Assembly: GCA_045540155.1 (NCBI GenBank) | Contig: JAZQGT010000050.1 | Coordinates: forward strand, 16,493 to 80,492 | Reading direction: 5' to 3' | Source: Faecousia sp. | GTDB taxonomy: Bacteria; Bacillota; Clostridia; Oscillospirales; Oscillospiraceae | Length of the DNA: 64,000 bases | Part shown: positions 1-64,000 of the stretch, in pieces | How the letters are laid out: the number at the start of each line of letters is the position of its first letter | Numbering within the stretch: the stretch's first letter is position 1 | Notes under the pieces: model-generated | The model's database searches: none | What the model saw: the letters and a program-made list of their open reading frames with translations, nothing else | What the model was told of the DNA's origin: nothing | Translations under genes and position numbers: made by a program

Positions 1-315
1 ACATTCCGCAATAAATGCCAGCTCCGGATGGCGCATAAAGTTCTCCACGTGGCTTAGGTTTTCCAAAGCGGGAATCACATCCACGCCCACCTGATTGCCG
101 TAGGCAACAATCTCCCGGATTTCGTCAGGCGTATAACACTCATCATCATTGAAAAACGGGGTGCATTCCACCTTGATCGCCGCTTCCAGATAGACCAACA
201 GCGCGTTATAGCCGTTTTCCTTGGCAAAGTCGATATAGCGCTTGACAAACTCTACGGTCTCCTTCTGACGGGCAAGGTCAATCTGCAATGCAACAATTTC
301 CAGCTTCTTTTTCAT
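1..315 (-). CDS. Glycoside hydrolase family 20 (beta-N-acetylhexosaminidase-like) protein, N-terminal part only; runs off the window
   Basis: Manual translation from ATG at 315: MKKKLEIVALQIDLARQKETVEFVKRYIDFAKENGYNALLVYLE...YTPDEIREIVAYGNQVGVDVIPALENLSHVE. This fits the GH20 pattern D.AR...N.L..Y.E...Y...EI.EIV.Y.....VIP..E...H. It lies directly downstream of nagB. Confidence 0.75.
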   Translation of the reverse strand, partial: MKKKLEIVALQIDLARQKETVEFVKRYIDFAKENGYNALLVYLEAAIKVECTPFFNDDECYTPDEIREIVAYGNQVGVDVIPALENLSHVENFMRHPELAFIAEC

Positions 316-339
316 GGTTCAATCCCCTTTGTGCAGCGC

Positions 340-1095
340 TTACTTCAGCAGAGCAGCGCTGTCGCTGTCGGTGTACATGATGGCGTTTTTGTGGTTTCTC
401 ATGGCGGTTGCGGGAACTGCCTCGGAGATTTCCGCGTTCATGGTGTCATACACAGCCTGCGCCTTCTTATCGGTGGGCACCACGCAAAACATATACTTGG
501 CAGATACCATGGTGGGAATGGTCAGGGTAACCGCGTACTGGGGCACTTCGTCCAGGGTATCGAAGGTCTTGTCGTTGACCTGCTGGTTACGGCAAACTTC
601 GTCCAGCTTGACCGCCTTGATGACTTCCTTGTCGTTGAAATCGGCAACAGGGGGATCATTGAATGCCAGATGGGCATTCTCTCCGATGCCGCACAGCACG
701 ATGTCGATTTCTCTTTCGCGGAGCAGCTTGGTGTAGTTTGCGCAGACAGACTCCACATCACCGCTGCCCACATAGTTGACACTCTTCAAATTCACCTTGT
801 CAAAAATGGTGGTCTTTAAGTAGTAAGCGAAGGTCTTTTCGAACTTGTCTTCCAGACCTATGTACTCGTCCATGTGGAAAGCATTGATCTTGGACCAGTC
901 CACATTCTCCTCCAGCAGGTGCTTCAGCACATCATTCTGAGAAGGAGCGGCAGCGAAAACCATATTGATCTCATCCTGCGTTTCCAGCAGCTGGCGAATA
1001 CGTTCTGCGGCGTCCTTTGCGGCCGCCTTACCCATTTCATCACGATTTTCGTACACCCGGCAAACCAGATTGTCCTTTTTAACTTCCTTAATCAT
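340..1095 (-). CDS. nagB: Glucosamine-6-phosphate deaminase (NagB family)
   Basis: FAAAPSQ, AFHMDEYIGL, GIGENAHLAFNDPP and VPQYAVTLTIP motifs; amino-sugar context. Confidence 0.8.
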   Translation of the reverse strand: MIKEVKKDNLVCRVYENRDEMGKAAAKDAAERIRQLLETQDEINMVFAAAPSQNDVLKHLLEENVDWSKINAFHMDEYIGLEDKFEKTFAYYLKTTIFDKVNLKSVNYVGSGDVESVCANYTKLLREREIDIVLCGIGENAHLAFNDPPVADFNDKEVIKAVKLDEVCRNQQVNDKTFDTLDEVPQYAVTLTIPTMVSAKYMFCVVPTDKKAQAVYDTMNAEISEAVPATAMRNHKNAIMYTDSDSAALLK

Positions 1096-1216
1096 AAATA
1101 CCCTCTCCTTTGCGGTATAATTTCCCTTGTATTATACCATATACTTCTAAATTGTAAATAGAAAAAGGCGCATTCGGCAAGGGTTTTTCACGAAACAAAC
1201 GCCTTCTCATAGATAT

Positions 1217-1240
1217 GTAGGGGCGGCTATTAGCCGCCCG
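1217..1240 (+). repeat. REP-like palindrome (GTAG-type)
   Basis: GTAG followed by the palindrome GGGCGGCTA-T-TAGCCGCCC. Confidence 0.55.
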
Positions 1241-1264
1241 TTTGTAAAGAGGAGATGGCTAACG

Positions 1265-1293
1265 AGAAAGACCACCCGACGGGTGGTCTTTCT
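1265..1293. terminator. Intrinsic terminator-like hairpin downstream of the Xre gene
   Basis: AGAAAGACCACCCG-A-CGGGTGGTCTTTCT inverted repeat. Confidence 0.6.
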
Positions 1294-1300
1294 TATGAAA

Positions 1301-1540
1301 TCACTTTGTATTAAAGGAAACAGGTTTATTGATAAGGCCGACAATATAGTCAGCTGAAAGGTTATAAAAACGGCACAATGTTACCAAATCATCAATTTTA
1401 AGCTCAGCCCGGCCAATTTCAATGTGATTATAGCCCTGCTGACTTTTATTCAATACCTTTCCTATTTCCGCCTGTGTCATATCACGGTCTTCCCGAATAT
1501 TCCGAAGTCTTTCCCTGTAATCCATAGCATCCTCCACCAA
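1301..1540 (-). CDS. Xre/Cro-CI family HTH transcriptional regulator (true start probably the Met at about 1525)
   Basis: RLRNIREDRDMTQAEIGKVL...GYNHIEIGRAELKIDDLVTLCRFYNLSADYIVG; GGAGG RBS before MDYRE. Confidence 0.85.
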   Translation of the reverse strand: MVEDAMDYRERLRNIREDRDMTQAEIGKVLNKSQQGYNHIEIGRAELKIDDLVTLCRFYNLSADYIVGLINKPVSFNTK

Positions 1541-1561
1541 TATTTATGTTTGTATTTTATC

Positions 1562-1611
1562 ATACTCATAATTTGAGTATTGTCATTCACTCAAACATTG
1601 AGTAATATAAT
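1562..1611. promoter_or_regulatory. Two ACTCA-N5-TGAGT operator palindromes overlapping a sigma-A-type promoter
   Basis: ATACTCA-TAATT-TGAGTAT (1562-1580) and ACTCA-AACAT-TGAGT (1589-1603); -35 TTGTCA 1580-1585, 17-nt spacer, -10 TAATAT 1603-1608. Confidence 0.65.
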
Positions 1612-1634
1612 ATAAAACAATTTGGAGGTATTTT

Positions 1635-1895
1635 ATGAATATCCAGCGCTGCTCCGATTGCCACTATTACTTACGGCACTATACGTTTGACCGGCGAAAA
1701 ATCTTCCGCGTTCACTGTGGACATTGTACTTTCAACAAGGTAAGACGGAAACAACCGGATTCAACCGCTTGTGAAAACTTCATGCCCAGCACCCCACAGG
1801 AAGATGCTTTTGTATCCAAGGAATATTTGAGCAAAGAACTGCTTCAATACTTACTCAATTTGGAACTGTTACCGAAAATCGAGGACAGAGGATGA
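1635..1895 (+). CDS. Small Cys-rich (putative Zn-binding) hypothetical protein
   Basis: Strong GGAGGT RBS; CxxC...CGHC...C pattern; divergent from the Xre gene. Confidence 0.65.
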   Translation: MNIQRCSDCHYYLRHYTFDRRKIFRVHCGHCTFNKVRRKQPDSTACENFMPSTPQEDAFVSKEYLSKELLQYLLNLELLPKIEDRG

Positions 1896-2059
1896 GGGAT
1901 TCGATTTAATTAAAGTTACGCTCCGTCGAGCCGTCGCGCGCAACAGTTCCCGGACTGTTGCATTTAGATGGGTTTGAATCCCCCTCAGCCGAAGCCAATA
2001 ATAAAAGCCACCCAAATGGGTGGCTTTTATTATTGGCAGAGGATGAGGGATTCGAACCC
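1886..2059. repeat. tRNA-Gln-associated palindromic element: 19-bp copy of the tRNA 3' region, an internal hairpin, and a long imperfect inverted repeat that includes the tRNA 3' end
   Basis: CAGAGGATGAGGGATTCGA occurs at 1886-1904 and at 2037-2055; hairpin GCAACAGT...ACTGTTGC; inverted repeat 1970-2059. Confidence 0.75.
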
Positions 2060-2108
2060 CCGCAAACGGAGTCAGAGTCCGGTGTGCTACCGTTACACTA
2101 ATCCTCTA
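2034..2108 (-). tRNA. tRNA-Gln (CTG)
   Basis: Reverse complement TAGAGGATTAGTGTAACGGTAGCACACCGGACTCTGACTCCGTTTGCGGGGGTTCGAATCCCTCATCCTCTGCCA; cloverleaf, CTG anticodon, encoded CCA; upstream TTGACT-N16-TATAAT promoter. Confidence 0.95.
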
Positions 2109-2224
2109 TCACACGGACGAGATTCATTATACGCAAATACCAGAAAAAGTCAAGCACTTTTTTCCTTATCCGGCGTATTTTTCTTCCCGCCGCTATCTAT
2201 CTTTCCCCGAATCGGCAATCCTAT

Positions 2225-2776
2225 TCACCCTTGCTCCCAAGGAAAGGGTTTTCCCTTCAGAACACGGGACTTAATATAGGAAAACGTCTCTTTCTCGCCC
2301 TTCTCGCTGAGCATTTCCAGCAGATAATCCAGTTCCTGCCGGGTCTGAGGATGCATACGGTTTCGCTCCATGCTTTTGCGGAAATATTCCAGCGCCGCCC
2401 TGTCGGTATACGCTTTTCCCTGATAAGTCATACAGGCTGCCCGGCGGTCCATCACCATCTCCACCAGATACTTGCGGGGCATGGGCAGCGCCTCATACTG
2501 CTTGGTCTGCAGATTCATGTCTGTCCAGTACTCATAATGGTGCCGGTTGCGGCCCTTATGGTGCATCCACGCCTCGCTGTACCCCTTTTGCTCCCGTTCT
2601 GCACTGTTGGGGCTTCGGATACCTTGGTAAAATTTCGCGCCGTTCCAAAATTCCGTGGGGGAATATTTGGACAGGTCGTGGGTCAGCCCCTGTAGGTACA
2701 GGCCCACCCGGAAACAGCCGCCCAGCACCAGAAAGCGGTGCTTGGTTATGGTCTTAAAATGCTGCCACGCCTTCAT
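2225..2776 (-). CDS. DUF5662-like HD-superfamily protein
   Basis: HFKTITKHR, HDLSKYSPTEF, WMHHKGRNRHHYEYW and EMVMDR motifs. Confidence 0.75.
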   Translation of the reverse strand: MKAWQHFKTITKHRFLVLGGCFRVGLYLQGLTHDLSKYSPTEFWNGAKFYQGIRSPNSAEREQKGYSEAWMHHKGRNRHHYEYWTDMNLQTKQYEALPMPRKYLVEMVMDRRAACMTYQGKAYTDRAALEYFRKSMERNRMHPQTRQELDYLLEMLSEKGEKETFSYIKSRVLKGKPFPWEQG

Positions 2777-2828
2777 GGGCTGCCCTCCTTTTCATAATTC
2801 AAGGGTGCGGAAAGCACCCTTGAAACCG

Positions 2829-3833
2829 TTATCTTGCCAGGAAACCGATCTTCTTGTAGACCTTCCGTAAGGTCTTTTCCGCCTCATAGCTTGCCCGTTC
2901 CGCACCGTTGCGGTACACGCTCTCCAGATAGGCTTTGTCTTTGAGCAGGCGGGTTGCCTCCTCGCGGATGGGCCGCAGGGTCTCGATGACCGCCTCGCCT
3001 ACCCGGGGCTTGAACGCGCCGTAACCCTGACCCGCAAACTCCGCGCTAATTGCATCGTAGCTCAGACCTGTAACAGCAGAGTAAATACTCATCAGGTTTG
3101 CCACACCCGGCTTATGCTCCGGGTCATACCGGACGCAATTTTCCGTATCGGAATCGGTGATGGCGCGCTTGAACTTCCGCTGAATGTCCTCAGGGCGTTC
3201 CATCAGGAACACACAGCCCTCGGGCATGGACTTGCTCATCTTGCTCTCGGGGGCGTTTAGGCTCATAACCCGGGCGCCGGTCTCCGGAATGTAAGGCTCG
3301 GGAATCTTGAACACATCGCCGTAAATGCTGTTAAACCGCTGGGCAACGTCCCGGGTCAGCTCGCAATGCTGCTTCTGATCGTGTCCCACCGGCACCAGAT
3401 CCGGCTGGTACAGCAGAATATCCGCAGCCATCAGCGCAGGGTACGTAAACAAGCCGCCATTGATATTCTCCGCATTCTTGGCGGATTTATCCTTAAACTG
3501 GGTCATGCGGGACAGCTCACCGAACATGGTGTAGCAGTTCAGCACCCAGCCAAGCTCCGCGTGCTGGTGCACATGGCTCTGGACAAACAGGGTATTCTTC
3601 TCCGGGTCCAGTCCGCAGGCAATATACTGCGCCAGCTGCTCCAGGGTACGGCGGCGCAAATCCGCCGGGGTCTGCCGCACAGTAATGGTATGCATGTCCG
3701 CCATAAAATAGAAGCACTCGTACTGCTCCGCCCGGCTGCTCCAATTCTTGATTGCGCCCAGATAATTGCCCAAATGCAAATCGCCGCTGGGCTGAATGCC
3801 CGATAACATTCTTTTCTTTGCTGCCTCTTCCAT
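2829..3833 (-). CDS. trpS: Tryptophan--tRNA ligase
   Basis: SGIQPSGDLHLGNYLGA (HIGH motif), YPALMAADIL, VPVGHDQKQH, KMSKS. Confidence 0.97.
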   Translation of the reverse strand: MEEAAKKRMLSGIQPSGDLHLGNYLGAIKNWSSRAEQYECFYFMADMHTITVRQTPADLRRRTLEQLAQYIACGLDPEKNTLFVQSHVHQHAELGWVLNCYTMFGELSRMTQFKDKSAKNAENINGGLFTYPALMAADILLYQPDLVPVGHDQKQHCELTRDVAQRFNSIYGDVFKIPEPYIPETGARVMSLNAPESKMSKSMPEGCVFLMERPEDIQRKFKRAITDSDTENCVRYDPEHKPGVANLMSIYSAVTGLSYDAISAEFAGQGYGAFKPRVGEAVIETLRPIREEATRLLKDKAYLESVYRNGAERASYEAEKTLRKVYKKIGFLAR

Positions 3834-3961
3834 TTCTTTCGCCTCATTTTTCATAATTTCCTTGATTTTACCACACTCCTTAGAAAAACGCAACGGGAAA
3901 TTGACTTTCCCCCGGCATCTATGCTACAATAGCAAAAGAATTCCAATGAGAGGTAATAGAT

Positions 3962-5605
3962 ATGGATTATCAAGCACTTGCTGATTTGCTGTTTCCCAAT
4001 GTAACTGACACCCCGGAGTTGCTGGAAGAGAGATTTCCGCCCCGGAACTACCCGGAGGGTGCAGTCATCACCCGTATGGCTCCCTCCCCCACCGGCTTTG
4101 TCCACTTGGGCAATCTGGTGCAGGGTCTGACCAGTGAGCGCATGGCGCACCAGAGCGGCGGCGTGCTGTTTTTGCGGGTGGAGGATACCGACGCCAAGCG
4201 GGAGGTGCCCGGGGCTGTGGAGGTGCTCATCAACACCCTGAAGCACTACGGCATTGCCTTTGACGAGGGCGCTACCATGGACGGTGACAGTGGCAATTAC
4301 GGTCCTTACCGTCAGCGGCAGAGAGCGGCAATCTATCACGTATATGCCAAAAAGCTGGTATGTCAGGGTATGGCGTACCCCTGCTTCTGCACAGAGGAAG
4401 AACTGGGCGCTATGCGTGAGCGCCAGGAGGCGAACAAGGAGACCACCGGTTATTACGGAAAATATGCTATATGGCGTGACCGTTCTATGGAAGACATCCA
4501 GGAGCAGCTTGCCGCAGGTAACCCTTGGGTGCTCCGTTTCCGCTCCACCGGCAGCATTGAAAACCAGTTCAAGTTTGATGATCTGGTAAAGGGCAAGCTG
4601 ACCATAACGGAAAACGATATTGACCACGTGCTGCTGAAATCCGACGGCATTCCCACCTATCACTTCGCCCACGCAGTGGACGACCACCTGATGCGCACTA
4701 CCCACGTGGTTCGGGGCGACGAGTGGCTACCCACCCTGCCGTTCCACATTCAGCTGTTCAATGCCCTGGGCTTTAAGCTTCCCAAGTATGTGCATATCGG
4801 ACCGCTGTTGAAGATGGACGGCACTTCCAAGCGGAAGCTCTCCAAGCGGAAAGACCCGGAATTGGCGCTGACCTTCTATAAGGCAGAGGGCTTCCCGGTA
4901 GAGGCGGTTTATGAGTATATTATGACGCTCTTAAACTCCAACTACGAAGACTGGCGCAGAGCCAACCCCACCGCCCCCGCTTCGGAATTTAAGTTCAGCC
5001 CCAAGAAGCTGAATCCTGCCGGCAACCTTTTTGACTATGCCAAGCTGACAGATGTTTCCAAAAATGTCATTGCCACTATGGATGCGGACAAGGTCTACAC
5101 CCTGCTTACCGAATGGGCGCAGGAGTTTGACGCAGATTTCGGTGAAAAGCTAAGCGCAGATCCTGCCTACGCCAAGGCGATTCTCGCCATTGGCCGGGGC
5201 GGCAAAAAGCCCCGTAAGGACATTGCCGTTTGGACAGAGGCCAAGGCCTATATGGGCTTCTTCTTCGACGCGTATCTGGAAAAGCCTGTGTTTGACGAAA
5301 AATTCTCCCCGGACACCGTCAAAACCGCCCTTACCAAATTCCTGGAGCGGTTTGACATTGCCGACGATTCCTCTGTCTGGTTTGACAAGGTCAAGGCAAT
5401 CACGGAAGAAATGGGCTTTACCACCGACATGAAGGCCTACAAGGCAGACCCCGATGCCTTCCCCGGCACTGTGGCTGATGTGTCCACCTTCATCCGGCAG
5501 GCAGTCACCGGCAAAACCAACTCCCCCGATCTGTACACGGTGATGCAGATTCTGGGTTACGACAGAACCGTGGCAAGAATCAAGGCGGTTATGGAATCCC
5601 TATAA
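3962..5605 (+). CDS. gltX: Glutamate--tRNA ligase (long clostridial type)
   Basis: RMAPSPTGFVHLGN, LRVEDTD, YPCFCT, PTYHFAHAVDDHLM, RGDEWL, KLSKR; promoter TTGACT...TGnTACAAT at 3901-3930. Confidence 0.93.
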   Translation: MDYQALADLLFPNVTDTPELLEERFPPRNYPEGAVITRMAPSPTGFVHLGNLVQGLTSERMAHQSGGVLFLRVEDTDAKREVPGAVEVLINTLKHYGIAFDEGATMDGDSGNYGPYRQRQRAAIYHVYAKKLVCQGMAYPCFCTEEELGAMRERQEANKETTGYYGKYAIWRDRSMEDIQEQLAAGNPWVLRFRSTGSIENQFKFDDLVKGKLTITENDIDHVLLKSDGIPTYHFAHAVDDHLMRTTHVVRGDEWLPTLPFHIQLFNALGFKLPKYVHIGPLLKMDGTSKRKLSKRKDPELALTFYKAEGFPVEAVYEYIMTLLNSNYEDWRRANPTAPASEFKFSPKKLNPAGNLFDYAKLTDVSKNVIATMDADKVYTLLTEWAQEFDADFGEKLSADPAYAKAILAIGRGGKKPRKDIAVWTEAKAYMGFFFDAYLEKPVFDEKFSPDTVKTALTKFLERFDIADDSSVWFDKVKAITEEMGFTTDMKAYKADPDAFPGTVADVSTFIRQAVTGKTNSPDLYTVMQILGYDRTVARIKAVMESL

Positions 5606-5610
5606 GTTGC

Positions 5611-5641
5611 AGCAGTCTCTCAGTTTTTCTGAGAGGCTGCT
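5611..5641 (+). terminator. Terminator hairpin after gltX
   Basis: AGCAGTCTCTCAG...CTGAGAGGCTGCT. Confidence 0.6.
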
Positions 5642-5670
5642 ATTTACTCTCTGATATTTTTTTGCAAAAC

Positions 5671-5698
5671 CCAACCTTTGATTCTTTTTTTGCGTCTT
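5671..5698 (+). promoter_or_regulatory. Putative ECF-sigma autoregulatory promoter
   Basis: -35 (C)AAC at 5673-5675, 17-nt spacer, -10 CGTC at 5693-5696; matches the general ECF AAC/CGT consensus and lies upstream of the ECF gene. Confidence 0.5.
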
Positions 5699-5751
5699 AT
5701 AAGTGATCGCCCGAAAGACCTTTTTGAAAGATACACAAGAGAGGACTTAAA

Positions 5752-8328
5752 ATGACACATTATGTAAACCACTCAGACGATATCTTGGTGGAATTGTCCC
5801 TGCTGGGAGACCAAACTGCCTTTGAAGAGTTGGTAATGCGGCACGAGCGCGCCGTGCTGGGTACCGCCTTGAAGGTCACAGAGAATCATTTTTCCGCACA
5901 GGATGCATCCCAGGATGCCTTTGTTTCCGCGTGGATCAATTTGGATCAGTTGAAGAGTCGGGAGAAATTCGGCCCGTGGGTATGCAGTATTGCCAAAAAC
6001 AAGGCGCGGACGCTGGTAGTCCACTACCGCAGCGCCATACCCGATATCAGCTTGGATTTGCTGAAAAATATGTCCTCTCAAGACGAAAACGACACCCTCT
6101 GGGAGATGCTTGGCCTGTCCCAGGACGATTCCGCTGAAATGCTCCGCGCTGCGGTGGATTCCCTCAGCGAGAAGATTCGGCAGGCTGTCAAACTCCATTA
6201 TTTTGAAGGTCTTTCCATTGCCGACATCGCCAAAGCCCTGTCCCTGCCGGCAGGGACGGTGAAATGGCGGCTGAGCGAAGGGCGTAAACAACTAAGAAAG
6301 GAATACGGCCTTATGGAAAATACATACGACGATAACGAGAGCATCCTCACCCGTGTTATGCGGCAGGTGGAGCAGCTGAAGCTGTGGCGGCTCAAGGAGG
6401 ACAAGACCGGCTTTGAAAAAGAGTACCGGCAGGTATTGAAAGCCGTAGAAGAACTGGAGGAATCCAAAGAAAAGCAGCACGCCCTGGCCGACACTCTAAT
6501 GGCCGGCTATTGGTGGCTACCCGGCGAGAAAAATGATGCCGTCCTTGCCAAAATGAAGGAAGCTGCTTTGCTGGGACACAATGAGCAGGTTATGGAGACT
6601 GTAATAAGTGTAGAGCAGGATAAATACAGCGGTGCTGAACGGCTTGCATTTATGAAAGACACCCAAATCCCTTGGTTGGAAGAAAACGGCTTTGTAAAAG
6701 TAATGGGTAGTACATATTTCTGGTACGGTTACTATTCCAAACGGGAAGGTCATTACGAAGACTGCATCAGCGCTTACCAAAAGGTTTTGGAGCTGCTAAA
6801 GCCGGAGGATGTGTACTACGCCAACGCCTTAGCGGCGCTGGAGGTTGAGGAAAAGCCCCACCGGCTTGGCTTATCTGAACACCAATATCATCTAAATGCC
6901 ACCGGAGAAGTCTATAAGTACATCGACGGCAAGCTGTATTTTTGGTCGCAACCCGGCTATAGCGGGGGTGGTATATATAGCTTAAACTTAAATGGCGCAC
7001 TGTTTTATAACTGTTCAAGAGTAAACGAATTGCTTTATGACCCGGCGATGGCAGTGGGTGATATTGTAAGCGACAGCAAGGGTAATACCCTCACCTATCG
7101 GGAAAACGGCATCACCGTGGAAACCCCCGCCGGAAGCTTTGAAAACTGTTCTGTTTATGTTTTTGAGGGCAACTATTACGGTCTTACCTATTGCGAAACT
7201 GCGTTTTGTCCCAATATAGGTATCGTACAGCAAACAGTGACCTGGGGCACTACCAACACTTGGCTCCTGGCAAGCTACACCATATTGGGTGGCACAGGAC
7301 TTTTGCCCTTTGCTGCAGGGAATACATGGCGATACATTACATCCCCTATGGGTATGAAATGCGAAATTGACAACACCTTTACAGTCACCGCAGCTATGGA
7401 AGACAGCGTGACGGTAAGTGCCAGCAAATTCATTCATCTGCTTTCCTATGACGAAAATTCCTGGGAGGGCAATATGCTGCAGGTGCGGCAGGAATACGCC
7501 GTAGAGGAAAAGGGTACATATAGGCTGATAGATGTGAGCCAGCCCCTTGCCAGTGCGGCAGAGCTTGCCGCAACCAAGCGAGAAAAGGTACACACCGCCA
7601 TCGCCACCAACGTAATGGAACGAATCTTCGCTACCTCTCCGCAAACCAACCCAAATTGCACAGAAATCGGTCGCTGGAATTTCTTCCAGATTCATCCCGT
7701 GGTCGCAACAGACGGCAAAATTCGGTTGGAGGGTGACCGTACCTATGATTTCGAGTGGAAGGTCGTACCCATAAAAGGCAACGAGGCCCAGAAGATACTT
7801 TATAATTTCCTCTATGACATTCTCTGCGACGCGGCAGGATGTGTATGGGATGATGCTTGGGTGCCCGGGTATCATATTGACAAGGACATTACAGGCTGGG
7901 GAGAAACAGAACATCTTGTATTTGATGTACTGGAAGACGAGCGTGTAAACACAAGTGCAGGGGAATTTACAGGTTGCCGGCGCATCACCTTCACCCTCAC
8001 CGGCAAAGGCCGTGGCTACGGTTATCGGGGCGGCAAGATGGACTACTGGTTTGCGCCGAATATCGGCATTGTAAAATTCTCCCGTCCCTACGGCAAGGAC
8101 AATGCCCTGGATTGCATTTGGGAACTGACCCGGTATGAGGGTACAGGCGAGGGCTACTTCCCCATAGGTGACGGATTGTTCCGCCGGTATGAGCCCACCG
8201 TTTTGGGTGACGGCTATCACGCCTGGGTGGAATACACCTTCGACCAAGATGAAAGCGGCACTGTTTTGTTCCGCAATGCTCTGGGTGCGCAGGACCGCGC
8301 CAATTACGAAGCCGACAAGGCAAACTAA
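5752..8328 (+). CDS. ECF (group 4) sigma-70 factor fused to a ~670-aa C-terminal extension (TPR-like helices plus two beta-rich repeats)
   Basis: N-terminus: AFEELVMRH, AQDASQDAFVSAW, FGPWVCSIAKN (region 2); LHYFEGLSIADIAKALSLPAGTVKWRLSEGRKQL (region 4). Confidence 0.85.
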   Translation: MTHYVNHSDDILVELSLLGDQTAFEELVMRHERAVLGTALKVTENHFSAQDASQDAFVSAWINLDQLKSREKFGPWVCSIAKNKARTLVVHYRSAIPDISLDLLKNMSSQDENDTLWEMLGLSQDDSAEMLRAAVDSLSEKIRQAVKLHYFEGLSIADIAKALSLPAGTVKWRLSEGRKQLRKEYGLMENTYDDNESILTRVMRQVEQLKLWRLKEDKTGFEKEYRQVLKAVEELEESKEKQHALADTLMAGYWWLPGEKNDAVLAKMKEAALLGHNEQVMETVISVEQDKYSGAERLAFMKDTQIPWLEENGFVKVMGSTYFWYGYYSKREGHYEDCISAYQKVLELLKPEDVYYANALAALEVEEKPHRLGLSEHQYHLNATGEVYKYIDGKLYFWSQPGYSGGGIYSLNLNGALFYNCSRVNELLYDPAMAVGDIVSDSKGNTLTYRENGITVETPAGSFENCSVYVFEGNYYGLTYCETAFCPNIGIVQQTVTWGTTNTWLLASYTILGGTGLLPFAAGNTWRYITSPMGMKCEIDNTFTVTAAMEDSVTVSASKFIHLLSYDENSWEGNMLQVRQEYAVEEKGTYRLIDVSQPLASAAELAATKREKVHTAIATNVMERIFATSPQTNPNCTEIGRWNFFQIHPVVATDGKIRLEGDRTYDFEWKVVPIKGNEAQKILYNFLYDILCDAAGCVWDDAWVPGYHIDKDITGWGETEHLVFDVLEDERVNTSAGEFTGCRRITFTLTGKGRGYGYRGGKMDYWFAPNIGIVKFSRPYGKDNALDCIWELTRYEGTGEGYFPIGDGLFRRYEPTVLGDGYHAWVEYTFDQDESGTVLFRNALGAQDRANYEADKAN

Positions 8329-8340
8329 CCTTATTTATGC

Positions 8341-8369
8341 AAAAAGGACGCACGGATGTGCGTCCTTTT
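8341..8369. terminator. Bidirectional terminator between convergent genes
   Basis: AAAAAGGACGCAC-GGAT-GTGCGTCCTTTT. Confidence 0.75.
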
Positions 8370-8371
8370 AT

Positions 8372-9730
8372 TTAGTTTTTCAGGCTCTGCATGGGTGCGG
8401 GGATTCTGCCGCCACGGGCAATGAAATCTGCCGCAGATTCCTGATGTACCGGCATTACCGGCGCGCTGCCCAGGAGTCCCCCCATCTCCACCCGGTCGCC
8501 CACGGTCTTGCCGGGGGCAGGGATAATCCGCACCGCGGTGGTTTTGGAATTGACCATACCGATTGCCGCCTCGTCGGCAATAATGGCAGAGATAGTCGCC
8601 GCGCTGGTATCCCCGGGAACCGCAATCATATCCAGTCCCACAGAACAAACGCAGGTCATGGCCTCCAGCTTGGAAAGTGTCAGCACGCCGGACTCGGCAG
8701 CGGCAATCATGCCCTCGTCCTCGGACACAGGAATGAACGCGCCTCTCAGGCCACCCCCATGGTTGGCTGCCACCACGCCGCCCTTTTTCACCGCGTCATT
8801 CAGCAGCGCCAGCGCGGCGGTGGTGCCGTGGGTACCACAGACTTCCAGACCCATCTCCTCCAAAATCCGGGCAACAGAGTCACCCACCGCAGGAGTCGGC
8901 GCCAGGCTCAAATCCACAATGCCAAAGGGAACGCCCAGCCGTTTGCCTGCCTCCACGCCAACCATCTGACCCATACGGGTAATCCGGAAGGCGGTCTTTT
9001 TAATGGTTTCCGCCACCACATCAAAGGGCTGGCCCTTAACACCTTGCAGTGCATGGTATACCACGCCCGGTCCGGAAACGCCCACATTCAGTTCTACTTC
9101 CGGCTCGCCCACGCCGTGGAATGCACCCGCCATAAAGGGGTTATCCTCCACCGCATTGGCAAAAACAACCAACTTGGCGCAGCCCAATCCATGGTTATCC
9201 GCGGTCATTTCCGCAGTTTTCTTAATAATTTCACCCATTTTGGCAACTGCATCCATATTGATACCGGCCTTGGTAGAGCCTACATTCACACTGGAACAGA
9301 CCAGATTGGTCTGCCGCATTGCCTCGGGAATGGAATCCATCAGAATCCAGTCGCCCCGGGTAGCACCCTTCTGCACCAAAGCAGAAAAGCCGCCGATAAA
9401 GTTCACGCCGCACTCCTGGGCCGCCTTGTCCATAGCAATGGCAAGGGGTACATAGGAATCCGTATTGCAGGCGCTGCCCACCAGCGCAATGGGGGTAACG
9501 GAAATCCGCTTATTCACAATGGGAATGCCAAATTCCCACTCAATATCCTGTCCCACCTTCACAAGATTCTCCGCCCGACGGGTAATCTTGTCATAGATAC
9601 GCTGGGCGCAGACCTTCACATCCTCATGGGCGCAATCCAACAGGGAGATGCCCATGGTGATGGTGCGAATGTCAAGATGCCGCTTGTCGATCATATCCTG
9701 GGTGGCTAAAATATCCTTAACGTTCAGCAT
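8372..9730 (-). CDS. PFL-like / DUF711 (UPF0210) family protein
   Basis: [58 protein letters not shown]; paired with an ACT gene. Confidence 0.92.
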
Positions 9731-9739
9731 AGCGTCTCC

Positions 9740-10009
9740 TTATACCCGATGCATTGCCTGAAAGATTTCTTCCCGCTGCAGGCGAATGGACAGTTCTGTC
9801 TCCCTGCCCTTTTGCTCCAGCTTTTGCGCCAGTTCCGCCAAGGGAATGGAGCAGGCAGATACGTCCACCACCATCATCATGGTAAAATATCCCTGCATAA
9901 CCGTCTGGCTGATGTCCAGTACGTTTATCTGGAAGGAGGCCAAATCCGTACATACTTCGGCGATAATGCCCACCCGGTCCTTACCGACCACCGTTACAAT
10001 TGCTTTCAT
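9740..10009 (-). CDS. ACT-domain protein (UPF0237)
   Basis: MKAIVTVVGKDRVGIIA, NVLDISQTVM, EEIFQAMHRV. Confidence 0.92.
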   Translation of the reverse strand: MKAIVTVVGKDRVGIIAEVCTDLASFQINVLDISQTVMQGYFTMMMVVDVSACSIPLAELAQKLEQKGRETELSIRLQREEIFQAMHRV

Positions 10010-10021
10010 CTTCTCTCCCTC

Positions 10022-10306
10022 TCACAGCTCGTAGTCCGCGCAGACACGGGTATCCAAAAAGTCCCAGAAATGCGCCTTTGCTGCCAGATGCGCCGGGTGT
10101 CCGGCGTAATTTTCCAGCGCTTCCCGGCTTTCAAACTCTGAATACAGAGCATAATCCATGCCGCCCTGATAAGCCTTCCGGATTTCCATCTGGGTCAGGC
10201 CGGGAATCACACCCACCAGCGGCTCCAGCTGCGCCCTGATGATGGCAACAGCCTCGTCTTTATTGACACCCTCTTTGAATGTGTACAGTACAATATGCTT
10301 TACCAT
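10022..10306 (-). CDS. Dabb (stress-responsive A/B barrel) family protein
   Basis: MVKHIVLYTFK, IPGL, DYALYSEFESREALENYAGHPAH, DYE; RBS AAGGAG. Confidence 0.85.
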   Translation of the reverse strand: MVKHIVLYTFKEGVNKDEAVAIIRAQLEPLVGVIPGLTQMEIRKAYQGGMDYALYSEFESREALENYAGHPAHLAAKAHFWDFLDTRVCADYEL

Positions 10307-10326
10307 AACCTTCTCCTTATAAAACG

Positions 10327-10356
10327 ATACCGGAACCGGCAAACCGGTTCCGGTAT
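10327..10356 (-). terminator. Hairpin after ispH-rpsA
   Basis: ATACCGGAACCGG-CAAA-CCGGTTCCGGTAT. Confidence 0.6.
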
Positions 10357-10372
10357 GTAATGCTTACTATGT

Positions 10373-12343
10373 TTACTCAGCAGCCTCTTCCGCCACTTCG
10401 TCAGCAGCCTCTTCCTCAGCCGCAGGCTCCAGCAGAGCGCGGATGGACAGGGAGATCCGCTTATTCTCAGCGTCAACATCGGTGATCTTCACCTGAACCT
10501 CCTGACCTTCGGTCAGAACGTCCTCGGGCTTGCCGATACGCTTGTCAGCAATCTGAGAAATGTGAATCAGACCGTCAACACCGGGAATAATCTCTGCAAA
10601 TGCGCCGAAGGTCATCAGCTTCACAATCTTGGCGTTGACCACATCACCCACATTGTAACCGGTCATAAACTGATTCCAGGGGTTCATCTCAGCGGTCTTA
10701 TAGCCCAGAGAAATCTTGCGCTTCTCGGGATCGAAGGAAATGACGTAAACGTCAATCTCGTCACCTACGGATACCACGTCAGCAGGAGTCTTGATGCGGT
10801 TCCAGCTCAGCTCGGAAACGTGAACCATGCCGTCCACACCGCCGATGTCCACAAATGCGCCGTAGGAGGTCAGGGACTTGACAGTACCGTGGTACTTCGC
10901 GCCGACCTCGATTTCGCTCCAAAGCTTCTCCTGAGCAGCCTTGCGCAGCTCAGAGGAAACCGCACGGATAGAACCGATCACACGGCGGCGTGCCCGATTG
11001 ACTTCGGTAATTCTCAACTCAGTGGTCTTGCCCACCAGAGCAGCCATGTCGCCGCCCTTGGCAACACCGGACTGGGAAGCGGGGATAAACACACGGATAC
11101 CCTTTACGTTGCAAACCAGACCACCCTTGTTTTCCTCGGTGATAACGCCCTCGATGGTAGTCTTTTCCTCACACCAGGTAGCCATTTCGTCCCAAACCTT
11201 CATGCCGTCCAGCTTCTTCTTGGACAGCTGGCAGACACCCTCCTGGTCGTTGACGCGGACCACGAATACCTCGATTTCGTCGCCGACTTTCAAAATGTCC
11301 TCAGGCTTTACAGTGGGGTCTGCGCTGACTTCGTCATACGGAATGTAGCCGGCATGGTTGGTGCCCAGATCAACCTGGCCTTGGGTAGCGCCGATTCCGG
11401 TAACGATGCCGATAACCTTATCTCCTGTATTTAAAGTCTTGATGGACTGCTCGAGAAGTTCCTCAAAGTTCTCCTCCTGCACAGCCTCAACATTAGTAAT
11501 TTCGCTCATAGTCTTGTTGACCTCCTTTATAATCCACGCCGGCGTCGATGCACCGGCCGTGATTCCAACATCAGCCACACCGCGAAAGAATTCGGGATCC
11601 AGCTCTGATGCGTTATCCACCAGAACGACCCGATCGCAGTGTTCCCGACAAATCATTGCTAATCGGCCTGTGTTGGAACTGTGAGTGTCACCTACAACGA
11701 CCATAGCCTGACAGACTTTACTTAAATTTGCCGCTTCGCTCTGCCGGGATTCAGTAGCTTTGCATATTGTATCAAAGATTTTCAAATTAGTAAACACTTT
11801 TTTTGCAAAATTTTCGCAAGTTTTCCACAATGCCTCCTGAGAGGTGGTCTGGCAGACCATGCTGATGGGGGTATCGGGGGAAACAGCGCCGGAATTCACC
11901 CAAGCTGCCAGTTCATCAGCGTTTTCGAAAATTTCGCAACGGGAACACCAGCCGGCAATCCCTTCCACCTCCGGGTGAGCGCGGGTGCCGATAATAACCG
12001 GCAGTCTTCCGTCAGCTTCCGCGCGGCTGACGATGCCGTGAATCCGCTTGACAAAGGGGCAGGTGGCATCCACCACCTGGGCGCCGCTTTTTTCCAGCGC
12101 CTCCTGTACCGCTTTGGTGATGCCGTGGGAGCGGATAATCACCGTCTGTCCGGGCTTTGCCTCCTGCGCCGATTCAATCACCTGCACGCCCATTTCTCGG
12201 AAACGGTCTACAGCGTGGCGATTGTGAATGATAGGGCCCAGCGTACAGACCTGCTTTCCGGATTCCGCCGCCTGCTCCACCAACTCCACTGCCCGGTTTA
12301 CCCCAAAACAAAAGCCGGCACTTTTCGCTACACGGATACTCAT
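10373..12343 (-). CDS. ispH: Bifunctional 4-hydroxy-3-methylbut-2-enyl diphosphate reductase / 30S ribosomal protein S1
   Basis: AGFCFGV, IIHN, DATCPFV, DTICKAT, SSNT and TAGASTP motifs, followed by four S1 repeats (YGAFVDIGGVDGMVHVSELSW). Confidence 0.95.
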   Translation of the reverse strand: MSIRVAKSAGFCFGVNRAVELVEQAAESGKQVCTLGPIIHNRHAVDRFREMGVQVIESAQEAKPGQTVIIRSHGITKAVQEALEKSGAQVVDATCPFVKRIHGIVSRAEADGRLPVIIGTRAHPEVEGIAGWCSRCEIFENADELAAWVNSGAVSPDTPISMVCQTTSQEALWKTCENFAKKVFTNLKIFDTICKATESRQSEAANLSKVCQAMVVVGDTHSSNTGRLAMICREHCDRVVLVDNASELDPEFFRGVADVGITAGASTPAWIIKEVNKTMSEITNVEAVQEENFEELLEQSIKTLNTGDKVIGIVTGIGATQGQVDLGTNHAGYIPYDEVSADPTVKPEDILKVGDEIEVFVVRVNDQEGVCQLSKKKLDGMKVWDEMATWCEEKTTIEGVITEENKGGLVCNVKGIRVFIPASQSGVAKGGDMAALVGKTTELRITEVNRARRRVIGSIRAVSSELRKAAQEKLWSEIEVGAKYHGTVKSLTSYGAFVDIGGVDGMVHVSELSWNRIKTPADVVSVGDEIDVYVISFDPEKRKISLGYKTAEMNPWNQFMTGYNVGDVVNAKIVKLMTFGAFAEIIPGVDGLIHISQIADKRIGKPEDVLTEGQEVQVKITDVDAENKRISLSIRALLEPAAEEEAADEVAEEAAE

Positions 12344-13020
12344 AACGGAATCTTCTCCTTAATAATCCGGGTCATTTCCCCAATGACGCCCTCAATATCC
12401 AGCTCAGACGTATCCAACTTGATGGAATCCCTCGCCATTTTCAGCGGCGCGATGGGGCGGTGGGTATCCTGATAATCCCGCTGGATAATTTCCTTCAGCA
12501 CCACCTCATACACAGCCTTCTGGCCCTTGGCCAGCAGCTCATCGGTACGGCGTCTTGCCCGCACCTCCGGGGAGGCAGTGAGAAAAATCTTCACATCGGC
12601 CTTGGGCAGCACCACTGTGCCGATATCCCGGCCGTCCATAATCACATTGTGTGCCTTTGCCACATCCCGCTGCATGTCCAGCAGCACCTCCCGCACCACA
12701 GCGTGGGCAGATACCAGGCTGGCTTTCTGAGATATGTCCTGGGTGCGGATTTCGTCGGTCACATCCATGCCGTTCATAATCATGTGCTGCTTGCCATCTT
12801 CATCGTATTCAATCTGAACGGTCAGCTCATCAATGTACCGCTCCACACCGTCCACATCCTTGGGGCTGACCCCCAGCAGGTCCAAAAAATATGCCACGGT
12901 GCGGTAAATCGCGCCGGTATCCACATAGTAATAGCCCAATTCCTTGGCAAGACGCTTTGCCATGGTGCTCTTTCCCGCACCGGCAGGACCGTCGATTGCG
13001 ATTGCGTATGTCTTTGCCAT
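12340..13020 (-). CDS. cmk: Cytidylate kinase
   Basis: IAIDGPAGAGKST, DTGAIYR, MDGRDIGTVVLP. Confidence 0.96.
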   Translation of the reverse strand: MAKTYAIAIDGPAGAGKSTMAKRLAKELGYYYVDTGAIYRTVAYFLDLLGVSPKDVDGVERYIDELTVQIEYDEDGKQHMIMNGMDVTDEIRTQDISQKASLVSAHAVVREVLLDMQRDVAKAHNVIMDGRDIGTVVLPKADVKIFLTASPEVRARRRTDELLAKGQKAVYEVVLKEIIQRDYQDTHRPIAPLKMARDSIKLDTSELDIEGVIGEMTRIIKEKIPL

Positions 13021-13033
13021 TTTCGTTTCCTCC

Positions 13034-14068
13034 TTATTCTTCCTGCTGCCGCAGCTTTAACAGGGCATTTGCCTCTAAGGTCACCACTTCGTCCGCCGTC
13101 AGACCCAGCGCCTCCCCCGTTTCCTGAGGGGATTTCGGCAGCCCGCCCTCCAGGCCAAACCGCAGGGTCAGCAGCCTTTGCTCCTGCTCACTTAAGGCAG
13201 AAAGCATATCCAGAATCCGCTGCCGTGTCTGGAAATACGCGGTGTTCTGCACCTCTTGATTATCCTCGGGGGACTCCTGCCGGGGCTGTCGGGACTGCAC
13301 TATCTGCTGCCGGGCTCTTGCCTGATTCAGCATAGCGGAATATGCAGCTGCTTCCTCCACCGTCACGTGAATCGCCTCCGCCACCTCCTCCAAGGTGGGG
13401 TTTCTGCCCAACTCTGCCAGCAGCCGCTGGTCCATATCCCGATAATCCTCCATGCCCTGCCGCAGCTTTTGTCCCACGCCGCAGGAATGTGCCTGCAGGA
13501 GCACTGCCTTGCTGAGATACTGGTCAATCCACCAGCTTATGTGGTTTACATAATCTCCGTCTGTGTAGTTCAGGATTCCCTGCCACAGACCCAGGCTTCC
13601 TTCTTGAATCAAATCCAACAGCAGCACGCCCCGCCCGGTCATGGCGCAGGCCCGTTCCACCACATGGCTCAACGACAAATTTACCAGCTGCTGCCCCGCC
13701 GCATCGTCACCGGCAGCATATTGCCGGGCAAGCACCGCTACATCCCCTGCAGCAGGCATGGCAGCCAGCTCCTCCAAATACAGACGCAGGGGGTCATTTT
13801 CTTCCAGGCCCGCCAAAAGCCGTCCGCTTTGTGCCAGCTGCTGTTCCTGCCGCAGCCGCAGGGCTGCCTCGCCGCTGCCGTTTTCCCTGGGCAGATCGGA
13901 GATATCCAGCGTGATGCCTTTCTGCTCCAGTGCCAGCAATGCTTCTTCCCCATCGTCCTGGGACAAGTCCTCCAGCAGCTCCAGACAGCGGAGGGCAGAT
14001 ATGGTGTCTCCCGGGCGCAGGGCGCTGATTGCCTGCTCCCAGGGGGTTTCTTCAAATACAAATTCCAT
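13034..14068 (-). CDS. Degenerate RpoD-like sigma-70 paralogue (acidic N-terminus, regions 1.2/2.2/3 present; region 4.2 recognition helix eroded)
   Basis: [49 protein letters not shown]. Confidence 0.8.
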   Translation of the reverse strand: MEFVFEETPWEQAISALRPGDTISALRCLELLEDLSQDDGEEALLALEQKGITLDISDLPRENGSGEAALRLRQEQQLAQSGRLLAGLEENDPLRLYLEELAAMPAAGDVAVLARQYAAGDDAAGQQLVNLSLSHVVERACAMTGRGVLLLDLIQEGSLGLWQGILNYTDGDYVNHISWWIDQYLSKAVLLQAHSCGVGQKLRQGMEDYRDMDQRLLAELGRNPTLEEVAEAIHVTVEEAAAYSAMLNQARARQQIVQSRQPRQESPEDNQEVQNTAYFQTRQRILDMLSALSEQEQRLLTLRFGLEGGLPKSPQETGEALGLTADEVVTLEANALLKLRQQEE

Positions 14069-14937
14069 CAGTACAGAAAATCCTCCAATCCCAGACCGGC
14101 GCCCAGCTGCTGCAGCTTGTCCATTGCCTGACGTTCAATCTGACGGGCGCGTTCCTTGGTAACGCCCAATCTTTCACCGATGGCCTCCAAGGGGTAGCAA
14201 ACGCCGTCCTCCATGCCAAAGCGTAGCCGCAAAAGCCGCTCCTGCCGCTCCGGCAGCTGCCCCAGCAGGGCATCCATGGTCTGCTTCAGCTCCCGCCGCA
14301 CCAGTTCCTCCTGGGGCTGGGGCGTCTGCAAATCCTCCAACAGCACCTGCAGGGTGCTGTCCTCCCCCTCACCTGCAGGGGCGTCCAGAGAGCATACCTC
14401 CGGTATCAGTGACAGGTACTGCTGCACTTTTTTCACAGAAATACCGCTGTGCGCGGCAAGCTCCTCTATTTCCGGCTCACGTCCAAGGGTTTGCTTCAGC
14501 GCCGTCTTGGCTGCAAGCACCTTCCGGATGCGCTCGGCAGTATGTACCGGAACACGAATCAGCCCCGCGTGATTTAAGATACAACGGCTTACACCCTGCC
14601 GGATCCATTTGGTGGCATAGGTGGAGAACCGGTAATCCAGGGTATAATCAAACTTCTTCGCCGCAATCAGCAGACCGATACTGCCCTCCTGAATCAGGTC
14701 CAGCAGTGGGACACCCCGGCCGGCATATTCCTTGGCCACCGACACCACCAGTCGCAGATTGGCGCTGACCATTACGCGAATCGCCTCCTCGTCGCCGGCA
14801 GCGCACCCCTTGGCCAGTTCCCGTTCCTGATCAGGTGTCAGTCGGGGAATGGTGCGAATCTGCTGCAGATACTGCTGCGCCTCATCCTCTCCGTGGCTGA
14901 CAAAGGAATCTGATTGTTCCAGCAAGGTTACACTCAT
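14068..14937 (-). CDS. RpoD/SigA-family sigma-70 factor lacking region 1.1
   Basis: [54 protein letters not shown]. Confidence 0.88.
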
Positions 14938-16673
14938 GCTTTCGTTCCTTTACTTTCTTTGAACTTATTTCTGATGGCAAGCAGATCATCGTCAGAAGAA
15001 ACTGTCCGGCTCCGCTGCTCCTCCAGAATAATTTTCATACAATCCCGGAAAGCCGTCTCGTTTACAGGACCGGTCTGTTTCTGACAAATGCCTGCCAAAT
15101 GGGACATCTCCTCTGCCCCCATATCCTCCAGCACCGCCAGAGAAACATCCATTCCCCGGTTGTGGCGGTTTTGCAGCTGGGTATACACCCGTCCCAGAAG
15201 GGGCACGGAAAACTGCTCCCCGGTAAGACCTGCGCACAAATCCAGCAGCGCCGGTTCCCGAAGCGCCTGGGCGATGACACCCTCCTCTGCCAGCGCAGAG
15301 CGCATATTATCATAGCGGATGGACCGCTCCTTGGGCTGCAGCGCACGCATAGGTGCCAAATCCACCTTTTCCTGTTGCTTTTTTTCCTTGGCAAGCCGCC
15401 GCTTAAAGGCTTTGTTGACCTCCAGCTTCATGGCATCACTGCTGATACCCGCAGATTCCGCCACACGGCCGCCGTAGACTTCCCGCTTAATGGAACTGTC
15501 CAGTGTGCAAATCAGCTCCGCAGCTTCCTGTACATACTGAATCTTCTGATCGTCAATACCCAAATCGTACTTTCCCCGGATGGCGCTCAGCTGATACTCC
15601 ACACGGTTGGAGCAATCCTCCAGCAGAAGCTTAAACTTATCCGCGCCGAATTTCTGCAGAAATTCATCCGGGTCCTTGGCATCCTTTACCTGCAAAACCC
15701 TGACCTTGATACCCGCATTTTCCAGCATGGGAATGGCCCGTTTAGCCGCCCGCTGGCCGGCCTCATCACCGTCATAGGTGAGAATCACCTCTTCGGTATA
15801 CCTGCTCAGAAGGGTTACCTGATCCTCCGTCAGAGAAGTACCCAAGGATGCCACCGCATTATCAAAGCCGAACTGATGCAGGGTTACCACATCAATGTTG
15901 CCCTCCACCAGAATAATGTTAGGCTGTTTGGTCTTCTTGGCAAAGTTCAGACCGAACAGATTTTTTCTTTTATTAAAAATCAGTGTTTCATTGGAGTTGA
16001 GGTATTTAGGTTCAGACTTGTCCAACACACGGCCGCCAAAGCCTACCACATTCCCCCGCACATCAATGATGGGGAACATCAGTCTGTTGCGGAATCTGTC
16101 ATAAATACGGCCGTTTTTCTCGCCCACCAAATCCGCCGCCCGCAGTTCCTCATCCGTATATCCCTTTTTGCGCATGGCGTCCACCAGCGCATTCCAGGAA
16201 TCCGGCGCATAACCCATGCCAAACTGCGTCACCGAACTCTTGGTAAGGCCCCGTTTGCTGATATAGGCGCGGCATTCCGCGCCCTCCGGGGCATAGAGCT
16301 TTTCGTTGAAAAACCGTCCGGCTTCCTTCATCAGCGCCCAAAGACGTTCCTGCTGGCGGTACCGGCTCTGATACTGCTCATCCTCCGGCACTTCCATGCC
16401 CACCCGCTTTGCCAATGCACGGACAGAATCCGGGTAACTCAACCCCTCCAGCTCCATCATAAAATTGACTACGCCGCCACCCTTGTGACAGCCAAAGCAA
16501 TAATAAATCCCCTTATCGGGCGCAACAGAAAAAGAGGCAGTTTTCTCCCCGTGGAAAGGGCAAAGTCCGAACAGATTGGCACCGGAGCGTTTCAGGCTCA
16601 CATACTGGCCAACCACTTCCTCAATGGGATTGCGGGCCACCAATTCGTCAATAAAAGATGCCGGAAATGCCAT
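14934..16673 (-). CDS. dnaG: DNA primase
   Basis: [11 protein letters not shown] Zn finger, [35 protein letters not shown]. Confidence 0.97.
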
Positions 16674-16716
16674 GCTTTTCTCCCCTTTCCTGTAAATTAC
16701 CTGATATTATATCACA

Positions 16717-17739
16717 TTATCCGCGGACATGCCACCCCATAGGGGTAAAAAGTTCCGTGTATTTATCCACCGCGTAATTGTCGGTCATGCCGGCAATATA
16801 GTCGCACACGGTGCGCTCCATGCCCTCCAGAGACATCTGGGGCTGGAAATCCTCCGGCAGCGCCTCCGGATGGGTGTAATAGTATTCATACAGACGCTTT
16901 AGCATCTCCCGCGCCTTGGCCTCCTCCCCCTTTGCCACGGGATTGCGGTAAACCCGCTCAAACATAAATTCCCGCAGCTGCTGCAGCGCCTGCTCCACAC
17001 TGGGAGAGAGAACAATGTCCCCCGCTTCCCGGGAGGTGGTAATCATATCGCACACAAGGGTGTTGATTCGTCCGGAATAGGTTGTACCCAGGGTTTTTGC
17101 CACCGGCTTGGGAATATCGCTGCCGGAAAGGATTCCTGCCCGGACAGCATCGTCAATATCGTGGTTTACGTACGCCATACGGTCTGCCCAGCGGACAATA
17201 CGCCCCTCCATGGTCTCCGGCACGAAAGGACCGGTGTGACCCAGAATGCCCATGCGCACCTCGTAAGTAAGGTTCAGTCCCTCACCGCCGTTTTCCAGCA
17301 CGTCCACCACCCGCAGGCTCTGCTCATTGTGGCAGAAGGGCTGTCCCATTGCCTCGGACAGGGCCACCTCACCGGCATGGCCGAAGGGAGTATGTCCCAA
17401 ATCATGGCCCATGGCCGCCGCCTCCGTCAAATCCTCATTGAGATTCAGCGCCTTGGCAATGGTACGGGCAATCCGCGCCACCTCCAGGGTGTGGGTCATA
17501 CGGGTGCGGTAATGGTCACCCTCCGGCCGCAGAAACACCTGGGTTTTGTGCATCAGTCTGCGAAATGCCTTGCTGTGGACAATTTTATCTGTATCCCGCT
17601 GATAAGCGGTACGTACATCCTCCGCTCTGGGTTCTTCCGGGTGCAGCCTTCCTCTTGACTCGTCGGCAAAGGCCGCCCGTTTGTCCAGCTGGATATGCTC
17701 CAAGGCCTCCAATTCTTCCCTTATGGTCATATCTCTCAC
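16717..17739 (-). CDS. dgt: Deoxyguanosinetriphosphate triphosphohydrolase-like HD protein
   Basis: AFRRLMHKTQVF, RTRMTHTLEV, HDLGHTPFGHAGE, DYIAGMTD. Confidence 0.92.
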   Translation of the reverse strand: MRDMTIREELEALEHIQLDKRAAFADESRGRLHPEEPRAEDVRTAYQRDTDKIVHSKAFRRLMHKTQVFLRPEGDHYRTRMTHTLEVARIARTIAKALNLNEDLTEAAAMGHDLGHTPFGHAGEVALSEAMGQPFCHNEQSLRVVDVLENGGEGLNLTYEVRMGILGHTGPFVPETMEGRIVRWADRMAYVNHDIDDAVRAGILSGSDIPKPVAKTLGTTYSGRINTLVCDMITTSREAGDIVLSPSVEQALQQLREFMFERVYRNPVAKGEEAKAREMLKRLYEYYYTHPEALPEDFQPQMSLEGMERTVCDYIAGMTDNYAVDKYTELFTPMGWHVRG

Positions 17740-18365
17740 CCCTCCACCGGAAATGCCCGGTATTCTAAACCTATTTCCATACCCTCCACTGTACCGGAGG
17801 TCATATCAATAATTTTATCCAAAAAACGCTGGGCATCCGGCTGCGCCACCAATATTTCCAGCTCCACCTCTGCCCCAAACTGGGTATCCCGGATGATGCC
17901 CCCAAAGGCCTCGGTTTCCAGCTTGATGCGCTCATAAAAGGTGTAGGGGCAGGGCACATACAGCACACTCCACACCCGTTTTATGGATTTGCCTGCCGCA
18001 TCCACGGCGATTTTCGCGCCCTTGGTGTAAGCCCGCACCAGACCGCCGGCGCCCAAAAGGATACCGCCGAAGTACCGGGTTACCACACAGCACACATTGT
18101 AGAGGTTCTCCTTTTGCAGCACCTGCATCATGGGATTGCCTGCCGTACCCCCCGGCTCCCCGTCATCTGAAAACCGCATGGCGCCGTTTTTCAGCACATA
18201 GGCCCAGCAGTTATGGGTGGCATCATAGTGCTGCTTTTTCATTTCCGCAATGCGGTTTAGTGCCTCTTCCTCGGTTTCCACGGGCCAGACTCTGCCGATA
18301 AAACGGGATTTTTTCTCTGTGAATTCGTCCTCACCGAACCCGGTGGGCACCAGATATTCCTCCAA
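17736..18365 (-). CDS. yigZ: YigZ / IMPACT family protein
   Basis: KKSRFIG, ATHNCWAY, SDDGEPGGTAG, VTRYFGGILLGAGGLVRAY. Confidence 0.92.
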   Translation of the reverse strand: MEEYLVPTGFGEDEFTEKKSRFIGRVWPVETEEEALNRIAEMKKQHYDATHNCWAYVLKNGAMRFSDDGEPGGTAGNPMMQVLQKENLYNVCCVVTRYFGGILLGAGGLVRAYTKGAKIAVDAAGKSIKRVWSVLYVPCPYTFYERIKLETEAFGGIIRDTQFGAEVELEILVAQPDAQRFLDKIIDMTSGTVEGMEIGLEYRAFPVEG

Positions 18366-18368
18366 GAC

Positions 18369-19637
18369 TTAACACTCCTTTGTGATATAGTCTTTCAGTC
18401 TGCCGTAAAGAATGGGGTCTACAACGGTCTCCACCACGATTCCATCCCCGGTATAGTCAACGCTTAACACCTGGGCGCCGGAATGGAGGGTCTCCACCAT
18501 GCCACCCATGGAGTACGGCAGGGTCACCACAATATGGTGCCGGCTGTGTCCCAGGGCATCTTCAATGGCTTTCAGCAAGGTGTCCATACCGTAGCCGTGC
18601 TTGGCGGATATTCTCACCACGTCCTGCCCCACAGGAATGTCCTCGGCGCTGACCAGATCTGCCTTATTATAGCACTGCAGCACCTTGGTACCCGGCTTTG
18701 CAAGTTTGGCAATCAGGCTCTCTACCACAGCAATATGCTCCTGCCGGTTGGGATCAGAAGCATCAATCACGTGCAGCAGCAAATCCGCGTATTCCAGCTC
18801 CTCCAGCGTTGCCCGGAAGGCATCCACCAGATGGTGGGGCAGCTTTGCGATAAAGCCTACGGTATCCGACAGAATCACATCCAGATTATCTGACACGGTC
18901 AGCTGCCTTGAGGTAGTATCCAGCGTATCAAAAAGCCGATTGTTCGCAGGGATTCCTGCATCGGTCAGCTGATTCAGGAGTGTAGATTTTCCCGCGTTGG
19001 TATAGCCCACAATGGCCACCACCGGCACGGAGTTTTTCTGCCTGCGCTCCCGCTGCACTCCACGCACCTGCCGCACCTGCTCCAGTTCCGATTGCAGGCG
19101 GGCAATCCGCTCCCGGATATGCCGTCTGTCGGACTCCAGCTTGGTCTCGCCGGGACCCCGGGTGCCAATGCCGCCGCCCTGCCGGGACAAGGATTTGCCC
19201 ATGCCGGACAACCGGGGCAGCAAATCCTTATACTGGGCCAGCACCACCTGCAGCCGACCCCCCCGGGTCTTGGCGCGCTGGGCAAAAATATCCAGAATCA
19301 ACGCGCTCCGGTCCAAGACCGTTACACCCAGAATCTCCTCCAGTGCTCTAATATGACCGGGGGACAGTTCGTTGTCAAACACCACCATGGTGGCTTCCGT
19401 AAATTCCGCCAGCATCCGCACTTCCTGCGCCTTACCCTCACCGATAAAGCTGTGGGCATCGGGGGCATGGCGGTTTTGCAGCACCTTTCCGGTGCAAAAG
19501 CCGCCGGCGGTTTCCAAAAGCGCTTCCAGCTCCTCCAGAGTTTCGTCGGTGGCAGTCTGCTGGGCGGTAAAACAATCGGCGTTTAAGCCTACCAGCACCG
19601 CCCGTTCCTGTATCTGCTCGTCAAAATTTCGTTCCAT
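18369..19637 (-). CDS. hflX: Ribosome-splitting GTPase HflX
   Basis: ILDIFAQRA, GIGTRGPGETKLE, GYTNAGKSTL, LFDTLDTT, DTVGFI, NKAD. Confidence 0.96.
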   Translation of the reverse strand: MERNFDEQIQERAVLVGLNADCFTAQQTATDETLEELEALLETAGGFCTGKVLQNRHAPDAHSFIGEGKAQEVRMLAEFTEATMVVFDNELSPGHIRALEEILGVTVLDRSALILDIFAQRAKTRGGRLQVVLAQYKDLLPRLSGMGKSLSRQGGGIGTRGPGETKLESDRRHIRERIARLQSELEQVRQVRGVQRERRQKNSVPVVAIVGYTNAGKSTLLNQLTDAGIPANNRLFDTLDTTSRQLTVSDNLDVILSDTVGFIAKLPHHLVDAFRATLEELEYADLLLHVIDASDPNRQEHIAVVESLIAKLAKPGTKVLQCYNKADLVSAEDIPVGQDVVRISAKHGYGMDTLLKAIEDALGHSRHHIVVTLPYSMGGMVETLHSGAQVLSVDYTGDGIVVETVVDPILYGRLKDYITKEC

Positions 19638-19740
19638 AGGTCCTCCGGTGCAATTTGCATTCTTTCTCATTAAATAGTATAACACAAAGAAGTACCGCTA
19701 CACAACCAAAATCTTTGCTTTTCGGGGGAAAATGCGCAAA

Positions 19741-19772
19741 AAAGTCCGTACTGCAAAAGCAGTACGGACTTT
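19741..19772 (-). terminator. Terminator after rpmE
   Basis: AAAGTCCGTACTGC-AAAA-GCAGTACGGACTTT. Confidence 0.75.
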
Positions 19773-19776
19773 ACGC

Positions 19777-19977
19777 TTATTTCAGACCAAATCTCTTATT
19801 GAACCGATCAACACGTCCACCGGTGTCAACCAGCTTCTGCTTGCCGGTATAGAAAGGGTGGCACTTAGAGCAGATTTCAACCTTGATGTCCTTTTTGGTG
19901 GAGCCGGTCGTAAAGACGTTACCACAGGCGCACCGAATTGTGGTCTGTTCGTAATTGGGATGGATACCTTCCTTCAT
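19777..19977 (-). CDS. rpmE: 50S ribosomal protein L31 (Zn-binding type A)
   Basis: [36 protein letters not shown]. Confidence 0.98.
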
Positions 19978-20101
19978 GTTGTTCACCTCTTTCTGATAGG
20001 GTAAAGGGCATAAAATGCCCGCAAATTCTTCAATCGCCCGAGTATCATACCACAGTCGGCACTATAATGCAAGTGTTTTTTTGAATTTTTCTTAAAAAAT
20101 A

Positions 20102-21325
20102 TCAAAAGGCCCAGTTTCCGTTGCGGAATATGGGGACTACCTTGCCCTCACGGGTAATGGCGTCAATGTTCATGGTGGCGCAGCCGATCATAAAGTCCTC
20201 ATGGATCATGGAGTCGTTAATACCCAGCGCCCGGCACTCCTCCAGGGTCTTGTTGTGATGGTCGGCAATGGTATCGGCGTAGCCCATGCCCAGTGCCAAA
20301 TGGCAGGCGGCATTTTCGTCGAACAAGGTGTTGTAAAACAGCAAACCGCTTTGGGCAATGGGGCTGCATTCCGGCACCAATGCGCATTCACCCAGATAGG
20401 CAGCTCCCTCGTCCATCTGAATCATGGTGTTCAGCAGCGCCTCGCCCACCTCTGCCTTGGCTTCCACCGCCTTGCCCTTTTCGAAGCGGATGGAGAACTT
20501 ATCAATCAGCTGACCCTGATAGGACAGCGGCTTGGTGGCATACACAATACCCTCAGCCTCACCTCGCTTGGGAGATATGAAGCACTCCTCAGTGGGAATA
20601 TTGGGATTGTAGTAAATGCCCTGCCGGCTGGTCTCTCCGCCGCCGCAGAAGACAGCCTCGGGAATCATTCCAACGGTTAAGTCCGTGCCGTTGTCTGCGG
20701 TAAAGTGCAGCTTGTCGATGCCAAGGCTATTGAGGTAAGCGCAGCGGTCATGAAGATTCTTATTGTGCTGCTCCCACTCTCCGATGGGGTCAGCGGTAAC
20801 ACGGGAGGTATCCAGAATCGCCTCCCACAGCTTCTCCATCGCCACGCTGGTGCGCACCCCAGGGAATACCTTTCTTGCCCATGCCGCGCCGGGCACAGCG
20901 GCAATACACCACTGCTGCCTGCCTTCCCGCTGGTCAACATAGGGCTTCAGAATTGGGTATACCTTCTGATTTGCCTTGGCAAGCTTCCTGGTATCCATAC
21001 CCTTGAGTCCGTCGGGATCTTCGGAAATCAGATGGATACGGGCAGGCAGGGTGTCGCAGTAATGCTGCTGCCGCGCCTTCTGCAAATCTGTAACCGTAGA
21101 CAGGGTTTTTAAGGATTGGTTACGCACGTGGATTTTGGACAGTGGCTGATAGCTCCACTCCACAGTTACCTTGCTGGCCTTGGCCTTATAGGCCTCCTCC
21201 ACCACCATTTTTACAAATTCCGGCTGATCCAGCTCTGCGTAAATCAGCACCTCCTGCCCCTTCTGCACATTCACGCCGCAGCGGACAATTAAGTTTGCAT
21301 AGGCTCTTAACCGGGTTTTGTTCAT
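20102..21325 (-). CDS. Aminopeptidase, M29 (AmpS/PepS) family
   Basis: PNIPTEECF, LGECALV, FYNTLFDENAACHLALG, SMIHEDFMIG. Confidence 0.92.
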   Translation of the reverse strand: MNKTRLRAYANLIVRCGVNVQKGQEVLIYAELDQPEFVKMVVEEAYKAKASKVTVEWSYQPLSKIHVRNQSLKTLSTVTDLQKARQQHYCDTLPARIHLISEDPDGLKGMDTRKLAKANQKVYPILKPYVDQREGRQQWCIAAVPGAAWARKVFPGVRTSVAMEKLWEAILDTSRVTADPIGEWEQHNKNLHDRCAYLNSLGIDKLHFTADNGTDLTVGMIPEAVFCGGGETSRQGIYYNPNIPTEECFISPKRGEAEGIVYATKPLSYQGQLIDKFSIRFEKGKAVEAKAEVGEALLNTMIQMDEGAAYLGECALVPECSPIAQSGLLFYNTLFDENAACHLALGMGYADTIADHHNKTLEECRALGINDSMIHEDFMIGCATMNIDAITREGKVVPIFRNGNWAF

Positions 21326-21439
21326 AAAAAGCGCTCCTTTCGGTACATTTTCTTCATAGTAACAAATTTCCCCAACTTCGTCAATCTATGTTGCAAATTT
21401 TAGCAGGAAGGTTATAATGGAGCAAAAGGAAGTGATACC

Positions 21440-22312
21440 ATGCTGACCAAAGAGGAATTTTCCGTCCATTTACAAAACGCCCTTTTGCTGGACGGCGCCA
21501 CCGGCTCCAATCTGCAAAAGGCAGGCATGCCCCGGGGGTGCTGCACCGAGGAGTGGATTCTTGCCAATCCCCAGATTCTGGTGGAATTGCAGCGTGAATA
21601 TGTAAGAGCGGGGAGCAATGTTCTGTATGCCCCCACCTTTCAGGCGCAGCCAATCGCCCTGGAACGGGTAAACCTGCACAAGCAGGCGGAGGCAATCAAC
21701 GCCCATCTGGTGGCGCTAACCAAATCAGTATCCGCGGACGTGCTGGTTGCCGGAAACTTAACCACCCTCGCTGCCTTCTGCGACAGCTACGACCCGGAAA
21801 ATTTTGACCTGCTGGTGGAAAACTACCGGGTGCAAATCGCCGGGTTATTAGAAGGTGGCGCTGACCTGCTGGCGGCAGAAACCCTCATGTATCCCCAGGA
21901 GGCGGAAGCGATTTTCACCGCCGCAGAATTGGAGGGCGCGTCTGCGGTGATATACACCTTCACCATGCAGCCGGACGGCAGCCTGTTCTCCGGCATGGAC
22001 GCAGCGCCTGTACTGCGGGAATTGGAAGAAGCCGGCGCCTGCGCCGTGGGCTTTAACTGCGTAGCAGCGGATATGATGACCGCGGGTCTTGTTAGCCGCC
22101 TGCGGCGGTATGTCAAGGGGCCTCTTGTTTGCAAGCCTAACGCGGGAACGCCGGTCATCGGCGCTGACAATCTCCCTCACTATCCCATGAATCCCCGGGA
22201 ATTTGCAGAAATTGTTGCTGATTGCCATGCCATGGGGGCAAACATCCTGGGCGGCTGCTGCGGCACAACGCCTGGACATATTGCGGCTGTAAAAGACAAG
22301 CTTGCCTTATAG
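21440..22312 (+). CDS. Stand-alone homocysteine S-methyltransferase domain protein
   Basis: LLDGATGSNL, AGSNVLYAPTF, GFNC, KPNAG, GGCCGTTP (Zn-binding Cys residues). Confidence 0.88.
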   Translation: MLTKEEFSVHLQNALLLDGATGSNLQKAGMPRGCCTEEWILANPQILVELQREYVRAGSNVLYAPTFQAQPIALERVNLHKQAEAINAHLVALTKSVSADVLVAGNLTTLAAFCDSYDPENFDLLVENYRVQIAGLLEGGADLLAAETLMYPQEAEAIFTAAELEGASAVIYTFTMQPDGSLFSGMDAAPVLRELEEAGACAVGFNCVAADMMTAGLVSRLRRYVKGPLVCKPNAGTPVIGADNLPHYPMNPREFAEIVADCHAMGANILGGCCGTTPGHIAAVKDKLAL

Positions 22313-22383
22313 TAGGGACCGGCATCCTCGACGGTCCGCACACAAAGGATGTATTTACGGACTGTCCGGAGGCCAGTCCCTAC
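22312..22383. repeat. REP doublet (REPIN-like): two GTAG-type REPs in inverted orientation
   Basis: GTAGGGACCGGCATCCTCGACGGTCCG (22312-22338) and the reverse complement of GTAGGGACTGGCCTCCGGACAGTCCG (22358-22383). Confidence 0.75.
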
Positions 22384-22404
22384 AAAAATACACCCCACAA
22401 CCAA

Positions 22405-22435
22405 ACAGGGCGTGTTGCCAAGCAACACGCCCTGT
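22405..22435. terminator. Terminator hairpin between convergent genes
   Basis: ACAGGGCGTGTTGC-CAA-GCAACACGCCCTGT. Confidence 0.7.
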
Positions 22436-22438
22436 ATT

Positions 22439-23563
22439 TTATGCAATTTGTTCGCCTGCAAGCCAGACCTGACCGCGGTTCAGCGCTTCATCACAGATGA
22501 TGAAGTCTGCCCGTTTACCCGGGGCAATCGAGCCAATCTCATCATCGCAGCCCAGCGCCTTGGCAGGGTTCAGCGTCGCCGAGAGGATTGCCTCTTCTTT
22601 GGAAATACCGAACTTCACTGCGTTCTTCATGCCGTCATACAGATTGGTGGCAGCGCCCGCAATGGTGCCGTCGGTGAGCTTGGCAATACCGCCCTGCAGG
22701 AACACCCGCTGACCGCCCAGCTCATACTCGCCATCTGGCATACCGCAGCACCGCAGGGCATCGGACACCAGGCAGATTCTGCCCGGGAACAGCCGGAACG
22801 CCATGCGCACAGAGCTGGGATGCACGTGCAGACCGTCGCAAATCAGCTCTGCCTGCACCTTTTCATTCTCGGAAGCCGCGCCGATGACACCGGGTTTCCG
22901 GTGGTGAATGGAGGGCATGGCATTAAACAGATGAGTCAGATGAGTGGCTCCGGCATCAAAAGCCGCCTTGGCATCCTCGTAGGTGGCATCGGTATGGGCA
23001 ACGGAAACCGTGCACAATTTAGAGGCTTGCCGGACAAATTCCACAGAGCCGGGCAGCTCCGGCGCCAAATCCGCAATGGTAACAAGACCACCGCAGCCAT
23101 CAAAAAGTTCTTTGAAGGCGGCGAAATCGGGATTCCGCAGATACGCGCCGTTCTGGGCACCCTTTTTCTTCTCGGAGAAGAAGGGGCCTTCCATCTGGAT
23201 ACCCATAATCCGGGCGCAGCCGGCAGGCTTTTCCTCTTTCAGCTTTGCGGCGGTGGCAAAGGCCTTGCTGAGCACCTCATAGGGAAGGGTCATGGACGCA
23301 GGGGCGAAGGAGGTTACGCCGTTCTTGCCCAGATACCGCGCCATAGAAACCAAGCCGTCGTACTCTCCGTCGGAGAAATCCGCGCCGGAGTTGCCGTGGT
23401 TATGGACATCCACCAGGCCGGGAATCACATACGCCCCGTCCAGATCAACGCCTGCCTCCTCCGGCACGCAGTCCAGAATCTCTGTAAAAGTTCCGTTTTC
23501 TACCCGGAAGCTGCCGTGGACAAACTTTCCGTCCACAAAAATATTACCGTTTTTATAGATCAT
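22439..23563 (-). CDS. nagA: N-acetylglucosamine-6-phosphate deacetylase
   Basis: PGLVDVHNHG, MEGPF, APE, AHTDAT, THLFNAM, DGLHVHP, VSDA. Confidence 0.93.
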   Translation of the reverse strand: MIYKNGNIFVDGKFVHGSFRVENGTFTEILDCVPEEAGVDLDGAYVIPGLVDVHNHGNSGADFSDGEYDGLVSMARYLGKNGVTSFAPASMTLPYEVLSKAFATAAKLKEEKPAGCARIMGIQMEGPFFSEKKKGAQNGAYLRNPDFAAFKELFDGCGGLVTIADLAPELPGSVEFVRQASKLCTVSVAHTDATYEDAKAAFDAGATHLTHLFNAMPSIHHRKPGVIGAASENEKVQAELICDGLHVHPSSVRMAFRLFPGRICLVSDALRCCGMPDGEYELGGQRVFLQGGIAKLTDGTIAGAATNLYDGMKNAVKFGISKEEAILSATLNPAKALGCDDEIGSIAPGKRADFIICDEALNRGQVWLAGEQIA

Positions 23564-23566
23564 GGC

Positions 23567-24943
23567 TTACCTCAATTCCGGCAGGCTGGCTGCTGCCACA
23601 GTCTGGCCCACCCGGCGGGTCTTCTCTTCCGGAAGCATAACCGTGACAGTGCTTGCAAGCTCCGGATATTCGTCTGCCAGCACCTTGTTGCACTGGGCAA
23701 TCACGTGGTCGCCGCCCACACCGGAGGCAACACGGCCCAGCACCAGCAGGCACTTTACATCGTAGAACTGGGCGTACAGCACCAGCGTATGGGCAAGGTA
23801 TGTACCGATATCGTCGAAAATCTGCAGCGCGCCGGTATGTCCCTCATTGGCCAGCTTCTGCACAACCTTCAGCTTTTCAGCAGGTGTCAGGCCGGCATCC
23901 AGCTCGATGCCCGCATTGGGCGCCAGCTTAATCACTGCGTCCTGGGAGAAGTACTTACAGCCCACGCCGTAGTCAAAGGACCACTCGTCCTGCATAGCCT
24001 CCTCGCTTACGTCCACAGGGGCAAAGGCAAGCTCATTGAACCAGCCCAGAAGATTGCCGTCGGCGTTGACGTAGCCCACAGCCTCGGAAGTGCCCATGGC
24101 AAGACCCATTACGCAGCCCCGCTCCATACTCATAGCGCCTGCCAATGCGGTCACATCGCCGTCGTTGGCCACCACGATGGGCACATCGCCAATCTCCTTT
24201 GCCGCCCGGTCAAACACGGACTTGACCTCCTCCCGGCGCTCTCTGGGCACTTTTATGAACAGAGAAGAAACCATGGGGCTGTTGCCGATGAACACGCCAG
24301 CAGAGGACACGCCGATGGCATCCACCCGAGGCATTTTGGATGCGGCAGTCTTAAAGGACTCCACAATGCCGTCAAACTGATACTGGGGGTCGGACTGGGT
24401 CTTGGGATGCCAGACCACCTCCTCGGAATAGACCGCCACGCCGTCAATAACCGCAGAAACCTTCCGGTCAGAACCGCCGGCATCAAAGCCGATACGGCAG
24501 CCTTCCATGTGGCCGCCTGCGGAAACGGCTGACTCGTTGGCCTCAGGGAAATTCTCCTTGTCAACAGAGAGCACCTCAAAGGGCCGCTCGTATACATCTT
24601 CCATAAACTGCACATCAAACGCTCTGTCGCCCTGGGGGGTATATGCCTTCTGCAGCCGGGCAATCACAGCGTCATCGCCGTTCAGGTACACCCGGAAGCC
24701 GCCCACGCTCCACAGCAGGAATTTCACCGTACGCTCGGCGTAGCGGTAGTTTGCCTCGGCAAAATCCCCGCCCCGCAAAAAGGTGTTCAGCACGGTAATT
24801 TTACCCGCTTCACGCTCCACCGCCACAGAAAACGGAACAGTCGCGCCGTCCAAAAATGCCTTTCTCCATACGCCGAAGGGAATAAATCCGCTGTCCAGCT
24901 TGGGAGCATTCTTAAGATTCACTTCAATACCAAGATACTTCAT
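23567..24943 (-). CDS. ROK-family protein (probable sugar kinase with N-terminal extension)
   Basis: IGFDAGGSDRK, ANDGDVTALAG, AMGTSEAVGY, NELAFAPVD. Confidence 0.75.
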   Translation of the reverse strand: MKYLGIEVNLKNAPKLDSGFIPFGVWRKAFLDGATVPFSVAVEREAGKITVLNTFLRGGDFAEANYRYAERTVKFLLWSVGGFRVYLNGDDAVIARLQKAYTPQGDRAFDVQFMEDVYERPFEVLSVDKENFPEANESAVSAGGHMEGCRIGFDAGGSDRKVSAVIDGVAVYSEEVVWHPKTQSDPQYQFDGIVESFKTAASKMPRVDAIGVSSAGVFIGNSPMVSSLFIKVPRERREEVKSVFDRAAKEIGDVPIVVANDGDVTALAGAMSMERGCVMGLAMGTSEAVGYVNADGNLLGWFNELAFAPVDVSEEAMQDEWSFDYGVGCKYFSQDAVIKLAPNAGIELDAGLTPAEKLKVVQKLANEGHTGALQIFDDIGTYLAHTLVLYAQFYDVKCLLVLGRVASGVGGDHVIAQCNKVLADEYPELASTVTVMLPEEKTRRVGQTVAAASLPELR

Positions 24944-24966
24944 TTTTACGCTCTCCCTCTTAAGTT

Positions 24967-25557
24967 TCATACAATCTTCAGTAAGCCGAAAAACTCCGGC
25001 GTGTGGAAATCAAGCCGCTCCACCTTGGACCAGCTTCCCCAGTGAGGCTGGGCGGTTTCATCGCCGCATTTATAGAAATTTCCCCGCATTTCATGACCGG
25101 GAGCAAAGCGGCAGGGTCTTTCATAGAGCTTTTCCAAAAGCGCCTCGGAGATGATGCACCGCACCTGCCAGTAATCGGCAGTTGTGGTCACCTCCATTTG
25201 GGGCTGAGGCAGTCCCAGTTCCAGAAGCTGGGGGCGCTTTCTGCCTGTGCCGAAACCGCAGCGCATGGCGCCGGCGGCGTTCATTTCCACATTGATATAG
25301 CCGTAGTCCGGCAGCTCCGGAAAACAATTCAGGAAAACCTCCATGCAGCTGTCCTTGTATACCGGGTCATCTGCATGGCTGTAAAGGGCTTTGGGGTTAC
25401 TTTCATAGCACCGCATGGTCACCTCAAAGCCGGTACCCGGAATATAGCGCATAGATCCTTCCGTTCTGGGGGCAGGCACACCCTCAGGGCGGTGGTTATC
25501 TATGGAGAACCGCTCCGGATTTCCATAGGTGCTCACGTGATAAACCTGTGTGCTCAT
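24967..25557 (-). CDS. CBM9-like / DOMON carbohydrate-binding protein
   Basis: PVYKDSCMEVF, YINVEMNAAG, GNFYKCGD, DFHTPEFFG; RBS AAGGAG before MSTQ. Confidence 0.75.
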   Translation of the reverse strand: MSTQVYHVSTYGNPERFSIDNHRPEGVPAPRTEGSMRYIPGTGFEVTMRCYESNPKALYSHADDPVYKDSCMEVFLNCFPELPDYGYINVEMNAAGAMRCGFGTGRKRPQLLELGLPQPQMEVTTTADYWQVRCIISEALLEKLYERPCRFAPGHEMRGNFYKCGDETAQPHWGSWSKVERLDFHTPEFFGLLKIV

Positions 25558-25570
25558 GGCAGAAATCTCC

Positions 25571-26587
25571 TTATGCGTTAAAGCCGTTGGGGTTGTTCTT
25601 CTGCCAGTTCCAGGTATCCCGGCACATATCCTCCAGGGTCTTCTCTGCTGTCCAGCCCAGCTTTTCACGGCTCTTGGCAGGGTCTGCATAGCAGGTGGCC
25701 AAATCGCCGGGACGGCGGGGAGCAATCTTATAGGGAACAGGCACGTTATTTACCTTCTCAAAGGCCTTCACCATATCCAGCACGCTGTAGCCGGTGCCGG
25801 TGCCCAGATTAAATACGTCCGTGCCGGTATTGGCAACTGCATAGCTGATGGCAGCCACATGGCCCTTGGCAAGGTCCACCACGTGGATATAGTCCCGCAC
25901 ACCGGTGCCGTCATGGGTATCGTAGTCATTGCCGAACACATTCAGATACTCTCTGCGGCCCACCGCGGTCTGGGAGATGTAGGGCAGCAGGTTGTTGGGG
26001 ATGCCCTTGGGGTCTTCGCCGATCAGGCCGCTGTGGTGGGCGCCGATGGGGTTAAAGTACCGCAGCAGCACCACGGACCACTCCTTATCCGCAAAGGCAA
26101 TATCCCGCAGGATCTGCTCACCCATATACTTGGTCCAGCCGTAGGGGTTGGTACAGCCGCCGGTCTTGGCGTTCTCCTGCAGCGGCATCTCATTTCCTGC
26201 GGTGTACACAGTAGCGGAAGAGGAGAAGACAATCCGCTTCACATTATGGGCAGCCATCACCCGGCACAGGGTCAGGGTAGAGCCCAGATTGTTGGAATAG
26301 TAGCGCTCGGGAATCTCCACGGACTCACCCACCGCCTTCATGCCGGCAAAGTGAATGACGCAGTCAATGGCGTGTTCATCAAAGACCTTGGAAAGGGCAG
26401 CTTCATCGCACACATCCAGCTCATAAAACAGGGGGCGCTTGCCGGTAATGGTCTCCACGCGGTTGAGCACCTCCGGGTTGGAATTGGACAGATTGTCCAC
26501 AATCACAACCTCCATGCCCAGGTTCAGAAGTTCAACACAGGTATGGCTGCCGATATAGCCCATACCGCCGGTCACTAAAATTTTCAT
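25571..26587 (-). CDS. galE: UDP-glucose 4-epimerase
   Basis: LVTGGMGYIGSH, HFAGMKAVGES, SSSATVY, YGWTK, LRYFNPIGAH, RDYIHVVDLA. Confidence 0.96.
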   Translation of the reverse strand: MKILVTGGMGYIGSHTCVELLNLGMEVVIVDNLSNSNPEVLNRVETITGKRPLFYELDVCDEAALSKVFDEHAIDCVIHFAGMKAVGESVEIPERYYSNNLGSTLTLCRVMAAHNVKRIVFSSSATVYTAGNEMPLQENAKTGGCTNPYGWTKYMGEQILRDIAFADKEWSVVLLRYFNPIGAHHSGLIGEDPKGIPNNLLPYISQTAVGRREYLNVFGNDYDTHDGTGVRDYIHVVDLAKGHVAAISYAVANTGTDVFNLGTGTGYSVLDMVKAFEKVNNVPVPYKIAPRRPGDLATCYADPAKSREKLGWTAEKTLEDMCRDTWNWQKNNPNGFNA

Positions 26588-27648
26588 TTTTGGCTCTCCT
26601 TTACGATTTTTTGCATGGTCTCCCACTTACTTTCCATATCCGCCACCAGCTTGAACTGGGTTCTGGCTCTGTCCAGATTCTGACCCTCATAGTGGGTGCG
26701 GAAATAAGTGTCGCCGTTTAAGTAATCTGCCAGGAACCGGATGCCGCATTCCAAGGTCATCATCTTGGCGCCCATGGGTAGCATTTCCACTTCCAGGTCG
26801 GTAAGGCTGCCGTTGCAGCCCTCCAAAAAGCCCTCGGTGTAGGTGCGGAACAGCTCCATGTCGCACCACACCTTGTCAAGGTCCTTCTCATCCTCTGCGG
26901 CAGTGGATGCGCCGAAGCGAATGGAATCGCCGTAGTCATAGAGGGAAGAACCGGGCATGATGGTGTCCAGATCAATGACACACAGAGGGGTTCTGGTATC
27001 GTAGTCAAAGAGGATATTATTGAGCTTGGTGTCGTTGTGGGTAACCCGCAGGGGCAGCGCGCCGCTGTTCAGACGGTCCACAATCTCCCCTGCCTCACCG
27101 GCGCGGTCCAGGGCAAAAGCCAGTTCCTTTTCGCACAGGGCTTTCCGGTTCTGGAAGTTACACTCCATAGCAGCGTACAGCTGGTCATAACGGGCGCGGG
27201 TATTATGGAAATCCTTGATTGCCTCATGGAGGGTCTCTGCCGGAAAATCAGACAGCTCTCCCTGGAACCGTCCGAAGGCAAGACCGGAATAGTAGAAATC
27301 CTTGGGGCTTTCCGCCTTTTGCAGGCACACGGTGGAGTTTACAAAATCGTACATTCTCCAGTATTCCCCGTCGGCATCCTTATAAAAGGTCTTGCCGTCG
27401 GTGGTAGGCACCAGATGCATGGAGGCTCTTTCGTCCGCGCTCTTTTTCGCAATGTGCGCCGTGGTGGCTGCGATATTCTCCATGAGCTCCTCGGGCTTGG
27501 TGAAGATATTCTTGTTAATCTTCTGCAGGATATAGCTGAGGCCGGAATCGCAGGTGACAAGATAGGTTTCGTTGATGTGTCCGCAGCCGTAGCGGGAGCA
27601 CTGGGCGGGCTGTCCCTTTACCTGAAATTGCAAAATCAGTTCGTTCAT
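26584..27648 (-). CDS. N-acetylhexosamine 1-kinase-like phosphotransferase (APH/NahK family)
   Basis: GCGHINETY, LQKIN, RVTHNDTKLNNIL, VIDLDTIMPG, DYGDSIRFG, RFLADYLNGD; located in the gnpA locus. Confidence 0.8.
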   Translation of the reverse strand: MNELILQFQVKGQPAQCSRYGCGHINETYLVTCDSGLSYILQKINKNIFTKPEELMENIAATTAHIAKKSADERASMHLVPTTDGKTFYKDADGEYWRMYDFVNSTVCLQKAESPKDFYYSGLAFGRFQGELSDFPAETLHEAIKDFHNTRARYDQLYAAMECNFQNRKALCEKELAFALDRAGEAGEIVDRLNSGALPLRVTHNDTKLNNILFDYDTRTPLCVIDLDTIMPGSSLYDYGDSIRFGASTAAEDEKDLDKVWCDMELFRTYTEGFLEGCNGSLTDLEVEMLPMGAKMMTLECGIRFLADYLNGDTYFRTHYEGQNLDRARTQFKLVADMESKWETMQKIVKESQK

Positions 27649-27834
27649 AGATAAACCTCCAAAGGCTGTAACTTTACTTTGTCAAGTTTATACTAATCCC
27701 TCCCGCTGTTAATTGCAAGCAAATCGGGTATGCCATGAAATAAATTGATAAATTTTATATAAATTTTGCAAAATTATTGCAAAATTTTTCAAAACATGAT
27801 AAAAATAAGATAAATGAAGGAGGTGCTTGCCCCC

Positions 27835-28965
27835 ATGCAAATCAGAAACCTCACCCAAAGGGATCTGCAGTTTTTCGGAGAGATTCTCCCCCAGTGTCCG
27901 GCAGAGGACAGCAGGTATAAGAAAACGCAGCTGGTCTTCACCGCCTCCGACCGGGTTGCCCAGTATCAGGCGGACTCCCGGGTGGTGCTGGACTACGTTT
28001 CCGGCATGTCGGCGCTGGCGGTCTTCCGGGATAACCGGACCGACATTTTCTATCTGGACCGGGTGGTTTCCCTGCTGCCGGGGACCCGGTTCTCTGTTCT
28101 GCCCATGGAGGACCGCTGCTGTGTGGACCTGCTGACGGACGGGACGCTGCAGCCCGTGGCGCACATTCCCGTCTCCCAGTTGGAAAACACCCCCAAGGGG
28201 CTGCAATTTGAGAAGATCTACACCTTTTTGTATCAGGAATGCTCCCATAACTTCTATTTCCGGGGCGAAAAGCACCTGCCCTACGAGCTGGTCTATGTGG
28301 ACCGGGGGGAGCTGCACAATCTGGTGCAGGGCCAGGACATTCTGCTTCAGCAGCAGCAGTTTATGGTAATCGACAGCAACCACTGGCACACCCAGTATTC
28401 CGACCTGCCGGTGAGCTTTCTCACCATATCCTTTTGGGCATCGGACAGCGGTCTTTCCGCCATTGCCAATAAGCCGTTTCCCCTCACTCCCCAGCTGAAA
28501 ATGCTTTTCAAGAAAATGCTTTCCCAAGACACCCAAGCCCCCTACGGCAGCGATTGTCTGGAAGCGCTGCTGAAAATCCTGCTGATTGAGCTGCTGCAGA
28601 CCCAGCCGGACACCCACGCTCAGCATCCCCCTGCCGGTCACTGGGAAAACAAAATCATGGACACCGCCATTCAGCGCATCTCCCAAAACCTGCAAAAGAA
28701 GCTGACGCTGGAGGAGCTGGCGGCTATGGTGCACGTAAGTGTGCCGTATCTTTACAAGCTGTTTCAAGACCATCTGGGTACATCACCGGGCAAATACATT
28801 ACAAAAATGCGCATCGAAGAGTGCAAGGTGCTCCTGCGGGAGAGAAACCTGACAATGGGGCAGATTGCAGAGCGTATGGGGTTCTCCAGTCTGCAGCATT
28901 TTTCCCGACAGTTCCGCAATATCTGCGGTATTACCCCCACCCAATATGTGCGCTCATTGCGATAA
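27835..28965 (+). CDS. AraC-family regulator with an extended (double cupin-like) N-terminus
   Basis: C-terminal LTLEELAAMVHVSVPYLYKLF...IAERMGFSSLQHFSRQFRNICGITPTQY; RBS AAGGAGG. Confidence 0.88.
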   Translation: MQIRNLTQRDLQFFGEILPQCPAEDSRYKKTQLVFTASDRVAQYQADSRVVLDYVSGMSALAVFRDNRTDIFYLDRVVSLLPGTRFSVLPMEDRCCVDLLTDGTLQPVAHIPVSQLENTPKGLQFEKIYTFLYQECSHNFYFRGEKHLPYELVYVDRGELHNLVQGQDILLQQQQFMVIDSNHWHTQYSDLPVSFLTISFWASDSGLSAIANKPFPLTPQLKMLFKKMLSQDTQAPYGSDCLEALLKILLIELLQTQPDTHAQHPPAGHWENKIMDTAIQRISQNLQKKLTLEELAAMVHVSVPYLYKLFQDHLGTSPGKYITKMRIEECKVLLRERNLTMGQIAERMGFSSLQHFSRQFRNICGITPTQYVRSLR

Positions 28966-28970
28966 AAAAA

Positions 28971-29211
28971 ACGGGCGGCCACTGGCCGCCCGTATGTATT
29001 GCATTGAAAGATTTTACAAAGTCATTCAGGGTTTCCAAAGGGGTACGCAGGCAGAATGTTCGTTGTGTAATCGGCTATACCGCGACCCCTTTGGCCGTCT
29101 GGGGGTTTCAGGATCATACGGAAGGTCCCGGCGGCTCTTTGCATACTTTCTCGCCGGAGAGAAAGTATGCACGTTCTTTTTATAACGGACCGTCGAGGAT
29201 GCCGGTCCCTA
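28971..29211. repeat. Cluster of palindromes / REP-like elements between convergent genes
   Basis: ACGGGCGGCCA-C-TGGCCGCCCGT (28971-28993); CCAAAGGGGT...ACCCCTTTGG (29035-29094); TGCATACTTTCTC...GAGAAAGTATGCA (29140-29171); 29186-29211 is an exact reverse-complement copy of 22313-22338. Confidence 0.7.
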
Positions 29212-29226
29212 TAACGTTGTATCAAT

Positions 29227-31398
29227 TTATTGTATTATTTCGTACCATTTGATTTCATTGGGTTCCAGATGCAGGGGGAATGCCTCTTTATTGGTGTAAA
29301 CGGTGGTATCCTGGGGGGCATAAGTGTTATTGACCACGCAGAACTTGCCGTTGTCCACAAAGGCATGTACTTCAACATTGTAATTATCGGCATACCATTT
29401 GCGCAGCAGTTCTTCCCCGTGAGCAGACCACAAAATCGCCCTGTGCAGCACACGGCTGTTTTCGAAGGAATAGGGCAGTCCGGAGATGTAAACGGCACGT
29501 CCCTTGCCGAAGCTGTTCACCGCCAGCTGCACCTGGCCATCCTTCTGGGCGAGGATTTGGGTGTTTTCCAGGGCATAGACGCCCTTCTTCCCCTCTCCAA
29601 AATCTATTGCGCCCGCTGCATCCTGCAAAATAAAATGCGGGTGGCTGTCCCGGTTGTACTTGCCGTAACCCAGGGTAAAGCCGGTCTCCTTCTCCACGCC
29701 CAGCACATCCGCCAGCTGAAAAAAGCGCCCCTGGTACTGGTGTCCGGTGGGTTCTCCCACACCGATGAAGCCACCGCCTCTGTGGACAAAGCCTCGGATG
29801 GCAGCCGCAATTTCCGGGTTTTCCCATTCCCGTCCCCCGGTATGGGCAGTGTCGCCATCGCCCACATTCAGCAGTACATCTATAGAATCCAATATGCCTG
29901 GGTCAGCTTTAATATCGTCAAAGGAGATAAATTTCACATCAAAGGGCGCGCCGGAAAGGGCCTCAATGACACCGGCATAGGAATAGTTCTCCTTATGGTA
30001 CAAGGCGTGGTGCACCATGTGGCAGCCCCATGCCCGCTGTTTTCCCCAGCAGTTGAGCACCGCCACAGTCTTGGCGCAGTAGGGTGTGGTGCCCTTGATA
30101 TTGCCATACAGTTCCCGGAACTCGTTGCACACCGACTCCACATAGTCCACAAATTCAGGAAATTGCAGTGCCAGCTTCAGGTAGCCCCCATAGCCAATCC
30201 GGTCAATGGGCTTGCGTAAGATGGCGCGGCGGGCGGTCACCCAGTTCTCCTTTGCCTCCCGGACCGGGTCGCCGCCCTCATGGAAGGTATCCGGAAAGAA
30301 ATAGGGCAGGAAACGTCCCTCCGTGTACTTCACGCCGGGGATATCGGAAATAAGGCGCAAGGTTGCACCGTTACCCACAGAGCCTACCACCGCATCCAGA
30401 CCGATGGTCCTGAATTCCTCCATAAAGGGCTCTGTGCCGATGAAGTGGTCACCCAAAAACATCATGGCCTCCAAGCCGTATTGGTGAGTAATGTCCACCA
30501 TTTCTTTGGCAATCCGCGCCACTTCCCTGCGCTGAAACGCCATAAAATCCTTGTATTCCTTGGATGGAATCCGGTACTGATTGTTGTAGTAGCCCTGGTC
30601 CACAATGAACTCGGGGCGGAATTGATAGCCCACCTCCCGCTCAAACTGCTCCAGAATACAGGGAGAGACCGAGGCGGAATAGCCATACCAGTCCACGTAC
30701 TTCTGCCGTTTCAGCGCATCGAAAATCAGTGTAAACTGGTGGAAAAAGGTGGTGTAGCGGATTACATTCACATAAGGATGGTCGGCAATGAATTTTTTCA
30801 GCCGTTCCATTGTAAATTTGCGGGTCTTTGGCTGACGGACATCGAAGGTAATCTGATGGTCAAAGTCCTGCCAGTCATTGGTGATGGCGTTGTACATGTG
30901 TACCGGGTCCCAGATAATATAGGCAAGGAACGCCACGGTATAGGCATGATACGCCTTGGCGTTGCGGATTGTGACACACCCGGTTTTGGCATCGTAGTCC
31001 CAGCTGTGGGGACTGACCGGTTCACCGGCAGTTCTGTCCATCACCTCCCACCAGCGCTTGCAATCGTCCCGGGTGTTTACCTCCAGCAGTTCCCCGGAAA
31101 TGCCCTGCATCAGTTGGATAGAGAGGGAATCCCCTGCCGCCGTGTGAAAGCCGGTCATAATATAGCACTGCTGGACTTCATCGGGGTTTGCCTTTGCCCA
31201 GGCATTGTCCTTGCGAGTGGTGTAGTAGGTGGCGTAAATCTTTGCGCCGGTATTTTTCAGTTCTTGGGGAAAATCCGTGCCGTCGCAGTCGCGAATGGCA
31301 TCGGCGCCCCAGCGTTTCATAATCTCCAGGGTTTCCGGCACCACGTCTATATCCGTGGGAACGGTAACACGCCCTGTGCTTTTAAGGGAATCTTCCAT
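29227..31398 (-). CDS. gnpA: 1,3-beta-galactosyl-N-acetylhexosamine phosphorylase (GH112, GNB/LNB phosphorylase)
   Basis: TGRVTVPTD, WGADAIRDCDGT, IWDPVHMYN, TTFFHQFTL, MFLGDH, GRFLPYFFPD. Confidence 0.95.
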   Translation of the reverse strand: MEDSLKSTGRVTVPTDIDVVPETLEIMKRWGADAIRDCDGTDFPQELKNTGAKIYATYYTTRKDNAWAKANPDEVQQCYIMTGFHTAAGDSLSIQLMQGISGELLEVNTRDDCKRWWEVMDRTAGEPVSPHSWDYDAKTGCVTIRNAKAYHAYTVAFLAYIIWDPVHMYNAITNDWQDFDHQITFDVRQPKTRKFTMERLKKFIADHPYVNVIRYTTFFHQFTLIFDALKRQKYVDWYGYSASVSPCILEQFEREVGYQFRPEFIVDQGYYNNQYRIPSKEYKDFMAFQRREVARIAKEMVDITHQYGLEAMMFLGDHFIGTEPFMEEFRTIGLDAVVGSVGNGATLRLISDIPGVKYTEGRFLPYFFPDTFHEGGDPVREAKENWVTARRAILRKPIDRIGYGGYLKLALQFPEFVDYVESVCNEFRELYGNIKGTTPYCAKTVAVLNCWGKQRAWGCHMVHHALYHKENYSYAGVIEALSGAPFDVKFISFDDIKADPGILDSIDVLLNVGDGDTAHTGGREWENPEIAAAIRGFVHRGGGFIGVGEPTGHQYQGRFFQLADVLGVEKETGFTLGYGKYNRDSHPHFILQDAAGAIDFGEGKKGVYALENTQILAQKDGQVQLAVNSFGKGRAVYISGLPYSFENSRVLHRAILWSAHGEELLRKWYADNYNVEVHAFVDNGKFCVVNNTYAPQDTTVYTNKEAFPLHLEPNEIKWYEIIQ

Positions 31399-31416
31399 AG
31401 GGTATCCTCCGGGGAA

Positions 31417-31608
31417 TTATTGATAGGGTTTGTTATACAGCAGCAGCGCCGTCAGCAGAAATACAATACCCAAAAGCATCAGGCCCAGTCCGGTGAGCTG
31501 ACCGGTCAGGCGCCAGCCAATAAGGGTCAGCGCCAGTCCTGCCACAAAAAACAGTATAATCAACGCCGCCCGCAGCTTGGTGTGGTCTTTCCAAAACATA
31601 GTTTTCAC
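31417..31608 (-). CDS. Small two-TM membrane protein in the GNB/LNB operon
   Basis: 63 aa, two hydrophobic helices, ends LYNKPYQ; lies between the permease and gnpA. Confidence 0.7.
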   Translation of the reverse strand: MKTMFWKDHTKLRAALIILFFVAGLALTLIGWRLTGQLTGLGLMLLGIVFLLTALLLYNKPYQ

Positions 31609-31609
31609 C

Positions 31610-32485
31610 TTATCCTTTCAGTCCGCCCACAGTCATGCCCTTGGTCAGATTCTTCTGCACACAGATATACAGCACCAGCACCGGCACCATAACAAGCACC
31701 AGCCCCGCGTACATGGTGCCGTAAGCAGCAGCAGACTGCTGCGCCTGCATCAGATTCAGCAGCCCTGCAGGCAGCGTCCATTTGGTTTGGTCGGTAATCA
31801 GGGTTTTGACGATGATGTACTCATTCCAAAATGACAGGAAATTAAACAGAATCACCGTAATAATGGAGGGCTTTGCCATGGGGAAGATAATCTGCACCAT
31901 GGTCCTTCCGTAGCCTGCGCCGTCAATATAGGCAGCCTCCTCGAAATCATGGGGCAGCGTGGCAAAGTAACCGGTAAGCAGATAAACGGTAAAGGGCAGC
32001 GCCGTTGCCGCATAGATAAGCGCCACCACAAAATGGTTATTCAGCAGCATACCGCTGCCAAGGACGGAATACAGCCACTTATCTCCGTCGCTGAGCATCA
32101 GATAGATGGGTACCACAATATAATTTACATTCACAAACAGACCTGCCATCATGCAGGTGTTCAGCAGCCGTCTGCCGGTAAACCGGAAGCGAGCGAGGCA
32201 GTAGGCAGCCGGGAGCGCCACCACCAGCAGAAGAATCAGCGCCATGCCGGTGACCAGCACGGAATAGCCCATAAAGCTGCCCATTTTCGCCCCCTTCCAT
32301 GCCTGTACAAAATTCTGCCAGTGCAGGTGGGTGGGCAGTGCCCAGGGATTGCCGTAATGCTCACTGGTCTGCTTCACCGAAGCGAGAAATACCCACGCCA
32401 CGGGCACCAGAATTAGGATCGCCAGCAATCCCAGACACACATAAATGAAGGTCTTGTACAGACGCTCCTTTCTTTCCGTTTTCAC
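31610..32485 (-). CDS. Carbohydrate ABC transporter permease (MalG-like)
   Basis: EEAAYIDGA EAA motif; FWNEY; GMTVGGLKG C-terminus. Confidence 0.92.
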   Translation of the reverse strand: MKTERKERLYKTFIYVCLGLLAILILVPVAWVFLASVKQTSEHYGNPWALPTHLHWQNFVQAWKGAKMGSFMGYSVLVTGMALILLLVVALPAAYCLARFRFTGRRLLNTCMMAGLFVNVNYIVVPIYLMLSDGDKWLYSVLGSGMLLNNHFVVALIYAATALPFTVYLLTGYFATLPHDFEEAAYIDGAGYGRTMVQIIFPMAKPSIITVILFNFLSFWNEYIIVKTLITDQTKWTLPAGLLNLMQAQQSAAAYGTMYAGLVLVMVPVLVLYICVQKNLTKGMTVGGLKG

Positions 32486-32498
32486 CGTGCGCACCTCC

Positions 32499-33383
32499 TT
32501 AATACTCCAGGGATTCCCGCCGGGTAACTCTGTTGACCAGCGCCGACAGGGCAAAGGAAATCACGAAAATCACCACGCCAACCGCCATGGAATAGCCGTA
32601 AAGTCCCTCATTTTTCATATCATACATATATACCAGCGTTACCTTTGCCGCTCCCGCCGCGCCACCGCTGCTGCCAACCATGGCGTTGACGAACAGAAAC
32701 GCCATGTTGATGGTGGAGATGATAAAGAAGGTCAGTGTGGTGCGGATATTGGTCCAAATCATAGGAATGGTAATCTGCAGAAATTGCGTCCTTCTGCCGG
32801 CGCCGTCCAGCCCGGCGCTTTCGTACACGGACTGGGGAACCGATGCCATAGACGCCATATACATCACCATATAATAGCCGATGGCCTGCCACACCATGGC
32901 AATGACAATGCTGGTGATAATATGGGTTTCGCCTTTCCACAGGATACTGTCCGCGCCAAACAGATTCAGCAGACTGTTTGCAAGACCCTTGTCCACATCG
33001 TAAATGGCGGAGAAAATGCCGGAAATCACCACCACGGACAGAATGTTGGGTATGTAGAACACCACCCGGAAGAAGTTCTGCCCTTTCAGCTTTTCCCGGG
33101 TCAGAATGCCGGCAAAAAGCAGCGCCGTCCCCATGGTAAAAACCGTCACCAGCACGACCAGCAGCAGGGTATTCTGCAGGGACTGAATAAAGGTGGCACT
33201 GCCCAACAGATTCCTGAAATTATCCAATCCCACAAAGGTGGCGTTGGGGCTGAACGCGCCCTTTTCAAACAGGGACAGCCGGAATACGTTAAAGGTGGGA
33301 ATTACCATAAAAACGACAAATAGCACCATCGCCGGTGCCACGCACAGCCAAAGGAAGGCTGTTCTTCCTGAAAACTTTTTCAT
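32499..33383 (-). CDS. Carbohydrate ABC transporter permease (MalF-like)
   Basis: FVGLDNF, WQAIGYYMVMY, YESAGLDGA. Confidence 0.92.
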   Translation of the reverse strand: MKKFSGRTAFLWLCVAPAMVLFVVFMVIPTFNVFRLSLFEKGAFSPNATFVGLDNFRNLLGSATFIQSLQNTLLLVVLVTVFTMGTALLFAGILTREKLKGQNFFRVVFYIPNILSVVVISGIFSAIYDVDKGLANSLLNLFGADSILWKGETHIITSIVIAMVWQAIGYYMVMYMASMASVPQSVYESAGLDGAGRRTQFLQITIPMIWTNIRTTLTFFIISTINMAFLFVNAMVGSSGGAAGAAKVTLVYMYDMKNEGLYGYSMAVGVVIFVISFALSALVNRVTRRESLEY

Positions 33384-33418
33384 ACTGAGCCACTCCTTTT
33401 GTAAATTTTTCCGTAGCT

Positions 33419-33449
33419 AAAAAAGGGTGGCAATCATGCCACCCTTTTT
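33419..33449 (-). terminator. Hairpin after the solute-binding protein gene (terminator or mRNA stabiliser)
   Basis: AAAAAGGGTGGCA-ATCA-TGCCACCCTTTTT. Confidence 0.7.
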
Positions 33450-33459
33450 ACGGACAGAA

Positions 33460-34806
33460 TCAGCCTTTAATGTTGGCACGCATCTTTTCCGATGCGGTTT
33501 TGATGTTCTCAATATACTCCTCAATGGTCAGCGAGCCGGCAACCAGCTTATCAATGGGCTCAAAGAACACACCGGAGGTGGTTACATCGGCAATGGCATC
33601 AAATGCGGCAAAGTTGCCCATGGCGGCCTTTGCGCCGTTGTCGTAGATGGAGTAGAACAACTTGTTCTCGCCCTCTAACTTGTCGGCAACGCCCAGCACC
33701 GGCTGGATAGCGCCGGACTTTTTCGTCGTACCGTCTTCCAGCTTCACTTCGGTATTGGCAAAGATGTCGCACGCCTTATCGGAATACAGGAATGCCACAA
33801 ACTGTTCCGCCTCTGTCTTGTTCTGTGCGCCGGCAGGAATCCATGCCTGCTCAAACCAGCAGTAGGAGTAGCCGTCGCCGCCCTCTTTCACTGCAGGCAG
33901 CGCGGTCATGCCCCAGGCAAACTCATTGGTGAGGGTGGACAGCGCGCCTGCCATCTCGCCGGTAATCCAGGTGCCGTTGGGCATAAACAGAGCCTCGTTC
34001 TGCATCACCATCAGCTGATTCTTGGTAAAATCCTGATTATTTGCCTGGGCGGGAGTCTTCTCATGGGTGTAGTCCGCCAGCTTATCTAAAATAGCAAAGA
34101 GGGTCTTTGCCTCCTGGGTATCCCATACGCCCTTTTCATAATGGGTAGCCTTATCGAAGAACTCCGCGCCGCCGATGGAATACATCAGCGCGTACAGAAA
34201 AGCATCGTAGTAACCGGCGGTGGGGTAAGTGAACAGAGCAATGCCCTCGGCCTTTGCCTTGTCGCCCAGCTCCCACATTTCATCCCAGGTAGTGGGCACG
34301 GTCCAACCCTTGCTCTCAAACAGCTTTGCGTTGTAGAACAGGCCGCAGGGAGAGTAGAACATGGGCGCCATGTAGGTCTTGCCGTCACCGTAGGGGTTGG
34401 TCAGGCTGGTGTCGGTAAAGCCGCCGGCAATCTTCTCGGAAACCTTCTTGTCTTCACCGGGAACCTGCATATTCAGCACATTGGTTAATTCGTGCAGGCC
34501 GTTTGCCTTAATGAGCTGCTCGGTCAGGCCCGCGGGACGGCCGGTAGCCAGGTGCACAACGTCAGGATACTGACCGCCCTGCATCTGGGGGCCAATGACA
34601 TCTTCCAGATTCTTGTTGGTAACCAGCTCCACCGCGATACCGGTCTGGTCGGTGAAAGCCTGACAAACCTTCTCCCACATTTCAGAGCCGTAAGCAGTCT
34701 CAATAGCCGCTACCTTGATCGCATTGCCGCCCGTTTTTCTGCCACAGCCGGCGAACAGGCCAAGAACCAGCACGCAAGTCAGCAGCAGTGCAACAAACTT
34801 CTTCAT
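33460..34806 (-). CDS. Carbohydrate ABC transporter solute-binding lipoprotein (probably GNB/LNB)
   Basis: Signal peptide with lipobox FAGC; GLFYNAKLF, PTTWDEM, FMPNGTW. Confidence 0.9.
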   Translation of the reverse strand: MKKFVALLLTCVLVLGLFAGCGRKTGGNAIKVAAIETAYGSEMWEKVCQAFTDQTGIAVELVTNKNLEDVIGPQMQGGQYPDVVHLATGRPAGLTEQLIKANGLHELTNVLNMQVPGEDKKVSEKIAGGFTDTSLTNPYGDGKTYMAPMFYSPCGLFYNAKLFESKGWTVPTTWDEMWELGDKAKAEGIALFTYPTAGYYDAFLYALMYSIGGAEFFDKATHYEKGVWDTQEAKTLFAILDKLADYTHEKTPAQANNQDFTKNQLMVMQNEALFMPNGTWITGEMAGALSTLTNEFAWGMTALPAVKEGGDGYSYCWFEQAWIPAGAQNKTEAEQFVAFLYSDKACDIFANTEVKLEDGTTKKSGAIQPVLGVADKLEGENKLFYSIYDNGAKAAMGNFAAFDAIADVTTSGVFFEPIDKLVAGSLTIEEYIENIKTASEKMRANIKG

Positions 34807-35130
34807 AAACGATCCTCCATTTTAATAATTGTTGTTAGAATGAACGCATTGCCGCGCTCACTACCAACAAATTATAGCAAAAGATATTTTTAACACAAAA
34901 CATCTGCTTGCTAAATTCTTTATTATTATTGCTTTAATTATATGATTTTACTGTCGGATTTGGGTATTTACGAAAAAGTTTCCAAATTATTCTATAAATT
35001 GTCCTGTTTCTCCAATTTCGCCATGTCTTGGAACTATCTTTTAATGAAAACCATTTGCTAGTCATGAATCGAAAAAGCAAATATGCGACATTATAATAAC
35101 CTTAACAAATTAGGCAGGAGGACGCCGCCC

Positions 35131-36027
35131 TTGAGCAATCAGCGCTACACCGTACCCAACGCCCATGCCGACGCAGGAAAGCTGTCCAGTCTGGAGTTTG
35201 CGTTCTCGGCGCCCGAGAATGCCAATGCAGGCAATGGGGAAGCGCGGCTTCTGTATGTCACAGCGTCTGTCTATGACAGCGACTGGCACTCTGTGGTCCA
35301 TTCCCACGCCTTTTCCGAGCTGTTCTTTGTAACCGGCGGCAGCGGCAAATTTATGTACAACGGACAGACCACTCCCCTGCGGGCCAACGACCTGCTCATT
35401 ATTAACCCCTACGTAAACCACACCGAATTCTCCCAGCAGGAGGACCCTTTGGAATACATTGTTTTGGGCATCGACGGTCTGCGCTTCTCCACCCCCGGCG
35501 GAGAAGAACACACGCCTGCCATATACCGGCTGAAAAGCGCCCCCGCCATCGGCACCTATATCAGGCAGCTGTTCTGCGAGGCAAAGGAGCAGGCGCTGGG
35601 GTATGAATCCGTATGCAAATTTCTGCTGGACATCATTCTGACTCTGATTTTACGGCAGCAGGAGCTGCGCATTGCCATCACGTCCTCGCCGCATATCCAG
35701 CCCTTCTGCGCCGGGGTAAAAGCACATATAGACGCCCATTTCAAGGACAATATTGATTTGGACACCCTGGCATTGATAGCAAAGCAGAATAAGTACTACC
35801 TGGCCCACGCCTTTTCGCAAGCCTACGGCATCTCCCCCATGCGATATCTGATGAAGCGCAGAATTGACGAGAGCATGTATCTGCTGGCAAGCACGTCCAT
35901 GCCGGTGTATGATATCAGCGACATTATCGGCTTCTCCTCCCCCAGCCACTTTTCCCATGCCTTTAAGCGCATGACCGGCTGTACGCCAAATGCCTACCGA
36001 AAAAGCCACAAAACCAAAGAAATATAA
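35131..36027 (+). CDS. AraC-family regulator (cupin + HTH)
   Basis: HSHAFSELF cupin; DIIGFSSPSHFSHAFKRMTGCTPNAYR; TTG start after AGGAGG. Confidence 0.88.
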   Translation: MSNQRYTVPNAHADAGKLSSLEFAFSAPENANAGNGEARLLYVTASVYDSDWHSVVHSHAFSELFFVTGGSGKFMYNGQTTPLRANDLLIINPYVNHTEFSQQEDPLEYIVLGIDGLRFSTPGGEEHTPAIYRLKSAPAIGTYIRQLFCEAKEQALGYESVCKFLLDIILTLILRQQELRIAITSSPHIQPFCAGVKAHIDAHFKDNIDLDTLALIAKQNKYYLAHAFSQAYGISPMRYLMKRRIDESMYLLASTSMPVYDISDIIGFSSPSHFSHAFKRMTGCTPNAYRKSHKTKEI

Positions 36028-36060
36028 AAGCACCGGTATCCTTTCCGGATACCGGTGCTT
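36028..36060. terminator. Bidirectional terminator
   Basis: AAGCACCGGTATCC-TTTCC-GGATACCGGTGCTT. Confidence 0.7.
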
Positions 36061-36071
36061 AAAAACGATAT

Positions 36072-37016
36072 TTATGTACCGAAGTGGGTCAATAGGGCGA
36101 AAATACAGGGCAGAATAATCAGCGCCAGCACGCAGGAAACAAAGCACAGCTTGGCATTATCCCCTGCCTCTTTTTCATAGCCGCAGCTTTCCGGATACAC
36201 CACAAGGTTCAAGCCCAATGGCATACACACCAAAAGTATGGGCAAAAACAGAAGCTTTCCTCTCACGCCGCAGAGCATCAGCACCGCGCCAAAGAGCGCC
36301 GGAATGCCAATCATACGGATTGCCGAGAGATAATAAGGGCGGATGCCGGTAAACAGCTTTTTTAAGGGAAATTTGCCCAGCATAAAGCCTGCCAGCAGCA
36401 TAGAACAAGGTCCAAGACAGCTGGATGCGCCGGAAAGGGCATCTGTTATGGGGGCAGGCAGCTGAACGCCCAAAAGGCCAATGGCAATACCGATAAATAC
36501 CGCTATAACGGTGGGCATAAGCAGCAGGCGCAGCAAAGAAAAATGCGTCCCCTTCTGAAACAGGGCAAAACCGTAGGACGAGCAAAGAATCATCGTAGGC
36601 AGAACAAAGATCATAAAATCCGCCAACATTTCCGAACCAAACACGCCGGCAATCACTACATAGCCAAAGTAACCGTAATTCGGAAATGTAAAGGCATAGG
36701 TCAGAGAGCTTTTCTCCACGCTGTTGCAATGAAAAGGCTTGGCAAGCAACCAGCCCACCAGCACCACCGCTCCCGCAATCAGCACGCCAAAGCCAAACAG
36801 CGTCAGCTTTTCGCCAATCACATCCATTCTCACATTTCGGCTAAGATTATAGATGCTGTTTCCGGGACTGAATACAAACACACACAAAAGCGACAGCACC
36901 CGTCCTGCCTGATCCGGCAGAGAGTGTTTCCGCCGGAGAGAATAACCAACGAAAATATAAATCAGCAGCTGCGCCACGTTGCTTAATGTAAGGTTGAACA
37001 CTTCCTGCATAACCAT
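36072..37016 (-). CDS. AEC (auxin efflux carrier / malate permease) family transporter
   Basis: About 10 TM helices; FPNYGYFG, PCSMLLAG and MPLGLN motifs. Confidence 0.8.
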   Translation of the reverse strand: MVMQEVFNLTLSNVAQLLIYIFVGYSLRRKHSLPDQAGRVLSLLCVFVFSPGNSIYNLSRNVRMDVIGEKLTLFGFGVLIAGAVVLVGWLLAKPFHCNSVEKSSLTYAFTFPNYGYFGYVVIAGVFGSEMLADFMIFVLPTMILCSSYGFALFQKGTHFSLLRLLLMPTVIAVFIGIAIGLLGVQLPAPITDALSGASSCLGPCSMLLAGFMLGKFPLKKLFTGIRPYYLSAIRMIGIPALFGAVLMLCGVRGKLLFLPILLVCMPLGLNLVVYPESCGYEKEAGDNAKLCFVSCVLALIILPCIFALLTHFGT

Positions 37017-37097
37017 TACCTTCTGTCATAGGAAATTCACATTGTCGTCTCTACGGCAAGCGTGTCAAAGGAGGGAGTCTCCCCTTCACTTCGTTGC

Positions 37098-37126
37098 ATT
37101 ATAAAGCACCAGGATTGGAAATGCAA
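37098..37126 (-). promoter_or_regulatory. Sigma-A promoter of the AEC transporter gene
   Basis: TTGCAT-N17-TATAAT on the minus strand. Confidence 0.65.
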
Positions 37127-37152
37127 TGCTTTTTGAAAATTTTTTCTAGTCT

Positions 37153-37385
37153 CCGCCACCGGCAACAAAACGCTACTGTGCTATTTGAATAGTGGTGCTG
37201 CTCTCCTGTTGCGGTGCCCGGCATCTGCCTGCGTCGACAGCGCTCCTTGGCATCTGTCCACCGCTGCCACTCCCTCGGGTCGCTCCTCCCGCCACCGGCT
37301 GCGCTCATCCGCGCCGCATTTGATCTTTCAAATCTGTCTTTTGTCCATATCAAAAGCCCCGTCCATCCGGACGGGGCTTTTGATA

Positions 37386-37408
<23 letters not shown>
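37153..37408. repeat. tRNA-Thr-associated palindromic element
   Basis: Inverted repeat 37327-37408 includes the tRNA T-arm and CCA end; CCGCCACCGGC occurs twice; degenerate tRNA-end-like copy at 37172-37189. Confidence 0.65.
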
Positions 37409-37461
<53 letters not shown>

Positions 37462-37516
37462 ATTTCCTGACAGCCTTGCCATTATATCGCAGCCACGTAA
37501 AATTGTCAACCCTTTT

Positions 37517-38377
37517 TTACATTTTTTTGCGCGGGAGAAGTTCACTGCACAAAGCGCTTCCCAATATAAGCACTGCTCCCAACACTCCCTGCCAGCCAAG
37601 GGGCTCCCCCAGCCACAATGCCGACAGCAAAATCGCCGTCACCGGGTCAATGTAGCTAAAAATCGCCACGCTTTGGGATGACAGGTGCCCCATTGAACCA
37701 AAGTACAGCCAATAGGCAAGTCCCGTGTGGACAATGCCAACCAATGCCAGTGCCAAATAGCCGCCCATATCCATTCCGGACATGTCAAAGCCCCGGGTCA
37801 GCAGACAGTAGGGCAAAATAACCGCTGCAGCCGTACCCAACTGCACCACTGTTTTATCGTAAGCAGAGATTTCTCCCAGCTTCTTATTCAAAAACATTAC
37901 CATTGCATACAGCACCGCCGCCCCCACAGCAAAGGCAATCCCTTTGCCGCCGGACACACCGCCCCGGAGCGCCCCCGACACAAGCACCATGCCCACCAAA
38001 GCCGTACCGGAAAGCAGGAGCTTTCTGCCTGTCAGCCGTTCTCCCAACAGGGGCGATGCCAGTACCAGGAACACCGGTGCCAGATAATAGCATATAGTCG
38101 CGGTAGCAACAGTGGTATGCTTGTAGGCTTCAAACAGCAATATCCAGTTGCACCCCAATGACGCACCGGACAGCAGCAGCACTGCCGCATTTTTCCGTAT
38201 ACTATGCCTGTCCGGCTTTTTCCCCGTCATTGCCATCACAGCCAGCAAAAAGATCAGCCCCAGTACACCCCGGAAGAAAGCAACAGTAGCCGATGGCAGC
38301 GGAATATGGCGTACAAAAATGCCCACTGAGCCGAAAATCGCCATGGCGGTCAACATTCTGCCCTTTGCTCCGTTCAT
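37517..38377 (-). CDS. DMT/EamA family transporter
   Basis: 10 TM helices in two EamA repeats; YLAPVF, LGERL, SYIDPVTAILLS. Confidence 0.88.
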   Translation of the reverse strand: MNGAKGRMLTAMAIFGSVGIFVRHIPLPSATVAFFRGVLGLIFLLAVMAMTGKKPDRHSIRKNAAVLLLSGASLGCNWILLFEAYKHTTVATATICYYLAPVFLVLASPLLGERLTGRKLLLSGTALVGMVLVSGALRGGVSGGKGIAFAVGAAVLYAMVMFLNKKLGEISAYDKTVVQLGTAAAVILPYCLLTRGFDMSGMDMGGYLALALVGIVHTGLAYWLYFGSMGHLSSQSVAIFSYIDPVTAILLSALWLGEPLGWQGVLGAVLILGSALCSELLPRKKM

Positions 38378-38378
38378 C

Positions 38379-38966
38379 TCATTTCCCCCATTCAGGATAA
38401 GCCTCAAACCGCCGCACTTCCCCTTTGTAGGGAAAGGATACACAGCAGGAATACAGCATGGGCGCAGTAAGCGCGTCCCGGCTGCCATACTTATGGTCAC
38501 CCACCAGAGGATACCCCCGGCTGGAAAACTGCGCGCGGATTTGATGGCTTCTGCCGGTGTACAGCCGAATCCGCACCAGACTCTTCTCCCCCGGGAGCAG
38601 GCATTGATAGGTCAGCCGGGCAGCCTTTACGCCGGCACGCTGCCGCTTCACCACAAACACCTTATTCTTCCGGCTGTCCTTAAACAGCAGGTCCTGCCAA
38701 TCCCCGTCAGGAGGCGGTGTTCCGTGGACCAATGCCACGTATTCCTTCACAAACAAGCCGTCCGCAATAGCTTTGGACAGGGTCGCTGCCGCCGCTTTAT
38801 TCCGGGCGAAAACCATCACGCCGCCCACATTCTGATCCAATCGGTGCAGGGGGTACACCGCCCCGCCTAACTGCTCCTGCAGCTGCGACGGCACCTGGTG
38901 CTCAGAATCCAGCCCCACCGGCTTGATGCACACGGCAAAATCCTCGTTCACATACAGCAGTTCCAC
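38379..38966 (-). CDS. RluA-family pseudouridine synthase
   Basis: KPVGLDS, HRLDQNVGG (catalytic Asp), TGRSHQIR, PLVGDHKYG. Confidence 0.9.
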   Translation of the reverse strand: MELLYVNEDFAVCIKPVGLDSEHQVPSQLQEQLGGAVYPLHRLDQNVGGVMVFARNKAAAATLSKAIADGLFVKEYVALVHGTPPPDGDWQDLLFKDSRKNKVFVVKRQRAGVKAARLTYQCLLPGEKSLVRIRLYTGRSHQIRAQFSSRGYPLVGDHKYGSRDALTAPMLYSCCVSFPYKGEVRRFEAYPEWGK

Positions 38967-39074
38967 CCCGTCACCTCCTTTTTTATTCAGTATACCAAAC
39001 TTTCCTCCAATGTCAATTTATGTTGAATTTTTCACCGTTTTCTGTATAATGAAACCAGACAAGGAGGATTGACC

Positions 39075-40826
39075 ATGACCACAAAGGATTTTCAGGAAAA
39101 GAGACCGCTGGTCATTTTTCTGCGCTATTTCAGAAACCACAAAAAGCTGTTTGCCTTGGACGTGCTGTGCGCGTGCCTGATTGCCGGTATTGATTTGACC
39201 TTCCCGCTGGTGACCCGCAGCGCTCTGTACGATATGCTGCCCGGTCAGATGTACAAGACCTTTTTCATTGTGATGGGGGCAGTGGTGGTCTGCTATCTGC
39301 TGCGCTCTGTGCTGAATTATATCGTTGCTTACTTCGGTCACATGTTCGGCGTGCGGGTGGAGGCGGATATCCGTCAGGATTTGTTCCGGCACATGCAGAC
39401 CCTCAGCTTTGATTTTTACGACAAAAACCGCACCGGTAAGCTGATGTCCCGGCTGACTTCCGACCTGTTTGAACTGGTGGAGCTGGCCCACCACGGCCCG
39501 GAGGATTTGATCACCTCCTCCCTGACCATTGTGGGCGCGCTGATTGTAATGGGTTCCATTCAGTGGCAGCTGGCTGTCATCGTGCTGCTGATGATTCCCG
39601 TATTCCTGACGCTGGTAATGTGTATGCGCCGCCGCATGAGCCGCGCCTCTGCAGCCTCCAAAGAGACCACCGGTCACATCAATCAGGAGATTGAGTCCAG
39701 CCTGTCCGGCGTGCGCACCGCAAAAGCCTTTGCCAATGAAGAGGCGGAAAGCCGCCGTTTTGATGCTGCCAACACGGTTTTCAAAACCGCCAAACGGGAA
39801 TTTTACAAGGCTATGGGGCTGTTCCACAGCTCTGTGGAATTCTTTCTGTGCAGTCTGAATGTGGTGGTCATCGGTGTGGGCGGCTATTACGTCATGCGGG
39901 GCGAGATGGACTATCGGGACTTGGTCACTTTCTGTCTGTACATCACCTCTTTTGTGGGGCCCATGCGGAAATTATCCAGCTTCTCCGAGCTGTTTGCCAA
40001 CGGCTTTGCGGGACTGAAACGGTTTATTGAAATTATGCGCATGGAGCCCACCGTCAAGGATAAGCCCCACGCGCCGGCGCTTCAAAATGTACAGGGCGCC
40101 ATTTCAGTGGAGGATGTTTCCTTTGCCTACGGAAACGATTTGGATGTGCTCCACAACGTGAGTCTGGAGGTTGCTCCCGGGGAAACCGTGGCGATTGTAG
40201 GCCCCTCCGGCGGCGGCAAGACCACGTTATGTCAACTAATTCCCCGGTTTTACGATGTATCCTCCGGCACAATCCGCATTGACGGCAGAGATATCCGGGA
40301 GGTAACCCAAAAATCCATTCATCAGAACATTGGCATTGTGCAGCAGGAGGTATTCCTGTTTGCCGACACCATTTTTGAAAATATCCGCTACGGCAAACCC
40401 GATGCCACCATGGACGAGGTCATTGCCGCTGCCAAAAAAGCGGAAATCTATGAAGATATTCTTGCCATGCCCCAAGGCTTCCAAACCTATGTGGGCGAGC
40501 GGGGTACGTTGCTGTCCGGCGGACAGAAGCAGCGGGTAGCCATTGCCCGGATTTTTCTGAAAAATCCGCCCATACTGATTCTGGATGAAGCCACTTCTGC
40601 GCTGGATTCGGTAACCGAGGCCAAAATCCAGCGGGCCTTTGACGCCCTGTCCCAGGGGCGTACCACGCTGATTATCGCCCACCGGCTGTCCACCATTCGA
40701 GCAGCGCAGCGGATTGTATCCATCGCCGACGGCGTAATCACCGAATGCGGCACCCACGATGAGCTGATGCAGAAGGACGGCATCTACGCCAAGCTGTACC
40801 ACACCCAAAATGCGCAATTCCATTAA
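39075..40826 (+). CDS. ABC exporter, fused permease/ATPase (MsbA/Sav1866-like)
   Basis: N-terminal TMD; GPSGGGKT, LSGGQKQR, ILDEATSALD, IAHRLSTI. Confidence 0.93.
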   Translation: MTTKDFQEKRPLVIFLRYFRNHKKLFALDVLCACLIAGIDLTFPLVTRSALYDMLPGQMYKTFFIVMGAVVVCYLLRSVLNYIVAYFGHMFGVRVEADIRQDLFRHMQTLSFDFYDKNRTGKLMSRLTSDLFELVELAHHGPEDLITSSLTIVGALIVMGSIQWQLAVIVLLMIPVFLTLVMCMRRRMSRASAASKETTGHINQEIESSLSGVRTAKAFANEEAESRRFDAANTVFKTAKREFYKAMGLFHSSVEFFLCSLNVVVIGVGGYYVMRGEMDYRDLVTFCLYITSFVGPMRKLSSFSELFANGFAGLKRFIEIMRMEPTVKDKPHAPALQNVQGAISVEDVSFAYGNDLDVLHNVSLEVAPGETVAIVGPSGGGKTTLCQLIPRFYDVSSGTIRIDGRDIREVTQKSIHQNIGIVQQEVFLFADTIFENIRYGKPDATMDEVIAAAKKAEIYEDILAMPQGFQTYVGERGTLLSGGQKQRVAIARIFLKNPPILILDEATSALDSVTEAKIQRAFDALSQGRTTLIIAHRLSTIRAAQRIVSIADGVITECGTHDELMQKDGIYAKLYHTQNAQFH

Positions 40827-40883
40827 ATCCGAAAAATTCCCCTTGCTATTTTCAGAAAGATAGTGTATACTGTTGGGGTGCCT

Positions 40884-40970
40884 GCCGGTGTGATGGAATT
40901 GGTAGACGTAGTGGACTCAAAATCCACCGATGGCGACATCGTGCCGGTTCGAGTCCGGCCACCGGCACCA
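40884..40970 (+). tRNA. tRNA-Leu (CAA)
   Basis: GCCGGTGTGATGGAATTGGTAGACGTAGTGGACTCAAAATCCACCG...GGTTCGAGTCCGGCCACCGGCACCA; long variable arm. Confidence 0.96.
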
Positions 40971-41110
40971 AAGCCCTAAAGGCAACAGCCTTTGGGGCTT
41001 TACTTATTACCTCTTCACTCTTCACTTTTCAATAAAAATGCCTTTAGGGCTTTGAAGTAATAAGTAATAGTGAATAGTGAAGAAGTTGTGGTATCCGCTT
41101 CGCGGATGAT
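40970..41110. repeat. Nested inverted repeats with heptamer-like tandem units downstream of tRNA-Leu
   Basis: AAAGCCCTAAAGGCA...TGCCTTTAGGGCTTT; TACTTATTAC/CTCTTCACTCTTCAC versus GTAATAAGTAATAGTGAATAGTGAAG; ATCCGC-TTC-GCGGAT. Confidence 0.6.
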
Positions 41111-41307
41111 TTATAATTCGTTATTTAAGGGAATATACTGTTATTCGATTGCAAAAAAAGAAATGTCCGACTAACGTCATACTCGAAAAATTCCCGCTGT
41201 GCTTTAGTTATCTCCCAAGCGGCGTTATTGATTTGCGGTGATTGAGAATATATAATGATAGTCAGAAAGCGCGCCTTCTAAATCACAAAATGAAGGAGGA
41301 AAAAACG

Positions 41308-42480
41308 ATGACAGAACTCAGAATTCCTGAGGTCATTCTCCGCGAAAGACGAAAAAAAGGTCTCACCCAAGAAGAGCTTGCTGCTCAACTGAGTGTTTCC
41401 CCCCAGTCTATATCCAACTGGGAACGGGGCGGATATCCGGATATCACCCTGCTTCCCCGTATTGCTAACTTTTTTGGCATTTCCGTTGATGAACTCATCG
41501 GAAATGACGAAACCAACCGCAAAGAAGATATTGAAGATTTCTGCAAGAGATTCTGGTCCATCACAGAAACCAAGCAGGGTTTTGCTGATCGACTTTCCCT
41601 TGCCAAGGAATACTATCAAAAATACCCCGGTGACTATGAGATCATGCACGCACTGGGTTATGCAATTGTGAATAATATGGAAACCATTGCCCAGGATGCA
41701 GATCTGATGAAGGAAATTCACGAAAAGATTATGGCAGGGTGTACAGACGAAGGATACCGCCGCGATTCCATCCATTATATGTGCTATGCCTGTACTGATG
41801 AGGAACTTGAAGACCGTATTGGGAACAGCGAACTTAGCTGGTCCGAAGCAGTAGCAATCGGTGAAATCCGTGAGGATAGATATCTTTTGCAGGACCGCAT
41901 CCCGGAATACTACAGCCAGCGCAATTCCAACGATCTTTTGATTTTTATGCAGTATATTGGGCGTAATAACATGAATTACTACAAAAAAGAAGATGCCTTT
42001 GTGTTTGCCGAACCGAAACGGACTGCTGCGTGGGAACTTCATAAATTGCGTCTGCTGGAAAGTTTTTCAGATAACGGAGAGATCCCAGAAGCATGGAGTG
42101 GCTGCTATGCCGAGTTTACGCTGAAAGCAGCAGGTGCACTGATCGGCTGTGGAAAGATTGACGAGGGTTTTGCACTGCTGGAAAAAGCTTTTCCGCTATA
42201 TGAGCGTTGGCTGAAAATCCCTGTTGGGACCTTGATGGATGTAGGTTGTGATGCTGTTTTTGGCGGCGCAAAAATCACAAAGTTTGACAAAGAAAGCTGT
42301 ACGGTTCATGTTCATTTTCAGGACGGAAAAAAAGTGTGGACACCATATTTGTGGCTTTTCTGGCAACTTCCCGGAGACATTGCAGTAGCTATGGGCCAAT
42401 GGTGTTGGTTCAATAGCGTAAAAGAAGATAACAGATACAAGGAGCTGTACGCAAGAGCAAAGAAACTTGCTGGAAAGTAA
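41308..42480 (+). CDS. Xre-family HTH regulator with a long helical (TPR-like) C-terminal domain
   Basis: RERRKKGLTQEELAAQLSVSPQSISNWERGGYPDITLLPRIANFFGISVDELIG; RBS AAGGAGG; lower GC than its flanks. Confidence 0.85.
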   Translation: MTELRIPEVILRERRKKGLTQEELAAQLSVSPQSISNWERGGYPDITLLPRIANFFGISVDELIGNDETNRKEDIEDFCKRFWSITETKQGFADRLSLAKEYYQKYPGDYEIMHALGYAIVNNMETIAQDADLMKEIHEKIMAGCTDEGYRRDSIHYMCYACTDEELEDRIGNSELSWSEAVAIGEIREDRYLLQDRIPEYYSQRNSNDLLIFMQYIGRNNMNYYKKEDAFVFAEPKRTAAWELHKLRLLESFSDNGEIPEAWSGCYAEFTLKAAGALIGCGKIDEGFALLEKAFPLYERWLKIPVGTLMDVGCDAVFGGAKITKFDKESCTVHVHFQDGKKVWTPYLWLFWQLPGDIAVAMGQWCWFNSVKEDNRYKELYARAKKLAGK

Positions 42481-42739
42481 CGACTTTCTTTTCAGACTGA
42501 CGTGCCAGAAAAAGCATACCTTGGCGTGTTTTTTCAGTTATATTCGCCTTCGGGCAGTTTTTGGGCGAATACAATATCACCTCTGCTTTAGTAGAAATAT
42601 GACTATTATGAAAATATCACTCCGTCGCAAGGCGAAATATCACTAATAGTTAAGATAAAAGTGAATTACCGTCACCAAAAAAACGTTGGTATTACTCACT
42701 TTTTGCTTGAATCCCATAAGACAACCCATCCCAAATAAA

Positions 42740-42763
42740 AGAGAGAGGCTTTCGCCTCTCTCT
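42740..42763 (-). terminator. Terminator after the M13 peptidase gene
   Basis: AGAGAGAGGC-TTTC-GCCTCTCTCT with an A-tract on the plus strand. Confidence 0.7.
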
Positions 42764-42775
42764 TCTATTTTTATA

Positions 42776-44674
42776 TTACCAAATAACCACTCTCTTGGAG
42801 GGAGCAAGATACATACCGTCGGTCTTCTTCACATTGAAGGCAGCATACCATTCGGGGAAGTTTCTGGGGGGCATATTGGCCCGGAGGCAGGCAGGACCGT
42901 GAACATCCACCTGCAGAAGCAGCGCCCGATATTCAGGCTTTGCCTTCTGACACCACACCCTTGCCCAGTTTGTAAAGTACTCCGCAAAGGAAACACCCTC
43001 TGTTTGAGACATGATATCCAGCGTTACCGCCATACCGCCGTTGTCGGCAATGTTTTCGCTGACGGTGAACTTGCCGTTGACAGTACCCCAGGGCAGTTCA
43101 ATGCCATCAAACTGCTTTATCATAGCCTTGACCTTTTTATTAAACTTTCTCTCATCGGCCTTTGTCCACCAGTTGTTCAGGTTGCCCAGTTCGTCGCACT
43201 TGGCGCCGTTGGAGTCAAACGCATGGGAGATCTCATGGCCGATTACCGCGCCGATGCCGCCCAGATTCTCACTTCTGGTCTGATGGATAGAGTAGAAGGG
43301 CGGCTGCAAAATCGCTGCGGGGAAAGTAATGTCATTGACAAAGGGATCATAACAGGCGTTTACCATGTGCCCGGGCATTGCCCAGTGCGTGCGATCCACA
43401 ACCGCACCCAACTTCGCAAAATTATCCTCCATGCGGATTCTTCTCAGAGCGGACACGATATCAAAGAGGGATTTGCTCTCGTCGAACACTAACTTATCAT
43501 AAAGCGCTTCCACCCGATCGGGATAACCCAGTTTCAAACCCATCTTGGAAAGTTTCAGGATTGCCTTCTCCTTGGTGGCAGGCTCCAGAATATCATTGCT
43601 TTCAATCCGTTTCTGATAGGTGGCAACGATCTGCCGGACGATCTCGGTAATATCCTTCTTGGCTTCCTCGCCAAAGTATTTTTCACCGTAGTACAGACCA
43701 ACAGGCTCACTGTACATTCCGGAAGAGAGCTGATAGGCAAACTTCTCGGGAGAAGAAACCGCGGCAATGCCGGAGATCGCTCTGCGGAAAGCGCCGCCCA
43801 AATCACGCAGCTCCTCGGACAGCAGCGAGCAGCTGCCCACCAGCGTAACCACATAGGCCCAGTTTTTGTACATTTCAAAGGTATCCTGATTGAATACTTC
43901 CCTGAAGTTCTTGAAATAGCGTGGCTCGGCGACGATGATCTCTTCGGGCACAAAGCCAAACAGGTCGGAAAGCAGCTTCTTCAGGTTCAACGGCTTCACC
44001 ATGCCTGCCACGCGCCCGGTTTTCATGGGGTTGTACATCTTGGTGTACTCAGACCACTCCTCGCTGCTCTTGACATACTTCGCAACCAAGGCGTCAAAAG
44101 CCAGTGTGTCCCTGATCAGAACATCACATTCTTCCTCGCAGTGGCCTGCGTGAGCCAAAATCTGCCTTGCAAAACCGCTCCACAAAATCAGCAGCTGCTC
44201 TTTTTGCTGTTCCTTTCCTTCCTTGTAATAGGAAGCATCGGGCAGGATCACGCTGGGGCCCTGGACCATCACGCAGTGGTGGGTAGTATCCTTCATATTG
44301 GGCTCCACCGCAATGCTGATGGGCATAGCAATCCCCTTTAACAGAAGCTCCTTTGTGTGGAGATTGTAGCCACGCAGGGTGCTGAGTTTTTTGAGAATAG
44401 CCAGGTTCTTGAGTGCCGGTTTCATTCCGTGTTTTTTCTTTCTTTTCACATCCTTTGCCAGAGCAAACAGTGTGCAGGCTCTTGCAAGGTGGTCGTTGGG
44501 GTATGCTGCTTCTTTGCACATGGCATTGAATTCGCCGATCATCAGCTTTTCCACATCGTCGCGAAGGGCGGCAAAACCGCCTGCCACGGGCATATCATCG
44601 GGAATCACCAATTCCTCCAGCTTTGCTTGGTTCACATAGGTATACAGGTCATCTTGAATTCTTATTTTTTCCAT
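42776..44674 (-). CDS. pepO: M13-family metalloendopeptidase (PepO/neprilysin-like)
   Basis: QDDLYTYVN, VNACY, FPAAILQPPFY, GHEISHAFD (HExxH), ENIADNGG, DVHGP. Confidence 0.92.
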   Translation of the reverse strand: MEKIRIQDDLYTYVNQAKLEELVIPDDMPVAGGFAALRDDVEKLMIGEFNAMCKEAAYPNDHLARACTLFALAKDVKRKKKHGMKPALKNLAILKKLSTLRGYNLHTKELLLKGIAMPISIAVEPNMKDTTHHCVMVQGPSVILPDASYYKEGKEQQKEQLLILWSGFARQILAHAGHCEEECDVLIRDTLAFDALVAKYVKSSEEWSEYTKMYNPMKTGRVAGMVKPLNLKKLLSDLFGFVPEEIIVAEPRYFKNFREVFNQDTFEMYKNWAYVVTLVGSCSLLSEELRDLGGAFRRAISGIAAVSSPEKFAYQLSSGMYSEPVGLYYGEKYFGEEAKKDITEIVRQIVATYQKRIESNDILEPATKEKAILKLSKMGLKLGYPDRVEALYDKLVFDESKSLFDIVSALRRIRMEDNFAKLGAVVDRTHWAMPGHMVNACYDPFVNDITFPAAILQPPFYSIHQTRSENLGGIGAVIGHEISHAFDSNGAKCDELGNLNNWWTKADERKFNKKVKAMIKQFDGIELPWGTVNGKFTVSENIADNGGMAVTLDIMSQTEGVSFAEYFTNWARVWCQKAKPEYRALLLQVDVHGPACLRANMPPRNFPEWYAAFNVKKTDGMYLAPSKRVVIW

Positions 44675-44944
44675 AATTTTCTCCCTTACAGCAAAAGCAA
44701 TTATGATTTAGGATGTTTTCATTATACCAAAGCAAATAGATTTTGTAAATAGAAAGACAGAATCCGCCATGCGCCTTTCCCACAACGCGGGAAAGCCACG
44801 CCGCCGGCGACGAAGATACCGGAAACTGCAAAAACTAAATCGAGTCCACCGCCACTACCGAAATACAGATTCTTCAATTTCTCCGCTTTTCTTTTTTCAA
44901 CAACTGTGATATGATAACAAAAATGTGCAAAAGGAGGGGCTGTC

Positions 44945-45691
44945 ATGACGCTGGCGCAGTTTTTTGCGAAGAATCCTAAGGTTGCCGTGGCTTTTTCCGG
45001 CGGCGTGGACTCCGCCTATCTTCTGTACGCTGCAAAGGACTGCGGCGCGCAGGTGCAGGCATACTATGTAAAGACCCCCTTTCAGCCCCGGTTTGAATAT
45101 GACGATGCGGTGCGTATGGCAGGACAGTTGAACATTCCTATGACTGCGCTGGAGCTTGACGTGCTGGCAGACCCCGCCATTGCCGCCAACCCCCACAACC
45201 GGTGCTATTTCTGCAAGTACAAGATATTCACCGCCATTGTGCAGCAAGCGGAAAAAGACGGCTTTCCGCTGGTTTTGGACGGAACAAACGCCAGCGACGA
45301 TACCGCTGACCGACCTGGAATGGCGGCGCTGCAGCAGCTGCAAATTTGCTCCCCTCTCCGGGAATGCGGTCTGACCAAGGAAAAAATCCGCTCCCTTTCC
45401 CAAGAAGCGGGGCTTTTCACCCACGACAAGCCGGCTTACGCCTGCCTTGCCACCCGGATTCCCATGGGGACACCCATCACGGAAGAACGGCTTTCCAAAA
45501 CCGAGCGTTGCGAAAGCTTCTTAAGAGAACTGGGATTCACGGATTTCCGCATCCGGCTTATGGATGCTGCCGCTAAAATTCAAGTAACCCAATCCCAAAT
45601 CCCCCTGTTGCTGCAGCACCGGGAAGTGATTTTTGCAGAGCTGAAAAAAGATTACGATGCGGTCCTTTTGGACCTGGAGGTACGCCAATGA
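44945..45691 (+). CDS. larE: ATP-dependent sulfur transferase LarE
   Basis: AFSGGVDS PP-loop, RCYFCK, DGTNASD..RPG, ACLATRIP. Confidence 0.92.
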   Translation: MTLAQFFAKNPKVAVAFSGGVDSAYLLYAAKDCGAQVQAYYVKTPFQPRFEYDDAVRMAGQLNIPMTALELDVLADPAIAANPHNRCYFCKYKIFTAIVQQAEKDGFPLVLDGTNASDDTADRPGMAALQQLQICSPLRECGLTKEKIRSLSQEAGLFTHDKPAYACLATRIPMGTPITEERLSKTERCESFLRELGFTDFRIRLMDAAAKIQVTQSQIPLLLQHREVIFAELKKDYDAVLLDLEVRQ

Positions 45692-46443
45692 ACACGGATA
45701 TCAGAGCATTGCTGCAAGGGGTGCGCAGCGGCAGTGTCAGCGTGGATGATGCCCTTTTGACCCTGAAACAGCAGCCCTTTGCGGATTTGGGCTATGCCAA
45801 GGTGGATTTGCACCGACCGGTGCGGCAGGGCGCCAATGAAGTGATTTACGGCGCAGGCAAGACCCCGGAGCAAATTTGCGGCATTCTGGACGCCATGGCG
45901 CAGAACGGGCAGAAAAATGTGCTCATTACCCGTCTGGACCCAGAAAAGGCCGCTGCCATCGGGGAAAAGCTCCCCATTACCTATTATGAAAACGCCCGGG
46001 TCGCCGTTGCGGGAAAAATGGCCGAACCGGGCAACTGCGGCACCATTGTGGTAGCCACCGGCGGCACCAGCGACATTCCCGTAGCCGAAGAAGCGGCGCT
46101 TACCGCCGAATTTTTGGGAAATACCGTGGTGCGGCTGTATGACGTGGGCGTTGCCGGTCTGCATCGGCTATTGAACCACTCGGAAGAATTAATGGGCGCC
46201 AATGTGGTAATTGCCATTGCGGGTATGGAAGGCGCCCTTGCCAGCGTGGTAGGCGGACTTGTGGACTGTCCGGTGATTGCCGTGCCCACCAGTGTGGGAT
46301 ACGGCGCTGCATTTGAAGGACTGGCGGCGCTGCTGTCCATGCTCAATTCCTGCGCCAGCGGTGTGTCCGTGGTGAACATCGACAACGGCTTCGGCGCAGG
46401 CTACCTAGCAAGTATGATTAACCACATGGGAGGCGGCAAATGA
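45688..46443 (+). CDS. larB: Nickel-pincer cofactor biosynthesis protein LarB
   Basis: EVIYGAGKT, TGGTSDIPVAEEA, DVGVAGLHRL, AGMEGALASV, PTSVGYG, VNIDNGFGA. Confidence 0.95.
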   Translation: MNTDIRALLQGVRSGSVSVDDALLTLKQQPFADLGYAKVDLHRPVRQGANEVIYGAGKTPEQICGILDAMAQNGQKNVLITRLDPEKAAAIGEKLPITYYENARVAVAGKMAEPGNCGTIVVATGGTSDIPVAEEAALTAEFLGNTVVRLYDVGVAGLHRLLNHSEELMGANVVIAIAGMEGALASVVGGLVDCPVIAVPTSVGYGAAFEGLAALLSMLNSCASGVSVVNIDNGFGAGYLASMINHMGGGK

Positions 46444-47588
46444 AAACACTCTACCTAGATTGCAGTATGGGCGCAGCGGGAGATATGCTCACCGGGGCGC
46501 TTCTGGAGCTGTTCCCCAACCCGGCGGAAGTTCTGCAGGAGCTGAACGCCTTGGGTCTGCCCGGCGTTACCTTTATGGCGGAGAAAAGCACCAAATGCGG
46601 CATCACCGGCACCCAAATCCGGGTACTGATAGACGGTGACGAGGAGGGGCAGCCCCTCCGCCATCACCATAGCGGTATGGAAGACATTGCCCATATTGTC
46701 AGCCACCTGCAGCTCCCCCCCGCTGTCCGCAGTCATGTCCTGGAAATTTACACACTGATTGCCCAAGCCGAGAGCAAAGTACACGGCGAACCGGTTATGC
46801 AGATCCATTTCCACGAGGTGGGCGCTATGGATGCGGTGGCGGATATCACTGCCGTTTGCTATCTCCTTGACAAGCTGGGAGTGGGCGAAATTTACGCCTC
46901 CCCTGTCCATGTAGGCAGCGGACAGGTACGCTGCGCCCACGGCATTCTTCCCGTTCCCGCACCGGCAACGGCAGAAATTTTACAGGGTGTCCCCATTTAC
47001 GGCGGGGAAATCAAGGGCGAGCTGTGTACCCCCACCGGCGCGGCGCTGCTGAAACATTATGTAAACCAATTTGGCAGTATGCCTGTCATGGAGACCGCCT
47101 CCATCGGCTACGGCATGGGCAAGAAGGATTTTGACGCTCCCAACTGTGTCCGGGCAATGCTGGGCGCTGCCGCCGGGCAGACGGATGACGTATTGGAGCT
47201 ATCCTGCAATTTAGACGACATAACCGGCGAAGCCATCGGCTTTGCCACGGAGGAGCTGTTAAACAGCGGCGCATTGGATGTGTGGACCACCCCCATCGCC
47301 ATGAAGAAGAACCGCCCGGGAATTCTGCTGACAGTGCTGTGCCGCGTTAATGACAGAGAAAAATTCCTATCTCTTATTTTTCGCCACACCACCACCCTGG
47401 GCGTGCGGGAAAACCGCCTGCATCGCTATACCCTCACCCGCAGAACCGAAACTGTGCAGACCCCCTACGGCCCTGTGCGGCAGAAGATTGCCGCCGGCTA
47501 CGGTGTAGAACGGAAAAAATACGAATACGAGGATATTGCCCGGCTTGCCCGGGAAAACGATTTATCCTTGAAGAATATTACGGAATAA
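46440..47588 (+). CDS. larC: Nickel-pincer cofactor biosynthesis protein LarC (single ORF, C1+C2)
   Basis: GAAGDM, HHH, HFHEVGAMD, CAHGILPVPAPAT, ELCTPTGAA, CNLDD, MKKNRPG, TTTLGVR, EYED. Confidence 0.95.
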   Translation: MKTLYLDCSMGAAGDMLTGALLELFPNPAEVLQELNALGLPGVTFMAEKSTKCGITGTQIRVLIDGDEEGQPLRHHHSGMEDIAHIVSHLQLPPAVRSHVLEIYTLIAQAESKVHGEPVMQIHFHEVGAMDAVADITAVCYLLDKLGVGEIYASPVHVGSGQVRCAHGILPVPAPATAEILQGVPIYGGEIKGELCTPTGAALLKHYVNQFGSMPVMETASIGYGMGKKDFDAPNCVRAMLGAAAGQTDDVLELSCNLDDITGEAIGFATEELLNSGALDVWTTPIAMKKNRPGILLTVLCRVNDREKFLSLIFRHTTTLGVRENRLHRYTLTRRTETVQTPYGPVRQKIAAGYGVERKKYEYEDIARLARENDLSLKNITE

Positions 47589-47601
47589 GGAGTAACTGGG
47601 T

Positions 47602-49008
47602 ATGGATACTGCATTAAACTGGGATTTTACAATGGCCAATTACGGCGCTGTGTGGTCGTTTCTGGTGCAGCTGGGACTGCTTTTGCTGTTTCTGATGCTG
47701 GGCAACATTCTCCGCAGGACAATCCCCTTATTCCGCAAGTGCCTGATTCCCTCTGCCCTGCTGGGCGGCGCGCTGCTGCTGATTGTGGACATTATCTGCA
47801 AACACTGCGGCTTCATACTGGTGGATAACCGGATGATGCAGGTGATTACCTATCACTGTCTTGCCATCGGCTTCGGGGCAATGTCGCTGAAAACGGAAAA
47901 GAGCACCGTCAAATCCAGCCGTTCTCAAATACTGGAATTTGGCGCCTTGCAGGGCGGCACTTACATGCTGCAAGCCTTTGCAGGCCTTGCCATTACCATC
48001 ATTTTCTTCCTGCTGACCCGATACGGCAAAACGGTGATTTCCTATGTATGCGGTCTGATTCTGCCTTTGGGCTTCGGACAGGGCCCCGGCAACGCCCTGA
48101 CCTGGGATGTGAATTTCACCAATACCCCCGCCGCCCAGTTTGCCGGCAACGGCAGCTTCGGTCTGTCCCTGGCATCCATCGGCTTTGTGGTAGCCTCTGT
48201 TTTTGGCGTGCTGCACATTAACATCGGCAAGAAACGGGGACATATTCAAATCCGCGAGGCCCGTGATGAAACAGAGTTCATTGACCTGACCAACCCCTGC
48301 GGCAATGAGATTCCCGACAACGAATCCGTGGACAAATTCTCCATTCAGATGGGCTTTGTGGCGCTTGCCTACGCCATTGCCTTCGGCTTTATGTGTCTGC
48401 TGGGCGTACTGTCCAAGTTTACCAACAGCATCGCCTGGGGCTTTAACTTCCTGTGGGCCTCTTTGGCGGCTATGGCAATCAAAGCGGTGGTAAAGCTGCT
48501 GCAAAAACGAAATCTCATGCACAGAGCCTACATCAACAACTATCAGATGGACCGGATTTCCGGTTTCTCCTTCGATTTGATGATTGTGGCAGGTGTGGCT
48601 GCCATCGAAATCAACGACATCAAAAACTACATTCTTCCCATTGTTATTCTCAGCATTGTGGGTACAATCATTACTTACATCTACATTCGCCGGGTGGCAA
48701 ATCACTGCTTTAAGGACTTTGAACACGAGTTCTTCCTTATGAGCTTCGGCACCCTCACCGGCACCGCCTCCAACGGCATGATTCTGATGAAGGAAGTTGA
48801 CCCGGGTCTCCGCTCCCCTGTGTCCGGCCTGTACATTCTCTCCAACTTCCCTGCCATGGTGATGATCGCGCCGCTGCTGTTCCTGCTGAGCTTTGCAGGC
48901 AGTTCCTTCACAAATGCCTGTATTGCCTGCGGCATTTTCTTCCTGCTGTGGCTCTGCTATACCCTTTTCCTGTTCCGCAAAAAGCTGTTTCGTCGGAAGA
49001 ATGGGTAG
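47602..49008 (+). CDS. Sodium/glutamate symporter (GltS/ESS) family transporter
   Basis: IPSALLGG, GFGQGPG and FGTLTGTASNG re-entrant motifs; about 12 TM helices. Confidence 0.75.
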   Translation: MDTALNWDFTMANYGAVWSFLVQLGLLLLFLMLGNILRRTIPLFRKCLIPSALLGGALLLIVDIICKHCGFILVDNRMMQVITYHCLAIGFGAMSLKTEKSTVKSSRSQILEFGALQGGTYMLQAFAGLAITIIFFLLTRYGKTVISYVCGLILPLGFGQGPGNALTWDVNFTNTPAAQFAGNGSFGLSLASIGFVVASVFGVLHINIGKKRGHIQIREARDETEFIDLTNPCGNEIPDNESVDKFSIQMGFVALAYAIAFGFMCLLGVLSKFTNSIAWGFNFLWASLAAMAIKAVVKLLQKRNLMHRAYINNYQMDRISGFSFDLMIVAGVAAIEINDIKNYILPIVILSIVGTIITYIYIRRVANHCFKDFEHEFFLMSFGTLTGTASNGMILMKEVDPGLRSPVSGLYILSNFPAMVMIAPLLFLLSFAGSSFTNACIACGIFFLLWLCYTLFLFRKKLFRRKNG

Positions 49009-49133
49009 TTTGACAATTCTTGTTGATTTTTCCTGGAAATACGATATAATGTAAGGGATACAAGATGGGTCTCCCCCATCGCAAAAAACATTCTTTTATC
49101 AACCTGTATGGGATATTGAAGGAGTCGTTGTAC

Positions 49134-49784
49134 ATGATTATTACACAGAAGAAACCCATTGAAGAGGTTATGGCTCTGGTGGGCAACGCCAAGACCGTTG
49201 CCATCGTCGGCTGTAACAGCTGCGCTACCGCCTGTCAGACCGGCGGCGAGGCACAGATTAAGGAACTGTCCGCTATTTTGGAGCAGGCCGGCAAGAAGGT
49301 AGTGGCTACCACCATTGCTGACTACTGCTGCATGAATCTGGGCGTAAAGGCAAAGATGAAGCCCATCAATGCCGCCGCTCCCGACTGCGTTATCTGCATG
49401 TCCTGCGGTGACGGTGTGCAGTGTGTTGCCAAGAACGCAGCCAACATCCCCGTCTACCCCTCCAACAACACCATGTATCTGGGCGAAGCCGTCAAGTTCG
49501 GTGTCTGGGAAGAGTCCTGTCGCTTCTGCGGCGACTGTGTGCTGGGTCAGACCGGCGCTATTTGCCCCATCACCCAGTGCGCCAAGAGTCTGGTGAACGG
49601 CCCCTGCGGCGGTCAGAAGAACGGCAAATGCGAGGTCAATCCCGAAAATCCCTGCGCCTGGATTAAGATCTATGAGCGTCTGGAAGCCACCGGTCAGCTG
49701 GAGAAGCTGTCTGTACGCCGTAAGGACAAGGGTTACGGCGATTTCGCTTATCCCAGAACTATCAGCCTGAGGGGGAAGAAATAA
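49134..49784 (+). CDS. metV: MetV subunit of methylene-THF reductase (Cys-rich)
   Basis: GCNSCATACQTGGE, CGDGVQ, CRFCGDCVL, CPITQCAKSLVNGPCGG, CEV...CAW. Confidence 0.88.
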   Translation: MIITQKKPIEEVMALVGNAKTVAIVGCNSCATACQTGGEAQIKELSAILEQAGKKVVATTIADYCCMNLGVKAKMKPINAAAPDCVICMSCGDGVQCVAKNAANIPVYPSNNTMYLGEAVKFGVWEESCRFCGDCVLGQTGAICPITQCAKSLVNGPCGGQKNGKCEVNPENPCAWIKIYERLEATGQLEKLSVRRKDKGYGDFAYPRTISLRGKK

Positions 49785-50707
49785 TGAGCATTTTGAAAGA
49801 AGCACTGGAAAACGGTAAGTTTGGTATTACCGCTGAAATGGCCCCTCCTAAGGGATATGATTTCACCGAGCAGATGGAAGCTGCGGAGCTTTTGAAGGGC
49901 AAGGTACACGGCGTGAACGTGACCGACATGCAGTCTGCCAGCCTGAAAGCCACCGGCTTGGGTCTGTGCATCAAGCTGAAGCAGGCAGGCGTAGAGCCCA
50001 TTTTGCAGATGACCGGCCGCGACCGCAACCGTATGGCGCTGATGGGCGACGCGCTGGCAGCCGCTGCCTTTGGCATCGACACCATGCTGGCCCTCACCGG
50101 CGACCACCCCGTGGTAGGCGACTGCCGGGATAGCAAGCCTGTTTACGATCTGGACTCCGTGGGCATCCTGCAGATGCTCTCCGATATGGAAGCTACCGGC
50201 AACGACTGCGGCGGCAATGAGCTTGCCGGCGGCGCTCCCAAGTTCTATAAGGGCGCTTCCGTTACCCCCGTGTACGAGCCGCTGTTCCTGCAGATTAACA
50301 AGCTGCGTCAGAAAGTGGAAGCCGGCGCTATGTACATTCAGACCCAGGGCATTTTCGATCTGGATACTTATAAGCGCTTCCTGGAAGCCGTTGATAAGGC
50401 GGGCATCAAGACCCACATCATGGCAGGTATTATTCCTCTGAAGGCTGCCGGCATGGCAAAGTACATGAACGAAAACGTGCCCGGCATTGATGTGCCTCAG
50501 CACATGATTGACCGGCTTGCCGCCGCTGCTGCAGAAGGCAAGGAGAAGGGCGTTAAGGGTCTTCCCATGCAGCTGGGCATTGAGATGGCAGCCGAGATGA
50601 TTGCCGAGATCAAGGCGCAGGGCTTGGGCGACGGTGTGCATATCATGGCCATCGGCGCCGAGAAGAACGTGCCTACCATTTTGGAAAAGGCAGGCCTTTC
50701 CATCTAA
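49784..50707 (+). CDS. metF: Methylenetetrahydrofolate reductase
   Basis: TAEMAPPKG, NVTD, QMTGRDRNR, LTGDHP, KVEAGAMYIQTQ, GVHIM; TAATG coupling to metV. Confidence 0.92.
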   Translation: MSILKEALENGKFGITAEMAPPKGYDFTEQMEAAELLKGKVHGVNVTDMQSASLKATGLGLCIKLKQAGVEPILQMTGRDRNRMALMGDALAAAAFGIDTMLALTGDHPVVGDCRDSKPVYDLDSVGILQMLSDMEATGNDCGGNELAGGAPKFYKGASVTPVYEPLFLQINKLRQKVEAGAMYIQTQGIFDLDTYKRFLEAVDKAGIKTHIMAGIIPLKAAGMAKYMNENVPGIDVPQHMIDRLAAAAAEGKEKGVKGLPMQLGIEMAAEMIAEIKAQGLGDGVHIMAIGAEKNVPTILEKAGLSI

Positions 50708-50713
50708 AACAGC

Positions 50714-50749
50714 AAAAAGAGCCGATTCTTGTGAATCGGCTCTTTTTTT
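50714..50749 (+). terminator. Intrinsic terminator after metF
   Basis: AAAAAGAGCCGATTC-TTGT-GAATCGGCTC-TTTTTTT. Confidence 0.8.
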
Positions 50750-50804
50750 CTCGAAAAATGTCGAAAAAATACCCCTTGTGTACGCTTGCTATCAATGCCA
50801 TAAT
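50749..50804 (+). promoter_or_regulatory. Tandem Spo0A boxes upstream of an extended -10 sigma-A-type promoter
   Basis: TCTCGAA 50749-50755 and perfect TGTCGAA 50759-50765 (10-bp period); TTGTGT 50776-50781, N17, TGnCATAAT ending at 50804. Confidence 0.55.
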
Positions 50805-50846
50805 TTGGTATTCTATAATCAGACTGATAACAAAGGGGGGAGGAAC

Positions 50847-51542
50847 ATGCACAAGCTGTTGATAGCAGACCCTTCCGAACCCTTTACCGACGGTGTAAAA
50901 GAGATTTTTGAAAACGAATTTGACCTGCAGGTATGCCACGACGGAGAATCCGCGCTGGAGGCGCTTATTTCCTTCCGCCCGGATGTGCTGGTGCTGAATC
51001 TGATGCTCCCCTATAAGGACGGTCTCACTGTTTTGCAGGAGAGCGCCCACCGTCCCCGGGTGATTCTTGCCATCTGCCCTTATATCAACGCCTACATTGA
51101 GCAGGTTTCCGCAGACTTAGGCGTGCAGTACATTATGATTATGCCCACAGTGAACGCCCTGCGTGTCCGGCTGACGGATATGATCGCCTCTTGTATCGCG
51201 GCAAAAGAGGATCTGTCCGCCCAGATAGCGGTGCACCTGCACACCCTGCGCTTCCCTACCCATCTGGACGGCTACCGGCAGCTGTGCGTGGGCATTCCTC
51301 TGTTTGCCCAAAATCCCGGTATGCGCCTGTCCAAGGAACTGTACCCGGCTATAGCAAAGCAGTTCGGCCTGCCCGATGCCCGGACAGTGGAGCATTCCAT
51401 CCGCAAGGCTATCCATGCTGCCTGGGCAAAAAGGGATCCGGTTGTCTGGACCAAATACTTCCCGCCGAAACCGGACGGCGCTATCCCCTGCCCCACCAAC
51501 AAAGAATTCATTTCCCACCTGGCGGAAATGCTGACCCAATAA
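50847..51542 (+). CDS. Spo0A paralogue with a degenerate (pseudo-)receiver domain
   Basis: Receiver-like KLLIAD...PDVLVLNLMLPYKDG; Spo0A_C motifs PTHLDGY, KELYPAIAK, VEHSIRKAI, PTNKEFI; RBS GGAGG. Confidence 0.85.
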   Translation: MHKLLIADPSEPFTDGVKEIFENEFDLQVCHDGESALEALISFRPDVLVLNLMLPYKDGLTVLQESAHRPRVILAICPYINAYIEQVSADLGVQYIMIMPTVNALRVRLTDMIASCIAAKEDLSAQIAVHLHTLRFPTHLDGYRQLCVGIPLFAQNPGMRLSKELYPAIAKQFGLPDARTVEHSIRKAIHAAWAKRDPVVWTKYFPPKPDGAIPCPTNKEFISHLAEMLTQ

Positions 51543-51548
51543 AAATCA

Positions 51549-51572
51549 CCCCCGGCTCTTACGAGCCGGGGG
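51549..51572. terminator. Shared terminator between the Spo0A paralogue and the phage lysis genes
   Basis: CCCCCGGCTC-TTAC-GAGCCGGGGG. Confidence 0.7.
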
Positions 51573-51577
51573 CTTTC

Positions 51578-51772
51578 TTACTGTCCGGCCGCGCCGGACC
51601 GCTCATGCTGCGTGCCAAAATAAAAGGACACCACCATAGATACAATGATCATTACGTTATCCGGCTGAATTGATCCTTTCAAAGCCAGCACCGAAAACAC
51701 CGTAACCACCGCAAAGGTTACAATGGTCTTCACCTTCAAAAGCTCCGCAACCTTTTGCGCAATTCCATTCAT
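51578..51772 (-). CDS. Small two-TM holin-like protein
   Basis: VKTIVT...VVSFYFG; last gene of the lysis cassette. Confidence 0.65.
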   Translation of the reverse strand: MNGIAQKVAELLKVKTIVTFAVVTVFSVLALKGSIQPDNVMIIVSMVVSFYFGTQHERSGAAGQ

Positions 51773-51777
51773 TTGCC

Positions 51778-52032
51778 CTACGCGCCCCTTTCCAAATCTG
51801 TCAGTCTGTGATTGATTACCTTAATCTGCTCTTCTACCACCGGCATCCGCCGGGCAAATCCGTTATGCTCCCGTACCTCCCGGGTCAGCTCGTCAATTTT
51901 GGTATCTGTAACCGCTTGGGAGACCTTCATGGCATTTTCATTCTTCTTTGCGGTTGCCATGCAGGTGACCACCACCCCTGCCAGGGAAAGGCATCCGGTA
52001 ATCAGCGCCGCCAATACGGCTTCGCCCATCAA
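51778..52032 (-). CDS. Phage membrane protein (N-terminal TM + coiled coil), holin-like
   Basis: Hydrophobic N-terminus; IDELTREVREHNGFARRMPVVEEQIKVINHRLTDLE. Confidence 0.65.
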   Translation of the reverse strand: MMGEAVLAALITGCLSLAGVVVTCMATAKKNENAMKVSQAVTDTKIDELTREVREHNGFARRMPVVEEQIKVINHRLTDLERGA

Positions 52033-52035
52033 TGA

Positions 52036-52869
52036 TCACCCCATTCCCAGCAGCCTTTTCCAGGTCTTGTTCTTGGCGGTAATCTCACCGTCAACGGTGC
52101 ACGCATTATCCAGCTGGAAGTGTGCAACAGCAGCTGTAAACTTACTGCCGGCGACACCGTCTGCTTTGCCGACCTCCGTGTAGCCCAAGGCATACAAACG
52201 CTTCTGCACCGCCTGCACAGCCCCGTGGGTACGGTTTCTATGCGCAGACAGGGTCACGGTCTTGGACAGTGTTTCCGGGCCGGCTATGCCGTCCACGGCG
52301 CCGCCGCAGGCCTGCTGCACATCCTTAATGAACTGCACAAGGGAATACCCTGCCGTCTTCTTTTCCAAGCCAAGGAACTCCGCTGCCGCCTTTGCGTAGG
52401 CGATGCCCAGGGCTTTCAGCTCTGCGTCGTCGTTCCAGTCCTGAATATCCTTGAGGTTGTCTACGAAAGCGCCCTCGTTCAGAACTGCCGGCATAGCGGT
52501 GTATTTCAGCACGTGCAGGTCGGTGCGGATCTTCACGCCCCGGCTGTTCTGCCCGATAGCCTTGACATACTTTTCGAAGATTCTGCCAAGTTCTACCCGC
52601 TTCTGATTATACACCAGCGCCTCGTAGCCATCACCGCCACCGGCATTGAAATGGTTGGATACAAACAGGTCAGCGCCCCAACTGTTAGCATCGTTGCAGA
52701 CCGCCGTTAAGCTGTCATTCGAGTAAACGCGGGTTTCGCACACGAAATTTTCCAGCAGATAGTCATTCATCTGCTGGGAAACCGCAATATTCAGCTTGCG
52801 TTCCGTCTCAAAGCCCACTGCACCGGGGTCCCGGTCAGAATGGCCGGGATTGATATAGATTTTCTTCAT
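52036..52869 (-). CDS. Endolysin: N-acetylmuramoyl-L-alanine amidase (Amidase_3) with peptidoglycan-binding domains
   Basis: INPGH, E, SNHFNA, VLNEGAFVDN; C-terminal VDGIAGPET, ADGVAGSKF and VDGEITA PG-binding repeats. Confidence 0.9.
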   Translation of the reverse strand: MKKIYINPGHSDRDPGAVGFETERKLNIAVSQQMNDYLLENFVCETRVYSNDSLTAVCNDANSWGADLFVSNHFNAGGGDGYEALVYNQKRVELGRIFEKYVKAIGQNSRGVKIRTDLHVLKYTAMPAVLNEGAFVDNLKDIQDWNDDAELKALGIAYAKAAAEFLGLEKKTAGYSLVQFIKDVQQACGGAVDGIAGPETLSKTVTLSAHRNRTHGAVQAVQKRLYALGYTEVGKADGVAGSKFTAAVAHFQLDNACTVDGEITAKNKTWKRLLGMG

Positions 52870-52890
52870 TTCGTCCATCTCCTCTTTTCC

Positions 52891-53919
52891 TTACCCCTGC
52901 ATATAGGCATTATTTCCTGGGGCAATTTTGAAATAACCGTAGGATGTAGCCTTGCTCTCGTTATAGTTTTCAAACACATCGCTGCTCTGTCCACCAAAAG
53001 CAGTGTAATCACCGCTGTACAGGGACAGGTCCGGAGCTACGCTCAGTGCCCCCACAGGAGAAGCTGCCACCACACTGCCACCCTTTATAACAATTTGTTC
53101 GGCAATAATACCCTTGCCGTTGGTGGGATGCCACCAAACAGTCTTGGAGATGAGGGTACCGCCCTCCACAACCAATGTCTTGACCTTCGTGGCCTGATAC
53201 CCCACATCAACCTGAACCGTACCGCTTTTTATGGTGATATTCTCCTTTCCGCAGCCAAGGCCGTCATTGCCGTTAATGCGTAAAGAACCGGTGCCACCGA
53301 TAACAATATCACAGCCGTTGGCGGACAAAGGCGCAGAACCCGTAAGGGTATTTTCCCCTACCAGCGTAACCTGTACCGGAACTGTGTTGCCGGGCAGGCC
53401 AATGCGACCGGGATAGCCGGTAATTTCCGTGACATTTGCATCACGTAAAATGACAACGGGAACGCCGCTATCGTTTAACATCACCTTTACGTTCCAGTTA
53501 TCGGGAAGCTGCCCGCCGCTGTACTGCGTCCCCCTGCCGTTCTCATCAACAACAATGCCCTTTACCGGCGTACTGGGGCTCACATCCAGGTAGAATTTCA
53601 CTCCACCCACCGAAACTGTCATAAAGAACGCCTCTACAATGCTCTTAATCTGCTCCGACAATTCCTCCAGTCGTTCCACCGGGGACACACCGCAGGTAAG
53701 CAAGGCCGTATTACAGTCTTTCAGGATTCCCGCATTGTAGCTTTCCATTTCAGAAATGCCGGCGGCATACCCTGCGGTTTCACCAACAGCATAACCCTTG
53801 CCGTAACCCGTGCTTTCACCTGCAGCATATCCCACATCATATCCGCCATCGGCGACCGTAACATCAAATTCCGGCTGGAAAGACCGGTCTGTTTTTGAGA
53901 ATTTTACGTCAAATCTCAT
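52891..53919 (-). CDS. Putative receptor-binding/accessory tail protein with GY repeats and a beta-helix-like C-terminus
   Basis: GYDVGYAAGESTGYGKGYAVGETAGYAAG repeat; ITIKSGTV/LVVEGGTL/IVIKGGSV repeats; ATGA overlap with the upstream gene. Confidence 0.55.
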   Translation of the reverse strand: MRFDVKFSKTDRSFQPEFDVTVADGGYDVGYAAGESTGYGKGYAVGETAGYAAGISEMESYNAGILKDCNTALLTCGVSPVERLEELSEQIKSIVEAFFMTVSVGGVKFYLDVSPSTPVKGIVVDENGRGTQYSGGQLPDNWNVKVMLNDSGVPVVILRDANVTEITGYPGRIGLPGNTVPVQVTLVGENTLTGSAPLSANGCDIVIGGTGSLRINGNDGLGCGKENITIKSGTVQVDVGYQATKVKTLVVEGGTLISKTVWWHPTNGKGIIAEQIVIKGGSVVAASPVGALSVAPDLSLYSGDYTAFGGQSSDVFENYNESKATSYGYFKIAPGNNAYMQG

Positions 53920-54218
53920 ACCAGACACCCGTCCTTCAGAATCCTGTCTACCGTGGCAACCATAATATTGGATGCCATTCTGGCATCCCCGCAGCCCACC
54001 CGCAGCTGAATTTCCACATTTCCCTTATCCGCATCAAACCGCAGCGTCTCTTCCTCCGTGAGCGTAACGCGGAGAGCGTTTTCCTCCACTGCGCAGTCAG
54101 CCAGTGTTTTCTCCAGAACAACCTGTTGCTGCTGGGCAAAGCACACATTCAGCGCGGTAATCTGTCTGCCGTCAAAGGGCAGCGTAAAGTTAAATGTCGG
54201 TGTCGTACCTCTGAACAT
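53916..54218 (-). CDS. Phage baseplate-associated small protein (BppU N-terminal-like)
   Basis: MFRGTTPTFNFTLP...LTEEETL...VEIQLRV...ILKDG; position after the fibre gene. Confidence 0.6.
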   Translation of the reverse strand: MFRGTTPTFNFTLPFDGRQITALNVCFAQQQQVVLEKTLADCAVEENALRVTLTEEETLRFDADKGNVEIQLRVGCGDARMASNIMVATVDRILKDGCLV

Positions 54219-54244
54219 TTATTGCTCCTCCTGTTCTAATTGAT

Positions 54245-56044
54245 CTACGATTCCCATTGCAAACCTCCCTGCTTCCATCTGCCGATAATATGGATATTAA
54301 CAGCAGTTGACCACTGCACCTCGCCAGATTCCAGGATATCGTCAGTGGGGTGCACAGTAAGGTGTAAATACGGGGAGTAATTGCTATTCGCTACATACAA
54401 ATCCTTAAACCGCATAGGGCATGGACATTGGTAGCAAGTTGCATTTATGAACGCATCGTCGTCAATAAATGCAAAGGGCAGGCTGATATCCACAGTTTTA
54501 TATACGCTGAAGGTAGGTCCTATCGCTACCGCAGTCCAGCACTCTGCCATGCCGCTTTCCCACTTGCGGTATATCCATCCACTGATTTTGCCCTGCTCCA
54601 CCGGAAAATCCACGGGATAATTGTTGATTTTCAGTGTGCCGTTGATATTGAAGTCATGTTCACCCCAATCAAATATAGGTGTCGCTCTTGCCGTATATTC
54701 TTCGGAAAGAACCGTTTCCAGACTATCTGCCGCTCTTGTCTGGAAGGTGTAGGCAGATTGGTAATTCAAGCCTGTCAATGCGCTCTCTGCCGTATAATGA
54801 CCCGTCCCGGGCACAGGCGTCATTGTGTGCCACTCTTCTTCTGTATCCAGCCAAGCCTCACCGCTCACCTTATACCGATATTGAACAGTCAATGTATTGG
54901 AGGCTTTGCCAAAGGAGCCTTTATAATAATTGCCGCTTGCACGGACAGTCATGTTGCCGTCTGTATCCGGCTGCGTATGCGCCAAATCACAGGTCAGCCG
55001 GATATACGGCACAAGCTTCCCCTGGGCAGCCTTGTCCACCGTGACACTGGCGCTATTGCCTCTGCTGTCCGTTGCGGTGAACACCAGCATGCCGCTGTCT
55101 ACGTTAGCAAACACACCGGAGGCGGCCGCAATGTGCCTGCCCCCGCAAACCGCTTTCTGGCTAACCAGCGAAGCGCCCTTGATTGCTTCTGCTCCAGTGG
55201 AAAAAGACGCGCTGCTGTGGTAACGCACCAAAACGCTGCTGTCTCCCGTCAATGCCACAGTTGCGCTGTTGCTGTCCTGTACCGCCGGAGAAAGCGCAGG
55301 GTCTGCATTGACCACAGAAAACACCGCCGGCAAATACTGGCCGTCCTGCAAACCGCCCACATTGCTCCAAAGATGGACAAATACCGTCATACTCTTCCTG
55401 TCGGGCATGGCATTTCTTAAAGTATTGCGTTCCGCCTCTGACAGGGAGAACGTGTAGGTTGTTGCAGTTTTTGAAAGCTCCCGATAGGGAACATAAACAA
55501 CCGTCTTCGTTTCGTCCAGAACTGCCGCCTGCAAACTGTCTGCCACCGTTCCGGCAGGGTTGCTGTAGGTAATGGTGGGATTCCCCTCATCGGTGAAATT
55601 GGACACCGTCAGCAGAGAGGCCCTTCTGGGAATCCCCGTAAGGGGCCAGGTTCCGGACAGCGTCATCGCCGGCGGGCCGTAGCTGGTCCAGTTCTGCACA
55701 TTGGGGACGGACACGCTATAGGGCATGTCCAGCGTTCCGTCGCTGTTGTGGGCAACCGTAACCTGCCCGGCGGCAATGGTCTGGGTTGTGTGATTAGCGG
55801 TAAGATTAAAATTAAAGTGATTGATGGCTATGCTCTGACCGCCCACAGAGATCCCCCAGCTGTAATCGTCAGAGGAAAACCGATTGTTGTCCGTGTTGCT
55901 GATGGTGAACAAATAGGAAACCAGCGACGAATTATCCGCAACACTGATACTTTCCTCGGTGAGCGTCAGGGTAATCACATAGCCGTTTGACCATGATTTC
56001 CACCCGTAATCACCTGTTGAAAACACTTTTGTCTGCAGCGCCAT
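54245..56044 (-). CDS. Siphophage minor tail / fibre protein (DUF859-like with a gp53-like C-terminus)
   Basis: VAHNSDGT, TGIPRRAS, ATDSRG, YTFQTRAAD; C-terminal GWIYRKWESGMAECW...IIGRWK. Confidence 0.7.
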   Translation of the reverse strand: MALQTKVFSTGDYGWKSWSNGYVITLTLTEESISVADNSSLVSYLFTISNTDNNRFSSDDYSWGISVGGQSIAINHFNFNLTANHTTQTIAAGQVTVAHNSDGTLDMPYSVSVPNVQNWTSYGPPAMTLSGTWPLTGIPRRASLLTVSNFTDEGNPTITYSNPAGTVADSLQAAVLDETKTVVYVPYRELSKTATTYTFSLSEAERNTLRNAMPDRKSMTVFVHLWSNVGGLQDGQYLPAVFSVVNADPALSPAVQDSNSATVALTGDSSVLVRYHSSASFSTGAEAIKGASLVSQKAVCGGRHIAAASGVFANVDSGMLVFTATDSRGNSASVTVDKAAQGKLVPYIRLTCDLAHTQPDTDGNMTVRASGNYYKGSFGKASNTLTVQYRYKVSGEAWLDTEEEWHTMTPVPGTGHYTAESALTGLNYQSAYTFQTRAADSLETVLSEEYTARATPIFDWGEHDFNINGTLKINNYPVDFPVEQGKISGWIYRKWESGMAECWTAVAIGPTFSVYKTVDISLPFAFIDDDAFINATCYQCPCPMRFKDLYVANSNYSPYLHLTVHPTDDILESGEVQWSTAVNIHIIGRWKQGGLQWES

Positions 56045-56045
56045 G

Positions 56046-57554
56046 TTAACCTCCTATCCAGAAACAGGCTGTTCTGTCGTTATCCAAGCTTTCAAACCGA
56101 CTTCTGCCGCCCACAATCAGATAGGTAGACGCGTGTAAATCCACTGCGTCCACCCCCTTGCTGTTGGCGGTGAGAACAGCGCCCCCATTTTTATAGACCG
56201 TCATGCCGTCCTCGGTAATCTGTGTTTTAATCTCTCTTCCCTGCTTCTGTACCGTCATGCCGGTTTCGTCAAAGGTATAGCCGGCAGCGGTACTGACCTT
56301 GGCCACGCCGTCATCCACAATGCTCTGCACCTGCACGGTAAGACCGGACGCGCTCTGCTCCACTACGGACATTCTGTCTGTAACCTCATGGAGTCCCGTT
56401 TGCTGACCTGCCACCTTTACCTGCAATCCGTCCACGGTAGTCTCCAGGGCAGTCATTTTTCCGTCCGCTTCCCGATTTTCAAGCTTCAGGCCTTCCACAC
56501 CCATCTGCAGCTCCAAAACCTTTCCGCTTAAGGTTTTGAACCCGGTATGATTGGCAGCGGTTGTGCTGTCCCGGCGGGCGCTGCCCGTGCATACCAATTC
56601 CGCCCGCTGCCCGGACTGGATCTTGGTCATTACATAGACTGGAAACGTTCTGCCGTTTTTGTCGGCAACCTGTAAAATATCTCCCGCCTCTATTTGGGCT
56701 GCAACCGATATAAAAACACTGCAAGGGGTGTAATCCACCCCTTGCAGTGTTTCGTAAATCACCTGCGCCGCTGCTTGCAAAGCCTCCTCGCTGTCAGAAG
56801 CCAGCAAACAGTTTCCGGTAATCACATATCCGTTGCTGCCGCTGCCATATATGGCGCCCACATCCGACTCCGTCAGCCGAATCTGTACCTTGTCGATGGG
56901 CGCCACCCGGTAGTCTTCAAACCGCAGGGCATAGATATCATACCCGACATCCTGCCCAACGACCACATCCTTGGGCGTGTACCACGCCAATTCCACTTCC
57001 CCGTCCGCAGTTGCCCTGCAAAAACGTCCGCATGCCTCGCCCACCCACTGCATCAGCTGCCTGCCTGTAATATCCCCGGCAGAAAACCGTTGCACCGGCC
57101 AGTCGCCGTTGGGAAGCACTTCATTGCGCAGTGTCAGATTGCAGGCAGCGCAGACCATCTTTGCAAAGTCATGCAAGGTATACGGCCACCCGTCCAGACT
57201 CTCCAGCCACTGGGACAGATTTCTGTCCAGCCAGCTCACCCGGTCATAGGCGGTAATTTTGCACATATTGGCGCTGGGACGGACAGGCTCCTCGGCGGTA
57301 AACAGCCCCACCTTGGTCCTGACGCCGTCCTCATCCACCTTGTAGAGGGTCAGCTCCATGCCGGCGGGGATGGAAAGTCTGCCCGCCGGCGTCAGAATGG
57401 TGGCCTCCAGCATATTGGCGCAGGCAGACCCCAGCGTCAGCTCCCTGCCGGCGTTCACCTGTTGGGTGATGGTCACGCTCTGCAGCGCATTGGCAGTACC
57501 TGCCCCGGAAAAAATTTCAGTTCCGTCGGGCAGGATCATTAAATTCTTCAGCAC
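56046..57554 (-). CDS. Phage tail (Tal/hub-like) protein
   Basis: Position after Dit; ELTLGSAC, ITAYDRV, C-terminal coiled coil. Confidence 0.65.
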   Translation of the reverse strand: MLKNLMILPDGTEIFSGAGTANALQSVTITQQVNAGRELTLGSACANMLEATILTPAGRLSIPAGMELTLYKVDEDGVRTKVGLFTAEEPVRPSANMCKITAYDRVSWLDRNLSQWLESLDGWPYTLHDFAKMVCAACNLTLRNEVLPNGDWPVQRFSAGDITGRQLMQWVGEACGRFCRATADGEVELAWYTPKDVVVGQDVGYDIYALRFEDYRVAPIDKVQIRLTESDVGAIYGSGSNGYVITGNCLLASDSEEALQAAAQVIYETLQGVDYTPCSVFISVAAQIEAGDILQVADKNGRTFPVYVMTKIQSGQRAELVCTGSARRDSTTAANHTGFKTLSGKVLELQMGVEGLKLENREADGKMTALETTVDGLQVKVAGQQTGLHEVTDRMSVVEQSASGLTVQVQSIVDDGVAKVSTAAGYTFDETGMTVQKQGREIKTQITEDGMTVYKNGGAVLTANSKGVDAVDLHASTYLIVGGRSRFESLDNDRTACFWIGG

Positions 57555-57565
57555 CGCGCCACCCC

Positions 57566-57940
57566 CTAACATTCAATAATGCTGAATTGGTAATTCCGGA
57601 GTTGTCCCCCGGGGGCGCTGTGCCACAGGATTCCGTGCTTGCTGCGATATGCGGTGGTCACCGTCATTTTGCTCAAATCCGTGTAATCGGGGTAGCTGAA
57701 TTGGAAATGGCTCTTCCCCGCAAACAGGCTCTCCATGTAGGAATACTCCTCCCCGGAGAGATACGCATAGGAAAAGCTCCACTTTCCAACATCCCGCCGC
57801 ACCACAATCCGATGCATGAATGCGCTCTCGTCTCTGCCGGAATCAGACGCGTCAATATCCTCCCGGGAGACCTCCACATCCGCATCCGGCGCCAGCATAG
57901 GCTTGCCGTCAATCAAAAATAACTCCGTCAGCTTTCTCAT
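57566..57940 (-). CDS. Distal tail (Dit-like) protein
   Basis: DIDASDSGRDESAFMHRIVVR, FSIIEC; follows the tape measure gene. Confidence 0.65.
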   Translation of the reverse strand: MRKLTELFLIDGKPMLAPDADVEVSREDIDASDSGRDESAFMHRIVVRRDVGKWSFSYAYLSGEEYSYMESLFAGKSHFQFSYPDYTDLSKMTVTTAYRSKHGILWHSAPGGQLRNYQFSIIEC

Positions 57941-60711
57941 GCCAATCCTCCGTTCACCACAGCCATTTTCCGCTGATACCGGGACATGGCATTGCCAATC
58001 ACATCGTCACCAATCTGAATTCCCAGCACCGCCTGCAAAATCTCCCGCTGCACCTCTACGGACGCAGTGAATCCTGCCATCATAGCCGACGTATTATCCT
58101 GCATCACCAACGCCACCGCCTCCTGAATGGTAGCTAGGGGCGCTTCAATGTTGGTACCGTGTCGCTGGTCGCCCACCATAGCCAAGAAAGGTTTGTTGGG
58201 GGGCAGGACGGCGCCCTTGGCCAGATACGGGATTTGGGGTACACTGATAGTATTCAGTCCGGAGAATGGTGTCAGTCCCAGAATATTAATATCCTTGATT
58301 TTTTGCAGTGCAGTATTGATTCCATTGAAAGGAATGCTGATTGCACCGTTTAATCCCTTGATAATACCATTTACAACGGTCTTAAAGACTGTTAATATGC
58401 CGTCTTTGATGTCAGTAAAAATATCACCGGCGATAGAGAAAACTGCCACAACACTTTCCCATGCCTCCGAGAACACTTCCTCGAAGAAAGATGCGACTTT
58501 ACCAAATATCTCTTTTACAGCCTCCCACGCCTGCGATGCCGCTTCGGTGAATCCGTTCCACAATCCAGAGAAGAACTCTGCAACAGGCTGGACAACATTT
58601 TCGTTGAACCAACCTGAAACGATACCCCAAACTACTTTGATGATCTCCCAACAGCCAGAGGCCAGGACACCGATGTTGTAAAATACATTCGAAAAAGTTT
58701 GACCGATGCTCACAAACAATTTGGAGAACCATTCAATAGCCGGAGAGAAGAATTCCACAATGGCATTCCAGCAAGCGGAAGCAGCTGTGGAAATACCCTC
58801 CCACGCATGCGAGGCAAATGTAGAAATATCTTTCCATGCACTGGCTGCCCAAGCAGAAATGTTGGCCCATAGTTCTGAGAAAAATGCACTTATCTCATCC
58901 CAGTATATGATGATCGCCGCTACAGCCGCAGCGACGGCCGCAATAATCGCCACTAACCAACCGACGCTAATTCCGAGAGCCGCAGCGATTGCAGCCAAGC
59001 CACCCGTAATTGCAGGAACAAGTGTCCCCGTTATCCACGCGCCAAGAGAGGCTATTGCTCCGCTTAACTTAGGAAACATCGCCGCTAACAATCCCACTTC
59101 CGGTGCCATAGCGCCAACGGCACCAATGTATTCCGCAATTTTCGCCGCAATAGAAAGTGCTCCAAATGCTCCACCAATACTTCCAATAAGGGTTATAAAA
59201 TTATTAATACCTTCTTGATTATTACTAACCCAATCAGAAATCCTAGTTAGCGCATCTGCAAAACCGTTGATGGTATCAATAATCACGCCACCTGTCCACT
59301 GAGCCAACGGTTTCAAGAACTCATCCCACAGCCATTGACCCATTGGCTTTAATCCTTCAATTGCTACATTGAGAAAATCCAGGGCCGCACTCAGCAAATC
59401 AAGAAATGCCGGTAAAACATCTTCAATCGTCCACTCAGCTATCGGCACTAGGATGTTGTACCAAGCCCATTCCAAACCCTCAAACAGTTTGGTGGTTAGC
59501 GGTGCGATTGCCTCTTTTAGTCGCCCGAACTCCTCCACTGCGGGTGCAAAATCGATTTGTTTCAGCGGTTCAATCAGTTCTTTGAACTTGTCCACAATAG
59601 CTTGTAGCTTTGGCGAAAAGGTATCCTCCACCTCTGTCGTGACCACGATGTTGGTGCCACTGGACACGCTGCCACCAGATGTTCCAGAAGGAGATTCACC
59701 ACTCCCCGTATTGGATTGTAGAATGTTCAGTTCGTCAAAGTTTGCCAGCGACTTCTTAGCCGCCTTTCCTGCCGCCGTGGTGGCCGCCTCCAGTTCCTCC
59801 TCCGCCTCTGCTCCCGCCGATGCTGAAGATGCTACCGAATCATTAGAATTTGCCAGAGTACTAGTCTGTACCGAAGCTTTTCCAAAGAGAGCCCCAACCA
59901 CAGATGCAACCGCATTAGCAAATTTCGTTACAGATGTAATTGCAGTATTTATGATTGGCAGAAGCGTCTGAATAATGGGATTGATTGCGTTGCCGACCGC
60001 CACCTTCAGGTCGTTGAATCGGAAGGACAACTGCTGAAGTTGCCCCGACAGAGTGCCTGCCACAGTTGCGGCATCACCAGTCTGATATTTGGTTTCCTTC
60101 AGAATCCCGCTGACTTCCGCCTGGATCTTCTGCTGCTGTGTCAGGTTGTTGGCCGTGGTACCGATGGATGCAGCATATTCATCCCACATCTTGGCAATAT
60201 TCTTTGTGACACCCGCATTGTCGACCAGAATGCTATTTTCGTTCTTCAGGCCCTCAGTTGCAGACTCAACAGCTTCACCCATGGTGTAGCTTGCCTGTCG
60301 TCCATAAGCCGAAGCATCTTTTAGGGCAGTCATTACCTGTTTAATTTGTCCGTCGTCATAGCCTCGGGATGCCAGATTCTTATAGGCGTTGATGGCATTT
60401 GTTGCGGGAATCAAGCCATCTTCCACATACTCTTCAATAAAGTCCTGAGCATCTGAAAAACTGCGTCCCTGACCCGCCAAGATGCTTTTCAAACCAGTCA
60501 GCGCATCGGACATTGTCCGTGCAGCCTGTGAGGATTCAGTGGCAAACTCGATGATTTTCTTAGTGGAAAAAGCTGCAGCCAGCATTACGGCAATGTTTTT
60601 TAGTGTGTTCCCAAGACCGCCTAACTGTCCAGAAATTGTTTTAATTCCTTTTTCAAATCCACTGTTATCCAACTCTGTGGAAATAACAACTTTTCCGTCA
60701 CTTGCCAACAT
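57937..60711 (-). CDS. Tail tape measure protein
   Basis: 924 aa, Ala-rich helical with 11-residue Trp/Phe periodic repeats; IPYLAKGAV...EAPL C-terminus. Confidence 0.9.
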   Translation of the reverse strand: MLASDGKVVISTELDNSGFEKGIKTISGQLGGLGNTLKNIAVMLAAAFSTKKIIEFATESSQAARTMSDALTGLKSILAGQGRSFSDAQDFIEEYVEDGLIPATNAINAYKNLASRGYDDGQIKQVMTALKDASAYGRQASYTMGEAVESATEGLKNENSILVDNAGVTKNIAKMWDEYAASIGTTANNLTQQQKIQAEVSGILKETKYQTGDAATVAGTLSGQLQQLSFRFNDLKVAVGNAINPIIQTLLPIINTAITSVTKFANAVASVVGALFGKASVQTSTLANSNDSVASSASAGAEAEEELEAATTAAGKAAKKSLANFDELNILQSNTGSGESPSGTSGGSVSSGTNIVVTTEVEDTFSPKLQAIVDKFKELIEPLKQIDFAPAVEEFGRLKEAIAPLTTKLFEGLEWAWYNILVPIAEWTIEDVLPAFLDLLSAALDFLNVAIEGLKPMGQWLWDEFLKPLAQWTGGVIIDTINGFADALTRISDWVSNNQEGINNFITLIGSIGGAFGALSIAAKIAEYIGAVGAMAPEVGLLAAMFPKLSGAIASLGAWITGTLVPAITGGLAAIAAALGISVGWLVAIIAAVAAAVAAIIIYWDEISAFFSELWANISAWAASAWKDISTFASHAWEGISTAASACWNAIVEFFSPAIEWFSKLFVSIGQTFSNVFYNIGVLASGCWEIIKVVWGIVSGWFNENVVQPVAEFFSGLWNGFTEAASQAWEAVKEIFGKVASFFEEVFSEAWESVVAVFSIAGDIFTDIKDGILTVFKTVVNGIIKGLNGAISIPFNGINTALQKIKDINILGLTPFSGLNTISVPQIPYLAKGAVLPPNKPFLAMVGDQRHGTNIEAPLATIQEAVALVMQDNTSAMMAGFTASVEVQREILQAVLGIQIGDDVIGNAMSRYQRKMAVVNGGLA

Positions 60712-60737
60712 CTCACCTCCTAAAAATAGGTATAGAA

Positions 60738-60764
60738 AAACCCCACCATTTTCACGGTAGGGTT
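60738..60764 (-). terminator. Probable terminator of the moron gene
   Basis: AAACCC.ACC...GGT.GGGTTT imperfect hairpin with a T-run on the minus strand. Confidence 0.5.
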
Positions 60765-60781
60765 TATGTATAAAATTGTAA

Positions 60782-61324
60782 TTATTTCTTACCAGGTTTC
60801 CATTGATAACCGCACTTCAAGCAGGTACAGATGATCTTTTTGGAACCAATTCCGCCGGCGATCAGGCCAACATCCAGCCCAACAGCAGCACCGATAGCAC
60901 CACGGGCAAAACCAAATCCTTTTTGATTTGCGGATATGCTTGTGGATAAACACTTGGGACAGTAGACTTGTCCGGATTTTTCCATATCTGCGATTTTAGC
61001 TTTGCGTTCATCCTTTTTCTTGCTGGGATACCAGATCGGTTCCGTATCAAATGTTCTAGAAGATGTAGATTTTGTTTCCTCGCCAAATAATTCATCAATT
61101 GTTTGCTTTGCCTCCAGCAATCCCATCCCTGTATCTTGCCGAAGTATCCGAATTGCTTCCAAGCGATTCGGCATATACTGCCCATATCGACGAATCATCT
61201 CAGGTCTCTCATCAGATGCACTGTTAGCAGCTGACACAGCGGCAACCGTTTCTTTCAGCCTCGTTCCACAACTAGAGCAGAAATTTGCATCTCCACAATC
61301 TTTTCCACAATTAGGGCAAAACAT
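60782..61324 (-). CDS. Moron: zinc-ribbon / L7-L12-CTD-like / glycine-rich TM protein
   Basis: FCPNCG...FCSSCG; EAIRILRQDTGMGLLEAKQTID; CPKC-GAIGAAVG..GLIAGGIG-CLKCG; low GC. Confidence 0.75.
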   Translation of the reverse strand: MFCPNCGKDCGDANFCSSCGTRLKETVAAVSAANSASDERPEMIRRYGQYMPNRLEAIRILRQDTGMGLLEAKQTIDELFGEETKSTSSRTFDTEPIWYPSKKKDERKAKIADMEKSGQVYCPKCLSTSISANQKGFGFARGAIGAAVGLDVGLIAGGIGSKKIICTCLKCGYQWKPGKK

Positions 61325-61347
61325 AGCGATCACACTCCTTTGCCCTT

Positions 61348-61376
61348 ATTATAAGCAAGCACAAATCAAAAAGCAA
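61348..61376 (-). promoter_or_regulatory. Sigma-A promoter of the moron
   Basis: TTGCTT-N17-TATAAT on the minus strand, followed by an AAGGAG RBS. Confidence 0.75.
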
Positions 61377-61380
61377 GGAA

Positions 61381-61935
61381 TTATTCTCCCAGCAGCTTCT
61401 TGAGCCGCTCCTGTTCTGCAATTTCTTCGGCAGAATATCGTTTTTTCAGATCTACCTTATCTTTGTTCTTGCGGTAGAATTCCTGTTCCCACTTTTCCAG
61501 CTTCTTGCCCTTACGGAGCTTCTCCCGGATGGAAACCAATGTGGAAAGCTGACCTTCGCCAATGGCGTTGAAATAGGACACGAAAGTCCACCAATGCAGA
61601 AAAGGTAAGGCTCGAATTTCTGTTCCTGCCACCTTGTTCACATCAGCAACGATTACCTGTGCATCCTGTTCCCAGTCCATCAGCTTTGGGGCAGGTTTGG
61701 CATCTTGGTCATCGCAGGAGATAAACTCCACCAAATATTCGATGGCTTCTTGAAGATGCTGTTGAGGAATTTCACCCTCATAAAACAATGCCAGCGCAAC
61801 CTTCCAGCGGACATACTCCGGCTGATCTGGATCATCCAGATACCGGAAGATTTCCAGAATGTCCCGGTAGTCTGCATTGATTGGGTATTCGACACCGCCG
61901 ATCTTGGCGGAAGTCGGCAGATTCCAAAGGTTCAT
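61381..61935 (-). CDS. Gp15-family phage protein (tail assembly)
   Basis: LPTS..I.G.EYPINADYR, DWEQDA, LHWWTF, LVSIR. Confidence 0.8.
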   Translation of the reverse strand: MNLWNLPTSAKIGGVEYPINADYRDILEIFRYLDDPDQPEYVRWKVALALFYEGEIPQQHLQEAIEYLVEFISCDDQDAKPAPKLMDWEQDAQVIVADVNKVAGTEIRALPFLHWWTFVSYFNAIGEGQLSTLVSIREKLRKGKKLEKWEQEFYRKNKDKVDLKKRYSAEEIAEQERLKKLLGE

Positions 61936-62396
61936 TACTGTGTCCTGCGCTGAGCACGGTTCAGCTTTGCTTCCGCAACAGCCTTGTCCGCCTGCTGCTT
62001 GGCGCAGTTCTCCGCGCCCTCTACCATGATAGGCTGCAGCGCAGCCAGGAAATTGGTAATGACCCGCTCGCCGTTGCTTGCCACTGCCAGCAAGTTGACA
62101 CCGCCCAGTAACTTGTCGAAGTCATTGCCCTCGCCGAATACTTCGGTCAGGATCTTCTTGGTCTCCCGGTCGGCCTCTGCCATTATCCGCAGTACCGTAG
62201 CGCCGTTCTGCTCCTGGTTTTCCGCCTTTTCGATTTCCCTCGCCTTGGCAACCAGACCGTCCTCCACGGACTGGATCTTACCCATAGCATCCATGAACCG
62301 GGCATAAACATTAGGGTCACTGGGATTGAAGCGCAGTACGCCGTTGTCGTTGATCTGGTATTCCTTGATACCACTGTCAATAATCAGCTTTTCCAT
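61935..62396 (-). CDS. Tail assembly chaperone
   Basis: LRFNPSDPN; NRAQRR C-terminus; lies between the tail tube and Gp15 genes. Confidence 0.7.
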   Translation of the reverse strand: MEKLIIDSGIKEYQINDNGVLRFNPSDPNVYARFMDAMGKIQSVEDGLVAKAREIEKAENQEQNGATVLRIMAEADRETKKILTEVFGEGNDFDKLLGGVNLLAVASNGERVITNFLAALQPIMVEGAENCAKQQADKAVAEAKLNRAQRRTQ

Positions 62397-62418
62397 ATCA
62401 TTGCCTCCTTAGTGTGGT

Positions 62419-62441
62419 GCCCCGCCTGACACAGGCGGGGC
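62419..62441 (-). terminator. Hairpin after the major tail gene
   Basis: GCCCCGCCTG-ACA-CAGGCGGGGC. Confidence 0.55.
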
Positions 62442-62450
62442 GGTCATTGC

Positions 62451-62930
62451 TCAGTTTGCGGTAAAGGTCTTGGTGCTGGGATTGAAGGTACCAGCAGTCT
62501 TCACGCCGGTGTAGTGCAGGGTGAAGGGGATCTGATAGCCGGTAGTATCGCCACCGTAGCCGGTGACCTCGATATAGGCCTCCTCCTTAATGGCGGGATA
62601 AGCGCTGTCTTCAGCAGCCTCCCACAGCTTGACCTCCACCACGTCGGTCTTCAGGTCATCCAGCACCAGATTGCCATCGATGATGGCCTGCAGGCGGGTG
62701 AACAGAGCAGATTCCTTCTCAGCGTAGAAAGGCTCGACAGAGCCGGTCTTCTCATAGCTGGAGATCAGAATACTGGTTTCACCCAGGATGTTCTTCTTGG
62801 TGTCCACCTGGGCCGCCAGCTCGGGACTGAACTCCTCCAGGTCCTTACCCAGCCGCTCATAGGCAGCCGCATCCCCATTGGCAGCGGTGTTGATAAAGTG
62901 CGCCAGATACTTTCTTTCGATTTTTGCCAT
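62451..62930 (-). CDS. Major tail (tube) protein
   Basis: MAKIERKYLAHFI, RLGKDLEE, KNILGE, GYGGDTTGYQIPF, GTFNPSTKTFT. Confidence 0.8.
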   Translation of the reverse strand: MAKIERKYLAHFINTAANGDAAAYERLGKDLEEFSPELAAQVDTKKNILGETSILISSYEKTGSVEPFYAEKESALFTRLQAIIDGNLVLDDLKTDVVEVKLWEAAEDSAYPAIKEEAYIEVTGYGGDTTGYQIPFTLHYTGVKTAGTFNPSTKTFTAN

Positions 62931-62932
62931 AT

Positions 62933-63358
62933 TTATTTCACCTCATAAACTTTTATAAAATCCGCAATCAGCGTAACCGTGTATGTGCCTGTGCCCACCC
63001 GGGAAACCTCCTTCAAAGCGCCCCCGTGGGCCTGCATCCGCTCCCGGGACGGCACATCCCCAAAATGGGGGGTAAGCCCGGCAGCGCTCTGCTGCTGCAC
63101 CCAGTTCTGAAAGTCCAGCAGCCATTGGGCATTGTCCGTACCGTCACACTGCCCTGCCGCATGCCGATAGAGCGCAAACCGATACCTGCAGCTTACCTGC
63201 AGATTCCCCAGCACATCCTCCTGCCTGCCCGTCTCTTCCAGACCGGCGGGAAACAGACCGGCGTGCCCCGGTCCGTCTTCCGAGAAATCCACCGACAATG
63301 TGTCCCCCCAGCCGGGGTAGGTCTGCAGCCACCGCCGCAGCGTTTCCAAATCCGTCAT
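62933..63358 (-). CDS. Tail terminator / neck protein
   Basis: Size and position directly upstream of the tail tube gene. Confidence 0.6.
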   Translation of the reverse strand: MTDLETLRRWLQTYPGWGDTLSVDFSEDGPGHAGLFPAGLEETGRQEDVLGNLQVSCRYRFALYRHAAGQCDGTDNAQWLLDFQNWVQQQSAAGLTPHFGDVPSRERMQAHGGALKEVSRVGTGTYTVTLIADFIKVYEVK

Positions 63359-63367
63359 AAATGCACC

Positions 63368-63721
63368 CTACTTTCTTCCGGCTTCCGTGTGGCAAAACTG
63401 ACCCTGCCAGCGGTATGCCGTTGCATAGGCAGCCTCTCCCAGCCCGGGCACCAGCGCAGGCACAAAGGTATTCCACATTTCCTCCGTTACCTTAGGTCCG
63501 ACTCCGTCAAAAACCCGGTCGCCGGGAAATACCAGCTGCTCCGCGCCGGGCTGTACCAGCAGAAAATTCCGTTCCTTCCGCTTTCCCAGCGTCTCAAAGG
63601 ATACCGCGTCCTCCCACTGTAAAAAGCAGCCTCCCAGCACCTGCCGATGGATTCCCTCCGGGGTCTTTCTGTAAACCGTCACCGTCTGACAGCACATACC
63701 GTAATCCACAGGCACGGTCAT
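63368..63721 (-). CDS. Head closure (stopper)-like protein
   Basis: TVTVYRK, PGDRVF, HTEAG; neck-module position. Confidence 0.55.
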   Translation of the reverse strand: MTVPVDYGMCCQTVTVYRKTPEGIHRQVLGGCFLQWEDAVSFETLGKRKERNFLLVQPGAEQLVFPGDRVFDGVGPKVTEEMWNTFVPALVPGLGEAAYATAYRWQGQFCHTEAGRK

Positions 63722-64000
63722 CCGCCCACCCCCCGGTAAATATCCAGATAAATGCAGGCTCTCTCATATAACGTCTGCCCCAAAGAAGGCCTGTCCGTCT
63801 CATACCGCACCGCTACGCTGCCCACACTGGCAGATGCAACACCTTTGTTCCTGTTTTCCCAAATAGCCTCTGCCATGGCGCACACAGCCATGTTTTCCGC
63901 CTCCGCGCCGGAGGACTCTACCCGGTAGACATTCTTTAACCTGTCAAGATACCGCTGCGCCTGGGCAGCCACACCGGCAAACGCCTTTTCCGGGATGGCG
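63718..64000 (-). CDS. Head-tail connector (adaptor) protein, 5'-truncated by the window edge
   Basis: Frame open to the edge; MAVCAMAE, SASVGSVAVRY, YLDIYRGVG. Confidence 0.65.
   Translation of the reverse strand, partial: AIPEKAFAGVAAQAQRYLDRLKNVYRVESSGAEAENMAVCAMAEAIWENRNKGVASASVGSVAVRYETDRPSLGQTLYERACIYLDIYRGVGG

Follow-up and report, generated by a model that had tools for sequence, protein, structure and literature searches.

Two divergent sigma-70 paralogues behind dnaG in Faecousia: a group-2-type sigma factor and a candidate core-binding derivative of SigA

The slot after the primase gene dnaG is the usual bacterial place of the main sigma factor. In Faecousia, an abundant and uncultured genus of the gut, this slot holds two divergent sigma-70 paralogues, referred to here as copy 1 and copy 2. 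The arrangement raises the questions of what each paralogue does and which gene supplies the housekeeping sigma factor. The locus was analyzed in a 64,000-nucleotide stretch of Faecousia DNA (the window) and compared with related genomes. An earlier note, made from the letters of the window, had proposed that the slot contains an alternative sigma factor together with a core-binding pseudo-sigma, or else a subfunctionalized pair, with the true SigA relocated.

Results

Organization of the dnaG locus

The two paralogues are part of a long housekeeping operon with the order hflX, a yigZ-like gene, dGTPase, dnaG, copy 1, copy 2, cmk, and ispH/rpsA (Table 1). The genes have the coordinates and lengths given in the earlier note, but are encoded on the minus strand. 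The sequence bore out its description of two divergent sigma-70 paralogues joined by ATGA and TGATG overlaps, the former being a 4-nt overlap formed by the TGA stop of dnaG and the start of copy 1. Across Faecousia loci L012 to L022, the overlap between copy 1 and copy 2 is 1, 4 or 8 nt. A GGAGG sequence, part of the coding sequence for the conserved copy 1 tail GLEDFL, lies 13 nt 5' of the junction. Because cmk overlaps the downstream ispH-rpsA fusion gene, the operon runs on past copy 2. A scan of the region found no strong terminator, and inside the operon the scan for promoters and terminators gave nothing above chance. The promoter-like sequence just upstream of dnaG is a consensus match only, and the count of such sites in the region does not exceed chance. 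The list of open reading frames contained no anti-sigma-like gene in the operon. Horizontal acquisition of the pair is unlikely, given that GC and GC3 are as in the neighboring genes and that synteny is conserved.

Table 1. Positions of the sigma paralogues, their neighbors and associated signals in the window
Feature	Position	Strand	Basis or remark
dnaG (primase, 579 aa)	14934..16673	-	ORF and translation
copy 1, 289-aa sigma-70 paralogue	14068..14937	-	Pfam, NCBIfam, residue table, dN/dS
copy 2, 344-aa SigA-derived protein	13034..14068	-	phmmer, AlphaFold2, conservation, dN/dS
cmk	12340..13020	-	starts 13 nt after copy 2
TGATG, copy 1 stop/copy 2 start, 1-nt overlap	14066..14070	-	sequence
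promoter-like GTGGCA-18-TATAAT with TG, just 5' of dnaG	16706..16735	-	consensus match only

Distribution of the pair

Copy 1 and copy 2 were found together in 23 of the 24 genomes of the genus, in one additional genome (G097), and in another 14 loci with Faecousia or Oscillospiraceae in their titles; no genome with just one of the two was found. All Faecousia loci read had the pair intact and in conserved synteny, and the frame of copy 2 was intact in all of the loci read (approximately 30), the "1 TAA" flags on this gene being boundary stops with none internal. With copy 2 as the query, 133 other genera of the family gave no match at E ≤ 1e-38, and a copy 2 profile run against 400 genomes of the order detected nothing outside Faecousia above the level of SigA (≤199 versus ≥475 bits). 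Neither the single-sequence nor the profile searches identified intermediates to copy 2 outside the genus among the sampled genomes. In a global library that carries no taxonomy, the profile search returned copy 2 matches in a continuous series down to approximately 250 bits. Among the genomes searched, the pair is confined to Faecousia (Oscillospiraceae). Orthologues of dnaG were present in 58 of 60 other sampled genomes of the family (46-66% identity), and in other genera dnaG is followed by one full-length SigA.

The housekeeping SigA

A genome search for a canonical sigA, proposed in the earlier note, located one in the same assembly, outside the dnaG slot and beside lepA. Its 382-aa product scored 500 bits against the Firmicute RpoD model PRK09210 (NF006666), itself below the model cut-off of 572 but far above the scores of copy 1 and copy 2. 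This unlinked SigA adjoins lepA in the window genome and in all six of the further Faecousia SigA loci checked. Identity within the genus is 85-93% for the unlinked SigA, 56-78% for copy 1, and 51-61% for copy 2; over all the copy 2 sequences compared, the last range extends to 38-61%. The unlinked lineage, which forms a clade with 100% support and short branches, also occurs in genera that still have a canonical dnaG-linked SigA. Since it is a second lineage that coexists elsewhere with the dnaG-linked gene, the data argue for take-over by a paralogue and not for relocation. The suggestion that the true SigA had moved was therefore not borne out; the gene beside lepA belongs to a separate, slow-evolving lineage that took over the role.

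Phylogeny and selection

Copy 1 and copy 2 were each monophyletic on long stems, and both were placed among the fast-evolving dnaG-linked sigma factors of genera having two SigAs, although the tree came from a quick search and its long branches leave the placement of copy 2 unsure. An approximately unbiased (AU) test did not reject a single clade comprising both copies (p = 0.42). The local duplication proposed earlier, a possible common origin of the copies, is consistent with this result and with the N409S substitution that they share. Values of dN/dS were 0.08-0.19 for copy 1, 0.10-0.19 for copy 2, and 0.06-0.14 for dnaG, and are rough because dS (0.6-2) is near saturation. Both paralogues are fast-evolving yet clearly under purifying selection.

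Copy 1 fits the structural definition of a group 2 sigma factor

The motifs reported for the two proteins in the earlier note were all found, namely a shared 15-residue motif, KW in copy 1 (codon AAA), TKERARQIE in copy 1, and TADEVVTLE in copy 2. Copy 1 exceeded the Pfam cut-offs for sigma regions 1.2, 2, 3 and 4 (36.0, 57.7, 71.7 and 51.8 bits, respectively), and its top-scoring models were those of RpoD and RpoS. The best NCBIfam model was PRK09210, with 268.5 bits against the cut-off of 572. The protein is 44% identical to SigA of the same genome and starts approximately 20 residues ahead of region 1.2; it lacks region 1.1, and regions 1.2 to 4.2 are present. Relative to SigA, copy 1 has two conserved changes, N409S and W433K (E. 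coli numbering), the latter seen in 12 of 13 sequences. The absence of region 1.1, W433K, and the score below 572 bits place copy 1 outside the group 1 primary sigma factors, and its architecture fits the structural definition of group 2 (PMC4598750). Copy 1 looks like a working sigma factor, putatively of the stress type.

Nearly all of the SigA residues that contact the -10, extended -10 and -35 elements are retained in copy 1; those listed in the residue table are Q437, R441, R451, H455, E458, K584, E585, R586, R588 and Q589. Because the residues that read the -35, extended -10 and -12 positions are kept, copy 1 should assemble into a holoenzyme and act at SigA-like promoters. Functions of W433 and Y430 are described in the literature (PMC4496690, PMC1919498). 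W433K takes away the tryptophan wedge, which assists the flipping of -11A, so promoter opening by copy 1 is probably altered.

Copy 2 keeps docking regions and has replaced DNA-reading residues

Homology of copy 2 to SigA is clear over the full length (E = 1.5e-34 to 7l7b_F, together with a sigma fold), and phmmer searches against the C. difficile and B. subtilis SigA structures gave E values of 1e-34 and 1e-32. AlphaFold2 predicted a sigma fold with a pLDDT of 87.5 and uncertainty limited to the region 3.2 linker. Foldseek searches with this model returned sigma factors only, at low TM-scores that may be attributed to the differing domain arrangements of free and bound sigma. Pfam region 4 was recognized (34.5 bits, cut-off 24.1), regions 3 (24.3 bits, cut-off 25.3) and 2 (22.2 bits, cut-off 24.0) fell just short, and no other Pfam domains were detected. 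PRK09210 was again the best NCBIfam model, with 119.6 bits. Copy 2 has a region 1.1-like domain, but it lacks the promoter-contact residues and scores below 572 bits, and thus also lies outside group 1.

The N-terminal domain of the protein is acidic and resembles region 1.1; regions 1.2, 2.2 and 4.1 are also present, with region 2.2 nearly invariant. Its region 3.2 linker is 5 aa shorter, with the acidic finger replaced by a variable segment of low model confidence, and the tail after KLR is absent. The DNA-contacting residues of regions 2.3/2.4, 3.0 and 4.2 are replaced or variable, and they drift between species. Residue counts were taken over 48 full-length cluster representatives from the global library (median identity 39%). 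D403, Q406 and E407 are each retained by 47-48 of the 48, and R562 and R599 by 47. The SigA residues at R451, H455, E458, R584, R586, R588 and Q589 are missing. In the -35-reading region, R584 has become P or A, R586 is E or Q in 46/48, R588 has given way to a hydrophobic residue, and position 589 varies. The region 4.2 helix-turn-helix has a net charge of approximately 0, compared with +3 in SigA. Across 150 SigA-invariant positions, the 21 DNA-contact positions were better conserved than the rest in copy 1 (0.75 versus 0.57) and less conserved than the rest in copy 2 (0.45 versus 0.60, Mann-Whitney p = 0.004), a comparison whose p-values are indicative only because the list of contact positions was drawn from the sigma-70 literature in general and fixed after the alignment was viewed, and because the sequences are related.

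The character of regions 2.3/2.4 is partly kept. WWIRQ appears in a 12-species consensus, an aromatic residue occupies the Y430 position in 28/48 representatives, and R448 is present in 29/48, so that some single-strand or -10-like contact may be possible. The WW dyad noted earlier is present in this genome but is not conserved over the copy 2 family, where the W433 position is W in 14 and R in 15 of the 48 representatives. The R436D change is peculiar to the subclade of the window genome. In region 3.0 the replacements are themselves conserved (G451 in 43/48 and G453 in 42/48), which suggests a new function for this region, beyond mere loss.

Discussion

Any account of this locus has to accommodate the gene structure, distribution, selection and residue patterns established above. 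The best explanation, to which we give a probability of about 0.5, is that the dnaG-linked sigA was freed and duplicated, with copy 1 a group-2-type sigma factor and copy 2 a core binder devoid of canonical promoter recognition. Once the housekeeping role lay with a second SigA lineage, represented here by the gene next to lepA, the ancestral dnaG-linked gene would have been released from that role. The released gene would have given rise to two translationally coupled descendants, for which one tandem duplication is the simplest account. Copy 2 would dock on core polymerase through region 2.2 on the beta-prime clamp helices and through regions 4.1 and 4.2 on the beta flap, with the segment before region 4.1 and regions 1.1 and 1.2 as further docking parts. 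Core binding without canonical promoter recognition is the most likely property of copy 2, judged by its sequence, and we infer from the same patterns a loss of promoter reading and a regulatory role. Its role could be that of a co-expressed competitor of sigma factors or a modulator of RNA polymerase; at the most, it could initiate transcription by means other than contacts with the -35 and extended -10 elements. A more specific form of this explanation, which we hold tentatively and at somewhat below even odds, is that copy 2 is a true pseudo-sigma: a primary-sigma descendant that occupies core via regions 2.2 and 4, is unable to read promoters, is maintained by selection, and is co-translated with a group-2-type sigma factor as a built-in competitor or buffer setting the free core available to SigA and copy 1.

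Copy 2 might instead be a working alternative sigma factor of unorthodox specificity, serving few promoters through its changed region 2 and perhaps through an activator docked on a region 4 that does not bind DNA. The drift at contact positions would then be co-evolution with a very small regulon. There is precedent for partial promoter reading, as neither T4 gp55 nor, at extended -10 promoters, truncated sigma-70 requires -35 recognition. A full-length and, by prediction, well-folded sigma body under purifying selection, the partial retention of WWIRQ, F427 and R448 within the genus, and new conserved residues in region 3.0 and ahead of region 4.1 would all suit such a factor. We nevertheless regard it as rather doubtful: among SigA-invariant positions, those contacting DNA are best conserved in SigA and copy 1 and least in copy 2; the region 4.2 recognition helix has no conserved basic or base-contacting residue, with R586 changed to E or Q in nearly every representative; the extended -10 readers H455 and E458 are gone; and the acidic 3.2 finger has given way to a shorter, variable, low-confidence linker. 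It is more improbable still that the two copies interact, with copy 2 a sigma-derived antagonist or helper held at a fixed ratio by translational coupling, in the manner of a sigma/anti-sigma pair. Their conserved stop/start overlaps and constant co-occurrence are compatible with this, as are partly complementary losses, W433 and R448 being retained only by copy 2, and -35 reading only by copy 1. However, region 2.2 and region 4 are retained in both copies and would compete for the same core sites, and we know of no sigma-sigma heterodimer. The coupling alone says little, because dnaG is likewise coupled to copy 1 and, in other genera, to SigA. A predicted complex of the two copies scored 0.00, which bears neither way.

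The faster divergence of copy 2 relative to its neighbors and its subthreshold Pfam regions 2 and 3 are what a decaying duplicate, a pseudogene in the making under neutral erosion, would display. The earlier note had pointed out that absence or frameshifting of copy 2 in relatives would indicate such decay. Copy 2 was found intact instead, at dN/dS values of 0.10-0.19, and this purifying selection together with the intact frames indicates that it is not decaying. In addition, full-length cluster representatives in the global library number at least 48, near-invariant blocks of sequence persist, and the fold is predicted with confidence. The pseudogene reading is thus very improbable and was rejected. 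Of the readings offered at the outset, an alternative sigma factor with a core-binding pseudo-sigma fits best, as promoter-contact residues are kept in copy 1 and not in copy 2. A subfunctionalized pair working together is unsupported; each copy has a full sigma2-3-4 body. The initial interpretation is partly supported: in its divergent paralogues, its absence of decay, and its division into sigma and pseudo-sigma, but not in the relocation of SigA or the cooperating pair.

Competition among sigma factors for limited core polymerase is a central idea of bacterial gene regulation. The modulators of this competition known to us (Rsd, Crl, 6S RNA and anti-sigma factors) are not sigma-shaped, and a core-binding mimic with a group 1 sigma factor as its ancestor would be the first that we know of. 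If the preferred explanation of copy 2 is true, a selected sigma look-alike that has docking surfaces and no promoter reading would represent a new way to tune sigma competition. W433K in copy 1 provides a natural test of the tryptophan wedge in a primary-like sigma factor, and the locus would illustrate how take-over by a second SigA lineage can open the conserved dnaG-sigA pairing to innovation.

Comparison with known systems

Like the Firmicutes with duplicate SigA (C. difficile and Turicibacter), Faecousia has multiple SigA-like genes, including one behind dnaG; as in those organisms, there is presumably one paralogue for growth and another for other states. In C. difficile, sigA1 is located in the dnaG operon and is associated with exponential growth, and sigA2 is SigH-dependent and associated with stationary phase; both are assigned to group 1 and share 56-65% identity with B. 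subtilis SigA (PMC7438776). Turicibacter sanguinis has three sigA paralogues (PMC13492147). Unlike in C. difficile, the dnaG-linked genes of Faecousia are the divergent ones, and there are two in tandem, one of them without the canonical DNA-contact residues.

Group 2 sigma factors, which are primary-like and non-essential, include RpoS, Streptomyces HrdA-D, and cyanobacterial SigB-E (PMC4598750). Copy 1 resembles these in lacking region 1.1, in having regions 1.2 to 4.2, and in keeping the group 1 promoter-contact residues. It differs from them in its conserved W433K and N409S changes and in its location in the dnaG operon, coupled to a second paralogue. W433 is retained in RpoS and the Hrd sigma factors.

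To our knowledge, PhyR is the sole well-known precedent for a selected pseudo-sigma. Sigma factor mimicry by PhyR (PMC4551977; also Francez-Charlot 2009 and Campagne 2012, as referenced in PMC4598750) involves a sigma-derived fold that lost its promoter function and was kept for protein-protein binding, as is envisaged for copy 2. PhyR combines an ECF-like domain with a receiver domain and binds the anti-sigma NepR, not core, whereas copy 2 is a full-length group 1 derivative with no receiver domain and with the core-docking region 2.2 retained. The resemblance is one of logic only.

The subunits of SigO-RsoA are small proteins, each with part of a sigma factor. The Faecousia pair is similar to this two-subunit sigma of B. 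subtilis (mentioned in PMC8103513 and PMC7826278) in that adjacent genes divide sigma functions. Unlike SigO and RsoA, copy 1 and copy 2 each have a complete sigma2-sigma3-sigma4 body, with regions 2, 3 and 4 in both, and do not form a sigma factor split in two. Tandem sigma genes after dnaG, as in Faecousia, are also found in two Oscillospirales genomes (G039 and G413); unlike the Faecousia pair, both of the products there are full-length (366-381 aa) and have every canonical contact residue, with no erosion.

Two overlapping sigma-70 paralogues follow dnaG

The two sigma-70 genes, copy 1 and copy 2, are part of a tightly packed minus-strand operon (intergenic gaps of -4 to 43 nt) with the order hflX, a yigZ-like gene, dGTPase, dnaG, copy 1, copy 2, cmk, and an ispH-rpsA fusion. 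The dnaG stop and copy 1 start share ATGA, the copy 1 stop and copy 2 start share TGATG, and the GC and GC3 of both copies match those of neighboring genes. A GGAGG located 13 nt upstream of the start of copy 2 is encoded by the conserved C-terminal GLEDFL of copy 1, and this protein motif may double as the ribosome-binding site for copy 2. Directly 3' of cmk, a 656-aa protein combines IspH/LytB with ribosomal protein S1 repeats; the fusion is kept in all Faecousia loci read.

Locations of the genes and features discussed
Feature	Location	Strand	Length
dnaG	window 16673..14934	minus	
Copy 1	window 14937..14068	minus	289 aa
GLEDFL/GGAGG segment of copy 1	window 14076-14093	minus	
Copy 2	window 14068..13034	minus	344 aa
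IspH/LytB-S1 fusion	window 10373-12343	minus	656 aa
His-rich protein beside SigA	L001:2996-3430	minus	144 aa
Sigma-like ORF (loci L006/L009)	G000:C44:31744-32319		378 aa
Tandem SigA genes, locus L071	G039:C9:37500-45000		366-381 aa
Tandem SigA genes, locus L093	G413:C28:6610-10614		366-381 aa

Copy 1 exceeded the Pfam cut-offs for regions 1.2, 2, 3, and 4; copy 2 exceeded that for region 4 and fell slightly below those for regions 2 and 3. The top NCBIfam model for both was the Firmicute RpoD equivalog, with scores (268 bits for copy 1, 120 bits for copy 2) far below its cut-off of 572 bits. Copy 2 aligned over nearly its full length with the solved SigA proteins of C. difficile (E 1e-34) and B. 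subtilis (E 1e-32). Its AlphaFold2 model, built from 40 relatives, had a pLDDT of 87.5 with the region 3.2 linker alone uncertain, and Foldseek returned sigma factors only. Because of the domain matches, the SigA alignment, the confident model, and the Foldseek result, the observation in the earlier note of two overlapping sigma paralogues after dnaG stands, as the coordinates and the ATGA and TGATG junctions also bear out.

The pair is conserved in Faecousia and under constraint

In 23 of 24 genomes of the genus (Faecousia, Oscillospiraceae), copy 2 was present and immediately preceded by copy 1; the remaining genome is 66% complete, and no SigA was seen there either. The pair was also found in genome G097 and 14 further loci. 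The synteny dGTPase-dnaG-copy 1-copy 2-cmk-ispH/rpsA is conserved, as are the stop/start overlaps, and the copy 2 frames are intact in four loci earlier flagged for a stop codon. A single-sequence query of 133 other genera in the family detected no copy 2 (threshold E <= 1e-38), and when a profile was run against 400 genomes of the order, scores outside Faecousia did not exceed the SigA level (at most 199 bits vs. at least 475 bits in Faecousia). The other genera sampled have a single full-length SigA (385-440 aa) behind dnaG. Among 1.8 billion cluster representatives searched globally, ~48 full-length copy 2 clusters were detected (252-526 bits; median pairwise identity 39%). Between the window and eight relatives (copy 2 identity 67-81%), dN/dS was 0.08-0.19 for copy 1, 0.10-0.19 for copy 2, 0.06-0.14 for dnaG, and 0.03-0.11 for cmk, values that are rough given the high dS (0.6-2). 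Both copies are clearly under constraint.

A second SigA lineage probably took over the housekeeping role

The assembly containing the window, a 1.4-Mb metagenome-reconstructed genome that is ~81% complete, encodes SigA on another contig, divergent from lepA; this 382-aa protein has region 1.1 and all of the canonical residues. lepA likewise adjoins SigA in six of six further Faecousia loci checked. Within the genus, identity is 85-93% for SigA, 56-78% for copy 1, and 51-61% for copy 2. A 144-aa protein beside SigA contains a Cys cluster and, in its very His-rich N-terminal half, HxH repeats; it may bind metal. The same genome holds another unusual sigma paralogue, a 378-aa ORF with weak matches to regions 2 and 4 (RpoD model, 62 and 23 bits).

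Genomes from five genera of the family (G056, G059, G062, G066, and G078) carry an unlinked second SigA in addition to a canonical dnaG-linked SigA. These second SigAs are 70-80% identical to Faecousia SigA and form a clade with it (100% support, short branches), and the dnaG-linked sigmas of the five genera have longer branches. At the loci read (L053-L057), the slow-evolving second SigA does not adjoin lepA. This lineage may have arisen by an old duplication or by transfer. In the same trees, which came from a quick search and contain long branches, copy 1 joins beside the dnaG-linked sigma of G056 and copy 2 enters the same unresolved region via a very long stem. One clade of both copies is not rejected by the AU test (p = 0.42), and both carry N409S (E. 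coli sigma-70 numbering is used throughout), found in 0 of 42 SigA sequences. In the simplest history, the housekeeping role would have passed to the second SigA lineage, the dnaG-linked gene would thereby have been freed, and this gene would then have been duplicated in tandem in Faecousia, with both copies diverging. The interpretation in the earlier note is supported in part: the paralogous pair holds, and its proposed relocation of the true SigA gives way to a take-over by a second lineage common to genera that still have a canonical dnaG-linked SigA. Tandem full-length SigA genes also follow dnaG in G039 and G413, genomes from two other families of the order, and no member of either pair lacks a canonical contact residue, so tandem duplication behind dnaG is recurrent in the order.

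The two copies have diverged in different ways

The DNA-contact positions and their numbering follow general background on sigma factors, and the list was fixed after the alignments had been viewed. Copy 1 lacks region 1.1, starting shortly before region 1.2, and keeps F427, Y430, W434, R436, Q437, R441, R451, P453, H455, and E458, together with K584, E585, R586, R588, and Q589 in region 4.2. Of the SigA-invariant positions, copy 1 has retained those that contact DNA better than the others (0.75 vs. 0.57). Among 13 sequences, 12 have K at the W433 position and one has E. W433 is thought to be a wedge replacing the flipped -11A and, with Y430, influences open-complex formation at its rate-limiting step (PMC4496690, PMC1919498). 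In structure, copy 1 is group 2-like (PMC4598750). From these residues we infer that copy 1 uses SigA-like promoters with altered opening.

Across 48 copy 2 representatives, conservation is highest in four segments, where the modal residue had a mean frequency of 0.78 in region 2.2 ([16 protein letters not shown]), 0.75 in the segment before region 4.1 (TAYFQ.RQR), 0.64 in region 4.1 (LRFGLEGG), and 0.63 in region 1.2 (NDPLRLYLEE); D403, Q406, and E407 were present in 47-48. The residues at positions with which SigA touches DNA are, in contrast, substituted or variable. Position 433 is W in 14 and R in 15, position 434 is W in 14, and position 430 is F, H, or Y in 28. T440 is replaced by A, R451 and P453 by G, H455 by K or R, R584 by P or A, R586 by E or Q (46/48), and R588 by hydrophobic residues; E458 and Q589 are varied. 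The net charge of the 4.2 helix-turn-helix falls from +3 in SigA to ~0, a shorter and variable linker stands in for the acidic region 3.2 finger, and no basic tail follows KLR. Among 150 SigA-invariant positions, the 21 DNA-contact positions were less conserved within the copy 2 family than the other 129 (0.45 vs. 0.60; Mann-Whitney p = 0.004, on related, non-independent sequences). Relative to the genus consensus, the copy 2 of the window shows slightly more erosion (WWIDQ vs. WWIRQ; LQAH vs. LQAR). Constrained docking surfaces with relaxed reading surfaces are the pattern expected of, but do not prove, a core-binding protein without canonical promoter recognition. Room is left for copy 2 being an unorthodox sigma, given the new conserved residues in its region 3.0 and the fact that many species retain part of region 2.3/2.4.

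Comparison with known systems

Multiple SigA genes in Firmicutes and group 2 sigmas are already known: C. difficile has sigA1 with dnaG and sigA2 under SigH (PMC7438776), T. sanguinis has three SigA paralogues (PMC13492147), and group 2 sigmas are a well-known class (PMC4598750). The interest would be considerably greater if copy 2 is truly a core-binding pseudo-sigma. Such a protein would resemble PhyR, where a sigma-derived fold is retained for binding and not for promoter reading; however, PhyR joins an ECF-like domain to a receiver and binds an anti-sigma, whereas copy 2 lacks a receiver domain and retains the core-docking motif. In SigO-RsoA, sigma functions are split over two partial proteins, whereas copy 1 and copy 2 are both complete.

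Follow-up and report, generated by a model that had tools for sequence, protein, structure and literature searches.

In a 64,000-nucleotide stretch of DNA from Faecousia sp., hereafter called the window, the tRNA-Thr(GGU) gene is followed by a long hairpin whose outer arm repeats, in inverted form, the end of the very tRNA that precedes it. This arrangement raises a question in two parts: How does the DNA behind a tRNA gene come to carry the sequence of its neighbor, and what keeps the two alike? The initial annotation had proposed that the locus belongs to a genome-wide family of elements with ends copied from the target tRNA, either by template switching or by a dedicated recombinase. ARAGORN finds three tRNA genes in the window, and the features of the Thr locus are the following.

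37481-37509, minus strand: promoter of the tRNA-Thr gene (TTGACA-17-TATAAT, 12/12 in the promoter scan).
37386-37461, minus strand: tRNA-Thr(GGU) gene with encoded CCA (ARAGORN, ggt; Rfam tRNA model, 72.5 bits).
37386-37408, minus strand: a1, nucleotides 54-76 of tRNA-Thr (T-loop, 3' strand of the T-stem, 3' strand of the acceptor, CCA), the segment that is copied.
37344-37389, minus strand: T1, a perfect hairpin with 21-nt arms, an A-tract before it and a T-tract after it (repeat search and folding).
37327-37343, minus strand: a', inverted copy of the tRNA-Thr end; its T-loop/T-stem part (37327-37339) matches at 12 of 13 positions and its acceptor part has decayed.
37313-37326, minus strand: remnant of the 5' end of the module M, reading ATCAAATGC in tRNA sense and then the first strand of hairpin 1, with GCATTTGAT at 37316-37324.
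37195-37312, minus strand: nested copy of the repeat R2, its first ~11 nt missing, joined to the M remnant at the GAGCGC common to both (nhmmer match at 37203-37307).
37193-37202, minus strand: 10-nt copy of the tRNA-Thr 3' end (AGCAGCACCA versus AGCAGCTCCA; 9/10, 90%).
37172-37189, minus strand: degenerate direct copy of the tRNA-Thr end (TTCAAATAGCACAGTAGC), likely a relic of a2, weak at ~13/19 and read by eye.

The hairpin T1 follows directly upon the CCA, with perfect 21-nt arms (37344-37364 and 37369-37389) around a 4-nt loop; the arms take in the TCCA of the tRNA together with a mirrored TGGA, and the 9-bp G+C core (GCCCCGTCC/GGACGGGGC), followed by TTTTGATAT, belongs to a structure that is terminator-like in both directions. 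A simple terminator scan missed it because the U-run sits within the extended stem. Farther out lies the 13-nt arm at 37327-37339 (TTCAAATCTGTCT), which the repeat search finds 92% complementary to the T-loop and T-stem of tRNA-Thr (37396-37408), and the two paired blocks flank a bubble of 7 x 9 nt over the acceptor strand. When 37318-37412 (minus strand, 95 nt) is folded as RNA, the energy is -51.9 kcal/mol against a shuffle mean of -19.6 (z -10.8), a stability attained by none of 200 shuffles. Because the loop letters read ATTTGAA in the arm and TTCAAAT in the tRNA, the arm must be a true inverted copy and not a product of the self-symmetry of T-stems, and it carries, as had been claimed, the TTCAAAT variant of this particular tRNA. 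The claim that the distal arm mirrors the end of tRNA-Thr also holds against controls: its own tRNA ranks first among 34 in local alignment with the arm, with a score of 11 that 0 of 500 shuffles reach. The same test applied to the whole assembly gives the top rank to the own tRNA for 7 of 11 elements, while tRNAs devoid of an element score 4-8, except Leu(taa) with 12. It could be argued that we are dealing with an ordinary intrinsic terminator, since the core of the palindrome looks like a normal terminator hairpin, and that the extended complementarity to the tRNA arose by chance; considering the shuffles, the rank of the own tRNA and the recurrence of the same architecture hundreds of times, we regard this reading as refuted.

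A sister element lies near the beginning of the window.

1886-2107, minus strand: Gln sister element, behind tRNA-Gln(CUG) (2034-2107).
1982-2049, minus strand: palindrome a1-T1-a' with arms of 33 nt.
1905-1969, minus strand: module M without hairpin 3.
1886-1904 versus 2037-2055, minus strand: a2, an exact 19-nt direct repeat.

Here the exact direct repeat and the 33-nt-arm palindrome fully sustain what had been reported of the Gln case, and the junction GCATTT(A)GAT, previously noticed just outside the arm at both loci, proves to be the conserved 5' end of M (ATCTAAATGCAAC in tRNA sense). The statement that the Thr element has the same architecture as the Gln element is right for the proximal half; the module, on the other hand, has mostly been replaced by R2, and the marker on the far side is weak. 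That marker, a degenerate tRNA-end-like copy placed at 37172-37189, does match over the T-loop plus AGYAGC, but the 10-nt copy at 37193-37202 is the better one. Beside tRNA-Gln, an open reading frame for a Cys-rich protein of 86 aa (1635-1895 of the window) has its stop codon within the displaced 19-nt tRNA-Gln end, a2; the protein finds no match in Pfam. A cmscan of the Thr and Gln elements against Rfam returned only the three tRNAs at the gathering threshold and only noise at E <= 10.

The family was defined from the 3' flanks of all 35 tRNAs in the 1.40-Mb, 56-contig assembly (G000), about a third of which are followed by the same layout: a1, the tRNA end (its last ~21 nt, from C56 of the T-loop to CCA); T1; a', the inverted copy; M, a module of ~85 nt with three covarying hairpins that starts with ATCTAAATGCAAC in tRNA sense and ends with GCAAAAATGCAAA; and a2, a direct copy of the tRNA end, often followed by a second terminator, T2. 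Other tRNAs thus carry the motif, as the initial annotation had anticipated, and its genome-wide family is borne out by a combination of HMM and covariance model, which detects at least 16 copies in this assembly and 435 matches in 50 of 61 Faecousia genomes, with 0 to 26 per genome. The same models find no match to M in 140 genomes from 92 other genera of the order. The family is gene-less, non-autonomous and specific to the genus Faecousia, and it resides on the 3' flank of genes for more than 20 tRNA types and for tmRNA. The Thr and Gln copies, and every other copy with an upstream gene on its contig, lie directly downstream of a tRNA or tmRNA in the same orientation; because every copy is oriented alike relative to its tRNA, an invertible switch is ruled out. 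Tandem arrays occur at C53, C21 and C12 and in genomes G006 and G060.

Within this family, the Thr copy is a decayed, chimeric member in which most of M has been replaced by the unrelated repeat R2. What remains of M is its first ~25 nt (ATCAAATGC and half of hairpin 1), too little for the family HMM to detect the copy. The ~110 nt that follow (about 37195-37312) belong to R2, and beyond them come the 10-nt tRNA-end copy (TGGTGCTGCT versus TGGAGCTGCT, 9/10) and then the weak copy at 37172-37189. The M::R2 junction is a microhomology chimera that can be seen directly; a later join at GAGCGC would have swapped most of M for R2.

R2 itself is a structured, G+C-rich repeat of ~118 nt (consensus GGGGAGCGAnGGGAGCGCCGCCGGTGGCGG...GAGCGAGTGGCCGCGGTC...CCGGGCACCGCAACAGGA) with two covarying domains; mean column identity in its alignment is 77%, two-sided changes affect 15 of 26 predicted pairs, and Rfam contains no match. 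It has ~220 matches in 29 of 61 Faecousia genomes, G000 included, with up to 35 per genome. R2 is enriched in the vicinity of tRNA genes: 14 of 38 copies inspected have a tRNA within 400 nt. Most of these are upstream of the tRNA and on the same strand, and the upstream copies are inserted after the ...TGG of the D-loop or anticodon loop in a partial 5' copy of the tRNA (Pro-UGG, Leu-CAA and Leu-UAA); R2 is also nested in 3' elements of the M type. Besides the window, the assembly holds these copies of R2:

C43: 16292-16410.
C31: 4849-4966.
C11: 85091-85210.
C38: 12709-12826 and 12874-12991.

Other repeats share the habit of residing beside tRNAs. A shorter, second type of module occupies the same a'...a2 frame at three loci (L024 in G006:C135, L017 in G057:C3 and L040 in G057:C16) and has ...TTTTTAGCCCGTGGGAGA as its last letters ahead of a2. 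Within Faecousia, then, several modules unrelated to one another share one architecture. A third tRNA-linked repeat lies in the window at 40971-41110, behind tRNA-Leu(CAA), and recurs in G000 behind tRNA-Pro(CGG) (C36), behind tRNA-Leu(UAG) (C40) and after T2 of the Tyr element (C37). Its order is terminator, ACTTATT..CTTCACT, AAAAAT plus a copy of the 3' arm of the local terminator, AAGTAATAAGTAATAGTGAATAGTGAAGAAG and a short hairpin, and two sub-blocks of the flanking repeat are inverted individually (x y ... x' y'); it is another module with locally templated sequence.

How variable is the occupancy of a single site? Ten species have an identical tRNA-Thr(GGU), and comparison of their 3' flanks shows that occupancy varies between them: a canonical element in G017, tandem canonical elements in G006 (the second unit having a 21-nt a', TGGACAAAAGACAGATTTGAA, identical to the window arm), variant elements in G015 and G002, a tyrosine-integrase island in G009 (PF00589, E 4e-32), what may be the end of an integrase-like gene, judged by reading only, at the contig end in G018, and a plain terminator only in G014, G001 and G004. 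A scan of metagenomes with the tRNA-Thr promoter for a conspecific pair of filled and empty sites gave 0 matches.

The question of what is maintained in these elements can be addressed by comparing the three copies of the tRNA end. For the direct repeat a1/a2 the median length is 21 nt, with a start at C56 or T55 and CCA at the end; it extends through the terminator, T1 resembling T2, in only 6 of 49 copies. While a2 is often decayed or devoid of CCA, a' is often a near-complete mirror of a1 that includes the CCA (up to 22/23). Seven T-arm sites distinguish a1 from a2, and at every one of them a' goes with a1. The maintained unit is consequently the palindrome a1-T1-a' and not a helix between a' and a2, which argues against selection for closing such a helix, and a2 would represent a decaying relic. 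The stems of M were analyzed in the same manner: two-sided changes number 60 versus ~6 one-sided ones, no measure is reached by any of 500 shuffles, and pairing is almost purely Watson-Crick, with ~1 G-U per 25 pairs. Strong covariation with so few G-U pairs is the pattern expected of DNA hairpins or self-templated palindromes. The folding energy of M shows no strand preference (p = 0.28), and the strands can be told apart only by the tandem G.A of one hairpin type, hairpin 2, which is favorable just on the tRNA-sense strand; the loops GCTNGA, GGTG and GAYGAG are conserved.

These properties bear on the idea that a'-M-a2, or its complement, is a small RNA gene in the tRNA operon, with arms kept by selection on the RNA. 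The arms would form a CCA-ending mini-helix resembling an acceptor/T-arm, which tRNA-processing enzymes would excise from read-through transcripts, as with RrA/B/F and RtT of E. coli. Covarying hairpins, conserved loops and the strand-specific tandem G.A all speak for a function of this kind, which is also compatible with a DNA-level origin and does not exclude it. Nevertheless, a' tracks a1 and not a2 at 7/7 sites, so that conservation does not concern the a':a2 helix; the stems have almost no G-U pairs, which sets them apart from typical RNA stems; and a2 is frequently decayed or without its CCA. Moreover, read-through into M should be low because of T1, a perfect and very strong hairpin with a U-run behind it, and the gap of only ~25 nt between T1 and M leaves no room for a promoter. 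We therefore see an RNA gene as possible but doubtful. A guide RNA (an omega, bridge or crRNA-like scaffold whose guide, on the antisense strand, would match the tRNA) was considered from the layout only and dropped, since there is no linked nuclease or recombinase and no strand preference, and a' mirrors a1 through the CCA.

The relationships among copies at different loci add a further element to the puzzle. Cores of M that are 88-95% identical reside at different tRNAs in different species, each with arms specific to its own tRNA and with a T1 that is usually unrelated; near-identical pairs are Arg-type/Gln, Pro(UGG)/Arg(CCG) and Arg/Pro(GGG). Either the module moves and its arms are templated anew, or cores are converted ectopically between resident elements. 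Together with the top rank of the own tRNA in 7 of 11 cases, these pairs uphold the earlier claim that the ends are copied from the neighboring tRNA. T1 was rejected as part of a mobile unit, being unrelated between near-identical cores at different tRNAs and similar to T2 in only the 6 of 49 copies mentioned above. One exception to arm matching is the tRNA-Gly(CCC) copy (G000 C42), which has T1 and a' of the Arg(CCG) type and is interrupted by a REP.

The explanation that we prefer, with a probability of roughly one half, is that the element originates in DNA, through template switching or fold-back at hairpins, and is maintained in the same way. It starts from what is observed, namely the anatomy, the direction of arm matching and the absence of an enzyme association. 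The tRNA end, present forward, inverted and again forward, would amount to a small inverted triplication with T1 and M as its turn-arounds. T1 would serve as the pivot: a1 would be the template of a', correction within the palindrome would afterwards keep the two alike, selection on the tRNA would police a1, and a2 would be left to decay as a relic. M, in turn, would move or be homogenized between tRNA loci by recombination or template switching, and this exchange may be anchored on the T-loop sequence GGTTCGAAYCC (with its palindromic TTCGAA), which is found on either side of M and in every tRNA gene. Tandem arrays and precise loss would both result from slippage between a1 and a2, and a dedicated enzyme would not be needed.

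A different origin is suggested by the direct repeat from T-loop to CCA, which is the usual footprint of integrases that target tRNA genes. The element could be a miniature integrative element that depends on a site-specific recombinase acting in trans, with crossover in the T-loop. The insert would be a1-T1-a'-M and a2 the displaced original end of the tRNA, as in integrase-borne islands and in CIMEs, which derive from them but lack the integrase; a1-T1-a' would then be a folded, single-stranded att site mimicking the double-stranded tRNA end, comparable to CTX attP and integron attC. The functional tRNA end is indeed always on the side of the element, beside a fresh terminator, and tandem arrays look like the result of accretion at an att site. 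The tRNAs in question also host the tyrosine-integrase island of G009, prophages and serine-recombinase islands. Hairpins paired by Watson-Crick rules only would suit a single-stranded DNA substrate, and the succession of paired, bubble and paired segments in a1-T1-a' recalls attC and CTX attP. Against this, a single family of M is found at more than 20 tRNA types plus tmRNA, a range unlike that of known integrases, each of which recognizes one or a few tRNAs; T1 as a rule does not accompany M from one tRNA to another; and no core site resembling the 5' strand of the T-stem is present to the left of a2. No recombinase gene was found adjoining the Thr or Gln copies, and the neighbors at Thr are ordinary transporters (Mem_trans, EamA). 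Serine recombinases, finally, are unlinked to copy number and their islands arrived after the element, as detailed below. We judge this origin unlikely. A pattern scan of viral contigs for an autonomous copy borne by a phage or plasmid gave five loci, two of them true copies that both prove to be host tRNA-Lys flanks, and no autonomous copy.

More specific enzymes could be envisaged as mobilizers: an HUH transposase (RAYT/IS200-like), the large serine recombinase (LSR) that adjoins some copies, or a reverse transcriptase primed on the tRNA 3' end, with a' akin to a primer-binding site. In 10 of ~28 loci inspected, an LSR gene stops at the exact point where the tRNA end would lie, and the 18-22 nt of the tRNA-end copies correspond to the length of primer-binding sites. 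This adjacency is, however, about as common as elements are behind tRNAs in general (~14/35), and the mean copy number of M is 7.1 in genomes with an LSR gene versus 7.2 in those without. Where a copy is linked to an LSR, its a' agrees with a2 instead of with the 3' end of the recombinase gene, which implies that the LSR island arrived later; one and the same T1-a'-M-a2 is preceded by an intact tRNA-Arg in G045 and by an LSR gene in G065. The LSR was hence rejected as mobilizer: the adjacency is real, copy number is unaffected and the islands entered tRNAs that already had the element. The LSR genes look like co-tenants of the same tRNA hot spot, carried by islands that apparently integrated in the acceptor region of tRNA genes already bearing the element. 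In G000 these genes (Resolvase, Recombinase and Zn_ribbon_recom domains) are found at C31:3243-4724, C12:1054-2522 (frameshifted) and C50:3062-4519, the last of them 13 kb upstream of the window; the LSR open reading frame continues into a tRNA-like ...CCA and a terminator.

As to the other two enzymes, Y1_Tnp is lacking in several module-rich genomes (G017 with 20 copies, G057 and G035 with 15 each, G059 with 13) and RVT_1 in G017, G036, G051, G057 and G000. Neither Y1 transposase nor RVT_1 is associated with copy number in a test of co-occurrence that covers the three enzyme families and incomplete MAGs, and both were set aside. A RAYT-like gene with GTAG-type REP hairpins does lie inside a variant copy at tRNA-Arg(CCG), and a remnant of such a unit at tRNA-Gly(GCC); but the RAYT unit has inserted itself in hairpin 1 of M and brings its own REPs, different in sequence from M. 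At the level of co-occurrence, mobilization by any of these enzymes is largely refuted and very improbable, and the dedicated recombinase or HUH transposase of the initial annotation finds no support in these tests, as neither LSR nor Y1 nor reverse transcriptase tracks copy number.

The RAYT/IS200-like gene encodes 175 aa with a weak Y1_Tnp match (E 3e-4) and is accompanied by GTAGGGGCGGCCAATGGCCGCCCCTAC REP hairpins, some of them inside the gene; loci with RAYT and REPs are G000 C32:11200-12050 and C35:96367-97716, both outside the window. Behind tRNA-Arg(CCG) the RAYT unit sits in hairpin 1 of M. Behind tRNA-Gly(GCC), at the same position in hairpin 1, a remnant homologous to the 3' flank of the RAYT gene, a REP hairpin and an ORF that is putatively of the AraC family, judging from its N-terminus, split M by ~1.2 kb.

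The closest parallel to these elements comes from E. coli, whose tRNA-linked repeats (TLRs) reportedly include the 178-bp repeats of tyrT-tyrV with the RtT RNA, and RrA, RrB and RrF behind 5S rRNA (Egan & Landy 1978; Rudd 1999). To our knowledge, these repeats have been known since 1978 without an accepted explanation of their origin and function. In total, 22 TLRs of E. coli have been described, each with a final 18-19 bp that duplicate the upstream gene's 3' end; they are so far without known function, and RrA/B/F are transcribed, processed and bound by Hfq and CsrA (PMC8144298). We checked the trailer of E. coli tyrV directly and found that each 178-bp unit consists of an inverted GGGGAAGGAT, a hairpin-rich core and the 19-nt AATCCTTCCCCCACCACCA. 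The Faecousia elements are likewise non-coding units directly behind a tRNA gene (in E. coli also an rRNA gene) in the same orientation. They too end in a copy of the 3' end of the upstream gene, 18-19 nt in E. coli and of median 21 nt in Faecousia, exact over 19 nt at Gln and decayed at Thr to the 10-nt copy (9/10) plus the weak 18-nt one. In both organisms an inverted partial copy (GGGGAAGGAT at tyrV) closes a hairpin-rich core, tandem arrays are formed and units are boxed by two terminators (rrnB T1/T2 in E. coli). There are differences as well: the Faecousia elements have no similarity to RtT in sequence or covariance model, RF00391 (rttR) giving no score even at E <= 10; M is specific to Faecousia; a perfect T1 between a1 and a', absent from the tyrV unit, yields a palindrome with arms of ~40 nt; and the repeat starts at C56 (21 nt) instead of A58/A59 (18-19 nt). 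Since the likeness is architectural only, we consider the Faecousia family to be of the same kind as TLRs and not a member of the RtT family of Rfam.

Other known systems resemble the elements in part. With the att duplications of integrases and CIMEs they share the repeat from T-loop to 3' end, the restoration of the tRNA by the copy on the element side, the tandem arrays and the tRNAs that host tyrosine- and serine-recombinase islands; unlike these, they have no integrase, a unit of ~150 bp, more than 20 tRNA types as hosts and an a' that has no counterpart in classical attL/attR. As in CTX attP(+) and integron attC, an imperfect long hairpin reproduces a double-stranded target, with a paired/bubble/paired succession and Watson-Crick-only stems, but there is no link to Xer or IntI, and the target is a tRNA gene instead of dif or attI. 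Quasi-palindrome template switches and DUP-TRP/INV-DUP rearrangements equally present a segment forward, inverted and forward, with hairpins at the turn-arounds and arms kept identical by templated correction; these, however, are sporadic mutations and not a recurrent family with a conserved module. REP/BIME and MITE-like repeats are small, gene-less, intergenic hairpins in many copies with nested insertions, as here, yet REPs are mobilized by RAYT and not tied to tRNA ends, whereas the Faecousia arms are copied from the neighboring gene and show no RAYT association.

We count in favor of template switching that E. coli tyrV has the same layout with an unrelated module. Several points count against it. 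The metagenome scan turned up no pair of filled and empty sites that would delimit the inserted unit. The high identity of cores could be due to ectopic gene conversion among old residents instead of new insertion. Template switching alone leaves the conserved loops and the tandem G.A of the tRNA-sense strand unexplained, which suggests a function at the protein or RNA level. Furthermore, spread over more than 20 tRNA types within one genus looks like active transposition, which usually depends on an enzyme, and past activity of this kind is compatible with its present absence.

In practical terms, these elements explain double terminators, pseudo-att sites and tRNA-like fragments behind tRNA genes, features that are easily mistaken for the borders of islands, antisense regulators or guide RNAs. 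What this analysis adds are the near-identical cores at different tRNAs with matched arms, the a' that follows the functional tRNA end and not a2, the almost purely Watson-Crick stems and a copy number unlinked to serine recombinases, HUH transposases and reverse transcriptases. In a wider perspective, TLR-type elements might be a widespread form of mobile DNA without any element-encoded enzyme, in which a module colonizes loops of tRNA genes and both of its flanks are re-templated from the target: M would be a 3' family at the T-loop, R2 a mirror-image 5' family at the D- and anticodon loops, and the TLRs of E. coli the same phenomenon, a generalization that we advance as speculative and, for now, unlikely. 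The options have nonetheless been narrowed, for the palindrome of tRNA end, terminator and mirror copy is the maintained unit, the distal direct repeat a relic, and M is exchanged between loci. Faecousia, where young and diverse copies run into the hundreds and occupy more than 20 tRNA types, makes the question of TLRs tractable.

Follow-up and report, generated by a model that had tools for sequence, protein, structure and literature searches.

To our knowledge, Spo0A is the sole regulator common to every endospore-former, and its control is usually described as control of phosphorylation. A further group of response regulators has aspartate-less receivers (ALRs, or pseudo-receivers), of which ChxR, HP1043 and GlnR are examples. 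In these proteins a receiver fold without its phosphorylation site is joined to a DNA-binding output, with Glu as the commonest replacement of the aspartate (PMC4395418, PMC12632262), and the field has yet to settle how a pseudo-receiver is turned on or off (PMC12632262). Spo0A-type proteins of this kind were already counted in a 2015 census, which found seven ALRs among 391 Response_reg~Spo0A_C proteins (Maule et al., PMC4395418, S6 Table). Our literature search turned up no paper on a pseudo-receiver of the Spo0A type, on how well one is conserved or on its promoter. The value of the case described here lies in its conserved wiring to 0A boxes and in a natural series that leads from Asp-keeping to Asp-less proteins.

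Three further systems come close to the one described here. The wiring that we propose has its nearest published parallel in CmrR/CmrT of C. difficile, where the canonical regulator has been proposed to set the level of a paralogous, phosphorylation-independent pseudo-receiver (PMC12548384; model in PMC12632262). CmrRST, however, is of the OmpR family, is encoded in one operon and is phase-variable, whereas the Faecousia pair is unlinked, belongs to the Spo0A family and is joined only by a putative 0A-box promoter. In Clostridium thermocellum, a second Spo0A homologue of unknown function (Clo1313_0637 / Cthe_3087), 49% identical to B. subtilis Spo0A, is likewise an extra Spo0A-like gene beside the sporulation-essential one (PMC4890492), but it is much closer to the canonical protein, while the Faecousia family, in a sample of 150 genomes from its bacterial family, was found in its own genus only. 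Finally, gut phages carry truncated spo0A homologues without a receiver (Schwartz et al. 2023, PMC10294663). These too have a Spo0A_C effector uncoupled from the phosphorelay, and the Faecousia gene adjoins phage genes; unlike them, it is host-encoded and keeps a full receiver fold under selection.

The gene lies in a 64,000-nucleotide window (the whole stretch of DNA that was analysed) from a metagenome-assembled genome (MAG) of Faecousia sp. (1.40 Mb, 56 contigs, 81% complete). Its open reading frame, free of internal stops and frameshifts, runs on the forward strand from an ATG at 50847 to a stop codon that ends at 51542 and encodes a 231-residue paralogue of Spo0A. The explanation that we favour, with moderate confidence and on comparative sequence grounds, is that this is a chromosomal, monocistronic Spo0A paralogue, activated by Spo0A~P, which acts as an atypical response regulator set by its level. 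The features on which the argument draws are as follows.

50714..50747, forward strand: hairpin and T-run terminating the upstream metF (hairpin listing, sequence)
50749..50755, forward strand: distal 0A-like box TCTCGAA, differing from TGTCGAA at one base (sequence; TCGAA core invariant in 13 promoters)
50759..50765, forward strand: proximal 0A box, a perfect TGTCGAA set 10 bp from the distal one (sequence; core invariant in 13 promoters)
50786..50791, forward strand: -35 element TTGCTA (sequence; TTG invariant and always 20 bp from the proximal box)
50806..50814, forward strand: extended -10 element TGgTATTCT, with TG at 50806-50807 and TATTCT at 50809-50814 (sequence; T.TG.TAT..T columns invariant)
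50835..50843, forward strand: ribosome-binding site GGGGGGAGG, 3 nt 5' of the ATG, with GGAGG at 50839-50843 (read from the sequence)
50847..51542, forward strand: coding sequence of the 231-residue Spo0A paralogue, stop included (open reading frame list, profile searches)
50847..51200, forward strand: aspartate-less pseudo-receiver, residues 1-118 (AlphaFold2 fold, 1QMP match, residue conservation)
51234..51530, forward strand: Spo0A_C DNA-binding domain, residues 130-228 (Pfam, alignment with 1LQ1, AlphaFold2 helices)
51378-51428, forward strand: recognition helix RTVEHSIRKAIHAAW, residues 178-194 (alignment to the Spo0A-DNA complex chain 1LQ1)
51549..51572, no strand assigned: GC-rich hairpin terminator common to the paralogue and a convergent phage-like holin gene that ends at 51578 (hairpin listing)

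A sequence-only reading of this DNA had called the product a full-length protein of receiver plus Spo0A_C, and fold and profile data bear out that architecture, although at the level of profiles only the second half reached its threshold. Spo0A_C (PF08769, gathering threshold 25 bits) matched residues 130-228 with 68.9 bits, the alignment covering positions 4-103 of the 104 in the profile. Response_reg (PF00072) aligned to residues 5-68 only and scored 27.8 bits, below its gathering threshold of 30.2 bits, and the Spo0A equivalog profile TIGR02875 gave 92.3 bits where its curated cut-off is 200. The AlphaFold2 model, built on 51 orthologues (mean pLDDT 89.8), has a complete (beta-alpha)5 receiver, its elements running from E3-7 through H102-116, followed by six helices, and the closest solved fold in a Foldseek search was the Spo0A receiver 1QMP, with a TM score of 0.78 on the target. 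In the alignment to 1LQ1 the helix-turn-helix is largely retained, and the pattern V-E-x-x-I-R-x-A-I..AW can be recognised in it. The ESM Atlas search with the paralogue returned just clusters named 'Spo0A_C hypothetical protein'. The protein thus stands outside the Spo0A equivalog family; it belongs to the Spo0A_C domain family and, as a response regulator, to the atypical, aspartate-less class.

Exactly two Spo0A_C genes are present in the assembly, the paralogue and a canonical spo0A on another contig (C23) that scores 284.6 bits on TIGR02875, and so the true spo0A that the earlier reading had expected elsewhere in the genome exists. It was also found in four of the five other paralogue-bearing genomes checked, the fifth of which is 74% complete. 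Since the organism retains sporulation genes (SpoIVA at 350 bits, together with SpoIIE-like and SpoIIGA-like genes), a role of the paralogue linked to sporulation is plausible. Compared with canonical Spo0A (TIGR02875; B. subtilis and C. difficile; structures 1QMP, 1LQ1 and 1FC3), the paralogue has the same folds in the same order, receiver then Spo0A_C, and its promoter, like that of spo0A, contains 0A boxes. It differs in coexisting with a true Spo0A, in its 31% identity over full length to the canonical protein of its own genome (approximately 25-30% between the receivers), in falling at 92.3 bits against the 200-bit cut-off, in its shorter linker (231 aa in all against 258), in the loss of the phospho-acceptor Asp and the active-site Lys, and in three changes of the recognition helix and the replacement of FFGYTVSNTKGKP.

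Both active-site losses had been proposed from the sequence and are clear against the genome's own Spo0A. Asn51 (codon 50997-50999) stands in place of the phospho-acceptor Asp, VLVLNLML against ILVLDMML, and Met99 (codon 51141-51143) in place of the active-site Lys, IMIMP against LMLKP. Retention of the Asp by orthologues would have spoken for a peculiarity of this strain; among the best 120 of 550 homologues from the database, which are 64-80% identical to the paralogue and almost all approximately 231 aa long, the Asp column is Asn in 114, and the Lys column is Met in 102 and Lys in none. Orthologues derived from DNA likewise have the Asn and miss the Lys, down to approximately 39% identity. 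Two further residues in the same argument fared less well. The second acidic residue is indeed absent from the paralogue, but its loss is not diagnostic, because canonical Spo0A throughout the same bacterial family also lacks it and has A, S, G or N in that column; and the switch Thr is indeed Cys in the window, but the change is not a consistent one, the column being Thr or Ser in 83 of the 120 orthologues. With Asp changed to Asn and Lys to Met, phosphorylation of the paralogue at the canonical position is, judged by these residues, no longer possible, and the definition of an aspartate-less receiver, a recognisable receiver without the phosphorylation-site Asp (PMC12632262), describes the protein. 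Like other ALRs it joins such a receiver to a DNA-binding output; unlike them it has Asn where Glu is the commonest substitution, and its clade has a conserved regulatory footprint, the 0A boxes, which ties the paralogue to its parental regulator.

The receiver has not been left to drift. In the three pairs that were informative, dS being saturated in most, dN/dS was 0.11, 0.11 and 0.13, with the receiver similar to the DNA-binding half, and both halves of the paralogue are therefore under purifying selection; a ratio near one, which would have marked a decaying gene, was seen in neither domain (approximately 0.1 in both).

Changes in the DNA-binding half are equally systematic. Alignment with the genome's canonical Spo0A upheld the altered recognition helix that had been noticed from the sequence (VEHSIR for VERAIR): the paralogue has VEHSIRKAI where the canonical protein has VERAIRHAI, so that Arg becomes His, Ala becomes Ser and His becomes Lys. 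In 30 canonical Spo0A C-domains, SRVERAIRHAIEVAW and FFGYTVSNTKGKPTNSEF are invariant, and the paralogue has RTVEHSIRKAIHAAW and KYFPPKPDGAIPCPTNKEF in their place. The stretch FFGYTVSNTKGKP, which we take to be the sigma-A-activating region of Spo0A, is likewise invariant in 30 of 30 canonical sequences, and every paralogue has YFPPxxDGxIPCP there. The altered recognition helix suggests a shifted DNA specificity, and the replaced FFGYTVSNTKGKP surface suggests a different contact with RNA polymerase; on which bases the Spo0A recognition helix contacts, the literature search gave nothing usable.

This mixture of retained and replaced parts would also suit a protein that works against Spo0A, as a negative-feedback antagonist which is induced by Spo0A~P and dampens its signal, either by occupying 0A boxes without activating RNA polymerase or by forming unproductive mixed dimers through its receiver. 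The loss of the presumed activating stretch from every paralogue agrees with such a role, as do the mostly preserved helix-turn-helix and the receiver, whose predicted intact fold offers a possible dimer surface. However, the conserved helix changes point to a specificity that is shifted and not identical to that of Spo0A, and heterodimerisation is not obvious at a receiver identity of approximately 25-30%. We regard an antagonist as unlikely, and return to an activated, level-set regulator.

The paralogue has a promoter of its own. Upstream lies metF (49784-50704, with an MTHFR Pfam match), which ends in a terminator hairpin, and the paralogue is therefore a separate transcription unit. A generic promoter scanner made no call at this position, and the promoter was identified by its phylogenetic footprint. 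The two 0A boxes that had been read from the sequence, TGTCGAA at 50759-50765 and TCTCGAA one helical turn upstream, are exactly there, arranged head to tail, and the -35 and extended -10 elements that were placed just 3' of them can be read from the sequence with a 17-bp spacer between TTGCTA and TATTCT and are conserved in orthologues. In 13 aligned orthologous promoters, with spacers that are otherwise scrambled, the invariant parts are TCGAAAA, TCGAA, the TTG of the -35 and T.TG.TAT..T, all at fixed spacing; had the boxes failed to persist across orthologues, the case for them would have fallen. Over the wider paralogue family, we counted a perfect TGTCGAA at approximately -70 to -110 from the start codon in 23 of 36 non-redundant promoters, and most of the remainder have one-mismatch boxes in the same zone. 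Conserved TGTCGAA boxes in the promoter region, our mark of a Spo0A-regulon member, are thus present.

A lone TGTCGAA carries little information in this genome, since it occurs no more often than by chance, three times in the window against 5.6 expected and 75 times genome-wide, below the expectation from base composition. The 12 other intergenic perfect boxes of the genome had no recognisable Spo0A regulon downstream; the genes behind them include polysaccharide deacetylase, pheT, malQ, scpA and a G5/3D protein. By contrast, a tandem pair with at most one mismatch in total occurs only once in the 1.40-Mb assembly, at the paralogue promoter. A search at two mismatches added four sites, one of which, GGTCGAA-tta-CGTCGAA, precedes the start of canonical spo0A by approximately 210 bp and has further degenerate boxes nearby. 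Autoregulation of spo0A is well known, and tandem boxes before the canonical gene are what it predicts.

As to what binds the boxes of the paralogue, they are present before family members with differing recognition helices (EHSI, ERSI, ERAI and EKNM), and the helix of canonical Spo0A never varies. Because the boxes persist while the helices of the paralogues change, canonical Spo0A would be the most economical candidate. The tandem boxes might instead be the paralogue's own operator, with canonical Spo0A uninvolved. Positive autoregulation is common among response regulators (PMC12632262), the paralogue retains a helix-turn-helix of the Spo0A type, and the boxes accompany the gene in every genomic context seen, all of which would be expected of an operator of this kind. 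That the boxes nonetheless stay at the TGTCGAA consensus under helices that differ from clade to clade, and that the same tandem arrangement stands in the promoter of canonical spo0A, make pure autoregulation improbable in our judgement.

In the explanation that we favour, phosphorylated canonical Spo0A would bind the two boxes, centred approximately 60 and 70 bp upstream of the presumed start site, and activate the sigma-A-type promoter TTGCTA-N17-TGgTATTCT. The paralogue would then accumulate and regulate through its Spo0A_C helix-turn-helix, with an activity that follows its level and not its phosphorylation. With VEHSIRK for VERAIRH and YFPPxxDGxIPCP for FFGYTVSNTKGKP, its target set or its contact with RNA polymerase would be unlike that of Spo0A. 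Several observations count against this explanation. The boxes lie approximately 20 bp upstream of the -35 of the paralogue, an arrangement unlike that of spoIIG, where the 0A sites overlap the -35; the boxes could be occupied by the paralogue itself, most of whose helix-turn-helix is retained; the other perfect intergenic boxes led to no recognisable Spo0A regulon; and the family is confined to a minority of the species sampled in the genus. Activity independent of phosphorylation is what we infer from the residues, and that it would be constitutive is an assumption. In B. subtilis Spo0A, a receiver that carries no phosphate inhibits the DNA-binding domain (see also PMC10294663), and because an intact but non-phosphorylatable receiver may inhibit the C-domain in the same way, the paralogue could be permanently off barring another input.

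The surroundings of the gene raise the question of whether it belongs to the host or to a phage. On the opposite strand, 36 bp from the 3' end of the paralogue, lies a module of holin, holin, endolysin, tail and tape-measure genes, and at least six loci of Faecousia show this same junction (L039, L037/L038, L041, L045, L048 and L079). Upstream, the orthologues are usually preceded by metV-metF, with larC in L079 and lgt in L044. Sequences of the host type and of the phage type part immediately after the stop codon of the paralogue, and comparison of the loci revealed no visible att site at the junction of gene and phage. Phage genes are absent from two orthologous loci, L040 and L044, where a chromate transporter follows; more distant orthologues (L080, L081 and L083) have ordinary metabolic gene surroundings, the neighbours of the orthologues at 57%, 56% and 43% identity being sugar-metabolism, peptidase and SHMT genes. 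GC3 of the paralogue is 0.68, against 0.64-0.71 in the host genes upstream. IMG/VR holds two related loci, both on contigs that also bear host metV/metF, the paralogue matches phrog_37855 with 83 bits, and INPHARED phage records gave only distant matches, at no more than 34% identity.

Such an arrangement might be read as cargo, with the gene as a moron at the end of the neighbouring prophage-like element, by which the phage would manipulate host sporulation. The convergence on a lysis and tail module 36 bp away, the repetition of the junction, the phrog_37855 match, the IMG/VR loci (although their contigs also carry the host genes) and the spo0A homologues known in gut phages (PMC10294663) would all fit. 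However, the orthologues followed by a chromate transporter or set among metabolic genes have no phage genes beside them, nor have those Asp-keeping paralogues that were examined, which share the promoter design; the GC3 resembles that of the host genes upstream; and the homologues from phages lack the receiver (PMC10294663) that is complete here. We therefore hold cargo to be very improbable. A phage origin had been considered on account of the abutting module and the IMG/VR matches and was ruled out by the phage-free orthologous contexts; with orthologues in such contexts and a full receiver fold, the paralogue does not resemble a phage-carried spo0A. The contexts without phage genes, together with the host-like GC3, mark it as a host gene, and we conclude that its place is on the chromosome, and that in one subclade phage-like elements of one family are located, or insert, directly downstream of it. 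A decaying duplicate or an assembly error, in which Asp to Asn would be a strain-specific lesion or a sequencing error, might be suspected from a Response_reg score slightly below the Pfam gathering threshold and from the patchy distribution of the family in the genus, but is refuted by the conservation of the Asn and the missing Lys in more than 100 independent metagenomic orthologues and the dN/dS of approximately 0.1 in both domains, with an uninterrupted reading frame and a confidently predicted fold besides, and we give it almost no credence.

The chromosomal, level-set regulator that we favour belongs to a family of narrow range. Related loci were named Faecousia sp. and Oscillospiraceae. 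We searched 150 genomes that sample the bacterial family with one or two per genus, and outside Faecousia these gave only matches at the level of canonical Spo0A, with no more than 38% identity; within the genus, at a threshold of E <= 1e-40, 32 of 120 sampled species had a match, at 36-75% identity. A family found in just 32 of the 120 sampled species is therefore non-essential to sporulation in the genus. A mobile gene, first suggested by the search of 150 genomes, was ruled out by the genus search and the Faecousia MAG loci, which indicate a genus-restricted chromosomal family.

The aligned proteins fall into three groups: canonical Spo0A, with an essentially invariant C-domain; paralogues that keep the Asp, Thr and Lys and have the helix VERSIRSAI; and paralogues without the Asp and Lys, mostly with the helix VEHSIRKAI. 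In a quick IQ-TREE maximum-likelihood run, with SH-aLRT support only, canonical Spo0A groups as a single clade (support 100), set apart by a long branch. The main clade without the Asp (13 rows, SH-aLRT 96) and a second of four sequences (support 100) are both nested among the Asp-keeping paralogues, and by this tree the Asp was thus lost one to three times inside the genus-restricted paralogue family.

A conserved and selected copy of Spo0A that cannot be phosphorylated, behind the strongest tandem 0A site of the assembly, would add a layer to the initiation of sporulation in abundant gut Oscillospiraceae. It is possible, though we hold it tentatively and think it rather less than probable, that the decision to sporulate passes through a transcriptionally latched second tier, in which Spo0A~P would switch on an Asp-less copy deaf to kinases and phosphatases, with a re-tuned helix and RNA-polymerase-facing surface. 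If so, the Spo0A regulon would be split between phosphorylation-dependent and phosphorylation-independent regulators in some members of a gut genus that is very large and uncultured, and the family, in which Asp-keeping members stand next to Asp-less ones, would show a response regulator caught in the course of becoming a pseudo-receiver. A natural series of this kind within one paralogue family is well suited to studying how pseudo-receivers are switched. The family also bears on gene counts, as Spo0A_C matches in metagenomes over-count true spo0A genes.

The promoter region of the canonical spo0A (contig C23 of G000, the window's own assembly; L003:1270-1400) carries a tandem pair of 0A-like boxes, GGTCGAA-N3-CGTCGAA, together with the further degenerate boxes TGTCGGT, TGTCGAT and TGTCGCA, and the degenerate boxes surround a promoter of the form TTGCAA-N17-TAAATT. 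This box-bearing arrangement suggests that the canonical spo0A of G000 is autoregulated. Across the whole of G000 and on both strands the consensus box TGTCGAA is rarer than base composition predicts (75 copies against approximately 161 expected), and only about 13 of the 75 are intergenic.

The second acidic residue of the receiver 'DD' pair is missing from canonical Spo0A in approximately 30 Oscillospiraceae genomes (loci L008-L036 and sequence P0121), where the region reads AD-[A/S/G/N] and is followed two residues further on by a conserved E-E or E-D. Under the strict five-residue definition, even these canonical proteins would be classed as pseudo-receivers.

Additional Spo0A-like genes, including tandem or duplicated copies, were also seen in other genomes of the genus and the bacterial family. 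Genome G247 has a third copy (122 bits; C30:61247-61954), G047 yields four Spo0A-like matches, and canonical-type copies are duplicated in G093 and G121. Oscillospiraceae seem to have Spo0A gene families more often than is usually assumed.

The aspartate-less Spo0A paralogue of the window is adjoined by the following element:

51578-64000, reverse strand, phage-like module next to the paralogue's terminator

The module combines a pair of small holin-like genes with genes for an Amidase_3 endolysin, a tape measure and tail proteins. The same junction was found in at least six Faecousia loci (L039, L037/L038, L041, L045, L048 and L079), the paralogues of which are just 50-80% identical; L040 and L044 lack it. 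The paralogue-side end of the module showed no att site, integrase or tRNA. The site may receive insertions repeatedly, or the element may be inherited vertically.

Also in the window is a second gene group:

44945-49008, larE-, larB- and larC-like cluster, then a membrane-protein gene, just upstream of metV-metF

Its members encode a PP-loop ATPase, an AIR carboxylase-like protein and a nickel insertion protein, and the 468-aa membrane protein has no Pfam match. At L079, larC immediately precedes the Spo0A paralogue. Elsewhere in G000 (~1.4 Mb) lie two separate genes resembling SpoIIGA, the pro-sigma-E protease family (C44:32439-33188 and C3:380-1126), both scoring far below the equivalog cut-off.

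Follow-up and report, generated by a model that had tools for sequence, protein, structure and literature searches.

The window, a 64,000-nt stretch of contig C50 from the Faecousia genome G000 (Faecousia being a gut genus of the Oscillospiraceae), ends in a run of phage-like genes that converges on a gene for a Spo0A paralogue. Is this run part of a prophage carrying a sporulation-manipulating gene, or a particle system that has been domesticated by the host? An earlier note on this DNA had put forward both readings. Based on Pfam and PHROG matches to the translated ORFs, the minus-strand lysis-tail-neck run consists of intact ORFs with no frameshifts seen (Table 1), as that note had described; no sheath gene was found in the run using either resource, and the tail is therefore read as non-contractile. 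The converging stop codons of the Spo0A-like gene and the holin-like p64 share one G+C-rich hairpin, which scores as a terminator on both strands. Also in agreement with the note, no tRNA or recombinase gene is present at this end, and the closest tRNA genes lie at 37.4 and 40.9 kb. Its description of a tail/lysis module was correct for the tail, lysis and neck genes but too narrow in extent, since C50 continues for 1.4 kb beyond the window with the full adaptor gene, a gene for a 323-aa major capsid protein (weak SU10_MCP match) and a scaffold gene truncated by the contig end (locus L001). An AlphaFold model of p124 (pLDDT 85) gave Foldseek matches to tube, baseplate-hub and Dit chains with TM scores of 0.45 to 0.5, including SPP1 Dit and virion chains of RcGTA; the predicted fold is consistent with a Dit-like role but not decisive. 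Among relatives, p84 is 70 to 94% identical (dN/dS 0.03 to 0.1), p159 is 70 to 85% identical genus-wide, and tail599 is the most divergent gene of the cluster (25 to 55% identity).

Table 1. Features at the Spo0A-like end of the window and in the adjoining gene run (positions are those of the window)
Feature	Position	Strand	Basis
Two 0A-box-like heptamers, 10 bp apart (TCTCGAA, TGTCGAA), 5' of Spo0A-like gene	50749..50765	+	Sequence reading; putative function
Spo0A-like paralogue, 231 aa, degenerate (pseudo) receiver and Spo0A_C	50847..51542	+	Pfam
Bidirectional intrinsic terminator	51548..51573	.	G+C-rich stem of 10-11 bp, 4-nt loop, T-runs on both strands
p64, holin-like small membrane protein	51578..51772	-	phrog_13256; two hydrophobic segments in translation; cluster end in relatives too
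p84, second small membrane/coiled-coil lysis-associated protein	51778..52032	-	phrog_1863; N-terminal hydrophobic segment
Endolysin, N-acetylmuramoyl-L-alanine amidase with peptidoglycan-binding domain	52036..52878	-	Pfam Amidase_3 and PG_binding_1; PHROG endolysin families
p345, variable distal tail/receptor-binding candidate, Cthe_2159-like carbohydrate-binding beta-helix	52891..53928	-	PF14262 near cut-off
p100, conserved small protein, present in several relatives	53916..54218	-	phrog_15594
tail599, distal tail protein	54245..56044	-	phrog_372 tail protein
tail508, distal tail protein (Tal position)	56046..57572	-	phrog_6616 tail protein, phrog_18190; putative Tal role from gene order
p124, minimal Dit-like protein, tail-tube fold	57566..57940	-	AlphaFold model and Foldseek
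Tape measure protein, 924 aa	57937..60711	-	phrog_1535, E 6e-99
p183, zinc-ribbon moron-like insert	60782..61333	-	phrog_2546; weak Zn_Ribbon match; in some relatives only
Gp15-family protein, tail assembly chaperone position	61381..61935	-	Pfam Phage_Gp15, 72 bits; phrog_706
p153, second chaperone-position protein	61935..62396	-	phrog_11299; putative role from gene order
p159, major tail (tube) protein candidate	62451..62930	-	phrog_3099; putative role from position before chaperones and tape measure
p141, tail completion protein	62933..63358	-	phrog_3266 connector/tail completion
p117, neck protein, syntenic in relatives	63368..63721	-	No Pfam/PHROG family match
Head-tail adaptor, cut at window end	63718..64000	-	phrog_541

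In relatives, the whole unit spans 10 to 18 kb and contains terS, terL, portal, scaffold, capsid, tail, lysin and holin genes; more fully, capsid is followed by adaptor/neck, tube, chaperones, tape measure, Dit-like and distal tail proteins, endolysin and two holin-like proteins, and terminase, portal, capsid, scaffold, tail and lysis genes all have family matches. Because capsid, scaffold, portal and terminase genes belong to the unit, the label tailocin-like is not supported. The borders are formed by host genes. A 207-kb JGI contig has DUF218, terS through holin, the Spo0A-like gene and PFK in order and no other phage genes, and in the closest species (L185; capsid 97% identical) DUF218, the element, the Spo0A-like gene and metF lie on one contig. 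DUF218 is kept as the left flank in at least 14 species. In ten species besides those of these two contigs, the genes directly adjoining the unit are host genes (e.g., Wzy, an FGGY kinase, a ROK regulator and a DHHW protein). Inspection of the adjacent genes, as proposed in the note, revealed no integrase, repressor or replication genes in the complete units of relatives, and a unit of this content could not propagate as a phage. In five genomes, no tyrosine or serine recombinase gene lies less than 16 kb from the unit, and where a recombinase gene occurs on the same contig, it is 16 to 90 kb away with host genes in between. All IMG/VR contigs with a capsid identity of at least 76% are at most 21.3 kb long; the next relatives (capsid ~65%) are phages of 36 to 40 kb, which have nothing but the capsid and terL (34% identical) in common with it. 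The terS-side half of the G000 element is unassembled. The bin has a single terS-to-capsid segment, on contig C18; where it overlaps C50, nucleotide identity is just 77%, so it derives either from a second copy or from a co-binned strain.

Of the 151 Faecousia species sampled, 43 (~28%) were found to have the element, as were 5 of 34 high-quality Faecousia genomes; its capsid family was detected in only 3 of the 134 Oscillospiraceae genera sampled. Element loci differ between clades, and some genomes or contigs have two or tandem copies. The tree comparison suggested in the note bore out agreement with the host: six supported clades of the IspH-S1 host-marker tree reappear in the capsid tree, and Mantel tests of element versus host gave r values of 0.43 to 0.55 (p = 1e-4; 26 or 24 taxa). 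Between G000 and G143, dS is 0.62 for capsid and 0.71 for the flanking metF. All cluster genes have dN/dS values of 0.03 to 0.37 at dS of 0.6 to >2; with the tube-less lineages included, the retained genes range from 0.01 to 0.37 at dS of 0.2 to >2, and terminase, portal and capsid are among the most constrained (0.01 to 0.1). These comparisons show that the cluster co-diverges with its host and has been inherited vertically through many speciations under purifying selection.

TerS matches only positions 61 to 138 of the 141-position Terminase_2 model, which is its C-terminal part, and appears to lack the N-terminal region that bears the DNA-binding domain in characterised relatives. The terS gene is preceded by a conserved 30-nt motif and an extended −10 element. 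This motif is present in 37 of the 151 genomes, 32 of which have the element, and is absent from related phages; in nine element-bearing species, a second, co-varying copy lies upstream of and faces dnaA. Promoters of this type likewise stand before a small DUF6291 gene in other clades, once beside XRE-like genes. That the promoter is common to the element and a host locus, and not to related phages, supports host-type regulation.

The Spo0A-like protein matches Pfam Spo0A_C with 68 bits and Response_reg with 27 bits, below the cut-off. Its phospho-acceptor Asp is replaced by Asn, which is kept in at least 90% of 120 orthologues, and the gene has a dN/dS of 0.10 to 0.15; the true Spo0A of G000 is encoded on contig C23. 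The Spo0A-like gene adjoins the cluster, tail-to-tail with its lysis end, only in the clade of G000. Genomes without the element carry it as well (G144, the P0116 contig and many more); in G138, G094, G068 and G157, gene and element are far apart, and in three element-bearing species the same metVF junction lacks the gene. Based on this distribution, the pseudo-receiver protein is a genus-wide host paralogue and putative regulator rather than phage cargo. It may or may not regulate the cluster: the search for 0A-like boxes that the note had proposed detected no canonical box in the 450 nt preceding terS across 26 copies.

The tail-tube/tape-measure block disappeared on at least three separate occasions, the retained genes still being under selection, and the tape measure of relatives has 354 aa, about 525 aa, or is reduced to remnants or missing. 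In the P0005 lineage, an M15 peptidase lysin replaces the amidase endolysin, and five host genes arrayed in tandem on contig C55 are 39 to 54% identical to the C-terminal part of p345. The GC3 split that the note had seen by eye was borne out by calculation, with 0.48 for the tape measure, 0.39 for p183, 0.55 for Gp15, 0.54 for p345 and 0.58 to 0.72 for the remaining cluster genes (host mean 0.62, sd 0.075, from 749 long ORFs). By GC3, the tape-measure region of G000 looks foreign; a donor search found no close donor for the tape measure. This foreign GC3 and the mosaic lysin and distal tail genes both imply ongoing recombination with phages.

Among known systems, RcGTA of the Alphaproteobacteria resembles the unit in its head-tail-lysis cluster of ~14 to 15 kb, lack of replication and integration genes, vertical inheritance and siphovirus-like particle, the last being predicted for Faecousia. 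Its TerS lacks a DNA-binding domain, as that of Faecousia appears to, and its control by host regulators, including the response regulator CtrA, parallels the host control proposed for the unit. The two are unrelated in sequence, p124 alone showing weak similarity to RcGTA tail chains at the level of fold; RcGTA has known regulators and accessory loci, whereas the Faecousia unit offers a promoter motif only. RcGTA heads are too small for their own cluster, whereas the 36- to 40-kb phage relatives of the Faecousia capsid suggest larger heads. PBSX of Bacillus subtilis is likewise a Gram-positive phage-like element that cannot propagate and has holin and amidase genes at its end. It is ~28 kb long, with a contractile tail and its own regulators, xre and xpf; the Faecousia unit, by contrast, has no sheath gene and no internal regulator, and while PBSX packages host DNA, packaging by the Faecousia unit is a prediction. 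Within the Oscillospirales, GTA-like packaging and FpGTA operons were reported in Faecalibacterium prausnitzii (Nat Commun 2026, PMC12946183). FpGTA also belongs to a Gram-positive gut anaerobe, and the likeness is one of gene content: both have TerS, TerL, portal, scaffold, capsid, distal tail proteins, holin and endolysin. FpGTA has a TerS without an obvious DNA-binding domain and no replication or integration genes, is near-ubiquitous in its genus, and forms two operons of 10.5 and 5.5 kb that are ~125 kb apart and apparently encode a tail-less or short-tailed particle (PMC12946183). The Faecousia unit is one contiguous cluster, with a tube and a 924-aa tape measure in G000, although its tube-less variants resemble the podovirus-like gene content of FpGTA. 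For FpGTA, particles and 8.5-kb packaging were demonstrated experimentally (PMC12946183), whereas particle production and DNA packaging by the Faecousia cluster are predicted.

How these data bear on the nature of the unit depends on the reading. That it is an ordinary intact prophage, with an unassembled early half and the Spo0A-like gene as sporulation-manipulating cargo, is hardly credible. The G000 contig does end within the element, and spo0A homologues on phages have been reported from gut viromes (PMC10294663), where, as here, contigs classed as viral have a Spo0A_C domain beside phage structural genes; moreover, the IMG/VR contigs L069 and L071 contain the Spo0A-like gene. However, both contigs include host metF and metV and are therefore over-extended prophage calls, host genes lie directly beyond terS and holin in the complete loci of relatives, and the gene is found both in genomes lacking the element and at loci distant from it. 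In addition, the phage homologues lack the receiver domain and consist of the effector domain only (PMC10294663), whereas the Faecousia protein, from a host paralogue family, keeps a full-length non-phosphorylatable receiver. A helper-dependent mobile element, the late region of which relies for its replication or mobilisation on a co-resident phage or plasmid providing the functions it lacks, is improbable. It would account for the differing loci and the multiple copies, and the recurrence of the promoter type before the DUF6291 gene is in its favour, but no copy examined has a recombinase, primase or replication gene, the tree agreement and dS parity with flanking genes oppose frequent transfer, and general synteny among these genomes is also poor.

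We consider it quite unlikely that the clusters are decaying, now functionless remnants of a cryptic prophage, the early region of which was lost once in an ancestor while the rest slowly erodes. Repeated loss of the tube/tape-measure block, a deletion from Gp15 into tail599 in G095, an in-frame TGA in the capsid gene of G078 and the patchy spread over the genus fit erosion; against it, pseudogenes are expected of neutral remnants at such distances, whereas the retained genes are all intact and constrained, even in tube-less lineages, and the promoter is conserved and co-varies with its second host copy. Also unlikely, though less so, is a PBSX-like killing or lysis particle, domesticated for antagonism or programmed lysis (e.g., to release cell contents or spores) and not for DNA delivery. 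The structural-only content, the conserved holin-endolysin end, the fast-evolving distal tail proteins and the Gram-positive precedent of PBSX are in line with such a particle, and persisting selection on tube-less variants suggests that tail-mediated injection is dispensable. Yet the tight constraint on terminase, portal and capsid would be unexpected if packaged DNA were irrelevant, and the tail is non-contractile.

Several observations also weigh against a gene transfer agent (GTA)-like system, i.e., the presence in only about 28% of the sampled species at sites that differ by clade, the second or tandem copies, the missing left half in G000, the mosaic lysin and distal tail genes with the foreign-looking tape-measure region, and the capsid relatives in 36- to 40-kb phages, from which heads may hold DNA longer than the cluster itself, unlike classical GTAs. 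Nevertheless, the gene content, the borders in relatives, the short length compared with true phages, the vertical inheritance, the purifying selection, the C-terminal-only match of TerS, the shared promoter motif, the host-like GC3 of most genes and the precedent of FpGTA argue for the host-domesticated particle system that the note had offered as one of its readings, and we think that the cluster is probably a Faecousia-specific, phage-derived, GTA-like system of structural and lysis proteins. We infer that it would act as a gene transfer agent or PBSX-type particle: under a host regulator, the promoter 5' of terS would fire in a subset of cells, the terminase with its apparently N-terminally shortened TerS would fill heads with cellular DNA, tails would join the heads, and the holin-endolysin pair would free particles that may transfer this DNA.

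The minus-strand run that converges on the Spo0A-like gene is uninterrupted at every ORF, as the earlier note had stated. Starting from the converging end, it encodes two small membrane proteins, an endolysin with Amidase_3 and PG_binding_1 domains, a variable beta-helix protein, and a small conserved protein, followed by two large tail proteins, a 124-aa protein, a 924-aa tape measure protein and a zinc-ribbon insert, and, toward the window end, a Gp15-family protein, three more tail/neck proteins, a tail-completion protein, and a head-tail adaptor. The single hairpin shared by the converging stops scores as a terminator in both directions, and no tRNA was found at the window end, in agreement with the note. 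The contrast in GC3 is likewise real, with values of 0.48, 0.39, 0.55, and 0.54 for the tape measure, p183, Gp15, and p345 genes, respectively, 0.58 to 0.72 for the other genes, and a host mean of 0.62. A donor of the AT-rich tape measure was not found, with the best matches having 57% identity over one third of the protein (one IMG/VR contig) and 27% identity (phage collection); when the whole region was searched against the phage collection at the nucleotide level, nothing matched. The C-terminal two-thirds of the variable distal tail protein p345 are 39 to 54% identical to five tandem host ORFs, a likeness which suggests that domains may have been exchanged between the receptor-binding tip of the particle and host surface proteins. 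Because neither the Spo0A-like nor the capsid protein was on record as an exact sequence, homologues were used instead.

Coordinates of features in the window, on other contigs of the same genome (C18 and C55), and at related loci
Feature	Location	Strand	Remarks
dnaG	window 14934-16673		
DUF5981/MetV-like gene, then metF		plus	upstream of the Spo0A-like gene
Two 0A-box-like heptamers	window 50749-50765		10 bp apart, upstream of the Spo0A-like gene
Spo0A-like gene	window 50847-51542	plus	231 aa; Spo0A_C 68 bits (cut-off 25) and a sub-threshold receiver domain
Hairpin	window 51548-51573		between converging stops
Lysis-tail-neck genes	window, from 51578	minus	
p345 gene	window 52891-53928		
Host ORFs resembling p345	C55:31207-37427		five in tandem
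Promoter motif upstream of dnaA	C55:7607-7632		locus L290
Short interspersed repeats	C18:1-45 and 909-1103		between DUF218 and the terS promoter
GP20-b motif of the closest species	L185:4211-4270		between portal and scaffold; 45 bits, above gathering score
Homologous spacer in the source genome	C18:4299-4369		
Gp15-tail599 fusion	L061, G095:C41 1955-2749		deletion
Capsid gene with in-frame TGA	G078:C43:16337-17299		

The source genome (G000) is a 56-contig metagenome-assembled genome that is 81% complete, and only the right half of the cluster is contiguous in it. On its contig (C50), the window spans positions 16493 to 80492, and only 1,393 bases follow it; these complete the adaptor gene and encode a 323-aa major capsid protein and the C-terminal portion of a scaffold protein. 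As capsid and scaffold genes continue on this contig and all complete relatives have terminase and portal genes, the proposal that the module is a tail-only, tailocin-like system is excluded. C18, a 5.8-kb contig of the same bin, carries DUF218 on one strand and terS, terL, portal, scaffold, and the start of capsid on the other. We considered C18 as a simple continuation of C50; this was ruled out since their 1.1-kb overlap is only 77% identical, and C18 therefore represents a second copy or a co-binned strain. Two capsid genes are present in several genomes (G012, G136, G001, and G047), and a 14.7-kb IMG/VR contig (L091) contains two tandem elements, the lysin-holin end of one being followed 1.2 kb on by the next terS. 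The short repeats on C18 (~30 to 100 nt, 92 to 100% identical), which also occur on C12, C45, C52, C6, C23, and C46, look like a REP-like family of intergenic repeats.

Homologues of the Spo0A-like protein led us to a 207-kb JGI contig, on which the element is ~12.8 kb long and made up exclusively of structural and lysis genes. On its left flank, genes for RACo, DUF3786, an 883-aa protein, and DUF218 precede terS; the element continues with terL, a 65-aa protein, portal, scaffold, capsid, four neck/tail genes, Gp15, a 354-aa tape measure, proteins of 124, 500, and 553 aa, an M15 lysin, and proteins of 83 and 61 aa; and the right flank consists of a Spo0A-like gene and then PFK. In the closest GTDB species (L185; capsid 97% identical), DUF218, the element, a Spo0A-like gene (80%), and metF lie on one contig, and ten more species have the same ordered gene set with cellular genes directly on the flanks. 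Between portal and scaffold, the L185 locus has a match to GP20-b, a cis-regulatory RNA known from upstream of phage scaffold (GP20) genes (Rfam).

The loci of relatives argue against a temperate prophage, in which an integrase with att sites, a repressor, and replication genes would be contiguous with the late genes. The complete loci are bounded by host genes and, as in GTAs, consist of a structural and lysis cluster without genes for replication, integration, or lysogeny. Large flanking proteins (480 to 511 aa) were candidate serine recombinases based on size; however, Pfam assigned them to Wzy_C, FGGY kinase, ROK, DHHW, DUF2812, or DUF2779 or gave no match, and no recombinase was found among these neighbors in the ten species. 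Similarly, whole-genome scans of five element-bearing genomes detected no tyrosine or serine recombinase adjoining the element; where one shares its contig, host genes intervene and the distance is 16 to 90 kb. A capsid identity of 76% or higher was found for 59 IMG/VR contigs, none of which exceeds 21.3 kb. The nearest contigs below this level have ~65% capsid identity and a size of 36 to 40 kb, and they have only capsid and a 34%-identical terL in common with the first group.

The earlier note had also raised the possibility of a prophage that carries a sporulation-manipulating gene. The effector domain of the Spo0A-like protein is well above the Pfam cut-off, while its receiver has Asn in place of the acceptor Asp and Cys and Met in place of the switch Thr and Lys and, thus, is not of the phosphorylatable type; at least 90% of 120 orthologues have this Asn. 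The orthologous Spo0A is encoded on C23 (154 bits), and paralogues of the type found here occur in most Faecousia genomes with or without the element. The paralogue adjoins the holin end in the source genome, L185, G143, G139, G112, G048, L189, L205, L069, L071, and the JGI lineage, with outer neighbors that differ (metF, a LarC-like nickel-insertion gene, or PFK). At other loci, this linkage is absent: a Wzy gene takes its place in G138, it lies 13.6 kb from the element in G094 and on other contigs than the element in G068 and G157, the holin directly precedes metV-metF in L203, L204, and L208, and G144 and the contig P0116 have the paralogue and no element. Because the paralogue occurs without the element, away from it, or not at all at the junction, it is a host gene under purifying selection of its own (dN/dS 0.10 to 0.15), and a prophage with Spo0A cargo is excluded. 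The link to the cluster is positional and confined to one clade. Published phage spo0A homologues are effector-only (PMC10294663). The IMG/VR "viral" contigs L069 and L071 run past the holin into the Spo0A-like gene, and L069 continues into metF and metV; the "phage-borne" homologue on these contigs is an artifact of the prophage boundary call. The 0A-box-like heptamers upstream of the gene raise the possibility that the paralogue is regulated by the true Spo0A.

The capsid gene was detected in 43 of 151 sampled Faecousia species and in 135 stretches of GTDB representatives; almost all of these have titles of Faecousia or Oscillospiraceae MAGs, with ruminant, chicken, or human guts as the source. 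The capsid family was detected in only 3 of the 134 sampled genera of Oscillospiraceae. All six species with a (near-)full-length IspH-S1 host marker at least 84% identical to that of the source genome carry the element, and its distribution is patchy further out. The note had proposed tree congruence with the host as a check. Using one host marker and 26 taxa, we compared a maximum-likelihood tree of IspH-S1 with a quick capsid tree, and six supported clades were present in both (the six-member clade of the source genome, G047+G095, G002+G151, G072+G104, G161+G155, and G023+G078). The single conflict was G130, whose sister in the host tree, G136, has two element copies. Pairwise capsid and host-marker distances were correlated (Mantel r 0.43 to 0.55, p = 1e-4), and dS between the source genome and G143 was 0.62, 0.95, and 1.1 for the capsid, p159, and p84 genes, respectively, versus 0.71, 0.56, and 1.27 for the adjoining metF, metV, and next gene. 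The shared clades, the Mantel correlation, and dS parity with metF support that the element is inherited vertically and codiverges with its host, as expected for a GTA.

All structural genes are under purifying selection (dN/dS 0.01 to 0.37 in seven pairwise comparisons), with dN/dS values of 0.03 to 0.37 for every element gene. The element has no means to replicate or integrate, yet it is intact and constrained over such distances; therefore, it is maintained by the host. Signs of local decay occur in single species, i.e., a deletion in G095 that joins the initial half of Gp15 to the final third of tail599 and the in-frame stop codon in the G078 capsid gene.

Tail genes vary markedly between lineages. 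The tape measure has 924 aa in the source genome, ~525 aa in G112 and G143, and 354 aa in the JGI lineage, and only a remnant is present in L185. Within a clade defined by capsid identities of 89% or more, 10 of the 25 informative species wholly lack the genes for the tube, p153, Gp15, and the tape measure, and these deletions have at least three different boundaries. In the tube-less lineages, the other genes are full length with dN/dS values of 0.01 to 0.3 and dS similar to that of flanking host genes. Among the proteins retained is p124, which is predicted to have a tail-tube/Dit fold. These losses suggest that the particle became short-tailed repeatedly, a state that may recall the podovirus-like GTA of Faecalibacterium prausnitzii (FpGTA; PMC12946183). 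FpGTA was compared with the Faecousia cluster by its description in that paper.

A block of ~55 nt upstream of terS is common to 18 copies from different species. It contains a direct-repeat motif with the consensus GGTTGGKAAAA-N4-GGGAAGAYTTT followed by an extended -10; its 11-bp direct repeat, which covers the -35 region, is of a kind typical for activators of the response-regulator class. In the clade of the source genome, a short leader and a terminator-like hairpin separate this promoter from the ribosome-binding site. For this promoter-leader-hairpin module, we found no Rfam match; the only hit, GP20-b, lies upstream of the scaffold gene. A genus-wide pattern search identified the motif in 37 of 151 genomes, of which 32 are element-bearing, and the reversed-pattern control gave scattered single matches only. 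The motif is absent from the related 36- to 40-kb phages. Canonical 0A boxes, for which the earlier note had suggested a scan, were absent within 450 nt upstream of terS in all 26 copies.

The source genome has exactly two strong sites. One is upstream of terS on C18; the other, near-identical, points to dnaA and precedes the annotated start of the dnaA ORF by ~125 nt and the Met at which DnaA-like sequence begins by ~170 nt. The motif lies upstream of dnaA in the same orientation in G017, G095, G047, G139, G112, G143, G068, and G104, while in five element-free species, this upstream copy is absent and dnaA has only its proximal promoter. The 36-nt terS and dnaA cores are more alike within a genome (0.855) than across genomes (0.762; label-permutation p 0.003). 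In no element copy examined was dnaA within 10 kb. We read the terS promoter as a putative host-type promoter common to the cluster and a replication gene. In other clades, extra motif copies drive either a small DUF6291 gene or only a hairpin. In G072, G155, and G078 (L279, L280, L282, L283, and L284), the motif drives a gene for a 77- to 93-aa DUF6291 protein, after which two XRE-like genes follow at one of these loci, and in L246, the DUF6291 gene is directly upstream of terS. We considered this protein as a universal regulator and rejected it because it is absent from the source genome and its clade.

Taken together, the best explanation is probably that the cluster is Faecousia-specific and encodes a domesticated particle of the GTA-like (or PBSX-like) type. 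The main rivals are a killing or lysis particle, a functionless remnant, and a helper-dependent element. The constraint on every gene, also after tube loss, argues against the remnant, and codivergence with the host argues against the helper-dependent element. Regarding packaging, the 132-aa TerS aligns only to positions 61 to 138 of the 141 of Pfam Terminase_2, and the part absent from this alignment is presumably the DNA-binding domain. The capsid relatives at 65% identity belong to 36- to 40-kb phages, which hints against a head smaller than the cluster.

A more specific version of the GTA-like reading is an independently domesticated, siphovirus-derived GTA whose promoter was recruited from, or coevolves with, the upstream dnaA promoter and whose tube-less forms converged on a podovirus-like state in several lineages; we regard this full scenario as rather unlikely. 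Under it, one factor acting at the response-regulator-type direct-repeat site would couple particle production to replication initiation, the adjoining, phosphorylation-independent Spo0A paralogue being a candidate for this factor. Deletion of the tube/tape-measure block, with the rest kept under selection, would yield tube-less, podovirus-like particles in several lineages.

For virome catalogues, these loci are a warning, as a "phage" spo0A homologue listed there is a flanking host gene. Only very recently were GTA-like particles shown to transfer bacterial DNA on a large scale in the gut, and FpGTA is so far the one Gram-positive gut cluster for which the genes have been identified. If the GTA-like reading is true, the element would be a further, genus-wide candidate defined at the sequence level, from a gut and rumen genus that is abundant but mostly uncultured, with clear boundaries, a defined promoter motif, and natural variants that range between long-tailed and tube-less. 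Two features deserve follow-up, namely, the promoter common to the element and dnaA and the repeated loss of the tube; the element would make testable how a phage is domesticated, how its tail morphology later changes, and how particle production is wired to host regulation, possibly that of dnaA.
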